Source: Octopus bimaculoides (Eukaryota). Taken from it: DNA of 61,216 bases. The notes beneath the pieces were generated by a model that worked only from the letters and a program-made list of their open reading frames with translations, made no database searches and was not told the DNA's origin. Numbering within the stretch: the first letter of the stretch is position 1; every line of letters starts with the position of its first letter. Shown here in pieces: positions 1-61,216 of the stretch. A program made the translations under genes and the position numbers. Location of the stretch: NCBI RefSeq assembly GCF_001194135.2, contig NC_069005.1, positions 35,159,944-35,221,159 on the forward strand, written 5' to 3'.

Positions 1-800
1 GGTTTCGAATCCTATTGGTGCTGGTCATCTTATTCTTTCAAATGTGCTCATTCTGATGCATTTACTATGGGACATGCATGAAGGCCACAATTCTCCCGAC
101 TCACAAATGTTTTCCCATAAAATGGAATCGCAAGATTCAAGTTTAAGTAATTGTGATTGTAACAGATACCTGTGACGTATTGGGGATTTGGCCGTACTAA
201 TAAACTTTGGTGAAAAAAACTAATCAATTAAAGAGCCTGTATGGGGGGGGGGGTCACTCGATCTGCTGGAGAAAATAACCAAATCTCCCTCAAATCACAT
301 CCTACTTTAGATTGTTGAATATTCTCTGGTGATAAAAAATATATCAGGTGGTCATGGTTGGGATCGATCATAAGTCTTGCTGAGCTTCGCTGGTTATAAG
401 CAACAACCATCTTAGCAGAGAAGCGAAAATATGGAGTAACAAGTTGAAGAAGAAATGATTAAAAGTTAGGGAGAAGAAAATAATAATCTCCCATGAAGGA
501 AAAGAATAAAAGAGGCCGAGAAGAAGAAGAATGCTTTACATGATTTATTTCCGGTCATGAAACGGTCACACCGGATGTCGTCTGATTTCACATGAGAGCT
601 TACATCCGTCCATTAACGAACAGCGAAACGGATGATGGTCAACTTAATCACGGTCAGTTATTATTATCATCATCATCATCATCATTGTCCGAAAAAGAAA
701 GAGCGCCGAGCTAAATCTCCCGATAAATTCAATTTCATAAGAAAACCATGATTAATATTAATATCGTGCCAAGTACTGTCAATTTACTTTCGAAGACTAT

Positions 801-802
<2 letters not shown>

Positions 803-849
<47 letters not shown>
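803..849. repeat. (GT)n microsatellite, representative of many (GT/CA), (TA), (CT/GA), (AAT), (GAT) and (GAG) tracts
   Basis: Read directly. Other examples: 2946-3014 (GT), 4030-4063 (GAG), 5130-5180 (CT), 27054-27130 (ATT/GTT). Confidence 0.95.
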
Positions 850-855
<6 letters not shown>

Positions 856-2117
856 GTATGTGTGTATGTATGTGTGTGTGTAATTGTAAATATGTATGTA
901 CTCTATGAGAGAGAGAGAGAGAGAGAATTGCACAATGCTGTCTTCATAAAACAAATAAAAAATGTTCTCAATGTTATGCATGTGAAGTGGTGGTTCTGGT
1001 ACGAGAGAGGCTTGGAGGGAGATTTCAGCTGGGTTGTGCTTCCAGTGACCCTCTCTTTGGTAAGGTCACATGGCTAATAATACTTTGAAGTCCCTTTCCC
1101 AGTAAACTAATCTGTGTTGGTAAGGATTATTCAGCAAATTTCGTAGTTTCGGATAAAGTCTCTTTTGCGGTGCGAAAGAGAAGAGAATCAATCAGTTTTA
1201 AGTCAATTCAATCAGTGGTAGGGTGATTGATTATTGGGGGGGGGGGGAGAAAGGTTTGTCCTTTAAGTGGTCAATTCACGTTTATTGAAACCACGTAACT
1301 AAAGAATTGAAATGGTGGACGTAAACCCTGGTCCAGTTTAACCCCAGCATCAAGTTGCTCCATAATGAGACCCACTCTGTTTTAAAGATTGGGACCAGGT
1401 TTACGGTTTGAGGACAACTTCCACCCGCCTCGAAAATCCTAATAAGGGTCAGCTGAATAAGCCGTTGGAAACAGGTAAGGGGTGGCGACAGGAAGGACAT
1501 CTGGCTGTAGAAAATTTGCCTCATCCAATTTCTACTGGTCTGTACAAGCATGGAAAAGAGTGTTGACACGACCAATGGTCCCTGTCAGGCTTTTCCTTCT
1601 TTTTCATGTGTGTGTGTGTGTGTGTGCGCGCACGCACACACACACGGACGACACTAATTAATGCTCGTGTCTAGATACGAACTTTCGACTCCCAAGGAAA
1701 TAGGTCATCATCGAGTGCTGCCGCTCCTGTGCTATTGTTTCACTAAAATAGTTGAGACCATGCTGGAGCAGTGCCATTGTCCAATCCCGCCTTATTAGAG
1801 GAGGGGGGGGGGGAGAAGAGAAATCTATGTTCGAAGCAGGAGACGTGTCGGAAGTGAGATTAGAACTGGCAAAGCTTATTTCCGTCACTTGAAGTATTTT
1901 ATCAATTTAAACTTTTCCGACAGTCATCACTGGATAAACACAATAACCACGTGGCCACAGGATCACGTGTTGTGATGTCAAGGTGAAAGTTTATTGTCGT
2001 AGCTTCATCATAAACAAGAACTGAATTTGTGATGATGATGATGATGATGATAGCGAATTTAACTGCTCACTACATTATATTCTACCACACTCTCTCTCTA
2101 CATATATATATATATGT

Positions 2118-2470
2118 GTGTGTGGTTAAGGCAGCGGACTCGCGGTCGTTGGATCGCGGTTTCGATTCCCAGATTGGGCGTCGTAAGTGTTTATGGAGCA
2201 AAAACACCTAAAAGCTCCACGAGGCTCCGGCAGGGGATGGTGGCGAACCCTGCTGTACTCTTTCACCACAACCTTCTCTCGCTCTTTCTTCCTGTTTCTG
2301 TCGCACCTGTATTTCAAAGGGGTCAGCCTTGTCACACACTGTATCACGCTGAATCTCCCTGAGAACTACATTAAGAGTACACGTGTCTGTGGAGTGCTCA
2401 GCCACTTGCACGTTAATTTCACGAGCAGGCTGTTCTGTCGATCGGATCAAATGGAACCCTCGCCGTCGTA
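2118..2470 (+). mobile_element. Full-length-looking tRNA-derived SINE
   Basis: Head GTGGTTAAGGCAGCGGACTC...GGTTTCGATTCC (A/B-box-like), a GC-richer body, and (TA)/(TG) microsatellites on both sides. Confidence 0.65.
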
Positions 2471-2942
2471 ATATATATATGTGTGTGTGTGTGTGTGTAA
2501 TACGATTTAAATTTAAATTGGACAACAAATAACCAGTACTTAAAATTCCGTGTGTGTGAGCGTGTGCGCGCGCGTGCATATATAAGCAAACATACACGAA
2601 CACGTACACATATACACACGTCTATGTCATGTCTAGCTAAAGTGAATGATGACACTTGTTGAGGTAGAAACATGTCTGCAATTGTCCTCTTGTCTGCAGT
2701 TAACAACGGGTTGTGCTTTTGTTGCTGCATGTTTATTCCGGAGAATTGTTCATTCTTTGAGATCATCTTGCCTTCTCATTGTGTTTGCTGCTTTTCTCTC
2801 GAATCGAAGAGAAATTCAAGGAATTAAGAAAACATTTGTCTTGTATGGTGTTCAATAAACATTTCTTTGTCTTTGTCATCCAGATCCATGCAACTGGCCA
2901 CTCTCCGTTATTTCTCTTTGCTGGGTTTGTGTAGATATATAC

Positions 2943-3016
<74 letters not shown>

Positions 3017-3283
3017 ATTTATTGGTTAGCATCCTTTGTTCTTGCCCACCCTCACGCTACAGGTCAGTTTGATGCAGCCTATTGTCAACTTCAACCATTA
3101 CTCCTAATGTCAACAATATGTTTCTTCCCATAACCACTCCTACCGAAATTCATATAAGATACATACCAGTAACATCTGATGTATTTTCTACAAACAAAAC
3201 CTTTCCCTACGACCATCCTGTCTTGTTATTTCTTATAAACTTCTAGTTTTTAATGTATTCTTTCTCTCTTTCCTCCGTTTCAG

Positions 3284-4374
3284 AAATATTTGATGGAGTT
3301 CGGCTACGTTAATGGCCCAAGTTTAGAGATGGAAAATTTGATGAGCGAAGAGGCTCAGGTGAAAGCAATCCGTAGATTCCAGGCTTTTGCCAATTTACCC
3401 CTCACAGGACGTCTTGACCATCGGACAATAGAATGGATGGAAAAACCTCGATGTGGAAATAAAGATACTTTACCGGAGGATACGTGGGGAAATGAGAGAA
3501 AGAAACGATACGTTATATCTGGATCCCAATGGGAGAAAACGAACCTGACGTTCAGGTGAGTAATGGCCGACGACGTCTGATGACCTCAGAGCATGTTGTC
3601 ACATAATGTCTGTAGATGTCTCATGTTTTATGTTGTCTGATGTTCTTGTTATCTAATGTTTGGTACAAACGTTCTATTTGCTACACTCACAGAGATTTAG
3701 CAAACACATTTACGCGGAACCTCGATCTCCTTGAAATAGCAACCAAATCTCACTCAAATCGCATCCTACCAATCTTGAGGGACAGGATAATGTAATTCTG
3801 GATATATTATGTCTAAATGAAAGTAAGAATGGTTACAGATACCACATCCTTGCTTGTAGGTCTGCTGGGTCAGGGCTGACCTAGGGCTCAACAACGATAT
3901 CAACCCGTTCGCTTCTGACAACAATTAAAACCGGACATTAATTAATAATTTAGAGATTCCCTCTTTATAAGTCCACCTTGGTACCGCTTTGATTCTAGTT
4001 CAAGTGTTAACAACATCAAATTCATAAGTGAGGAGGAGGAGGAGGAGGAGGAGGAGGAGGAGGGGATAATAAAGACTCAACCAGTTATATCCTGGTGTCT
4101 TGAAGTATCACTGACAGTTTGAAAAAAAGCTAACAAAAGAAACTCGGGTCTTTTGGGGCTTTTTTTTACTTTCAGAATTTTTCATTAATTTCTGAAATTT
4201 TAATCCCCCCCCCCACACACACACACTCCGTTACACTCCTCCCTCTCCTTCACATTCTCTCGTTTTTTTTTTTGTCCTCACACTCTCCCCTCCTTCTCCT
4301 CTCCTTCTCTTCCTTCTTCACCTCTTCCATTATCTTGTTGCCACACTCCTTGCCACTCACGCATCCACACATTA

Positions 4375-4416
<42 letters not shown>

Positions 4417-5127
4417 TACTTTGCATTAATTACACAGGGTAATCTCGATTACCCTACTTATATCCCCGACATTACCACTCCACCACCACCACCATCATTC
4501 AAGAGGGACACTCTGCCCTCAACCTCCAATTAGGTCCTCTCCAGTCACGTCTGTTGAAAACACTTGAAATGAACCTGTATGTGGTCGCTCAACCTGCTAG
4601 AAACAACAGCCAAATCTCCCACAAACTACACCCAGCTTCCATGAAACAGCAGATGTACCTAATAGGGTCATGTACTACTCGATACATTATAGCAGATTAA
4701 CTGAACAGGATGGTCATCACTGGAACGCCTTTGACCATAGATTTGCTCGATTAGGCCCGACTTTGGGCTAAACACTCCACTTACAACTGACCAATCAGAA
4801 TACATTTCCGGCCAACACCAATCAACATCAAACAAGGCACAATATTATAAAAGCCTCTGTGACATCGCATTTGCTGGAAAGTTTAGGCCTTGGCATTCCT
4901 GAAAATACGCAGACCCACATACACAACTACTTATCGATATCTACACCCATAAACCACAGAAGTTCTAAAACATGAAAGCATACGATGTTACAGACCATTT
5001 CACAGTGAAAGATTGTAGAAATATGTGAGTGTACTCCAGTATGGCCAGAATCGCAATCAAGTCAAGTTTTGGAAAGTCACACGATCGTGCACAGTTATGC
5101 GATGCGCTACACACGCGTATATTCAGA

Positions 5128-5184
<57 letters not shown>

Positions 5185-7280
5185 CTATCCGTCCACACAA
5201 ACAAACACACAAGAAGATTAAACGGCTGCGGTGACTATTTTTTGTGGTTCCAATTTGGCAAAGAAACTAAAGAGAAAATATTACAACGATAAACCATCAC
5301 AGATCTACAATGGAAGAAGATAAACGCTGAAGAATATAGAATGGGATTTAAGAATGCCTGGTTTTGTTGTGACGAAGTTCAGGGACAACGGCTGTAATAG
5401 CAGACACCACCACCACCACCATCATCATTGGCCCCACGGCTACAATTGTCTGAAATATGTCTATTCGCCCTTCCTTTAAGCAGAGTCGGTCCGTCTTTTT
5501 TTTTTCTGTTTCTCTTAAAAGACATGACAAAACAACTGAGAGGCCGACTGAGTTCAGTCTACACACACACACACACACACACATAGGTACGTACGTATGT
5601 ATGGATGGATGGATGGATGTGTGTATGTATGTATTTTCAGGAATGCCTATTTTGTTGCCAGTATTGTTTCCACCTCCATCCTCCTCCTATCCCTGTCTCT
5701 TGTTCAGCAGATTTTGGCAACAGAATTTAATATCACCATCACCATCACCAATTACTGCCGCAACCAAAACAATCATAACATAAGCCGCCGCCGCCACCGC
5801 CACCACCACCACTGTCTGACAGTGAAAGTAGAAAAAAATATTTGTTTTTGTTGTTGTCAGTTATAGAAAACTTGATCACCATTTATTGAACTCTATTATA
5901 TTATCGATTGATCACCGTTTATTGAATACAGTTTACCGGTGTTACATTATAATTATTATTATTTTATTATTACTATCATTATTATTATTATTAATGTTGC
6001 TGTTGTTATGATCATTATTATTATTATTATTGTTATCTGCTGCTTTCATCACATTATCATTCTTTGTCGCGCTCATAATCATTTCACACGCACACATACA
6101 TTATCTACCTACCTACCTACCTACCTACCTATCTGCCTAGTTATCTATTTGTCTGTCTGTCTGTCTACTGTATTCCTTCGGTATTGGTCTAGAGAGTGTC
6201 GGTATGACGTGACGACATTATTAACCCTGTTTTTCAGCTTAGACTCTTAATCTGTCATGAGGGAAAGTTGAGTGGGGGAATGCCGTCGTTTACTAATATC
6301 GAAGGATTGCTATGATATATATATATATGTGTGTTAGACCTACTAATTTCGCCTATCGGTTTGTTCAACTTACACACAGAGCGAGGCGCGGTTCGCCATA
6401 TAACTTGCTGAAGCTTTTTTTCTGCTCGAAAATTTCTTCAGATTTGTTTTCAGTGTTGAAAATAACGGTCTGGTAAAACTTCTCTCTCTCTCCATATATT
6501 TGTGTGTGTAGTATGTATATAGAGGTATGAATGAGTTAGCTGCTATCTTTCGAAGTTACTTCCGTTGTAAGAAATTCGCTCAAAAGTGTAGGTAGGGGCG
6601 AAGGGTAGTGATTATAAAGATGTTGTTGTGATTGTTATATTCAGGAAACATCTGCTGGATAAACGTGGAGAACTGCTCCACCGCCTCCATCACCACTACA
6701 GCAGTCATTCTTTAAACCTAAACTCTAGGCCGTTGAAGAGGTTGGCGGGGAGACGTTTGATAATACAGGGGGCGGCCCCCTCTTATATATCCGTCGACCT
6801 AAGCTATACAAAGTCACGGTTACTGTAACCTCTAGCTTCAAGACGTATTCGTATTATTGTTGTTGTTGTTACTTTACATCCGACTCCTTCTCCCCTTCTT
6901 TCACTTCAGTGTTCTCTCTCTCTCTCTCCATATTCTTTTCCATATTGATTATTACACTGTCTCCCAGAGTTTGAACAGTTTAACCGTAACATAACCTGTT
7001 ACATGTATATATTACATACATATAATATGTATATATATATATAGAGAGTTATTAATATTTCTAAGTCTCTCTAAAGGAGACTACGGCAGCGGTACTGGAA
7101 ATTAATAGTTATCGCCAAGCCAACATGGCAGTCCCAAAATTATATATATATATATATAGTGAAGTGCCAGTTTTTACATCAAATCTGGTCCTCGGAAGTA
7201 TAAATTCACGTTATCTGTAAATGTTCCGTTCTCATTCCGAAACTTTAAAATACACCCCACTTCCGGGGCCATACATACAT

Positions 7281-7330
<50 letters not shown>

Positions 7331-7348
7331 NNNNNNNNNNNNACATAC

Positions 7349-7400
<52 letters not shown>

Positions 7401-9783
7401 TCGGTAAACCTAACATAATAGAACTCAATTCATAGTGTGATGTCTGCATTTTTCTGTTCTTGTTTTTCATTGGTACAAAGTTACAGAAGTTACTCGCGAG
7501 CTAAGGTTTTGATGTTCTATCTTTGAGTTACTTTTGTAACTTTCTGCCAATTATGAATAATAATAACAATAATGTAAACACTGGTGAAATCTATTCTAGC
7601 GGTGACCATCAATCCTTTCGTTGACATTGTATATCAGCCACTACTTGGATGCCCTCTTTTTTTCATCCTGTAGTGTGTGGTTGAAGGAAGGTTGACTGTT
7701 ATTTCTAGCATGTCGAGTGACTCATAAAGGCTGCTTCCTCGTTGATTCGCGCCTAGTATGAATGTTTGAAGATGGCGCTGATGGGGATGTTGGCTTTTGA
7801 AAATTCTTCCTTCACCCCAGATTTCTATCGTCTGCAGGAATGTCAGACTTATCAAGTTACCCTCTCTTCTCATACCCGCCTTCAGTCGCGATATTTAAAA
7901 CCTTCCTACACACACACACACACACACACACACATACTGTCTTTCCCTTTCTGTCAGTCTGTTTCTCTCTCTCTCTCTCTTTCTCTCAGACACACACACA
8001 CACACACACCTATATACACATACAGTGCAAATCCCCAATTCTCACACATCGCTACAGCATATACATAAATATATAACATACACACTTCAAAATATGACAT
8101 ACAAATGCTCACATAGTGTGAGAGGCTAATTGAGTCTCACATTATACACACACAAGTACATAACACACAAATGATGGCAAAATAAGCAGTTATAAAACGG
8201 CCACAATTAAATCCTAAACGCACAGGCGTGTGTGTGTGCCTGTGTGCAATAGATGTATCGTGGCGCCAAGTGTGGCCTGGCCCTCGAAACGTACCTGGTG
8301 GCGCCTACCCACTTAATCCTACTTAAACATCTCCCAATCTTTCTTCCTCCCTCACATCACCACTTATATAACTGCTGCACTATTTCGTACTTTCTTTCAA
8401 TTTCTTTGCCGCAAGCCACCCCCGTTGGGTCTGACTCACCAGTCTGCCTCACTTCATAGCCATTCCATTTAGACAAGAGACCACAGTGAAATCCTTCACT
8501 TTCTCTTTGTGCGAAAAATTTGAAGGATGGGGGATGAGGGATGGGGTTTGCTCCTTTTGATTTCGTCGTGGCCGGCAGCGAGTTCCAGCCGAATCAGTCC
8601 ACAATATCACATCTGTTTACCCAGAAGGAATATTATTTGTGCCCATCAATTTGGGATCAAGGAAGCAGACGGGTGGAAGGGATTTCTTTCAAATATCTTC
8701 GCAACATCTCGACAACACTTCCACCATAACACTAACGGTCACTTCTACAACACCACTACAGCATTGCTATCACCACACCAACACCACCACCACCACTGCT
8801 ACAACAACTCCTACTACTACATGTAACCATTACTATCAGACCATTGACTCTATTTACTTGGCACCACCACAAGGGTACCACTACCAATACTGCTATTACA
8901 CCACTGGCGCAAATGTCGAAACACCATCCCTGTCTTATCTATTACTACTACTACTTGAAAATGTACTAAGCCAACCCTGATATTGAAACGTAAACCTACT
9001 TCCTTCACCACTGACAGCAGCTGCAGCCAGTAGTCATAGCAACCTAGAAGAAAGCAGTGACGGGACGAATGTCTTCATCCGTACCATCATTACCACCAGC
9101 AACAGCAGCAGCAGACCGTTACCATGGTGATGAAGATGGGACAAATTGTCGGGGAAACACACACACACACGCCCTGAACCTGTTGCCTTGCTTGTCCTTG
9201 TTCAGTTTGGTCGTGGTGTTCAGAGAATCATCACAACCTGCTTGAATGAGGAGAAGCGGGAAGACGTCACAGCGGAGCCGAGAAAGACAAAGGAAGAAAC
9301 GAGGGTGGGGCACGACGAATGGGAAATGCTGGGGCAAAAAAAAAAAAAAAGAGCAGGTAAAAGTTATTGGGTCATTTTTTAAACTTGATACAAAGCAAAT
9401 TTGTACTCCAGTATATAGCTGGTATCAATATGGAAACTAAGAAATGATCTCAACAGTCATTGAGTCTAAAAGTTATGTAGTCTGCTGCCCCTCATCCGCA
9501 AGTATTTTGAAGTAGATATGCTATCGTGTGATGTTCATGCCTTTCCCCTATTGGTAAGGAATAGATTTCATTTGAATCAGGATTTCTTGCCAGAAGATTC
9601 AAAACCAAGCTGTGGACAATATTTACGATGAAGTGCAACACGCACGCACACACACACACAAACACACGCAGAGGACAAATTAAAAATACAAACAGGAAAA
9701 GACAACAAAAGTCAATTAGACGTCCACAGTGAATATACAGTATATAACAGTTATATAGGAGTCTGTGTGTAAGCCTGTATGTA

Positions 9784-9850
<67 letters not shown>

Positions 9851-12800
9851 ATAGATAGATACATATGGACGGGTGACTAAAAAGTGAAAAGCAGAAGGTA
9901 ACTACGAAGTCAATTCCGGTGAATATGGTTGCTCGGGGAAACGTCTGAGTATGGAGACCGGAAGTATGGAGACAAGGTGTTGTTTGAATAGAAAGTAAGC
10001 GAAAAAGACATAAAGGATAGAAATGGGGTAGGAGAGAAAGTGAGGCGTTAAGGGTAATTGGACGAGAAGTAGGAAGGAAGAGCTCAGCTTGACAGAACCA
10101 TATAGCTAGATATGTATTTGTAAAAGAGATGGACGAAAATATGGAAGAATGACCGATCGTATTTGCTTGTGAAATAATTTAGTAGTTTTCTTGTAAAATA
10201 GTTATTAAATTCTATAGTTTTAGGTGCCTAGTCCTTGAATGTCGACCTATAAGCATCTAGTAAGGAGTTGGGAAACAACTGAAGAAGTTACCACCTTTAT
10301 TTTTAATATGTCTGTGACGTTAGAGCAACCATTCTAATTGGCCGAGATGCCATAACAGTTCACTTAAGTAGCAGACAGCGATCGAAGGTCATTGAATATA
10401 GCAGAAGCTTACTTTCTTGGCGAGAACCACGATATTTTATCTCAACATCGTTGTACATTTGTTGCTTTTGTTCCTGTGTTTAACCTTCTGGTGTTGCTTT
10501 AAAAGAAAAAAAAATGTCCTCGTTGTTGTACTTGTTGCCACGTGATATCAACCATTTTGTATGAAGGAGTCAAATTGTCCTTTCAAGCCTGCTTTGTTAT
10601 TTGATAAAGTGCTTTACATAAAAAAAATTGCTGCTTTTTTTTTTTAAAACCAAGTAAACAGGGGAAATAATTCCCATGGGCTAAAACTCTTCCCAGTTAA
10701 TATCACGTGATATATTCAAATATTATATCATGTGAAATCTACCCCTTTACTTTGACAGTCAAACACGACATCACACCTCTGCTTGTTAGAATTTTGAACC
10801 GTAAGTCTATTCTGACTCCACCTCCAACTACACACATTGCTGTCTTGTTAATTGACGGGCCAACACACGAGCATTTTTTAGGGTTTCGGAGATTCTTGAG
10901 GTGGAGTTCTTAGTCTGGAAACCAAATGCTTGCAACAGAATGGACTCTGCTTAAGACGGCCCAACGGCCTAGTGGAGGGCATCGAACCAGAGACAGATCG
11001 TGTTTGCCTCCAATCCTTTCCCTGAGTGGACTCTACGGAGGACACACAGTGACCAGGACTGACTGTGCCCACCATTGAAATATGTCTGTTGTATTAAGGT
11101 TCTAGTAACCAGGTCTCGGCCGACCTCGCTTGGCTTTCAACACTTCTAACACGTATGAAGATACACATATATACACACTCACGTAAACACACACACACAG
11201 AGGTAGTGACACAGCTATATTTAAGGAAATGCACATAGACAAACACACACACACACATATGTATATATACACACACACGATAAAGTGGGGGAGGAGCGAG
11301 CAAAGAAGGAAGAAGCTGACATTGGTGGTGTTTGATTGGTGTAATTAACGTTCGTGCGGTGGTTTATATGTGTGAGTGTATATATACTTTTATTTATATA
11401 TATATATATTTGTCCGTGTATATCTGCTTGTGTGTATAATATTGCCTGAGGATCTCGAGTACGAAAAACAGTCCAAACTTTGAATAAATCGTTTCCCTTT
11501 TTTCTCTCAAAGCATTGAAGACATTTTCTCGCTTGATTGTATTCTACACCAGTGTAATACTACCAGCCAATGTGTATATGTATATACATGTGTGTATGCA
11601 TGGGTATGTAATGGGTGGGAGTGAGGGCTGAAAGTTTGTTTTTCTCGTGAGATACTAAAACGTTAAGTTTCATACAAGAACTGTTAAAAATGCAAGATTG
11701 GTTGTGGGGTAAGATAGGGCGTGGTTCTCTTTGGAGAATTATTTCGGTGGGTAGGAACTTATTATGTCAAGGAAGAAAAATGTCCATTTGTGTGTCGTTT
11801 CTCTCTTTAAATGTTTCCAGTTTTTAAGGACCATTTCAAAGGAGTAATGCATCTATTAGTATTGTTCTTATTATTTACCGTTTCCCAACTCGTCTCGGGT
11901 TATTAAAACTACGAAGATGCTGTAGCAATGATTTCATCCTAAGATTATTGAAATAATAAATCATTTTCTGGTTTCTCAAATCCCAGTTGTTTTATGAATC
12001 CCTATCATCTTACTCGCCACATCAAACAGATTTATGAAATATGTATTCCAGTAACTTCATCTTCTAAAATAGGTTTTCTCTGAAAACGTTTACAAACGAA
12101 GTATCAAGACAGGAGGAAGAAATGGAGGAAAGAAACAAAGTTATTAAAATGTATTCATTTCCAAGAGAGTCATTTTATGTTGTTTAGGCCGGCAAGTGGG
12201 TTACTGTGCCACTTTGATGTGTCGTAGTTTGTTTCTGACATGGTTAACCCAAAATACATTTGCAAAACTAAATAAACGTTACAGGAATAAACTTCCAGCA
12301 ATTCTTTAAAATGTTGAATTCACTAAAAGTGATTGACATCATGTGACTTTGCCGGGTCAGAGATCACAATGTCGGACTTGGGGAGAGTCATAGGTTACAA
12401 TTTATGGTTTATTAATGTCACAAGTTAAGACTTATCGCTAATAAGAGAGGGAGAGAGAGAAAGGGTGAAGGAAGCGAGAGATTCTAGCTATACTTTGCTG
12501 ACGAGGCCTAATAACGTTCAAACACGTCCAGAGTTGTGGCTCTTGTTACCAAAGTCTCCTCTACTACATTCCTTAAGCTCTATTTCCAAATGAGTTGCCG
12601 TCCTTGTTTCACTAGAATTTTTCATTAACTTCTAATTGTGTACTTTTAGTTAATTAGAAGAACTGGAGCCCTTACATTAATTAATAAGGGTCGACCTTGA
12701 AATGTGAAGGTTGCTTGAAAGGGTGGAAGGAGGAGGAGTGGCGGTGACGGGGCAGGGGAGAAATTAAGTCTGTGACAGAGTCGCCACAAGTTTTGGAAAC

Positions 12801-15800
12801 GCTGCAGCAACAGCAGACTTTAGGTTGTTGGTGTCACACAGTAGGGGGGGGGTGACTTAAGTTTTGCACGAAAGCCGGGAGCCTGGCATGAAACGGATTT
12901 ATATACACACCCACACACAACCGTGTGTGTGGGTGTCCTGTTTAAATCCTGCAGAACACAAGAGCTATTGAATATATTATATATATATATATATATATAC
13001 TTATGATGATATATTTGCGACGTGTGTGTGTGTCCAGACACTATATATACACACACAGACTGTGTTTACATCTGCAGTTGTGATCCATGGGCTCTAACGG
13101 ATACATCACATCCANNNNNNNNNNNNNNNNNNNNNNNNNNNNNNNNNNNNNNNNNNNNNNNNNNNNNNNNNNNNNNNNNNNNNNNNNNNNNNNNNNNNNN
13201 NNNNNNNNNNNNNNNNNNNNNNNNNNNNNNNNNNNNNNNNNNNNNNNNNNNNNNNNNNNNNNNNNNNNNNNNNNNNNNNNNNNNNNNNNNNNNNNNNNNN
13301 NNNNNNNNNNNNNNNNNNNNNNNNNNNNNNNNNNNNNNNNNNNNNNNNNNNNNNNNNNNNNNNNNNNNNNNNNNNNNNNNNNNNNNNNNNNNNNNNNNNN
13401 NNNNNNNNNNNNNNNNNNNNNNNNNNNNNNNNNNNNNNNNNNNNNNNNNNNNNNNNNNNNNNNNNNNNNNNNNNNNNNNNNNNNNNNNNNNNNNNNNNNN
13501 NNNNNNNNNNNNNNNNNNNNNNNNNNNNNNTTTTTTTTTTTTTTTTTTGTAGAGATATATTTCAGACCACATTATCTTACGAGTCTTTTTGGATGTAATA
13601 TAAGGTAATATAAGGTGGTTTGGCTGTTATTTCTAGTGTTTTGAGTGTCCACATAGAGACTCCCTCTTTAGTTCGACCCTGCGTTTAGTTGTTAGTGTAT
13701 ATGTGTATGCGTTAGTGAATGCATACTTCTTAGTGTATATGCATGTGTATATTTCTGTGTGTTTCATTGACCGCGAAAGAGAAAAAAACAAATGTGACCT
13801 TGTTCGGATCTGAACTCAGAACGTCAATGTCTGGAACTAAACCTTGCAGCCGTAGCGGTTTGTCAATCCTGTGCTTATGCTATGTAAAGAAGCTATGTTT
13901 ACTTTTGAAGATCTTGTAAATGAAAAAGTCCTCCTTCCCTCCGGGGGTTTTGGTATTCTTTGCAGAAAATATTTCGGAAGTAAAAGATCTATTAAACCAG
14001 AACCCATCCAAGGTCCGCCAGTGTTAGAGTGTTCTTTAAACCTTTAAATCAGTAGTTCTCAACCGTCGCTCCTAGGACCGCATTCAGCCCTCATGCATCC
14101 TTGCATCCTCCCGGTGGCCCTCAACGGTTTTCCCTCTATAAATATAATAAACTTTTCTTTAATTAATTTGTATTTTATCTTTCTTTTTTTATTTTATTTT
14201 GTGCGGCCCCCTAAAACATCCAGGTTTTGGATCTGGGCTTGGATACTAAAAACGGTTGGGAATCGCTGCTCTAAATAATGAAAATTTAATGCACTAGTGA
14301 CATCTTTAGTACAGCAAGGGCTAAACAATGTCGAGACAAACCGCAGTGACATAAGTCCGAGAGAAAGCAGCATTTTTCGAGTGAGAGTAACTATAACAAG
14401 CTGTAATAGTGTAGAATATTTTGAGGGAGCAATTATCGTCCAGGGAGCAGAAGGAAGGGAGCGGTATTTTGGAAAGGTTGTAGCAGATGATTTATTATTA
14501 TTATTGGAGATAATTATTTTTATAACTACTAAGGAAAAACAACACACCTGACCTTCTTTAGAATCAGACATTGGCGGAAGAAAGGAAAGATGTTAACCCC
14601 AAACCGGAGGCACGGTTCAGCTAATGGCTGAGTGTCTTTAGCAGAGTCTGCCCCTACTAAAAACACGTAGCATTTAGCTGATGATACTAAACCGAGTGGA
14701 GAAGAAATAAGTCTGCTAAGTGGAATCCATCAAAAATACGTTAGGGATTAGCTGTCCCTTGTGAAGAGTTCTCGCAGTCAACATCGGTGACCAGATGAAG
14801 TATTAAGGACGCCAGTAATAGAGAAAGGTTGACATTTCTGAGGAGCATTGTACAGTTGTGTGCCCCCCACCGCCGTCGCCACATCACCTTCACTACTGCT
14901 ACCATCACCACCACCGTTATTACTACTTTTACGACTAATCAACAGTGCGTGTGTGTTGGTCATGTGACCGTGTGAATAATTTATTGGTGTACGAACTCAA
15001 AGGAAACGAGTTCAAATCTATGAGTGCCATTTCGCTTTGTTTCTAGGTAGACCACGTCATTCTTTAATGGGAATATTGCACGAGATAGACCGGCGTTCTC
15101 TCCAGGTACAGATGTGTCTCTCTCATAGCACTACGACGCTTGCAAACACAAACTAGCGCCGGTCTCTTTCCGTTTTCCACTTTCATCGCCATCATCACCG
15201 TCATCATCATTTATCGGCTATAACTTGTGAATGATATAAAACAACATGACAGACTCGCCTCATCATCATCATCATCAGCAGCAATCATGGTACCAATTTC
15301 TATCAAGCTATTGGCAATGAATTTAGAAGCACAGCCACTGTTTCATCTTCTCGTGGTCGGTTTTACGGCAGCGTATTTTCTATGACCTTAAAAACTCTCT
15401 TATAGAATTCCATTATAGAATCTTAATTGGTGCCTGGCTGAGCTTCCTGTTATATTAAGAACGGCACACTTACGTAAGTGTGACGACAAGAGTCGGGGCC
15501 TATACATGGCCCGATCTGAGAACAACAGAGAACCTCCTCAACAGATGGCGTTTACCGAACGACCACCCTAGCAACGATAGGGAGTTGGCAGCAGCACAGA
15601 TGGGGAATAGTTGTGAACACCGCCTGTATGCTCCCATCTAAGGCTTATCTGTGTGTGTGAGAGAAGGAGAGAGAGAGAGCAGGATGGATGTATCTGTCTA
15701 TTTTCAATCGCTTGGTACTCTCTCGAAATTTTCAACTTAGCGCCACCTATCGATGCTGATTATAACGACGTCTGCGCGCGCACTACAAAAGAGCAGCAAG

Positions 15801-18800
15801 GTGAGAAGCATGCAACAAGACAGCAACATGTACAACTACAAGATAAGACTAAATATTGATCAGACGTTAATTAGAATGAGATATTATATAGTTAGTGGCA
15901 GCGGCGGTGGTGGGGATGGTGGTGTCGGTTGTGTGGTGTATGTACTGTGGTTTATGATGTTGTGCAAGTGGTGTATGCACTGGTGTGGTTAATGCTATAG
16001 TACCAATATTTCCATACCTCATTGCAGCGTTATTCTTCATCCAAACCTAAAGCACAATTCTTTGAACTTTTGAGACTCTTCAAAAATCGATTTTCATTCA
16101 ATATTTCTCAAAGATATTTGTATCGATCTGTGAGCAATGATAGATATTTGTATTGATCTGTAAATTCGGAGTCTAAAGAGAAAGATCGAACTATTTCTAA
16201 CATAGGAGTGAGCGGGATGTGGAGCGGAGGTTGAGTTTGCCGCAATACTTGGTTACTGTTTAATCTCTCCACCCTGAAAGGTTAAAAAGTGTATTTGACT
16301 CCAACGGAATTCGAACTCTGAATGCAATTAGACACCCTCAGAAACCACCGATTCCACCAGACACCCTTCTTCCCAAATCTATGCTCTCGTTCATTGTTTA
16401 TTTTTATCTTTTATATATTATCTTCATCCAGTTTTTTCTCTTTAATTTTCCATTTAACAGTCTTCTATCAATCTGTCTGTCTGTCTGTCTAAAATATTAA
16501 TGGTATGGCTACGGCTGGACCGTCTTTGATTCTTTCTACAATATAACAACATGAGTTAACTATGTACTAACCAGTGGCGTGCGGTGACTGCTGGGGTCGG
16601 GCATGCAATGAATTTCCCCCCACCCACCCCGCACTGGCAATTTTTCAGTAAAAGAATTTTCGTATTCCTACGATTTACATATGGTAGATTCTGAATATGC
16701 AACCACCCTCGTATGACCTAGAATAAGCAGAGAATAAAAAATGGCTCTGTAGAGATGAGCCTGAAATAAGTGTATTGTTTGTATCTTTCTCTCTCTTCGA
16801 AACGTCAGTACTTTCCCATCCTCGATCTCCCTTAAAAATGTCTAAAAATCATAAGTGTAATGGAATAAAGATGAAATTAGATTCTGTTAATATTTTTGCA
16901 TATTCGGAATCTCTGTTAAAGGTAGGAATCCGAAAAAATTTTTTCACAAAATTTCGTTTTTCAAAGGGGTGCGATTCTGCATTAGCCCCTATACCTATTG
17001 GTTCAGCTGAATCAATTCGAAATGATTTAATAAAGAGAACATATTTAGTTACATTATATGGCCATGGTTTTAGATAGTTACCCTCTCGAAGACAAGTCAG
17101 GTGCTTTATCATGCTCCTTGTCAATTCCTGGAAAATTATTGATACTCAAGCAGACTGTTCTGAGACTTACTGAACTCCGTATATTAAAAGACTACGTCTA
17201 ACGCACACACATTGAAAATACACGCATATACATGAATACACACACAATGAAAGACAGCGAAAATTCAACATTGTAAAAAGCCATCCAAACTGAAACTTTA
17301 AACACATAAACACACTATNNNNNNNNNNAAAAAAAAAAACTGCTGTGGCAGAAGTCAGCATCTCTGAGATTGAAACAAGACATTTACGGCCGTAAATACA
17401 CTACAACCGGCAGCACAGAAAGGAAAACCTATGTAGGTTAGGTGTGACGAAGAAGTCGANNNNNNNNNNTCCGATTCCTGCATCGACTCCATATTTTTCC
17501 CCTAATATATCATAAAAGACTGAAAAATTATCAAGTTTTGAAAATGGCTACTTTTAGATAAGAACACACGTAAATTGTCTGAGTAAATTTTAAGTCAATT
17601 TCAACAAAACGGAAAAAATAACGTTAGTCAAATTAATTTAAGATTAATTAGTTACTTCTGAAATTCAGAACACTCCAAAAATATAATAATGCAAACATGC
17701 TTTGGATAAAAACAAAATTCAAACTTACCGCCAAGTTGTTCCAACATGTCGTCTGGCTAACTCAGGAATTCTGGGATTGTTCAGGTCAGAAAGTGGAACG
17801 GGGCTGGTAACAATTGTACACAAACAAAGAGGCGGAGGTGAGGGGTGTCACGTGCGTCTTCTCAAAGCAGACGACCGAATCTCTGAGAGAGGGGGAAGGG
17901 GAGGCAGAATATATTAGAAAACACCTGGACGCAGTTTCTTTGGAAAAAAAAAGTAACTATTTTATCGAATTTTCCGATGATATCGATAAGAAATCACATC
18001 GCATGCAACGCTTAGCTTGTATGCCTGAGAGTGCATACCCCTGGTACTAACTATTTAGAAAATTTGTTCTCCATCCTTTAGAACCATTAGGTCGAAGTTT
18101 GAGTCAATGAGATGTTTAGATGGCTCAGAGTACAAAACCAATTCTTGAACAAAGACCCCAGTGTATTACAGGGTCGACCGCTGATCTTCATTGAAATTGG
18201 GTAAAATTAACAGAAGTATTTTGCTCAAAGACTCAGTCCAAGAATCGAACTGCCAAACTAACAATCGCATGCCCAATGGCTTAATTACTCGGCCACTGAC
18301 CTTCACAAAATTGTCGAAAAGGTTTTGCTATTTACACTGTTCCAGATTGAATTTAGAGAATGGCGATTCCGACGACCATCTGTGCCATAATGTTAAAGAA
18401 CCCTCGGAACTCTTTCAGTGTCTGAAAAGACTGATAGGTGGGAAGGGACGCAGCAGTTACCCTTAAATCGGTGACTTAAGCTAGGATACTTTCAACAGAG
18501 TGGACCCCGCTAAGGGGTCCACTCTGATGATGTTCCACTGGGTAACAACAGTGTGGGCCTTACTAAAGATAGCAAAGGACCAGTTGGTGGGGTTCGAGGG
18601 ACGGCTTCACTCTGTCAACCAACACAAACAGTCTCTCCCCCCCTCTCTCTCTGACCACAAAATGTTCTCTTTTGCATCAACTGACCTCCACAACAGTAAA
18701 AATTCTTAATTACTGGACAACTGGCCACTGCAACAGTTCCATGGTTATTTTATTTTTATNNNNNNNNNNNNNNNNNNNNNNNNNNNNNNNNNNNNNNNNN

Positions 18801-19540
18801 NNNNNNNNNNNNNNNNNNNNNNNNNNNNNNNNNNNNNNNNNNNNNNNNNNNNNNNNNNNNNNNNNNNNNNNNNNNNNNNNNNNNNNNNNNNNNNNNNNNN
18901 NNNNNNNNNNNNNNNNNNNNNNNNNNNNNNNNNNNNNNNNNNNNNNNNNNNNNNNNNNNNNNNNNNNNNNNNNNNNNNNNNNNNNNNNNNNNNNNNNNNN
19001 NNNNNNNNNNNNNNNNNNNNNNNNNNNNNNNNNNNNNNNNNNNNNNNNNNNNNNNNNNNNNNNNNNNNNNNNNNNNNNNNNNNNNNNNNNNNNNNNNNNN
19101 NNNNNNNNNNNNNNNNNNNNNNNNNNNNNNNNNNNNNNNNNNNNNNNNNNNNNNNNNNNNNNNNNNNNNNNNNNNNNNNNNNNNNNNNNNNNNNNNNNNN
19201 NNNNNNNNNNNNNNNNNNNNNNNNNNNNNNNNNNNNNNNNNNNNNNNNNNNNNNNNNNNNNNNNNNNNNNNNNNNNNNNNNNNNNNNNNNNNNNNNNNNN
19301 NNNNNNNNNNNNNNNNNNNNNNNNNNNNNNNNNNNNNNNNNNNNNNNNNNNNNNNNNNNNNNNNNNNNNNNNNNNNNNNNNNNNNNNNNNNNNNNNNNNN
19401 NNNNNNNNNNNNNNTAGTAACAAGATAATTAACAAACAGCAACAAACTCCACTGCCACCCCACCCCCACCCGTTCCCTGCCCACACAGATTTTATCCCAG
19501 ACACCAATCTGACGGTAAAGTCAGACATTCTGCACACGTT

Positions 19541-19586
<46 letters not shown>

Positions 19587-21448
19587 TCGTTTCGTTTTCT
19601 TATCCTCAAACCACAGTCGGAGTGTGAGACGTTATTTTGATCGTCGCTTCCATGTTTAATAATCGTTTATACCAGTGATATATTGGGTAGGTAGGTACAT
19701 GTATTCCAATAATTGTTAATGGATCACTTTATCAACGCTGGATATTTCACCATAGAGTGTCATGGTAGGACTCTCTTAGACCCACTAGTCCATTTTATGC
19801 CAGCCTGGTTCACCTTCGATCCTATTCAGACTTTCGACGGTTGTAAAATGGAATCCCAAATTGAATTGGTTCAAGCGTGGTCCGAATGTGTTAGTTTGTA
19901 TTACAAGCGTGAGAGAGCCTATTGACCACATATTATCGATAACATTGTAAACGTTTGTGAGTCGCCGCCATCGACTGTCAAGTGACAATACACTAAAACA
20001 ATTATCGACACCGAAAAAGGCAACAACAGCAAAGCAATATTTTAGTATGTTACCCTGCGCCATCGTCTAAAACAAAACTACGATAGACTTCAGTGTCTTT
20101 TAAAGCAAGAAATGTCTGTTCAGAAGCTGGAACTCAAATTGGCCGGTGACAAGTAATAAAAGCAACGCAGACACAAATACAGGTATATCAAATACACTAC
20201 AACATAATTTATTTTTTTTTATTAAAATGATCTCCGCCTCAAAAGGATGTCTTTTAATTACCAAATGGCAATTAAAACCAGGGCGGATAGTCTCAATTAA
20301 CATAGCATTAAGGAAAAGGACAGGCGTTGTCTGGAGATTAAAGAACAGCCTTGTTTCTGCCTGAGTAGGCGCCATTAGTACGAGGTATATGTGAGTGTGT
20401 GTAAAAATATGTATGTACACACACACATACATACATACATATACACATACAGAGAGAGAGAGAGAGAGAGAGAAGCTGATGACACTGTCCTGTTATTTTT
20501 CAATCAATCACCGATGACAAATTCTGATTGTCATCAATATGTATCGATAACCAATGACATTGCTTCATCTACTCTAATATTTACATTTACTCACGTGACA
20601 CTTGCACGTGGTACACACCAGCTACACCCAGAGTACAGATTTCGTACTTATATACGCGATACATCTTAAAGCACACTCGTGGTACACACAGTACTTACTT
20701 GGTACCTAGAATTCGCACACGCGTTGTGTAGAAGGTAGAGAAAGGATGATAGCCACTAATTCACTGATTCTTTGTCACTGTGTTTCTTTAAGTGTGTATG
20801 AAAACTTAAAATATTGGATAGAAAAACAGATTAGTTATCAAATCTCAAATTTAAATTGCATAGAAAATACGTGTGTGTGTGTGTAATACTAGATAGTAAC
20901 TAGAGTCATATACATACATACAAACATACACTGATAAACACACACACACACATATATATATATATATTTACATATATACATATATATATATTTACACTCA
21001 CACATAAGTAAACAACTTAATGAAACATCTCAAGTGTATAAAGATCATCTAATTGCATATGTTCATCAATTAACACTTATTAACTTCTTCAATGTATATA
21101 CTTATGTATATATGTATGTATTCATGTATGTATGTATTTATCTATATATATATATATATAACACATATACATATGTATATATGTGTATGTATGTGGAGAG
21201 ATTGAATTCTATTCTGAGTGTTTATAACTACATATTGTGCGCGTGCGCATTCTGAATGGTCGTACTTTTGTAAATGCAAAGCTCTGTGCAGGTGTGTTGC
21301 ACGTACAGATGTCTAAGTGCAGCTCACATGCACATCTGTTCGTGTATGCGTGTGTGTGTGTGTGTGTGTGTATGAAAACGTGATATTTCATTAATATTAC
21401 ACCATCATTTCCATCTTCACTTCCTTACAATTATATACATATACCTTC

Positions 21449-21509
<61 letters not shown>

Positions 21510-21728
21510 TACACACACACATATACACACATATTTTCATTCTATACATTAATATTACACCCTGTACTTCTCCCCACCCCAACACTAACTCCACCATCCC
21601 CATTGCTCTACAATTAGGTCAACTGATCACATGACACGCACAATCTCTCTATTTCAAACTGATTATCCAGCTTCTACCTCCTCTTCCTCCCACCTCTACT
21701 TCACTATATCTTAACTCTCTCTCTCTCA

Positions 21729-21770
<42 letters not shown>

Positions 21771-24700
21771 GTCCCATGTTTCTCTAAATCAATTCTGATC
21801 AAAGAGAAACCAAGACATTCCAGCCGTGATTATCCAAACTTTCTCCTAATCACTGTTGTATTCACGAGTACTTTATTCAATGTCGCTTCTTTTTAACAAT
21901 GATAGGATGTGATTTGGATGAGATTTTGCTGCTATGTCTAGCAAACCGTGTCAGCACAAATGAGATGAACCTCAATAGATTACAGCCGTTTACCTATTAA
22001 CCCTGCTTGGGTTACAGATTGCACTCTGACTTGTGTCGCCCTCTACCGTCTGAACTTGATCTCCGTACATTACTGGTACTTAAATACTGACCCCGGTGAA
22101 GTAAAAAGTTATGTTGGCTCTGGCATCATTTGATCTCAGAATGTCGAAATAACGAAATACTGCCACAACTCCCCTCTTTCTTTCTTTCTTAATCGTAATA
22201 AATACTGACAAAATTAATCGAACTCATCATTAAACCAATTCATGTGTGTCTATTGTCTTTTGTAGGTTCCTAAACTACAGTCCCGATGTGAAGTTTACCA
22301 AAATCCGGACAGTGATATACGAAGCTTTCCGCGTCTGGAGTCAGGTGACTCACCTCACTTTTACCGAGATTATGTTTGGATCAGCCAAGAAGGACGCCGA
22401 CATCCGGATTATGTTTGCGCAAAAATTCCATCACGATGGATATCCATTCGATGGACCAGGTTAGTTTCTCTCACCATAGTGGCCCGATAGCCGCACCGGC
22501 TAGCAATAACAGTCAAACTACCATCACAATTTGGAAGGAGACACGAGGTAATAATGTAGGTCTAGAAATACTGAATAAAAGATAAGGTGGTTACGGTTGG
22601 AATGACGCCAGGTGGATCAATCTGACCTAGGGTTAAGCAACAACAACAATAACCATTACACCAACATCCTTTTGTAATCGCTACACCACCATCACTCCAT
22701 CATCCCTCTTACCATGACCACCACTACAACAACGATCCGATAAGGGAGCCTGTATGTGGCAGCTCAACTTGCTAGAAATAAGTATCAAATCTCTTCCAAA
22801 TTACATTTTACAGTCTTTTAAAAAAATATTAGTGAGGGTCATATTGGACAATGTAGTCCTATATGTACTACATCTGAAATTAGACGTGTTTGTCACGGTT
22901 GGAACGGGTGTCTATAAGTCTGTTAGATCAAAACTAATCTGTGGCTAAACAACATCGTCACTTTTATGTAGAAAATTGAGGGTGAGCTGCGAGTATAATT
23001 GACTTCAGTATATAACTGGTACTGGACCCAAGAAGGATAAAAGGAAGGCGTCTAGAATTGAACTTTAAATTTACAACATAAAATAGTGTGTGTGTGTGTG
23101 TGTATACGTGTGTGTAGCTGTGTGTGAATGTATGTTTGAGCGTATGAGAGTGTATGTATGCATAAATGGAATGTTTGTGTTTGCATGTATCTATACGAAT
23201 GCGTATGTATGCGTGTTTGTGTCTATTCGTGCATCTATGCATGTGTTTGTGTGTGATGTTGCCATCCCCGATTGACCTCTGACTCTCTCTTTTGTCCAGG
23301 CAATATTCTGGCTCACGCATTCTTCCCGGGTGAAAACAAAGGAGGAGACGCACATTTTGATGATGACGAGAATTGGACAGTCGATTCTGATGAAGGTAAG
23401 TGCCACTATCCGGCTGTACCTCTGCCGGGTACATCTCTACCTGGGTACATGTCACCCATTAGCAGTAATAGATAATGAGTTCTTGAATTAACATGAGACC
23501 ACAAGCCTAAAAGAAATGCAATCAATACTCTCCACCCGAGAACACGACTGGTACAACGACAACAATCAGATACGCAAGCATTTACTGCCCACCTCCACCC
23601 TTACGCGGCGATTAATTTTTTATGGGTAGCGATACTGTTCACTACGGACAGAGAGCAGACGGGTATCACTCACCGCCGCTACCTACTACTACTACTACTA
23701 CATAACTGCATTGAGTCCGTCCGTCCGACAGTGTAGCAACAGATGACTATGATTTAGACTGATGAGTGAGGTTAATGTTTAACTACGAGTGTTCGGTTTA
23801 AAGATTAAAGTAGGCTGATAGGAGGGGAGAAGTACGAGGTGGAGGGAAGTGAGACAGAGTAGGTCGAGAGATGAAAAAGGATCAGACACTGGCGTAGGGA
23901 CGTAAAAAGTTGGAGAGGCTACAGCGTGACACTGATCACGTGACTGGAGTAGGGGACATATCTAGAGTGACCTCCCTTGTTTTTATTTCCCCACAAAAAT
24001 TTTAATTCAAATAAAGATGAATATATTTTGCTCAGGAGAATAGGATCCCCCCTCCCCACCATAGTATGAGTGTTAGGTACACGACGTAGTTACAAACATA
24101 TGAACGGATAAATATGTCAATGGACTTACACAGACATCTTCATATTCACAAGCAGAGAAAATTGACGTCCAATGTGTACTTTATCTGTGTACTCGATCGG
24201 TAAACACGAGTTCTTTTTTAGTTTATTGTTCCGTCGTTTGATTTCAAATATTTTAACGAACTCTTCTCCATTCTGTTGACAAAATGTTAACTTTTAAACC
24301 GCAGGATTCGTTATATCTTCTTCTCCCTCTTTCTCCCTCTCCCTTCTTTCAAGTTCTTGTTTCTTGTTGTGTATAGAAGGGATGAGATACCCCCCCCCCA
24401 GTCCGTCATGCTTGATCGCCTTTGGAACGGATGGTCAAGCGCGTCCAATGAATAAAGATTTTGGACTGAAATTCCTTTGAATTAATTCAAGGAAATGTTC
24501 GAATGGCTTACAACTATTAATCTGATATTTCTCACCTTTTGGAAAAACTTATTTTCATGTCTTGCTTTCAAAACACGAATCAGGTTTTTTGCTTTAATTT
24601 TGCATAATTGATTAGTTTCTAAATTTTGAATAATTTTGAATAATTTTGAATCGAGATGACACAAGGGAGATAACTTGTCCTACTCTTATTTCTACGCAAG

Positions 24701-27629
24701 CACACGCACACAGCGCTTCTGTTGGATTCTAACCTGTTATGTCCTTCCTTTATTTGCAGGAGTCAACCTGTTTATGGTAGCAGCTCATGAGTTTGGTCAT
24801 GCTTTGGGTTTGTCCCACAGCAAGACCCCAGGATCACTGATGTATCCATGGTATGCCGGAAAACAGTCAAAATATTACACCCTCCCAAAAGATGATGTTG
24901 AGGGCATCCAGAAACTTTATGGTGAGACAGTTTCTTTCTTTCTTCCTTTTTATACGTAATCACACACACACACACACACACATAATGGCAGTAACTATAG
25001 CCATGTAGTTAAGCAGTTTGTTTCCTATCAATGTGGTCCCATGTTCACTCCCCTTATCTTCTGCATGATGGTAGATGGAATTCCTCATAGCTGCAGGTTG
25101 ACCAATACCTTTAAAAGAAGAATTTGGTACAAAGTTTGATTGCAACCCAAGTTAAAGACTGGTCCTCCCTGGAATTCTGTAAAAGACATTTAACTGAGCT
25201 GAATGTCAAACAGCTTAAACACACACGTTGTCACATACGTATGCACACGCTTACACTTTCATGTCTTGTTAATTACATGTCAATTATTAATTGCAGGTGT
25301 TAAAAACAGTAATAACACACCTGTGATAGTTTTAGTCCCTAACCATGAAGGATCTAAAGAAGATAAAGATGAGAAAAAGGAGGAAGAGGAAGATGAAAAT
25401 AAAGATGAAGGCTTCGTTGATAATTGCACCCACAAATTCGACGCTATTACCAGAATTAGAGGTGATGTTTACATCTTCAAAGGAAAGGTGAGTCTGAAAC
25501 ACCAGCTGGTACCTCTGCTGTTGGGAAATTTTTACAGGTTTTTAATAAAATTCTCTAAAAAGTAAATAAGTGCAATGATGAGAATTGAACCAATGATCTC
25601 TCTGTTTAGATGAATACAGTACAACTCCATAACATAATGTTTAAAATAAAATAAAAAGAATTATCTAAACACCTCTGTTAGATTTAGTGCCAGCATTTGA
25701 TGGGGGTGGGGGGTGCAGCTAGCAATGTCATTGTGACACCAACAACCACTACCCTCCTCCCTCTACTACAGCTATCATCCATCACCACCACCACCACTAC
25801 CATTTCCCTCTAAGCTACCACCTCCAACACCTCCCCCCGAATCTACCGACCATTTTCCACCAGAAATATTCTTAAAATCGGTTTTGTTTTTGTTTTTGAC
25901 CAGTATTTCTGGCGTTGGGAGTCTGGAGGCATGAAAGACAGTTCTCCGATACTAATAACACAGTTTTGGTACAACTACCCAGAAGATAGTGTTGATGCTG
26001 TCTTTGAACGGAAGAAAGGTTCCAAAATTATGTTCTTCAAAGGTAAGGCAAATTAACCATTTTTTCAAATTCACAATGGAATGTATTTTTCTGCTTCTTT
26101 TTCTTTAGAATTGAGTAAATTCCTTCTCAATTTCCTGAAAATTTTTCTTATCACTGATTGTGTTTTTATTACAGGTAACAAGTACTGGTTGTATGATGCC
26201 AATCATATGGAGAAAGCTTGGCCCATTGAAGGCCGACCCTTAACAGAGCTTGGTCTGCCAGCAGACCTGAAGAAAATCGATGCAGCTTTCACCTGGAGCT
26301 ACAACAAACGTACTTACCTGGTCAGTGACGATATGTACTGGAAGTTTGACGAGAACGAAAATTATGTTGTCTATGACTACCCACGAGATATGAAAATTTG
26401 GCAAGGAGTCCCAACACCACTTGATGCAGCTTTCCAGTTTAATGATGGTAAGTGAAGAACTCTTTTATGACTTCTTTACAAGAAGTGCTTCTAGAAGGCT
26501 AAGTGGCTCCTCTACTTTAGCTGCATAGCTTTGCTAGAGCAAGTGTCACAAAAAAAGGAGGCCCCCCCCCTCCCCGCAGATCAGTTTGTGGAAAGGCATC
26601 CAGCCATAGAAACTGTGCCAAAGCAGACATTTGGAGCACAAAGCAGTCTTTGGACCTAAGACTCCTTCCAGGCTTCCAAAAACTCTTGGGAGAGAAATGG
26701 CTGACATTTTCCTCAGATATAACATCTGGCTTAACTGACTGCAAAAGAGTGGATTCTGTTAAAGATAATCAAGGACCCCAGGTGGTTGCGTTAGAAAGAG
26801 TGACACCTTAAGTCTATCTCCCAACACTAGTTTCAGGAGCATGAAGTGGAAATGAATCTGCACCGGGATTGAACAGTAGTCTGTTATATGCAACTTCCTC
26901 TTCAAACTGGTGAAATCTACTCCACACAGCTGTGAATACAGACTGGACTGTATGATTAACAAATTTAATTAAATTTATTACCTCCTACACTGGTGTGAGT
27001 GGGTGAGTAAGTGGGTTTGTTGAAGATAGAATCCATTGTTAATAACGAGAATATTATTATTGTTATTATTATTATTATTATTATTATTGTTATTATTGTT
27101 ATTATTATTATTATTGTTATTATTATCATTATAGGTGGTGAGCTGGAAGAATCATTAGCATGCCAGACAAAACGCTACTAAGTATTTTGTCTGTTTTTAT
27201 GTTCTGAGGAGTCAACACTATCATCATCATCCTTATTATTATGATGATGATGATGATGATGATGTTGATAATAATAATGATAATAATAATAATAATGTGG
27301 ATGACAAATTTTAGATAATGTCGATGATGTTGATGATACTTTTCATGATGATGATGATGATGATGATGATGTTTTCTGTTGCAGGAAAGACATATTTCAT
27401 AAAAGGCAAACATTATTGGGAATTCTTAGACAGTCAGATGCGTGTGAAGACAAAACTACCAACTGGCAATATTTCCGAACGTTGGATGCAATGCAAGACA
27501 CCACCAAAGAACATAGGACTTCCAAAATCCAGCCACGGAGTCCCCACTCCTTCAAAGGGTTTCTCTGCCCTCTCTCTAATGGCACTACCAAACCTAGTGC
27601 TCCTTTCTCTCCTCACCTCATACTTATAG
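3284..27629 (+). CDS. Matrix metalloproteinase (M10A), furin-activatable, probable GPI anchor (MMP17/MMP25/Drosophila Mmp2-like); 5'-partial
   Basis: Exons rebuilt with GT-AG and consistent phases: 3284-3555, 22266-22459, 23300-23395, 24760-24921, 25297-25487, 25904-26042, 26175-26447, 27385-27629 (stop). Motifs: cysteine switch PRCGNKD, furin site [34 protein letters not shown], zinc motif [11 protein letters not shown], Met-turn LMYP, acidic hinge, hemopexin repeats (FDAI, IDAAF, LDAAF) and a hydrophobic C-terminus. The signal-peptide exon was not identified. Confidence 0.95.
4574..4772 (+). repeat. Interspersed repeat family CTGCTAGAAAxAGCAGCCAAATCTCC...GGATGGTCAT...GGGCTAAAC
   Basis: At least seven degenerate copies in the window: about 255-385, 3715-3905, 4574-4772, 22750-22955, 41365-41565, 43060-43240 and 46565-46720. 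Confidence 0.6.
4791..5030 (+). promoter_or_regulatory. Candidate internal Pol II promoter and alternative first exon in the MMP intron
   Basis: CCAAT at 4791 and 4818, TATAAAAG at 4846-4853, first downstream ATG at 4972 in AAAAC-ATG context, 17 codons plus 2 nt, then donor GTGAGT at 5025-5030 (phase 2, matching the acceptor at 22266). Confidence 0.45.
14050..14268. mobile_element. hAT (Charlie-like) MITE
   Basis: TIRs CAGTAGTTCTCAACC (14050-14064) and GGTTGGGAATCGCTG (14254-14268); 8-bp target duplication CTTTAAAT/CTCTAAAT (one mismatch); no coding capacity. Confidence 0.75.
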
Positions 27630-30600
27630 CTCCCATCTCTGCTGTCTTTACTATCAAATCACGCTATTGTTGTTCTTGGCATTCTTGTTGTTGTTGTTGT
27701 TGCGACCAGTTTTACAATCTTTCGCATACTCTTTTCGCATTTTATCTCAAAAAAAAAAAAAATATTATTAATTCAAAAACAACAATTATTCCCTGCCAAG
27801 AATTTCATTTTGCTTCTATTTTCTTTTTTTTTTTTTGCATCTCAATGGATTAAAGAGGAATTTAGCTTTCTTACAGTGAAACCCTCTCTTTATTTCTCTA
27901 AACAACGCCAACTAGGGAATTTTAAAAGAAAGGAATTCAATGAAAACTGATTTAACTATAAATACCATACACACTCACACACACACAAACACACACACCA
28001 GATTATATATATATATATATNNNNNNNNNNNNNNNNNNNNNNNNNNNNNNNNNNNNNNNNNNNNNNNNNNNNNNNNNNNNNNNNNNNNNNNNNNNNNNNN
28101 NNNNNNNNNNNNNNNNNNNNNNNNNNNNNNNNNNNNNNNNNNNNNNNNNNNNNNNNNNNNNNNNNNNNNNNNNNNNNNNNNNNNNNNNNNNNNNNNNNNN
28201 NNNNNNNNNNNNNNNNNNNNNNNNNNNNNNNNNNNNNNNNNNNNNNNNNNNNNNNNNNNNNNNNNNNNNNNNNNNNNNNNNNNNNNNNNNNNNNNNNNNN
28301 NNNNNNNNNNNNNNNNNNNNNNNNNNNNNNNNNNNNNNNNNNNNNNNNNNNNNNNNNNNNNNNNNNNNNNNNNNNNNNNNNNNNNNNNNNNNNNNNNNNN
28401 NNNNNNNNNNNNNNNNNNNNNNNNNNNNNNNNNNNNNNNNNNNNNNNNNNNNNNNNNNNNNNNNNNNNNNNNNNNNNNNNNNNNNNNNNNNNNNNNNNNN
28501 NNNNNNNNNNNNNNNNNNNNNNNNNNNNNNNNNNNNNNNNNNNNNNNNNNNNNNNNNNNNNNNNNNNNNNNNNNNNNNNNNNNNNNNNNNNNNNNNNNNN
28601 NNNNNNNNNNNNNNNNNNNNNNNNNNNNNNNNNNNNNNNNNNNNNNNNNNNNNNNNNNNNNNNNNNNNNNNNNNNNNNNNNNNNNNNNNNNNNNNNNNNN
28701 NNNNNNNNNNNNNNNNNNNNNNNNNNNNNNNNNNNNNNNNNNNNNNNNNNNNNNNNNNNNNNNNNNNNNNNNNNNNNNNNNNNNNNNNNNNNNNNNNNNN
28801 NNNNNNNNNNNNNNNNNNNNNNNNNNNNNNNNNNNNNNNNNNNNNNNNNNNNNNNNNNNNNNNNNNNNNNNNNNNNNNNNNNNNNNNNNNNNNNNNNNNN
28901 NNNNNNNNNNNNNNNNNNNNNNNNNNNNNNNNNNNNNNNNNNNNNNNNNNNNNNNNNNNNNNNNNNNNNNNNNNNNNNNNNNNNNNNNNNNNNNNNNNNN
29001 NNNNNNNNNNNNNNNNNNNTATATATATATATAAATGTATAATTATATATATATACACACATTTATATATATATACACACATTTATATATATATATATAT
29101 ATACATACACATTTATATTTACATATATACATTTATGCACACACACACACACATACACATGAACAGACACACACACACACATACAACAGTATTGAATTAT
29201 CCTAAAATATCATACAATGTATAAAAATGGTATTTAATTCTTAAAATTCTCATAAAACTATTTTGAATCATACATATTAAAGTGATATTATATAATAACA
29301 CACCATATAAATGGAAATAAATAAGAATTCATATAAGAATGATATAAAACGGATATAAAATAATAATGATAATAATAATTCAAGAAGAATTTTAAAACCA
29401 TATCAAATGACTCAAAAATTGACAAAAGAAGGAAATCCATATTAACAAAATTGACAGAGATTTCAAAAGNNNNNNNNNNNNNNNNNNNNNNNNNNNNNNN
29501 NNNNNNNNNNNNNNNNNNNNNNNNNNNNNNNNNNNNNNNNNNNNNNNNNNNNNNNNNNNNNNNNNNNNNNNNNNNNNNNNNNNNNNNNNNNNNNNNNNNN
29601 NNNNNNNNNNNNNNNNNNNNNNNNNNNNNNNNNNNNNNNNNNNNNNNNNNNNNNNNNNNNNNNNNNNNNNNNNNNNNNNNNNNNNNNNNNNNNNNNNTAT
29701 ATATATATGTGTGTGTGTGTGTGTGTTATATGCATGTATGCTTACATGTGCTTCACAACAATGAAATGAAAATGAAGAGATATGTCTAACCATAATAAAT
29801 GTGATAATTATATTGGCACCATGTTGAAAAGCATATTGAATTTTGTGGATCCATAATGATTGCAAAACATGCATATTGATATAATATTGGAGAAATTAAA
29901 GAAAGCCTCTGTTGATGAGGCATGAACTGAAATAATAATAAAATTAATAATAATGATAATACATAACAGCAATAACAATATGTGAAGAATTTCACATTAA
30001 TTTGACAAATTCATTTCAAAGACTGAAATGAACAACAACAACAACAACAAATTCCCATCACTCACTCCATACCATTTCCCCCTCCATCTGTGGAGGAGGT
30101 AAAAGAGGAGGATGTAGATTACAGAGTGTATAGAGGGAGAGCAGGAGGAGGAGGAAGAGATTTAAAAGAAATAAAAATAAAGCATACAAAATTATATACA
30201 AATATGTGTATTAATATTATTGTGTGTGTGTGTGAGCGTGTGTGTGTGTGTGATGTTAATCTAAACCACAAAATTCTTATTTACTTGTCGTACACAGACG
30301 AAGTTATTTTAATTTTTGTGTTTTATTTTAATTGTTTATTTACTTTATGTTGGCTTTTCCATGTTACAAGAAACCATAAAACAAAAACGACTTTTATTAT
30401 TATTATTATTATTATTATTATATGCAGAATTATTACTGCACTAGACAACACGTTTGGTGGCATTTCTTCCAGTCTGCAGGGGTTCACTTTGCCTTTCATT
30501 TTCTCAGGGTCAGTAAGATAAATACTAGCTGAGAATTGGGGTCGATGAAATCATCTAATATCCTGCTCCAAATTTCAGTCCTTGTGCCTATAATCATAGA

Positions 30601-31574
30601 AATTATTATTATTATTATTATTATACGCCTGTGGTTAATAAAGAAATCATTATTATTATTATTATTGCTATCATTAATATTATTATTATTACTATTATAA
30701 CTATTATTGTGGTTAATAAAGAAATCATTATTATTATTATAGTTGATATGATTACTACAGTACAAGAAATCATTTTCCAATAAAACAAATTCTCGCTTCC
30801 ATTTGGATCCAATACAATCCTCTGGCTTACCTTAATGTCCCTGGGAAAGGCATGAATATCATACAATCTCACCCCATTCCTCTCCTAATAAATGTGCTGC
30901 CTTAGTTTTAGGGAAGACATTCTTAACGTCTACATTAAAATTCAATGTTTATCCCCCACACGTGACTATTGATTATTATTATTATTATTCCAGTCTGGTT
31001 CTTTACTTTTCTGAGTCCAAATCCAGCCAGGAGTCAACTTTGCCTTTCATCTTTTCAGGGTTGATAAAATAAAGAAGCAGTCAATTTGTGGGGTTGAGGG
31101 CATCGACAAACACCCTGTCCCCACAAATTTCAGGCTATGTTCCTATTTGAGAAACAAATATTATAATTATAATTATTATTGGTGTTTCTTTTCTCAACAA
31201 GAATTGCTTCACTTATGTTGCTAATACATTTAAGAAAGCCATGAAGACCACAACATCACATCTGCTATCAATGTGAAGTTCCATATCAATATTATTTTTT
31301 TTAGTTCATTTTTATTTCTGTCAAATAAATGCAAACATTTTTCAATTGCAAACCACACAGGTTCAATCCCAAATGACATCTTTATCCAAGATCCCCCAAC
31401 TCCACACAATTTACTTTTAAAAATAAAATCTTTTCCTTTATCCTGTTCCCTCCCCACACATCAATCTCTTTTAAAATCTGTTTATTTTCAAACAATCCTC
31501 ACACACAAACACCTACCCAAAAGTATATATATATATATATATATAAGTATGCAAATATGGTCTGTATATTATAC

Positions 31575-31612
<38 letters not shown>

Positions 31613-31724
31613 TACATATGAAAATACATTTAATATATTATATAGAAATATGTATATATAAGTAAAATATATGAATATATAGCATATATGAATATATATG
31701 CTATATATATACATACATACATAT

Positions 31725-31773
<49 letters not shown>

Positions 31774-32251
31774 NNNNNNNNNNNNNNNNNNNNNNNNNNN
31801 NNNNNNNNNNNNNNNNNNNNNNNNNNNNNNNNNNNNNNNNNNNNNNNNNNNNNNNNNNNNNNNNNNNNNNNNNNNNNNNNNNNNNNNNNNNNNNNNNNNN
31901 NNNNNNNNNNNNNNNNNNNNNNNNNNNNNNNNNNNNNNNNNNNNNNNNNNNNNNNNNNNNNNNNNNNNNNNNNNNNNNNNNNNNNNNNNNNNNNNNNNNN
32001 NNNNNNNNNNNNNNNNNNNNNNNNNNNNNNNNNNNNNNNNNNNNNNNNNNNNNNNNNNNNNNNNNNNNNNNNNNNNNNNNNNNNNNNNNNNNNNNNNNNN
32101 NNNNNNNNNNNNNNNNNNNNNNNNNNNNNNNNNNNNNNNNNNNNNNNNNNNNNNNNNNNNNNNNNNNNNNNNNNNNNNNNNNNNNNNNNNNNNNNNNNNN
32201 NNNNNNNNNNNNNNNNNNATATAATCATATATATATATTATGTTATATTTC

Positions 32252-32285
<34 letters not shown>

Positions 32286-32829
32286 CCTCTATACATTCAT
32301 GCATCAGTCTGTCGATATGTTTCTGTATATATATGAACTTCATCTTGGGACGAAAAAAATATTTTTCAAAAAATATATTTAAAAAACAAAAAGAGATTAA
32401 ACAGAAACATCAACCGCGTGTGTCCCTGACTCTTCGGTGTTAGCTATGTCGTTCCTAACCCCTTAGCTATATTGTGCTGTGGTCAGGGATCGAACTCCAG
32501 ACTGTTCAGCTGTAATGTATTACAAGGTAACAACATCTACAGCAAGAGTTGACCTCAAATGTTCAGGTGAACTCATGGAACTGTATCATGTATGAAGTAC
32601 AGTGTTATCAACAGAAAAAACAAAGAAAACGAAATTACAGAAATATGTAAACCTAAAGACTGCAATAAAATAATGAATCATTACTTTTAGTGTTTTGTTA
32701 TGATTGTGTTGAGAGAGAATCGTGGGGAAGCAGAGAGAAGTGGTGACTTTTATGCAAAAATATAGAAGGAAGTAGACAGTGATACAGCGGGACTCACAGA
32801 AACATAACAAAGAGACACAGGGCAGAGTG

Positions 32830-33125
32830 GACTCTACTAATGGGAAACAGGACTCTACTAATGGGAAACAGGATTCTACTAATGGGAAACAGGACTGTGA
32901 GGACTCTACTAATGGGACACAAGGTAGATATGACTCTACTAATGGGACACGGGGCAAAATAGATTTTGCAACTGGTGGTGGTGGTGAAACATCAAGTCAA
33001 CCTGCCAAGAACTGTCTTCCTCATAGTTTCCAACAAATTACACTTAGAAAAACTTTCTTGATTTGGAATCAAGAAGCTACTTGTCCTGTGTCCCATTAAT
33101 AGAGTCCTCTGTGTCCTGTGTCCCA
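32830..33125. repeat. 21-bp minisatellite with a downstream inverted copy
   Basis: Five GACTCTACTAATGGGA(A/C)AC units at 32830-32952 and an inverted unit at 33082-33125. Confidence 0.8.
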
Positions 33126-33689
33126 AGATGTATAGTGAGATTGAACCTAAGATGAAATGGTTGCAAAGTATTGTTGTTAACCACACAGCCAAATGTGTAA
33201 TTTTTGATGAGTTTAACATATTTGGCAGAGACTGTCTTGATAAGACAATAACAGAGTCTATCTCATTCCAACAAGGACAAAAAAAAAATCAAATAAAGAC
33301 TGTTGTTAATAATCTTTTCTTTATTAGCCAAAAAGAGATTATTGTTAATAATGACATTTCAGAATAAAAACAAAATAGCTCAACATTTATGTGTTAGAAA
33401 GAATAAAGAAGTCATTTAAGGTCTTGGTCGATTTCTTAGAATGTGGCTTAGAGATGTTACTCCAAGAGATCTATGTTGTCAGGTGGAAATCAGATGGCAT
33501 CATGGTCAGTAAGAAGGACAGAAAAGCCACAAGAAAAGTTTGTAAAAATGAGATCAATATCAAGTGTTACGAGAGTTTCTCATTCCTTTAAATGTTCTTT
33601 AGATATTTCACCCAAGATTGCACCAGCATGGCCATGTGGGTAAGGTGTACACGAACTATTAGAATTTCATTCAAATGTCTGTCAAGAAA

Positions 33690-33849
33690 CCTGCAAGTCA
33701 TGTGGAGCAGAACTTGAATATTCATAACAGACGAACAGGATATGGGAGCCAATGTTGAAATGGGACCTTGCTGCCATATTTGGGATCAGCTCTTCAAACG
33801 CCTTTCAGGGCTCAGAAGTCATTTAAGATCTCACACTTGGAAAGTGTAA
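33690..33849 (+). mobile_element. Probable RTE LINE 3' end with a decayed zinc-finger-like motif
   Basis: 33772-33849 reads CHIWDQLFKRLSGLRSHLRSHTWKV*, similar to the C-terminal CxxC...GLxSHxRxH of RTE ORFs; isolated and degenerate. Confidence 0.4.
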
Positions 33850-34289
33850 TTATAAGTACAAGGAGAATATTGATAGACATAGATAGATATGTAAAGGTAA
33901 GACCTAAGGGTCAAGGTGTAGGAAGTTAATAAGCTTCAAGCAGTCCATAGTAGAAGGTATAAAAAAATAACTTTCAAGAACAATAATGGTTTATTGGCAG
34001 AGAAGGTTATGAATTTTTCCCATAGCAAAGGACAATAAGCTGCAAAAAGTTATTTTATAGTTCACAGTTAGCAACTGGGGTGGCCGTATGTGCAAAAAAG
34101 GATCCAAAAATTAGGAAGAGATCAAATCCAGGCTACATATGTTTCAGGCCAAGGATAGCTTGATTACATGAAGTTTATTTTGTCGTTAGGAGATGCCATG
34201 TTAACTCCCAGTATTGACCAGACTATCTGATGTTATTCATCACTGGTCACAATGCACTTCACTGTCTTTGAATGATGCCACCCCAGTGG

Positions 34290-34440
34290 CTAGGTGAGCA
34301 GTCTACAGCTAAGTAGACTGGAGCAACATGAACTGAAGTGTTTTGCTCGAGAACATAATGTGCTGCGTGGTCTAGGAATCGAACCCACTATCTAGCAATC
34401 ATGAGTGTCACACCCTAACCACTGGGCCACATGCCTTCAC
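34290..34440 (-). mobile_element. tRNA-derived SINE head (GTGAAGGCATGTGGCCCAGTGG family)
   Basis: Reverse complement has an A-box TGGCCCAGTGG and a B-box GGTTCGATTCC, followed by GAGCAAAACACTTC...TGCTCCAGTC. A second copy lies at about 52950-53095 (-). Confidence 0.6.
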
Positions 34441-34608
34441 AAACACAAACACATATATATGTTGGTATTAGCAAGAGCATCTAACCATAGAAAGTATACC
34501 AAATCAGACTGGAGTCTGGTGCAGCTCCCCAGTGTGGGAGAGATGATTCTCCCCTTTACAGTTCTCTCTCTCTATTCCCTCACCACTCTCACAGTTCAGT
34601 GTGATCCT

Positions 34609-35221
34609 TTACAAACTGGCATAACTAGCAATGATTTGTTCCAAGCAAGCAAAAGAGTCTAAGAAATCAGAGGCAGTGAGTCCATAATCACAATATTGAT
34701 GAAAGAAGGCTTTGGCAGAGAACATATCCCAGGCCCGACTGACCACATGGTCCAGTGGTTTGGCTGTCATCTGACTGTTGCTCACCAAAGTAGCAGATTT
34801 GTCATAATGCTGAAATGATCGTGGTTGGTGCCATTTGGTGAAACTGAGGTCTGGAAGTGTCCAGGGTGTGTAAAGCCTTTGGTCTTGGAATAATGTAGTA
34901 TCAGCCGTGGCCAACTGTTCACCACGCAATATTAAAAGGGACGACAAGGAACGGTTATATTTGACAGCAGCTCCTCTGGGGACATCATCATTGACAGAGA
35001 GGGACCAATTGATGCCTGGAAAAATATAGGGGGAAAAAGAAAAAAAACAAACATTTATAGAGGTCAAACAAAAACACATAGTCCCCACCCCCTCATCCCT
35101 TCCCAAGCCTGGTTCTGAGAAATAGATTCATCTACAGTTTCAGCTTGATCAAAGCATCACGAGTGAAAGTTAAAGAAATGGAAAATATGCAGAAAGCTGT
35201 TTGATATGTATGTGTGTGTGT

Positions 35222-35268
<47 letters not shown>

Positions 35269-36166
35269 TATACATCCATACATATATATATATATGTGTG
35301 TGTACATATATATGTATATATATANNNNNNNNNNNNNNNNNNNNNNNNNNNNNNNNNNNNNNNNNNNNNNNNNNNNNNNNNNNNNNNNNNNNNNNNNNNN
35401 NNNNNNNNNNNNNNNNNNNNNNNNNNNNNNNNNNNNNNNNNNNNNNNNNNNNNNNNNNNNNNNNNNNNNNNNNNNNNNNNNNNNNNNNNNNNNNNNNNNN
35501 NNNNNNNNNNNNNNNNNNNNNNNNNNNNNNNNNNNNNNNNNNNNNNNNNNNNNNNNNNNNNNNNNNNNNNNNNNNNNNNNNNNNNNNNNNNNNNNNNNNN
35601 NNNNNNNNNNNNNNNNNNNNNNNNNNNNNNNNNNNNNNNNNNNNNNNNNNNNNNNNNNNNNNNNNNNNNNNNNNNNNNNNNNNNNNNNNNNNNNNNNNNN
35701 NNNNNNNNNNNNNNNNNNNNNNNNNNNNNNNNNNNNNNNNNNNNNNNNNNNNNNNNNNNNNNNNNNNNNNNNNNNNNNNNNNNNNNNNNNNNNNNNNNNN
35801 NNNNNNNNNNNNNNNNNNNNNNNNNNNNNNNNNNNNNNNNNNNNNNNNNNNNNNNNNNNNNNNNNNNNNNNNNNNNNNNNNNNNNNNNNNNNNNNNNNNN
35901 NNNNNNNNNNNNNNNNNNNNNNNNNNNNNNNNNNNNNNNNNNNNNNNNNNNNNNNNNNNNNNNNNNNNNNNNNNNNNNNNNNNNNNNNNNNNNNNNNNNN
36001 NNNNNNNNNNNNNNNNNNNNNNNNNNNNNNNNNNNNNNNNNNNNNNNNNNNNNNNNNNNNNNNNNNNNNNNNNNNNNNNNNNNNNNNNNNNNNNNNNNNN
36101 NNNNNNNNNNNNNNNNNNNNNNNNNNNNNNNNNNNNNNNNNNNNNNNNNNNNNNNNNNNNNNNNNN

Positions 36167-36208
<42 letters not shown>

Positions 36209-38356
36209 AGGACGGGTTTCTTTCAGTTTCCATCTACCAAATTCACTCACAACGCAATTAGCTGGCACAGCCCTAGTAGGCTCAAAGTGTCATGCAATAG
36301 GACTGAACTCGAGACCTTGTGGCTGCAATGCGAGCCTCTCAACCACACAGCCATGTTGGCTATTTTGTCCACAGCAGTCAGTGTTGTAGGGACGAATCCT
36401 AGTTCAGGGCTCAGTTGCCGGGTTATGAAAGATAACGCAAGGGAGATAATGCAAGTTGATTTCTCTCCCTTGGTATCCTTGCCATCGTATAGTTGTGTCA
36501 CGTACAACTTATGTTATATTGTTGATATTCACAGACATAAATATCCTCGTTTAAGCATAATGTAAGAATGCAATAGACTTTAGATGGACTGCGGTGTTAA
36601 TGGAGATTTGAATAATGGGATTTATGACAAACAATGATATGTTCAAATGAAATGATGTGGCGGTACATTGAGAAAATGCTGTTTCTCTCTCAACGAACTT
36701 TTGGGTCTACCGCACAGTTGTTCTTTACCCTTCCTTTATACTTCTCGCTTCTCTCCTTTTGAATGATGTCACCAGAAAACATCTCTCCATCTCTCTTTGC
36801 AAGGCTTCTGCCCTATATGCTAGATATTTCTTTTACCTCATAGTAAACCTATCCAACAATACAGATTTGGTGTGTAGTGTTTGCTATGTCTCAAACCTAC
36901 AATTGCAATGTTCAATTCCTAGCCAAGTCAAAGCAATTCTATTTTGGAAATATTTAATGTAGAAACATCTTTAACACTTGGCATTTGAATAGGAGTCAGG
37001 ATAGCTTCAGGATAGAAACTGTCTTTTGGAATTCTTTAAAACCATTTGGCAACATGATAGTACCAAGTAATCTAATTATGGTGGATCATGAAAGACTTCA
37101 GGCTACAGGGAGTGGGTGACATTAACTGTAACTGAAAGCAATTCTAAGGATAAACGTAAAACAGTGAATCCAGTGGATGAGAGATATAATAGAGTAAGAA
37201 GGTCAATGCTTACCAAGACAATTGTGAACAATTTTACCTGTTTTAGTTTTGTAAACAGGCTGGAGGAGGCTGGTCAGTTGGTCAGCTACAACACAGTTCA
37301 TGTTCTCAAATGTCACTTGCTTTATGTGCAGCCGTCGGGTGCAGATATCCTGCAGTTGGTCATTATTAATGAGCAGGAGGCCATCTGATGTCTGGTAAAG
37401 ATTAGATAGGGTCAACACTGTATTATAGTTCTGGACAATCACTTCTCCAGTGTGATATGGCCAGATCACTTGATTCAAGATGAAGGCATTTGGGTAGACA
37501 TCACGAAGACAGCGAGTAAGGTAAGCACCAACACCAGAACCTGTGCCACCAGCAACACTCATCAGACACAGGAAACCTCCAAGACAATCACATTTTTCAG
37601 CCTCTTTTCGAATCTATCGATTTAAATGGAAAAAAAAAAGTTTAATCTTTAGCACAAATGATTAATGTCTTTAATCATTGGTTTCCATGATCAGAGCTGA
37701 TCTAGGGTTAAACAACAACAATAACACAAGTCCAGTAAATATAAATATAAAACTTTGTGTAACCATCCAACCCACATAGGGAAGGGAAAATATTTGTCGC
37801 TAAGAATTAACATTATCTCATGATCAGACAACAGAAATGTTTGACAGTAAAAATAGTTAACAAACTAGAATTAGATTTTTAACACACACAAACTCTGCAG
37901 CATATGTTGAGTACTTTTTCATTTGTGGGTGGGTGGATGGGTTAAGAGAGAGGGGGTAGTAGAAAAGCAACTCACCATATTCATTACTGTTTCTTTTGCT
38001 TTGGGTCCACAAGAAAGGAATCCATTTGCCCAGTTATTACCTGATCCTCTCTGATGACACACCTGTTGATTAGCTGGATACCGCCACAAACCTGACCGCC
38101 TAGCTAGTTGGCATGTCTGTGCAATCACTTTTGGTTCCATGTCGACCATGACGGCCCGAGCTTCTAAAAGACAGGCCAATCCACTTTTGGTCTTGCATTC
38201 GACAAAGAAACGGTCAATGGCTTCTTGAATGTAGTTCTCATTGGCTCGGGGAGAAACATGCGGATTTCTGATGTGAAAGTCTTGTAGAAGGGTGTTGTAA
38301 AATTCCCCCCCTATTTGATTCCCACACTGACCCAACTGTAATGTCACCACTGACAT
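34609..38356 (-). CDS. TUBD1: Delta-tubulin (one internal exon not visible)
   Basis: Exons 38356-37976 (MSVVTLQLGQCGNQIG...GSGNNWANG), 37613-37214 (IRKEAEKCD...SVAGGTGSGVG...VIVQNYN) and 35015-34609 (...KSATLVSNSQ...RAWDMFSAKAFFHQY...DFLDSFACLEQIIASYASL stop). Tubulin GTP-binding signatures and a delta-type C-terminus are present. About 396 codons are visible versus roughly 450 expected. Confidence 0.93.
35325..36166. other. Assembly gap inside TUBD1
   Basis: 842 N flanked by (TA)n. Other large gaps: 13115-13530, 18760-19414, 28021-29019, 29470-29697, 31774-32218, 53703-54279. Confidence 0.99.
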
Positions 38357-38396
38357 AATTGGTGGTGAGGCTTGCAGGGTCTTCAGGAGACAGGGA

Positions 38397-40604
38397 GCTA
38401 GAAATAAATCACAAGAGAAATACACTGAATCTTTCAAAATAGAATCATTTTTAAACAACACTTGTTTCTAATTTAGGCAAAAGATTTCATTTTTTTAGGA
38501 GAGGTGGCAGGTTAGTCGATTACATTGACCTCAGTGTTTGAGTAATGCTTTATTTTATCAACACCCGAAAGATGGAAAGGCAAAGTTGACTCCAACAGGT
38601 TTTCATCTCAAACCATCTAGTCGATTACAGTGCTTAGCTAGGACTCATTTTATTATTAAGCGCAAAAGGATGAAAGGCAAAGACGGCCTCGGCGGTATTT
38701 TAACTCAGAACGTAAAAACGGGCGAAACGCCGCTAAGCATTCTCTCGGCTTTACGTTACGTCCTGTGGGTGAAGACATTCAGAATAAAGATGCCTTCACA
38801 CAGTGACAAACAAATTAAAACGAATATTGTAAACAAAAGTTCAAATAACAACTCTATATGCAACGTTATATAGATATTTGGTAAGATTATTTATCAAACG
38901 GTAACTTATGACAATACAAAGTAGAGAAACGCGATTAATTTTCGTTTCGTTTCCATTTGCTGACGTTCTTTGTTTTGGATATACTCCAGTTTCGAATCTT
39001 TTCCCGATGGAAGTAAATAGATTTATTTCTTCAAATAAATGAGACAATTGTAAAAGATAAAATTTTATTTGAAGAACCGGTCGGCGATTTTATTTTGGAC
39101 AAGCGAGATTATAGTCTTGTAATCATTTTCATTCATATCTAGGATTGAGTGAACGACAAAATTATTCTTGCAGATTGAACTGAAAACAAAGTGGGATAAA
39201 ATTTAGTAGTTACCCAATAAATCTATGACAATAAGGAAATATCGATAGTTACCAAAATTCTACTCAAGGTGGAATCTGATCGGAGTAAAATATAACAATT
39301 TAGATACAGAAGAGAAAAGGAAGTAGAATGCGAAAAAAGAGGGCATCAAATATTGTAAACCGAGAAAAATTTGCGAGTGAAGAAATAAGTGGTGAATTCA
39401 GACGTTTTAAACAGGATCCTGTCTCTAATTTCTTCGAAAATAGACCTACTTCTCGCTCATCTCCTCACAGCATACGTAATAATAATACTTTAACAAAGTT
39501 AAGAAAACACTTACAAAACTTATTGATAATTTAGCTTGTAGTGGGCAGGAAATTTCGTATAGATCGGTTCATGATAGTCACAGTTATATCGAACAGGAGA
39601 GAAACAGAGAGATTGTGTGCATTTATAAATGAAGAGTTTGACAATAAACTATGAAACTTTTCGACTGACCAAGAACAGTGGTCAGTGTCATTGCTACCAT
39701 GACAGCGGTGAATAATCAAACTGTACCTTGTGAATATATTGACTGGATCCCCAGTAATGCTTATGTGTAACTGCGTGATTTTATGCGGTTAAATAAGTAA
39801 CTCAGTAATTTTAATTATACATTTTATGTAATACAAACTGTATGGAGGGAATTATGCAAATATCACTTGTATTATAGAAAAGGAATAACGTAGAAGCAGT
39901 CAGAAGCTGTATACGGCAAGAGTTTCAATATATGCGTCTGTAGGCACACCCACACACACATGCTGCTTCATTAGTTACATCTAGTAGTAAGGTTGTGTTC
40001 CTGGATCTTTTAGAAGGGATTTTAGTTTTAAAATATCTTTTGATAGATTTTTTTTCCAACTTGAAATTTATAGTTTCATAATAATTGTCACTTTTATTTA
40101 CTATATTTAAATAATTTTATACATTAATGTATTATTCTTGGCCAGACAGCTCTGGTCGTATGATTGTATCTTCATCCTTTTATCGTAGTGAAATTCTCCG
40201 AGGAATCTGTTTTAATTTGACCAAATCCATCACACAATAATTCTATTATAATTCCATTCTCATCTAGGGTGTTTTATATTGATGTATAACAAAGCCTTAA
40301 ATTGGTTGGGGTGAGCAGTGTAAATGAATACCTGGAGCTCGGTACCCGAGGGTTGGTGTTTAATTTAAAGATCCTGGAAGAACGAAAGGCAAAATTATAA
40401 TTTTAGTTTAAAACTGTAAGGCATTAAGGACAGCTAAAATTTTAATATACTTAATGCTTGGAGCATCAAAAGGTTAAGTAGAAATAATTATAAATTTAAA
40501 AGCATTAAATTTAGTTTGCCCGATTTCTGATAAATAAAATACGTAACTAAACCTGCGAATACGTTTCCAGTTGGCGTACTTGACAACCTTTTCAATGAAT
40601 CAAA
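38397..40604. promoter_or_regulatory. Probable bidirectional promoter region of TUBD1 and HEATR6
   Basis: Divergent start codons at 38356 (-) and 40605 (+), about 2.25 kb apart. A minus-strand acceptor at 38397 and a candidate minus-strand donor (GTAAGT near 39509-39514) suggest an upstream TUBD1 5'UTR exon. Confidence 0.5.
38505..38765 (-). mobile_element. Same SINE family, partly duplicated copy in the TUBD1 5' intron
   Basis: Two tandem GAAAGGCAAAG segments and AACTCAGAACGTAAAAACGGGCGAAACGCCGCTAAGCATT, matching 42080-42180. Confidence 0.65.
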
Positions 40605-41116
40605 ATGTCAGCCGCAACAGCTGACAACAGCAACATGACACAGATGGACCCTGGTTCAATCAGAGACGATCTGGGACTGCATAGTCACAAGTCACAACTC
40701 GATCATGGTTCCACGAGAACAGACCTAAAATCACACAGCAACAATATGTCGCAATGTTCTTCTAGAAGCGATTTCCTGGACATCTTACACCGTCTCATGC
40801 AGTTCACAGTGGAAGATAAACAACCAGCCGAGTCCAATGCAAGGTTAAACAAATTGATGGACGAGATCAATCCGTTTTGTGTCGGACAATCTGCAGCCGT
40901 GTTTCTCACGGAGGTAAATAATAATTATCGTATTTGTGTGTAATGTCGAAATATTTGGTAGTATCATAAATACAGGAGAGCATGTGAGAGATTAACTGAG
41001 TGACAAATCCACTCCACTGTCATTCCATTCGCATCTAGAAGGGGTTGTCTTAAGTGTCTCCTAATTACATGCACTCGCCAATTCAGCCGTTCTGAAACTG
41101 ACGAATACCAGCTCCC

Positions 41117-41172
<56 letters not shown>

Positions 41173-44100
41173 GTATGTGTTTGGTGTGTGTATGGAATTT
41201 TTTTTGTCACATCTCACCTGTGATTTCCATCCATATAATCTTTCTCCCTTCGCCATTGTGTTGGATAAATTTAGATCCTTTTATAAAACCTAGCAATCGA
41301 TCCGCTCTCTTTTTAACCCTAACTCGAACTCATTTTATGAGAAACACTGTCCCTAGTTAACAGCTCTTCGAGAGACCTCGAAGCGATCGTTCGATTTTTA
41401 AAAATAACAACTGAATCTCCTTTAAATCACATCCCACCATTTTAAAAAAAAGGAGACACATTGAACAATAGTTATGAATATACAAAAAAAAAGGGAGGGA
41501 TGGTCCCGACTGGCACGCTTTCCATCCTTATTTTGCTTGATCAGAGCTGATGCAGGGCTAAAGTAACTCTACTTGCCAAATCTCCGAATCTTTGAGAACA
41601 GAAGTCTTAGATACATGCTACCTGTTCTCACTAACAGCAACACTATTAGAGATATCGGTTCTGGTGTGAACACACCTGCAAACTTTCTGACGTTCGTTAT
41701 TTCTTATAGCACTTTCACTTTGTTTGCTTCCAGGAAGGAAACCAGTTGCTCTGTAAACTGTGTATGTTGATTCCATACAATGAAGAATATCTGGTGATGA
41801 AATTTTGTCACACAATTTTTAGTGTTTTAACCAACACAGAGGTAAGTTAACCTTTGAATGTTTGTTTTTCTTTTCTCTCATTACTAAAAATTCCGATTAA
41901 GGTGACACTCCGTCTCTCACTATCTTAATATTGACACTGTAACATCGAGTTATGGCCCAAATTATATCCATTAGCTAAAACATTGATTCCAAATTTTGGC
42001 ACACGGCCAGTAATTTTGGGGAGGCGTTAAGTTGATTACATCGACATCAGTGCTCAACTGGTGTTTATTTTATCGACCCCGAAAGCATGAAAGGCAAAGT
42101 TGATCTCGACGGAATTTGAACTCAGAACATATAGACGGATGAAATGCCGCCAAGCATTTTGTCCGGCGTGCTAACGATTCTGCCAACTCTCTGCCTTCCC
42201 ATTAAGTAAAATATTACAAATAAAAATATCTTTTTGTCACAACTTATTAAAGGAATTGTGATAATTATAGCTAAGGGCAAGAAAAACATTAATTTTCCAA
42301 ATGATGTGTAAAGCTCAATGCTTTCTTTCGTTTCTTTGAAAGTCTTCGAGATCTGCATTGATCTAGATTAATCACAATTAGCTCCCTTTGTCCATTATCT
42401 CTCTCTCTATCAAACCGATAACTTGCAGGGATAGACAGCATCTTCTGCTTGTACACCAAACTTATAATGTGTAAGTAGCTTGCTTACCAACCACATGGTC
42501 CTTGGACAAGAGGACATTAACATCATGATGCTGATATATATATATATGTGTGTGTGTGTGTGTTTAATTTGAAAGTCTATGAGGATTACTTAATACAGTT
42601 TTGAAGTATAAAGGGGATTTGTTTTAAAAAAATGTTGTGAAATCTTTTATCAGGATGTTACTAACCTTTTGGGGAAGAAATTTTATATATATGTATACAT
42701 GTGTATATGTATGAATTTATTTTTATATAGGGTTCATTAGAGGATAAATGTTTCCTAAAAGTAACCAATTTCTTAATCCATGGATTGGAACAATCTCCCA
42801 AAGCAATCATTCCTGATATTCTTTCTACTTTGGCTGTCGTTCTTCATGAAAATGGAAACAGATTAAAGAAGGTTTGTTGTATTCTCTCTCTCTCAAGAAT
42901 TCAGTTTTTGCATAATTAATAAGCTGTTGGAACAAACAAGAAGTTGGAAATAGCAGTCAAACTCTCTCAACTCAAACTTATTGAACTAAGAATAAAGTGA
43001 AATGAAAGTAAAAACTTTTTTAATGTCATCAACTGCTATGTCAGAGGTTTTGCATGGTCACTTGATCTTCTAGAAATAACAGCCAAATGCCTCTCGAATC
43101 ATTCTGCTGTTTTATATGAGGACACCACACATTAGACAACATAGTTCTCTATATTCCTAAAATGACAGGATGGTCATGGTTGAAATGCCCCTTGCTTGTA
43201 GTTTTGTTCAGTCAGGATTGATCTGAAGCTAAACAACAATTCCATCAGTCTAATAATAATTGTTTTTGATTGTATTTTTCTTTCAGTTCTATGAGTTGCT
43301 GCTGGGGGAGACTGGTTTGTTTGTCGAGTTGTGTGAGTCGACAGAAGATGGTGTATTGAAAGGACTCCTCTGCTGCCTGGAGAACATTACTCTCAAGTAT
43401 GGAAGATGACATTTTATTAATCACAGATAATATTTATTGTTATCATACAGTCTTTAGTATTATATCACATATAACATTTACTGTTATCATATAGTCGTTA
43501 GTGCTATATCGCATATGGGTCAGCCTAGAACTGTTTCTAGGCAAGACAGCTTTGTTATCTATGTAATATTTAATGTTATATCCCGGCCTAACTAAATTCA
43601 TAAAATAACAACTTACTTGAAACGATGTCAGAACTTACATCACTTCGCAACACACAGCCATATCTTATGCTGGAGAATTTAAGTTAATTTTTGCCAATTT
43701 ACCATTGTTTTTGTTCTTTTTAAATCTAGTTGGTTTCTTTACTTTATAAAACCTTCCCAAAAGGAGAACCTTTCCTTACCAACAGAGTTAAGAACTTTCT
43801 AAACTTTTGCCTTCATTTCTATTCTTTCGTTTCTTTTGTTATTGTTGTAACCATCTCCACCCCAATTAAGGAACCCAGCTAACAGAAACAACTATCTGCT
43901 ATTTCTAATTAGCTGCCTTGAGCAGTTCAGAGTTGCCCTGATTTCTAACTATTCCTCAACATAATATTACATGTGAAATCCTGGTTCTCTCTCAGAGACT
44001 CCACTCTGGTTTTGACATACCAATTGTTTCTACAAAAAATTGTTTCACATTTTTTCGACAATTCCTTGTTACAAACCAAGCAAGTCCCTTTGTCCAGATG

Positions 44101-47100
44101 TCGTTGTCATTATGTAAAATCTCTTATTCATTAGTACTTTAGTCTTTATTGTGTTGACCTTTGCACTTTTGACCAGATATGGATCTTTTTCTACATTTTT
44201 CATTTCAGGTCAGGAAATTCTCCATACATGGATGAGAAATATGTGTCAGCATGCATCGATATTTTCCTGAAGATCCTCTATGACATTCCAGGTTTAACTA
44301 TGGATATCCTACCAAAGTGTAGAGTATGTATGGCCATTCAGCACCATTTCACACTGCTAATTAGGGGCCTTTGTAGAGGAAGGGGGGGCAGCTAGTGGTG
44401 TTAAATTACTTTTGAATTTCTTGGATTAGGTCTGCTTGAGCAACACCATGGTCATGTGTGGCCACCATCACTGAATCCTTATTGGAAGTACACCAACTTA
44501 ACATAAACATCCTGGTACACTGAGGTACACTAATATCCAGCTATATCAAGGATGATGCCATCCCTTATGCCAACTACTTTACAGTGTGTATTGAGTACTT
44601 GTTACATGGCACTGTCACTTGTGATGTTACCTAATATAATAATTCACTAGTCTTGACCCCTTGACTAAGACAGGGGGTGAGTTAATACCTGGTGTTGAGA
44701 GGCTCATGTATGATAGAGGGACAGGAAGAGGTGTCACATTATGGAGGGGATCCATGGCTTCCCTGTATTCCATGAGGGGACAATCAACTAACCACACCCT
44801 ACACTCTTACCATTAATAAAGTCAGTGTTCTACTTGTATTCCATTCCATCAAGTAATATGCATTACTCAAAGAATTCTAATAAGTTTTTTTGATGTTTCT
44901 TTATATTTTATATTTCCCAGATCTTGTGTCACACATTAAGAGGTCTACACAACATCATTTTGGCTACACGTTCGGTCCCTCCTGAAACCATTGGACTTTT
45001 ACTGTCAGCTGTCTGGGTAAGTTTCTTACTGGAGTCTCTGATATTTATTCTCTCCCCTGCACTGAATATTGCATTTCTTTCTCTCCTTATATTTACTTGA
45101 TGTTCACCTGCTGAGTAACAATGACAGACATCGTAGTGTTTCCTCCTGTTGTTATGACAATCCAACCTGGCCCTCTTCTAAAAATAATTACAGAGTAGAC
45201 AAATTGTTTCAGTCAGAGAATTTCATTTGGTCAATGGTTGTAAACAGAAGAAATAAAGAACCGAAGCATGGTCCTCAGTTATTTGTAGAGGGTGAATGTA
45301 GCAGTTTGGTCATAGTATCTTACTGGTATAGGGTGGAGATAGTTTCTTCCACTCCCACAGTTCTGTTGCCATTACTACAACTTTCTAATTCCACAACTCA
45401 CATCTTCAAATACGTCTTTTCGTCTTTCTTTTCTCCTTCAACTTTTGCGGAATTCTCTCTCTCTCATAGAATTCAGTACAGTATAAACCACCACCACCAC
45501 CACCACCACCACCACTGTCCAGTTAATAATTAAGTAAACCAATTGTCAATATTCTCTTTTCAGAATTATGTGTTCTATGGTTTGGCCAGTTACCCCCTCA
45601 CCACTCCGCAGACTCTTTACCCGATTCCAATGAGTCAATACAATCCGTCTGTGTCCAGTAACAACTCAGCCAAGATGGACACAACTGGGAAACAACCTCA
45701 GAAGAAGAAGAAGAAAAAGAAACTGGTGCCCCGACGCCAGTCCAGTGCCAAAGAGACAGAGGACGATGTCCAGTACGGCCAAAGCTTTTCATTGTTCCCA
45801 TCTTCGTTACTAAGTCGTGACCTCAGCAACACCATCGAAGACCCTCTTCTTTGTAATCTTTTAGGAAATCTTCACCTGAACAATGAGCTGAGTGGACGGG
45901 GCTATGTGAGTAGCTCCGAGTCCGAACTCTCTGACTCTGATGCCTCACAGGTCGGCGGCAAACACCGATCTCATTATATCAAAGTTCGACAGGCTGCCCT
46001 CGGGACTTTATATATCATCTTCAAGGTAAATCCATTCTTGAGACTTCTTGATCAGTTTTTTTACCTAATTTACAGCTGTTGTTATTTAGCCCTGGGTCAG
46101 TTTCATTGAGCAGACCCATAATCAGAAGTATTCCAGCCATGACCATTCTGTATATTTAGAAACTAACATTGTACATTCTGTCCTTGGCAGGATAGGATTG
46201 AAGAACATTTGGCTGCTATTTCAAGCACATTGAGCATTGTTTAACAGTTGTGACCTAATGTCTTACACACACACACGTGTGTGTAATAGTGTGTGTGTGT
46301 GTGTGTGTGTTTTGCCTCTTTCAAAACCCATTTTGGTTTGTTTGCCTCCTTGTAACTTAGTGGTTTGACAAAAGAGATTGATAAAATATGTTACTCAGCT
46401 TAAAAATCAGCTCTGGGATAGACTGGATTGACCCTTCAGAGCACTGCTCCAGCATGGCCACAGTCCAGTTAGAGCATATACATACACATATACACTCATA
46501 CAAATATGCACATATACATGTACATACATATATTCTGCACCGACACTGTATGTCTCTTTGTATGCTTGACCTGCTAGAAGCAGCAGCTAAATCACCCTAA
46601 AACTACACCCTCCTGTTTTAAAAAAAACTAGAAATGACACATTGAATAATTAGTTCTAGATAGGACTGGATAGTCATGGTTGGATTGCCTCTGACCATAG
46701 GCCTGCTGGATCAGTGGACTTAACACCATGCTACTTAAAAAAAAACGAAATCAATCAATCTCATCAATGGATACCATTTCACTGTGGCCTTTCTTTTAAT
46801 AGTTTACAGATCGCAAAGTAATCTTTGGTTACTGGATGTGTTTTGTTCCTGATGTTCCGATTGCTGGGAATATTCAACAAGTTCGCTCTATACTCACCAT
46901 TATTTTACGAGACCCATCTCCTAAGGTAAGACCATCATCTTTTCTTTGATTCAATCTCTTGGAGTGAAAAATTCTAGAACATTTTGTCTGAACCTTGTCT
47001 TCCTTTCTAAAACTGACCGTTGTCTCCCTGGCACAACTACCCAGGTATGTCTGTTAATACCCTGTCTATTGGAGTGTGTTTGTTGTAATATATACATTTA

Positions 47101-50100
47101 ACATTGTTTTTAACACTGAGCAATGTCCTGCAAAGAATGGTTTGTCAAATAGGAATGTGTCAAATATATCTGATAAACATTGCAACGAAAACAAAATGAG
47201 ATTTTCAAACTGACAAACCCAAAACCTTACAAATAAAATATTTCACCTCATTTTTGTTTGTGTTTTTGGAATCAATTAAGTTGATGATGATCCTGTTTGT
47301 TGTTGACACAACGTTTCGGCTGATATACTCTCCAGCCTTCATCAGGTGTCGTGGGGAAATTTGGAACCTGGATTCTCATTCCTAAGGTATGCCATATGCC
47401 CACGGGCATATGGTATAGTGGTTATGAGTGCGGGCTACTAACCCCAAGATTCCAAGTTCGATTTCAAGCAGTGACCTGAACAATAATAATAATAATAATA
47501 ACATCGAAAAATACCTTAGGAATGAGAACTCAGGTTTGAAATTTCCCCAAGACACCTGAAGAAGGCTGGAGGGTATATCAGCCGAAACGTTGTGTTAACA
47601 ACAAACAAGATGAGGACAAATATCTGTCGAATGTAAATAATTCCTCATCTCTTAAATATAGAATCAATAAAATTTCTTTTCTTCTCTTACCAGTGTCGAC
47701 TTGGTGCTCTTGGTGCACTTTCTGCCCTTATTGAGGGCACAAGACCCTTCTTGGCTGCAGCTGAGTACAGGTGAGTCATTTGTTATGTTGACCTCAGTAA
47801 AAAAAACAAAACAAACTATACACAGCAGTTATAGTCCCAGTGTCTTTAACTGTGTCACTAACATCTTTTAACTAACCTAAAATTCTCCTATGCCTAAACA
47901 TTGTTTAGTGTTGATATTAAAGTAATATATATGCATACACACACACACAGATATATATATATATAGTTTACTACCCCATTATAAGTGGGATCAACAAAAA
48001 AAGTACTTCATCCAGTGAAAAATAAATATCATTTTATAAGCACAATTTACATTAGAGCTGCAAGCCCAATCTTCCGAGTTCTTTTACAGACCATTCTGAT
48101 TATTTATGTCTGTCTGTCTGTCTTGTATGTACAGTTACATGATTTACAGCTCTACATAGATTACCATTATCCAGTCAGTGTTTATCATAATTTCCTCTTT
48201 CTCTCTCTCTCTACACACACATGTGTGTGTGTGAAAGTGAGTGATGCTATTAACACTTCTATATTATCCAGCATCTTTACCAATTATTGTTTATATTTCA
48301 TTGAAATAGTAATTCTTTGAAAACTCTGCAATATAATATCAACAAGTGTTTCTAAGATTCTTTGCTTTTTGCTTTTCTGTCTTTTCTTTTCAGTGATCAA
48401 GTCCGAACTGCTTTTATGCCATTCTCCCTTGTGCTTGGTTCAACTCTGAAAGAATTGCATCGTAGTTTGTTACTTGCTGTGGTTTCTGAGAATTATCCCC
48501 TCACCCTCACCCAGCTTGTGAAAGTACGTACAATTTATAGATTTAACACATTCTTCCATTGCACAATGGTCATTAGGCTATTTAGTCATTACAGCTATAT
48601 ATATTCGATGAGGGATTGCCTAGCTTGCTTCTCAACCACTTGGTTCTGGGTTCAGTCCCATTGCATGGCTAACTGAAGCCTTGTGGGATTCAGTTTGGAG
48701 GTGGAAGTTCTGTCGTGTATATATATGTGTGAAAGTGTTTGTGCCACCTTTAGTATATATTGTTTTAATGTCCATTGTTTCTGGCTTGTAGGGTTGGTCA
48801 AAGTTTATTTAGGCAGATTTATTTTATGGCTTGATGTCCTCCCCACCACCAACCCTCACTTGTTTCTGAACAAAGTAGTATTCCCCCATTGGCCAGATAT
48901 GTTCTCGCAGAATAATGGAAATCAATGACACTGCTTGTGTGACAGAGACAATCATGTGATGTCACGACACGCATACACACACACACATACACACACACAC
49001 ACCACACATATCAATCAGTGTTGGCATGGGTTGGACGAGGCTTTTTGGGGCAGTATTCTCTGGCAGGCTGCCCTTCCTGATGCCAAGATGCATCTACCAG
49101 ATTCCCTTCTCAAGAAATTGATTAACCTGGGACTGCTGTAGAAGACACTTGTCCAAAGTGCTGCATGGTGGGATTGAACCTGGAACCCCATGATTATGAA
49201 GAACACTTCTTAAGCACACATCCATGCCAAGAACTAGTTTTAGTTCTGGTACATTCTCCTCAATTTCTGTCTTGCTTTCCCAATCGCCATCTCTCCCAAT
49301 TGCCATGTCTCTCACTTGTATTTCCAGTTAATCAATGTTTCTCAATAATTTTTATTTGAATCTTGTTTCAGTGTATCTCAACCCTGGTGGCCAACAGCCC
49401 TTACCACAGATTGAAACCTGGTCTTTTGACTCGTATTGTCAAACAGTTGAAGTATCTGGTCAGGCATCGAGGTATGTAATCATCAAAACTGCATCTTCTT
49501 TTAATACCCTGGTACCAAGAGACACCATCAGGTTACCTCGGTACCTTGACTCTCCTGCAGCTCACTGGATCCTGTCAAACTGTCTGACCCATGCCAGCAT
49601 GGAAAGCAGACATTAAATGATGATGATGATGATGATGATAATCTGAGCTGACAAATCCCTGCCCTGTGTTCAAGGAATCTTTCTTAAAACTATCAACTGA
49701 CATCTTACTTTGTGTGTCTCTTTCTCTCTCAAACTCACACAACATAATGCCCGTTTCTATTTTATTCTTCAACCAATTATTTTCTGGTATATTTCAGACC
49801 CTAATATTCGTGTGGCCTGTTTGACTTGCTTTGGTGCCATTGTTAGTCTACAACCAGCCTTGGCCGAAGTATGTTACATCGTCCAGTCTTTAAAACCACC
49901 ATCAGGAGGAAATAGTACCACAGTGTCTGCTGACTGCAATACTAACGGCATCACTGAAGATGCAGTTACGGCTTGCAGTAAGGAGTTCCAGTTCACAGGA
50001 GATGGCATGGAGGGAGAGGTGGTGCCAAACCAACAAGATTATATGAAATGTGGTAGGCCTTTTTTTGGGGGGGGTTTATGTGTATATGTGTGTGAGAATG

Positions 50101-53100
50101 TTAATACTCAATGGATTCAGTTGTCATTCTTTGAAGGAAACTGATGTAACGTTTGTATTCTTTGTTGCCATTATGATTGGTAGTTCTGTGTTTTTAAAGA
50201 ATTCTGGAAAAACAAAAATTCCTTATTTGAAAAACACTAAACATGACTAGAAGTGTTGTTAAAAATTGTTTCAAATAACTCCCCATCTGACCCATACCAT
50301 CCTGGAAAAACAGACGTTAAACAAGCATGCATGTGTGTGTGTGTGTGCACGTATCTCCAAACTGATTCCTCCAAACTCTTTAATTCTTCTTCTCTCCTCT
50401 TTTAATTCTCTCCAGGTAGTTTTTCTGCTAGTGAACCACTCACCCCCATCAAAACTCCATCTGGATTGCAGACTCCTGTAATATTCCAAGACAAAAACAT
50501 CCAGAACCAGTTGCGAAATACATCTTGGTTGATAACGTTGTGTGTCCAGAACATCTTACCTCAACAGGTAAACAATAGTGATACAAATGTGGCCCACACA
50601 GCTGAACCTGTTCCAATACGTTTGGAATCTTTACAAATATTGGCACACCTCACCAAGAATTACTTCCCTATGATCAGGTAAATATGTGTTTAGAGAACAA
50701 TGATATACAACTGCCTTGTTATATGGTCTTTGAGTGAAAGGCAGATTGTATGATGTCTTGTTGCTATTTTGTATTAGACGTAGTTGAATACATGTAAGAA
50801 GAAAAAATCTCTTCTCTTTCCTTTAAGACATAGTATATCCATGAATAGATTTATCTCATGTCTGCTTCCATCTTTAAAATAGTAAAACATGATTTTGATA
50901 GAGATTTCACTGTTATTTCTTGTAGAAAATCATTCAGCAGGTCTAGGGTTGCACCAGGATCGAGAACTTACATTTGACGGCTTCCACATTGATCATGTCT
51001 TCAGATTGTATGGGATTCTCTTGAACAAATGAGAGTGTCTAAGACACCCACACCCTTCCATTAATTGACTTCTGCTAATTATATTTCCGTTTGGTGGATT
51101 ATGTCTTCACAGAACCACTGCCAAACAGTGTCTGCAGGATTCCTCTCAGCTCTATGGAACTCACTAACAATTTTACTTCATCAAAGACAAATACTCTTTG
51201 ACTGAGATAACTGTTTATATTTACAAAATCTTCATCTTAAATAACCCTTTTCTCTCATATGTGTGCGTGTGATTGTTTCTTTTTATAGTTGGTTGATGGT
51301 ATTGCAGAGATGGTAACTTAACCCCCTCTGCTGTTCCTGGGCTGTTTTCAGAAGCAAGAGCCCAGCCCCAGCTACCCTAACCACCTCTCTATTCAGGGAT
51401 ATGCTATGAAGAAAGACAAGTCAATACATTTGCAGCATCAATGAAGCTGAAGGGGATGTCAGTTATTGGTTAAGTATAACCATACATATCTGCCTTAGGG
51501 TCCCTCCCTCTGGATTTTCTGTAGGGGTCTACACCCTTAGCCATAGAAGATATTATGCTGGATCCTTGTAACCTTTACTCATAGAGAAGGATTAATTATG
51601 ATAAATTAATGATTTAGCATGTTTTTTTTTTTAATTCAGGAAAAATGTTGGACTCTTGAGAAATTTGATTCAAGCCTGTATGGAAGACAGTGAAGGGGTA
51701 CTCAAACTTCATGCCATCAAGGTACTTGTTTACTCTGAACAGTCATCATCATCATCATCATCACTTTTCTCTGTTGGCTTTGGTCAGAAGGAGAATTTAT
51801 CAGGACAGTATTCTATGGCTTGAGCCCATCTTGAGGCTGACCCTTAATTGTGTTTCATGTGAGGTACCTTTAATTTCACATAAAATACCTTTAATTCCAT
51901 AACCTCATCTGAACTACCCAACTGCTGGACATTTTGTACATTTAGGTCATAAACATTGTCACAAGCTGAAAAGTGTCATTGGGAAGGATGCATAAATGCA
52001 CATACACACACATGCTAGCTTCCTTACAGTTTCTATCTGCCAGATTTTACCCATGAGGTATTGGTCAGGTTATTTGGTGAAGTCCAGCGTGATTTGGTGC
52101 CAAAACAATTTGTGTGGCTTGCTGACCACCACATCAAAGTAATTCCTTGTCCAAGTAACTTCACCTTTCCTGAAACCCAGATGGAATCTATGGAATAGAA
52201 TTAAAAAGAATCTGGCCAATTTGTGTCCCAGTAATCAGATAGAATTGCTGGCTGTTATGGAAATCATCTGGGCTTCCATCAAACCAGAGCAATGTCACAT
52301 GTTGGCTTCACTCTGCCCTATGGTCATCGAATCCAAAGAGGAGCCAACCAAGTTCTAATATCTCAGGCCAACCTTACAGTTTTCACCAGTTTGTTCCATT
52401 ATAATACCACTTTCTGATATTTTGTGATATTGGGTTTTAATGATCACTTAAATGTTAGTTTATATTTTATGACATCTCAACTGTAATTAATAAATATTGA
52501 ACTCCAAGCTAAACTTGAACCCTTGTCATTTCAGTTACTTGATGAACTGACACAGGTTTTGAGCCAAGACTTACAGAACATCGACAACTCTAATGAACCG
52601 AATTCTGATATGTTCACTGTGGAACAGGTAAAGTGATTTTAACTGTTGATGTTGTTAATTATATCAGCTGTGGCTTCACTGCTGCCGCCACCACCACCAC
52701 CACCGTCTGCACGTCATTACATAATGTTATGATTGTTATATGTGACAGGTGTTGGAGTTCTGGGAATACCTGCTCAACGGACCATTACTGTCAGCACTCC
52801 AGTGTGAAGAGAATAGCCCAGTATGTGCAGCGGCCTGCGACTGTCTCTCTAACATCGGTTCAATGATTTTCCCCTTGCTTCCTGTAAGTATCAGGTTTAT
52901 TATTACATCTGCCATAGTGTGGAGGGAATTCCTTAGCCCTGCTATCAGTACATCACAATTCGTTTCTACAGTTGAGTGAACTGGAGCAATAAGAAACAAA
53001 GTATCTTGCTCAAGAACACAACACACAGCCCAGTCCAGGAATCGAACTCACTACCTCATGACTGTGAGCCTGATGCTCTAACCACTGAGACATGCCTAAA

Positions 53101-54279
53101 CTATTATCTGTAGAAATAAGGGTCATGAATTCATTCTTACTTGCCCTTTCTCTCTTCTTCTAAAACTGTAGCCCCTGATACCAGTTAACAGGTCAATTAG
53201 TAATTAGTAATTAAAAACAAAAAGTTTGCAGAATTTTTATTAAAAATTTTTTATATTTGGTCAAATTTTGTTTTATTTTTCTTCCCAGCGCCATCTTCGT
53301 ATCTTGTGTGTGACGTCAGTGCTAGGCCTAACGATGGGTGGAGACAAGCTGGTGATGGCCTCAGCAGTAAGGACCATCGGCGTCTATGTGTTGCAACCCT
53401 GCCTGCGTGATGTGAGTATTTCTATTAGAACACTTTTAAACAACACCTAACTCTACTGCATTACTACTGCACTCTGATGCTGCAAAACCACTGCTCTCAG
53501 TTACTATTCTGTTTCTTGGTTAAACAATTGACCCCTATTTACTTCCGGGAAGAAATAAAATATTTAACCTGTGTGTCCCTACATGTATATGTTTGTGTGT
53601 ATATGCTTATGTGGGTGAACGAGTACGTGTATCTTTTCTTCAGTTGATGTCCATTGCCCACTCTGGCATGGGTTGGGCTATATACATATATATATATATA
53701 TANNNNNNNNNNNNNNNNNNNNNNNNNNNNNNNNNNNNNNNNNNNNNNNNNNNNNNNNNNNNNNNNNNNNNNNNNNNNNNNNNNNNNNNNNNNNNNNNNN
53801 NNNNNNNNNNNNNNNNNNNNNNNNNNNNNNNNNNNNNNNNNNNNNNNNNNNNNNNNNNNNNNNNNNNNNNNNNNNNNNNNNNNNNNNNNNNNNNNNNNNN
53901 NNNNNNNNNNNNNNNNNNNNNNNNNNNNNNNNNNNNNNNNNNNNNNNNNNNNNNNNNNNNNNNNNNNNNNNNNNNNNNNNNNNNNNNNNNNNNNNNNNNN
54001 NNNNNNNNNNNNNNNNNNNNNNNNNNNNNNNNNNNNNNNNNNNNNNNNNNNNNNNNNNNNNNNNNNNNNNNNNNNNNNNNNNNNNNNNNNNNNNNNNNNN
54101 NNNNNNNNNNNNNNNNNNNNNNNNNNNNNNNNNNNNNNNNNNNNNNNNNNNNNNNNNNNNNNNNNNNNNNNNNNNNNNNNNNNNNNNNNNNNNNNNNNNN
54201 NNNNNNNNNNNNNNNNNNNNNNNNNNNNNNNNNNNNNNNNNNNNNNNNNNNNNNNNNNNNNNNNNNNNNNNNNNNNNNN

Positions 54280-54312
<33 letters not shown>

Positions 54313-55003
54313 CATATATGTAACTTCTGACCTTTACTGTAATGAATATATCTAGATAAAATAATGCAAACGACAAATTCCTTCTTCGTGATTACTTCAA
54401 GTTTCTTGTCTTGGAGATATTCATCAAATGGCATTCCGAACTCATCCCGGCTTTTCCAGAAAGAATTTTGGAGAATGAAAAGTAAAAAAATTCCATTTCT
54501 GTTTGCATCATTGTGCAGAGCTCTTAGATTGCAGAGATGAGATATTCCCCTTAATAGGACAATGAAATCTCAAGAATTCTTGTGAAAAAATAAATCATAA
54601 TGCAGAATAAGAATAAAGAGTTTTGGAAAATAAATTCGTAAAAATGGAAAGGGAAGAAATGAAGTAAAGAATAAACGACATCACTGAGACATTGGTTTTG
54701 TAATGTTTTTGATTTGACAATATTTCTGGCACCTAAATGTCAATGAAATCTCTTGTAATTGCTGAAGAAATAAGGAATTAATCTAAAAATAACTTTGTTT
54801 TCTTGCTTTTTTTTCTTTATCAGGACCTTTCTTTTATGTCTGATGCTGCTCACACCATTCTAACATTAGCTGCTGACCAAAGCACCACTGTCCGCATGAA
54901 GGCTACTTGGGCCCTTGCTAATTTCTGTGATGCATTGGCTATTAACAGGTGGGATCATTGTGTTTATATAACGTTTATATCTATATAACTGTTATTTAGA
55001 TGG

Positions 55004-55047
<44 letters not shown>

Positions 55048-58000
55048 NNNNNNNNNNCAGTCCTCAGTCAAATCGTCCAACCCATGCTAGCATGGAAAGC
55101 GGACGTTAAACGATGATGATGATGATGATGATGATGATATATACACACACACTTGTGTGTTTACAACTGAATAAGAATGTTAACATTTGTCTTAAATATT
55201 TGTGATGGATGGGCAGAATCATTAAACAAATCTTATTCTTTTGTGTACATTAATGTTTTGAGTTCAATCCCCTTCATAAGCAACTTGGCTCTTTACCGTT
55301 TTGGATTCAATGAAATAAAGTACCAGTCATGTACTGAGTTAATCTAATTCATGGATCAAAAACTACCCAGTTTTAACTTATTTTACTTTTTCTTACATCG
55401 ACCCCTGTTTATGTTATACAATGTCTTACATATAAAACTATTGCCATGAATCTCACTGTTTCTATCACTGACACTGTTTAAATAAGCAAATCTTTTAATT
55501 TTAATATAAAAAGGAAAACAATCTAACACAATCAACTGCTCAATGGACCCCAAATATAGGAAATTCGAGAAATTATCTGAGGCCCACAAAGAAGCCTCAA
55601 ATGGCCACAAGTGGACTAGAACCCACTTGTGGCTGATCCCTCATTTGATGGAACGTTACGTACCCTGAAATTTGTGGTTTAGTATTAGTGTTTGAATTCA
55701 GTGTCACAATTGTTGAGGTTTTCAGTTGTCCCCTTCTTGTAGTATGACTTTTAAACAATTTTACTGTACAACATCACTATTTTATTCTACTTATTTGTAT
55801 TTTATTGTGTTCGTTAAATATAATAAGTTAATTAACTGGGTTTGTTTATGATGATTGAAAAACAAATTGATAATGTCAAGTAGTTAATTATTTTATTGTA
55901 ATAAGGTTGTTGTGATAATATTCATATAAAACATTCCCCTGATTCCTGGTGACTTGAAACCCTAATAATTTTGTTATTCTCTCTCTCTCTTTGTAATTTC
56001 CAGAGAAAACCAGGAAACACAATTCATTGAAGACTTCTCTGATTCTTTATTACTAAAACTCTTTGAAGCAGCAACAAAAGCCTCCCAAAACAATGACAAA
56101 ATCCGTTCCAATGGAGTTCGAGCTTTAGGCAATCTACTCTGTTTTATTTCAGAAAAATCTCTGCGTGAGTTCTCACATGCGTCCTTACTCTTTATTCTTT
56201 ATTCTATAAACAACTTATAAACCCTTAAATTCATTTGTCACCTTTTGTTTTGCTTTTTAACAGATAAACACAAGGTTTAGCCATTGAAATAAATGGGTTT
56301 TCTGCAATTCCTGATTATAGTTTGTTTTGATGCTAAATTGGGAGAAGCATTTGTGTATTGGATAAAATACCTTGTGGTATTTATTGCTTCCTGCATTTCT
56401 TTGTTCAGATCCCACTAGCATCTCATTCTTTCATGATCAAAAGACAAAATGGGGAAACTGTTAGAACTGTTGCAGTATTTCTTTTCTATTCTAAGTTCAA
56501 ATACCACCTTGACCCATCAGCCCTCCATGGGTGGAATCAGAATTCATCTATACACTTGTACTTAACCATGGATAGCTTCTAAGCACTAAATAGTATTGAA
56601 TCTGCTGAGGGTAAAGTGGAGTGATGGGAGTGGTGGTAGTGGTTGCTTATGTGATAAATATGGTCTTTAGAAAGTCGAGCAACCACCTGTGAAGTTGCAT
56701 TGTGACTGATCAAAGTCCAACTTTTCCATTCCACAGGAAATCCAAACATTCAGTCCCATATTGAGACAGCCGTGAAATGTTTAGTTGAAAATGCTTCTGC
56801 AGGAATAATGAAGGTAAGTAACTGGCTTAATCTTAGCATTTAACTTGCTTTCTCTCCTTCACATATTTCATTCTTCGCCCAGAGATTTCTTCTTCATTTA
56901 TCTTTCCAGGTTAGCATCAATTAGAACGGAATTGATCTTGAGGTGTTACTTTTACAGCAGAATGTTCTTCTTGTTGCCAACCTCTACCTATTTATCAAAT
57001 GAAGGTTGTCTAATACAGAATAGGCCTTCAAAAACACAGAACAACCAGTTGTAATGTCAACAAGAGATGTAAACATTGTCACCATTTTGCTCAGATGGGA
57101 GTCTGATGTTTACGTTCCTTGTTCACTTTACAAGAAACATAATGTTGTAGTTCCAGACATAGTTTATAACCACTGACATAATATAGTACCAAATATAATA
57201 TATAACTCACCTCCTGTTTCATTGTCCACTCCACCATTGATGCTACTCCAAACACACACACACACGCACACACCCCTGCTACTCCACCTCTGTTATTTTG
57301 CTTCTCCCCCCCCCAACTCCTTCACCCATATTTGTTGCATCTTGAGATCCCATATCCCAATTTCCTTTTCTTTTAGGTTCGTTGGAATGCCTGCTATGCA
57401 CTGAGTAACTTACTTAAGAATTCACTGCTGCCCCATGGTGAAAAAACTGACTGGAGTGTAAGTTGAAATCACTTTCCACATCCTTCATTTTGTATCAAGA
57501 TTTCTCAGTTTGTGACTAAAGATTAACAAAATTGATTGAAATAGCAAATGAAGTCTACAGAGCTTTCATTATTCCTATAGTGGTGGGCATGGGAGGGGAA
57601 AGTGTTACATGTTTGCCTGTGATAGTTGTTTGGGTTGGAACAGCAGTCAAATGACTTCGAAACCACACTTTGCCTTATTAAAAATAGACACACAGGCACA
57701 GGAGTGGCTGTGTGGTAAGTAGCTTGCTTACCAACTACATGATTCCAGGTTCAGTCCCACTGCGTGGCACCTTGGGCAAGTGTCTTCTACTATAGCCTTG
57801 GGCCGACCAAAGCAGCTCCTTTCTTTTGATGAAGCTATTATTCTGGGTGAAGAAAAGACTGATTTGGTAGATGGAGTTCCATCAGATGCTCACCCCCCCC
57901 CCCCTCCACCAGTCAGGAAATGCAGTCAGTGGAAATTCCACATTGGCGAGAGAGAGAGAGAGCAATGACTCAGGAAACCTCAGCAGAGTTCCACAGGGAG

Positions 58001-60368
58001 TATTTTACGTAGGATGTGTGTGGTGCCTAGAAGTGCTATTTGCTGTATGTTATATATACTTGTTTGCCTTGGTGTTTTTGTTATGTATTTGTCTGAATAT
58101 TTCTTCTGTCATACCTATTACAGAAAGGATTATTATTGTTATTATTATTGTTATTTTTCTTCTTCACAGGTCAGTGTGTATTGCAGTTTAAGTAACACTG
58201 TTCAGAATTGCAGCAACTTCAAAGTACGTATCAATGCTGCTCTTGCTCTTGGAACCCCGACCAGAAGGGAGCAATATGGACAGGCATCAGTCTTTGCCAA
58301 TGTCTGGAATGCTTTAATCCTGGGTTTAATTAGCACAAACAAAGTGACAGATTTCTCTGAATTTCGGCACCGTGACACACTAATTGGACAGGTAGGTATT
58401 GTTGATGTTATTGTTAGTGGTGGTGGTGGCAGTAGTACCTTGTATCTATGGCAACACAACCTGGTTGAGCCAAACTTTACTCATAATAAAATTTGTACTC
58501 ATCACTGGACATTTACATAACGTTTTATTAATACAACTGTGTGGTTTGTACCTACCCATGGTACCAATTTAATAACTAGATGGCCTCAGCCAGTGATAAC
58601 TGAATGTCTTTTTTCTATATATTGTATGTAAACATCAGTAAGCAGAATTTCTTCTGTCTGAGGCCTTACACCTTATACACTCCATCATGTTTCCTGATTA
58701 ATATGTTCTAATTAATGATGTCACAGTAATTTCTCTCTTCTGGCCATGTTTGCAACTTTAAAACCATTCACGTGTCCTAAATGTTTATCAACATATTGGG
58801 GACAGTCCACATAGTTCCAAGCTGGAGATGTTTTCTGAAATGAAACATTTAACTTAGATCTGTTCTGACTTTATTTAACCTGATGGAGCTGTATTACATC
58901 TCATCATATAACAAGCTTGCCACTTTTGTATTTCAATAAATAATTTTCTAACATTCTTTTTCTCTTTTACAGATTTGTACCACCATTTTACACCTGGCAG
59001 TGTTATTTGTGCCGGCAGATCTGGAAGAGTTGCACGTGTGTCTACCTGAACAAGCAACAACACTCGCTAGTCATTTGAGCAGCTATCAGCAGAATTCACC
59101 CCAAAACATCCCACAAATAAGTTGGTTATTTTTAAGAAAAAGCAATTGATCACAATATTGTGTGTGTGTGTGTATCATATGCCAAGGGGGAAAACTAGAA
59201 GTAATTGATAGCTTCCATTACCTAGGTGACCAGGTCAGAAGTGGGGTTGGATGCTCCAAGAGCGTAGCTGCTAGAATAAGAATAGGCTGAGCAAAGTTCA
59301 GAGAGCTCCTACCTCTGCTGGTAACAAAGGGCCTCTTGCTCTGATTGAAAGGCAGACTGTATGATGCCTGTGTGCAAACAGCCATGCAACATGGCAGTGA
59401 AACATGGACTGCCAAGGACTTGTGTAGTCTTGTAAGAAATGATACTAGAATGCTTTGTTGGATGTACAATGTCAGTGTGCAGCATGACAGAGTGTAAGTG
59501 TCCGGAGAGAAAAGTTGGACATGAGAGACGACTGTCCTGTTATGGCCTTGTGATGCCTATGGATGAGGACTGCTGTGTGAAAAAGTGTTACACTCGTATG
59601 GTGGAGGGAACCTGTGCTTGTGAAGACCTGGAGAGTTGAATGAAATCGTAGTTGTGGCCAATGCCGTCTGATTGGCACGTAAAAAGCACCGTTTGAGCAT
59701 TGGGCCTCATAGAGACCATGACAGGTGACCAAGACCTTTGGCGATATACCACGCCTGTGTAGATTTGTCAAACCAAGTGAGACATTAGTTGTGGCTGATG
59801 TCAGTGTCAGCTCAATGGCACTTGTACTGGTAAGAAACATCCACTACACTCTCAGAGTGGTTGGCATTTGGAAGGGCATCCAATCATAGTGTTTCTACAT
59901 TTTTGCGGGACCTTGCTGTGTAGGTGTTGTTGTGCAGTTGAGAAGCTCACATGCCGACCATGTGGTATTGGGTTCAGTCCAACTGCATGGTATCTTGGGC
60001 AAATGTTTTCCACTATAGCCCCAAACTGACCAAAGCCTTGTGAGTGGGTTTGATAGGCAAAATATCTGAAAAAAGCCTGTTGTATATACACACAGACACA
60101 CGCACATGCTTATACATACATGTATGAATGTATGTGTGTGCCTGTGTATGAATATATGCGTGTGTGTATGTATGTGTGTGTACATATATGTGTGAGTGTA
60201 TATATATATATATATATATATATAATCGAAATGTTATGTTCCACTTTTCAGCATCTGAAATCAAGAAAGTGATCAACCATTTAGAATACCTAGACCGAAG
60301 TGAGTTAAGCATGGCCGCTCAGGAAGCCCTGGATTCATTCCAGGCTGTTTTACTTGTGGAGTTTTCAG
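40605..60368 (+). CDS. HEATR6: HEAT repeat-containing protein 6; 3' end uncertain
   Basis: 24 exons with consistent phases: 40605-40913, 41734-41841, 42731-42871, 43287-43396, 44209-44323, 44921-45016, 45564-46025, 46803-46925, 47694-47770, 48394-48523, 49372-49471, 49798-49977 (or -50052), 50416-50677, 51640-51721, 52535-52627, 52749-52883, 53289-53411, 54824-54948, 56004-56164, 56737-56813, 57377-57457, 58170-58391, 58973-59120, 60252-60368. Motifs recalled from HEATR6: SSSESELSDSD...KVRQAAL, FGYWMCFVPD, LRDPSPK, ELHRSLLLA, LLNGPL, VRWNACYAL, NFKVRINAALAL. About 1190-1220 aa. Confidence 0.92.
41990..42196 (-). mobile_element. tRNA-derived SINE (octopus OK/OR-type families are candidates)
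   Basis: Reverse complement: GGCAGAATCGTTAGCACGCCGG...GTTCTGAGTTCAAATTCC...CTTTGCCTTTCATGCTTTCGGGGTCGATAAAATAA. Related copies at about 38505-38765 (-), 30430-30560 and 31000-31140. Confidence 0.7.
47289..47401 (-). mobile_element. Inverted, internally deleted copy of the hammerhead SINE
   Basis: Reverse complement starts with the same 5' end (GGGCATATGG) and jumps directly to ATACCTTAGGAATGAGAA..., then follows the tail of the + copy for about 100 bp. Confidence 0.75.
47305..47350 (-). ncRNA. Minimal type I hammerhead ribozyme (Penelope-like), copy 2
   Basis: Reverse complement reads GACAC CUGAUGA A GGCUG GAGAGUAUAU CAGCC GAAA CG UU GUGUC: perfect 5-bp stems I and II and an intact core. 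Activity untested. Confidence 0.8.
47404..47663 (+). mobile_element. tRNA-headed SINE-like element with a hammerhead ribozyme in its tail
   Basis: A-box-like TGGTATAGTGG (47411-47421), B-box-like GTTCGATTT (47456-47464), an (AAT)n linker, then a tail containing the hammerhead at 47551-47596. An inverted partial copy lies immediately upstream. Confidence 0.75.
47551..47596 (+). ncRNA. Minimal type I hammerhead ribozyme (Penelope-like), copy 1
   Basis: GACAC CUGAAGA A GGCUG-(10 nt loop)-CAGCC GAAA CG UU GUGUU. Stem I GACAC/GUGUU, stem II GGCUG/CAGCC, palindromic ACGU in place of helix III, predicted cleavage after 47591 (GUU). Activity untested. Confidence 0.75.
52151..52358 (+). pseudogene. 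Tc1/mariner transposase C-terminal remnant
   Basis: With one frameshift it reads PSN/SPFLKPRWNLWNRIKK...IIWASIKPEQC...VIESKEEPTKF*, a degenerate match to the Tc1 WPSxSPDLNPIENLW...VIxxKGxxTKY* terminus. Confidence 0.6.
57699..57812 (+). mobile_element. tRNA-derived SINE head (GGAGTGGCTGTGTGGTAAG family)
   Basis: GGTAAGTAGCTTGCTTACCAAC...GGTTCAGTCCCACTGCGTGGCACCTTGGGCAAGTGTCTTCTACTATAGCC. Related copies at about 42470-42510, 48620-48720, 49090-49225 (-), 59925-60085 and 36205-36360 (-). Confidence 0.65.
59400..59890 (+). mobile_element. 5'-truncated RTE-clade LINE remnant with 3' tail
   Basis: Degenerate RRLSCYGLVMPMDEDCCVKKC...VEGTC resembles the RTE post-RT segment RRLRWYGHVxRM...VEG. It is followed by the tail CACTACACTCTCAGAGTGGTTGGCATTTGGAAGGGCATCCA, shared with 60892-61135. 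Confidence 0.65.
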
Positions 60369-60891
60369 GTTTGTTTTGTCTCTCCTGCAAATATTTAATC
60401 AATTTTACACTCAGATCTTTAGCATTTCCACACAGCTATTGTGTGTGTGTGTATATATAAGAAGTTTGTAGGACGCAGCCATATGCAAGGGGTCTGTGTG
60501 GTCTCTTTGTTGCTTAACCTTAAGTCAGCGGACCTATAATCAACACCATTCCAACCATGACTACATTTTCTAATGTGTTCTTTCTTAAATTACTAAGTTG
60601 TAACTTGAGAGAAATTTGGTTCCTGTTTCTAGCAAGTCAAGCAACTTCTAGAGGGTCTCTCATTGTATTTTTTAATGTGTGAGTGTGTGTGTTTATGTGT
60701 ACCAGGAATGTGTTGGATGTGTGTATGCCAGAAATGTGTAAGATATATATATAGTCACACACCAGAAATGTGTTGTTTGCATATATATGTGATTGTATAC
60801 CAGAAGTTAGTTGAATGTATGCCTATTTGAAATGTGTAGATTATGTTTGTGGGTGTACAAGAATTATGTCGAGTATGTATATAGCAGAAAT

Positions 60892-61135
60892 CATCATCAT
60901 CGTTTAACGTCCGCTTTCCATGCTAGCATGGGTTGGACGATTTGACTGAGGACTGGTGGACCAGGAGGCGACACCAGGCTCCAATCTGATTTGGCAGAGT
61001 TTCTACAGCTGGGTGCCCTTCCTAACACCAACCACTCCGAGAGTGTAGTGGGTGCTTTTATGTGCCACCGGCACGAAGGCCAGTCAGGTGGTACTGGCAA
61101 CGGCCATGCTCAAAATGGTGTCTTTTACGTGCCAC
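60892..61135 (-). mobile_element. RTE-tail repeat ending in (GAT)n
   Basis: Reverse complement ends ...GTCCAACCCATGCTAGCATGGAAAGCGGACGTTAAACGATGATGATG. The same 3' end occurs on + at 55058-55137 and, degenerate, at about 49560-49640. Confidence 0.7.
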
Positions 61136-61216
61136 AATATATATATATATATAGATATCCATATATATATATATATATAAGACCAGCTGAAAAGAAAAAA
61201 GTAAGGAGGTTTTTTT

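Follow-up and report, generated by a model that had tools for sequence, protein, structure and literature searches.

The segment between positions 4789 and 5030 of this Octopus bimaculoides sequence may contain a TATA/NF-Y-type core promoter together with a short alternative first exon that is spliced to exon 22266-22459 of a matrix metalloproteinase (MMP) gene, and we place the probability that such a transcript exists at roughly 35%. The candidate is located 1.4 kb inside the 18.7-kb intron between MMP exons 3284-3555 and 22266-22459, so that the sequence-only reading of the window (the whole stretch of DNA analyzed, 61,216 nucleotides long) was correct in calling it intronic. Two CCAAT boxes, a TATA box, an ATG-free leader, a start codon, and a splice donor succeed one another on the forward strand (Table 1), and conceptual splicing from 5024 to 22266 yields a product of 450 amino acids (aa) with neither a signal peptide nor a prodomain.

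Table 1. Coordinates of the MMP exons, the candidate promoter and first exon, the two splice junctions, and the neighboring repeat (positions within the window; slashes mark splice points)
Feature	Position	Strand	Description
Prodomain exon ("exon 2")	3284-3555	+	PG-binding-like prodomain, cysteine switch PRCGNKD, furin site RKKR, 16 mature N-terminal residues
SINE-like dispersed repeat copy	4565-4774	+	Ends at GGGCTAAAC; 5′ limit of the unique candidate segment
CCAAT box 1, GACCAATCAG	4789-4798 (CCAAT 4791-4795)	+	Perfect extended NF-Y consensus RRCCAATCAG
CCAAT box 2, CCAATCA	4818-4824 (CCAAT 4818-4822)	+	27 nt after box 1
TATA box, TATAAAAG	4846-4853	+	Read from sequence
ATG-free leader	4854-4971	+	Read from sequence
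Predicted transcription start zone	4869-4885	+	23 to 39 nt past the first T of the TATA box; inferred
Candidate coding part of first exon	4972-5024	+	17 codons plus AT (phase 2)
Candidate donor, tat/GTGAGT	5025-5030	+	Intronic part consensus; exonic -1 base T, weak
Predicted alternative junction	5024/22266		AAGATTGTAGAAATAT/GTTCCTAAACTACAGT; 32-mer
Canonical junction	3555/22266		CGAACCTGACGTTCAG/GTTCCTAAACTACAGT
MMP exon	22266-22459	+	FLNYSPDV...FDGPG; phase-2 acceptor, would receive the candidate exon
MMP catalytic exon	23300-23395	+	GDAHFD
MMP catalytic exon	24760-24921	+	Zinc site, Met-turn SLMYP
Acidic linker and beginning of the first hemopexin blade	25297-25487	+	
Hemopexin exon	25904-26042	+	
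Hemopexin exon	26175-26447	+	
Last exon	27385-27629	+	Hemopexin blade 4, Ser/Gly/Pro stalk, 22-residue hydrophobic C-terminal tail (GPI-signal-like), TAG stop

The host gene was rebuilt on the forward strand as eight exons that together encode 523 residues, the signal-peptide exon not included. It is a furin-activated MMP with a hemopexin domain and a GPI-signal-like C-terminal tail, similar in type to MMP17 and MMP25. The canonical protein matched the Peptidase_M10 profile over its full length (PF00413; E = 3.7e-62, profile positions 1 to 159), and four stretches of it matched hemopexin (PF00045; E = 2e-33), while the match of the prodomain to PG_binding_1 was weak (25.6 bits, Pfam). The cysteine switch, a PRCGxPD-type motif, is encoded at 3446-3466, and the matrixin signature of a HExxHxxGxxH zinc motif followed by a Met-turn is present within a single exon (24760-24921). 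The furin motif, RKKR/Y, precedes the catalytic domain, and the exon that carries it also encodes most of β-strand I among its 16 residues of mature enzyme. This exon ends in ACG TTC AG with a donor (cag/GTGAGT) in phase 2, and the acceptor downstream of the intron reads tttgtag/G at 22265/22266. At the C terminus, small residues are followed by the hydrophobic tail, with similar tails in the Lingula, Owenia, and P0122 homologues; this predicted tail suggests a putative GPI anchor on the host MMP. The closest homologues, 44 to 52% identical, are a Logan transcript and proteins of Owenia, Plakobranchus, Lingula, and Panulirus (the last named "MMP-25-like"). No convincing phase-0 candidate for the signal-peptide exon was found in positions 1 to 3283 of the window, and this exon probably lies upstream of the window. 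The window also holds a tubulin-delta gene (TUBD1) on the minus strand, with two exons within 37206-38467 that are 100% identical over 261 residues to A0A0L8HXZ7_OCTBM (UniProt) and 96% identical to O. sinensis.

The sequence-only reading had placed CCAAT motifs at 4791 and 4818, TATAAAAG at 4846, an ATG at 4972, and a GTGAGT donor behind it, and all of these positions proved correct when read from the sequence. Its further statement that no ATG precedes 4972 was confirmed for 4854-4971. The first CCAAT box is the single perfect match to RRCCAATCAG in the 61-kb window. Relative to the predicted start site, the boxes lie at about -85 (box 1) and -58 (box 2), and NF-Y sites normally occupy such distances, with the CCAAT some 60 to 100 nt upstream of the start. 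In RNA polymerase II core promoters, the TATA box is usually found about 25 to 35 nt upstream of the start site; here, the A of an Inr-like cgcATT falls at 4869, just 23 nt from the TATA box. Judged from the motifs alone, the mutual spacing of the TATA box and both CCAAT boxes fits a TATA/NF-Y promoter. The CpG observed/expected ratio around the candidate is 0.8 to 0.93, which corresponds to the 80th to 90th percentile of the window, whereas the CpG peak of the window is the TUBD1 promoter (observed/expected, 1.5 to 1.9), and the candidate site has no such peak. This local CpG level would fit a TATA-type, non-housekeeping promoter, though it is not evidence for one.

The candidate frame reads ATG AAA GCA TAC GAT GTT ACA GAC CAT TTC ACA GTG AAA GAT TGT AGA AAT AT, with its start codon in the context aaaacATGa, where the A at position -3 matches the invertebrate consensus. 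Two codons ahead of the start, at 4966-4968, a TAA in the same frame closes it upstream, and the candidate can therefore be a first exon only; use as an internal cassette exon is ruled out by the same stop codon. If left unspliced, the open reading frame (ORF) terminates at once, in an ATG TGA that overlaps the donor, after 18 codons in all, so the unit makes sense only when spliced. The donor had been described as being in the phase needed by the exon at 22266, and this is borne out: across the predicted junction, AT and G combine into a Met codon followed by FLNYSPDV, just as the canonical donor of exon 3284-3555 is also in phase 2, and the phase-2 donor at 5024/5025 with the phase-2 acceptor at 22266 leaves the 450-aa ORF in frame. 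We agree with the accompanying caution that a phase match alone has a one-in-three chance of occurring. The T at exonic position -1 of the donor is the rarest base at that position. With a generic donor matrix, the site scored approximately 2.6, which places it outside the top 25 of 1,045 intronic GT sites and below all seven scored donors of the MMP gene (3.99 to 9.19).

A constellation of this kind could also arise by chance in an AT-rich intron of 18.7 kb, if a TATA-like word, two CCAAT motifs, and a short ORF running into GTGAGT happened to fall together without being transcribed, an explanation that we consider nearly as likely as the alternative first exon. Seven GTRAGT sites occur on the forward strand of the intron; an ATG-initiated frame enters one of them in phase 2 and another, trivially, in phase 1, with none in phase 0. 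By our own calculation from base composition, about 1.5 ATG-to-GTRAGT ORFs are expected per phase in this intron, and with one seen, a short ORF in the right phase is unremarkable. Two counts from the promoter also speak for chance. A TATAAA with at least two CCAAT motifs 20 to 110 nt upstream occurs once in the window, at this site, while 0.55 occurrences are expected when both strands are counted (probability of at least one per window, 0.40), and 0.54 matches to RRCCAATCAG are expected per window. The mediocre donor and the truncated fold of the product also favor chance, as does an automated Plakobranchus model (P0127) that puts a junk N terminus at the same exon boundary and so illustrates how easily spurious upstream "exons" are found.

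What weighs against chance is that all of the elements come together correctly ordered, spaced, and oriented. In a simulation of 8,000 first-order Markov introns with the length and composition of this one, the composite was defined as a TATAAA with the first ATG 60 to 250 nt downstream and an ORF from it into GTRAGT in phase 2. Its probability was 0.026 with the TATA alone, 0.0029 (0.3%) when at least one CCAAT was added, and 0.000125 (1 of 8,000 introns) with at least two. These statistics are post hoc, the pattern having been chosen after reading 61 kb, and the nominal P values are optimistic; we therefore discounted them 10- to 30-fold, which still leaves approximately 0.1 to 10%. The order CCAATCA..CCAATCA..TATAAA, likewise a pattern picked after the data had been seen, was found in 1 of 100 shuffles. 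With the window's single TATAAA behind two CCAAT motifs and its single perfect RRCCAATCAG, the promoter module is statistically unusual, and the exon half is not. Chance is thus a minority explanation for the promoter module, yet it is not negligible for the story as a whole. The same imbalance lends some weight to a promoter, real or relic, that has nothing to do with an MMP isoform and instead belongs to a noncoding or nested transcript, or to the 5′ end of a low-copy mobile element or transposed gene, with the ORF and donor being incidental. We regard this as unlikely, although the phase match contributes a likelihood ratio of only 3:1 against it, and positions 4775-5128 form a short unique island between the SINE-like repeat and a (CT)n microsatellite. 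An origin of this island in a low-copy mobile element is possible. On the other side, neither the window nor 33 kb of O. sinensis sequence yielded a further copy of 4775-5128, and the candidate region, when read through, displayed no LTR-like termini or poly(A) signal. Searches for a nested gene gave no Pfam match among ten intron ORFs tested (70 to 132 aa, both strands), and searches for a structured RNA or snRNA-type gene returned no Rfam hits at gathering score and no tRNAs.

Two other identities for the candidate were rejected. The window contains no fewer than 15 copies or fragments of the adjoining SINE-like repeat, and its independent copies align only up to GGGCTAAAC (position 4774), so the candidate is not part of the repeat. 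The GTGAGT donor shared with exon 2 and the resemblance between the starts KRY and KAY raised the idea that the candidate is a degraded copy of that exon's 3′ end; local nucleotide and protein alignments were no better than those of shuffled sequences (P = 0.79, 0.44, and 0.55).

Querying protein databases with the chimeric sequence gave no match above 58% identity and none that covered the new N terminus, and a query with the exon-2 peptide gave no candidate. The exact 450-aa isoform was absent from a collection of 15 billion proteins, and five versions of the canonical protein with different Met starts likewise gave no exact match. An ORF of the window had no record either. Metagenomes were scanned for the beginning of exon 3, with the aim of revealing the preceding sequence, and gave no matches, and the candidate peptide strings had no match in full-text literature. 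The protein database negatives carry no weight, because the same searches missed an MMP of O. sinensis, where an MMP gene with a 520-aa product is called beside TUBD1. The length of 520 residues is exactly that of the octopus model when the Met of MEFGYV in exon 2 is taken as its beginning, which suggests that the O. sinensis product represents the canonical exon 2-to-3 model without the signal-peptide exon. The O. sinensis locus that was compared, which ends at 880,259 of CM016883.1, extends to window position 26035 and stops about 21 kb from the candidate; the orthologous intron would be expected at roughly 855-862 kb. In intergenic and intronic sequence alike, the two species already share 80 to 92% identity, and a two-species comparison therefore has low power beyond the presence or disruption of key motifs.

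If the segment does act as an alternative promoter and first exon, we envisage that NF-Y-type factors would bind the two CCAAT boxes and TBP would bind TATAAAAG, with transcription starting around 4869-4885. An exon of approximately 150 nt (about 95 nt of ATG-free leader and 53 nt of coding sequence) would then be spliced from 5024 to the acceptor at 22266, skipping exon 3284-3555 as well as the signal-peptide exon, which probably lies upstream of the window. Beginning with the ATG at 4972, translation would produce 18 new residues, then the catalytic domain from the middle of β-strand I onward, and after it the linker, hemopexin domain, and hydrophobic C terminus. Lacking a signal peptide, this protein would be expected to stay in the cytosol, and lacking a cysteine switch, it would not be latent. 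The intracellular, non-latent isoform named in the sequence-only reading is thus something we infer from a hypothetical transcript. A protein that does not enter the endoplasmic reticulum could not have its C-terminal GPI signal processed, and we speculate that the unprocessed hydrophobic C terminus might serve as a tail anchor.

The content of the conceptual product can be read directly. Its N terminus has no hydrophobic core, and exon 3284-3555, including PRCGNKD, is wholly absent; the earlier expectation that the signal peptide and cysteine switch would be lost was accurate, and its extension to the first strand of the catalytic domain applies to five of six residues. The Peptidase_M10 match sets in at position 10 of the 159-position profile, positions 1 to 9 being lost. 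Strand I of the canonical enzyme is NLTFRF (residues 12 to 17 of the control model), five residues of which come from the skipped exon, and in the conceptual product L, T, F, and R become C, R, N, and M, with five of the six residues replaced. The zinc site and Met-turn are intact. An AlphaFold2 model draws residues 14 to 19 of the alternative product (DCRNMF) as β-strand I, with a mean pLDDT of 90 over residues 11 to 20, against 93 in the canonical control, and of 84.7 overall, against 85.4. This result is biased, the alignment having set homologues against the alternative residues, and the model shows only that the fold is not obviously excluded.

Whether the product would also work as a protease is a narrower matter than whether its transcript exists. 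That a functional intracellular protease is made, a subset of the proposal of an alternative first exon, appears quite improbable to us. The fullest version, in which the isoform would function inside the cell as a constitutively active MMP much as NTT-MMP-2 does, draws on the same promoter and exon evidence, on the retained zinc site and Met-turn, and on a predicted structure that keeps the catalytic fold with the new N terminus as strand I. It is nonetheless very doubtful, given that NTT-MMP-2 keeps its whole catalytic domain, a feature that the 450-aa product with its altered strand I does not share, and given that the AlphaFold2 support is biased by the alignment. There is similarly only a slim chance that the octopus has evolved an independent invertebrate counterpart of NTT-MMP-2 and β-stromelysin-3, that is, a cytosolic, never-latent MMP of GPI type in which a new leader replaces β-strand I and the GPI signal acts as a tail anchor.

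To our knowledge, MMP-2 and MMP-11 are so far the cases of signal-less, prodomain-less MMP isoforms produced from intronic promoters. If the octopus transcript exists, such isoforms would not be confined to vertebrates, and the gene would provide a cephalopod example of a GPI-type membrane protease redirected to the cytosol. This would be a modest extension of a known theme and would introduce no new principle. If the transcript is absent, the locus offers a caution instead: by chance, a long intron will contain short in-phase ORFs at about the frequency seen here, and only the promoter module was unusual.

In its domain order, the host gene resembles the GPI-anchored MT-MMPs (MMP17 and MMP25), with a PRCG prodomain, RKKR, a catalytic domain, a linker, four hemopexin blades, a stalk, and a hydrophobic tail. 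A related lophotrochozoan MMP, that of Lingula anatina (XP_013397466.1, "matrix metalloproteinase-2 isoform X3," P0278), is of the same build, with furin site, hemopexin domain, and hydrophobic tail; the longer Lingula isoform X2 (P0125) shares 44% identity with the octopus protein. By computational annotation, X3 is a predicted isoform without a signal peptide. Unlike the octopus product, X3 uses a Met inside the prodomain exon as its start (MESGRAELRT...) and keeps both the cysteine switch and a complete catalytic domain.

For human NTT-MMP-2, proposed as an analogy in the sequence-only reading, the evidence comprises mapped transcription starts along with cDNAs and Western blots (Lovett et al. 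2012, PMC3317925). These starts fall at the 3′ end of intron 1, immediately ahead of exon 2, and no new coding exon is involved; translation starts from the conserved Met77 in exon 2, and the whole catalytic domain is kept (PMC3317925). The analogy is loose, in that NTT-MMP-2 has no new exon and an entire catalytic domain. In both cases, the promoter lies within an MMP intron, the signal-peptide exon is skipped, and the product is neither secreted nor latent, these being predictions for the octopus. The octopus candidate, however, is found one intron further on, with its acceptor 17.2 kb downstream; it adds 18 new codons, and its product, predicted from sequence alone, loses the entire prodomain together with 16 residues of the mature enzyme. 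The nearest precedent for our proposal is the intracellular β isoform of stromelysin-3/MMP-11, which, by the title of its paper (Luo, Mari, Stoll, and Anglard 2002, J Biol Chem 277:25527) and as cited in PMC4573893, arises by alternative splicing and promoter usage and is translated directly as an active enzyme; PMC4573893 lists it among the isoforms that lack a signal peptide. The β isoform was shown experimentally and belongs to a vertebrate MMP of the secreted, furin-activated type, whereas the octopus case is purely predicted and concerns an enzyme of GPI type.

The 3' end of the MMP gene (window 27490-27629) encodes a Ser/Gly/Pro stalk followed by a hydrophobic tail of 22 residues, which on sequence resembles a GPI-attachment signal. 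A C-terminus of this kind is common to the homologues from Lingula, Owenia and a Logan transcript (P0122), and by this feature the octopus gene would belong with the MMP17/25-type enzymes.

At the other end of the gene, no convincing candidate for a signal-peptide exon was found in window 1-3283, upstream of the exon at 3284-3555. The gene model in O. sinensis has a 520-aa product, the length expected if translation started at the Met of MEFGYV in exon 2, so the annotation of that assembly, too, may lack the true first exon. This O. sinensis gene, which lies beside TUBD1, was missed by the homologue search and recovered by contig look-up; negatives from that search are thus unreliable for the MMP gene. 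In the gastropod MMP model from Plakobranchus ocellatus (P0127, GFO32799.1), true homology starts exactly at the boundary equivalent to that of the exon at 22266, with FQTY directly after the junction, and is preceded by a junk, microsatellite-encoded N-terminus. Predictors evidently tend to make up upstream exons across the long MMP intron. Assembly gaps, which could conceal real exons or repeat copies, amount to 4204 N in the window, 1103 N of them within the intron under study.

Two kinds of repeat were recognized. A dispersed element of ~200 bp, with the conserved core ..CTGCTAGAAATAGCAGCCAAATCTCC..GGATGGTCATGGCTGGAA..GATCAGGGCTGACCTAGGGCTAAAC, is present in at least 15 copies or fragments in the 61-kb window; these occur in both orientations, for the most part within introns. 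The second is a SINE-like element related to tRNA, with a B-box-like GGTTTCGATTCC followed by a conserved tail of some length (..GTATTTCAAAGGGGTCAGCCTTGTCACAC..), and it resembles the abundant octopus SINE; neither ARAGORN nor Rfam gave a match at either of its two locations.

Coordinates of neighboring genes, repeats and assembly gaps (copies of the ~200-bp repeat are examples; the window holds more)
Feature	Window position	Strand	Remark
Tubulin delta (TUBD1)	34530-38467	-	next gene after MMP
HEAT-repeat gene, HEATR6-like	about 45500-59000	+	DUF4042 and HEAT domains; after TUBD1
~200-bp repeat	4565-4774, 3706-3893, 43055-43260, 46564-46714, 41348-41574, 22745-22959, 252-381
~200-bp repeat	46085-46235, 21782-21948, 60517-60654, 7582-7738	-
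tRNA-related SINE-like element	2125-2470, 1-30
Gaps inside intron	7331-7342, 13115-13530, 17319-17328, 17460-17469, 18760-19414
Gaps outside intron	28021-29019, 29470-29697, 31774-32218, 35325-36166, 53703-54279, 55048-55057

Immediately upstream of the TUBD1 first exon, at 38550-39300, CpG observed/expected reaches its highest values in the window (1.5 to 1.9, versus a median of 0.49). This segment looks like a CpG-island-type promoter, and it provides an in-window reference for the appearance of a housekeeping promoter in the O. bimaculoides genome. The gene order MMP, TUBD1, HEAT-repeat gene is the same in O. sinensis (CM016883.1, L001 1-23072). Since TUBD1 and HEATR6 are likewise adjacent on human chromosome 17q23, their pairing may represent ancient microsynteny.
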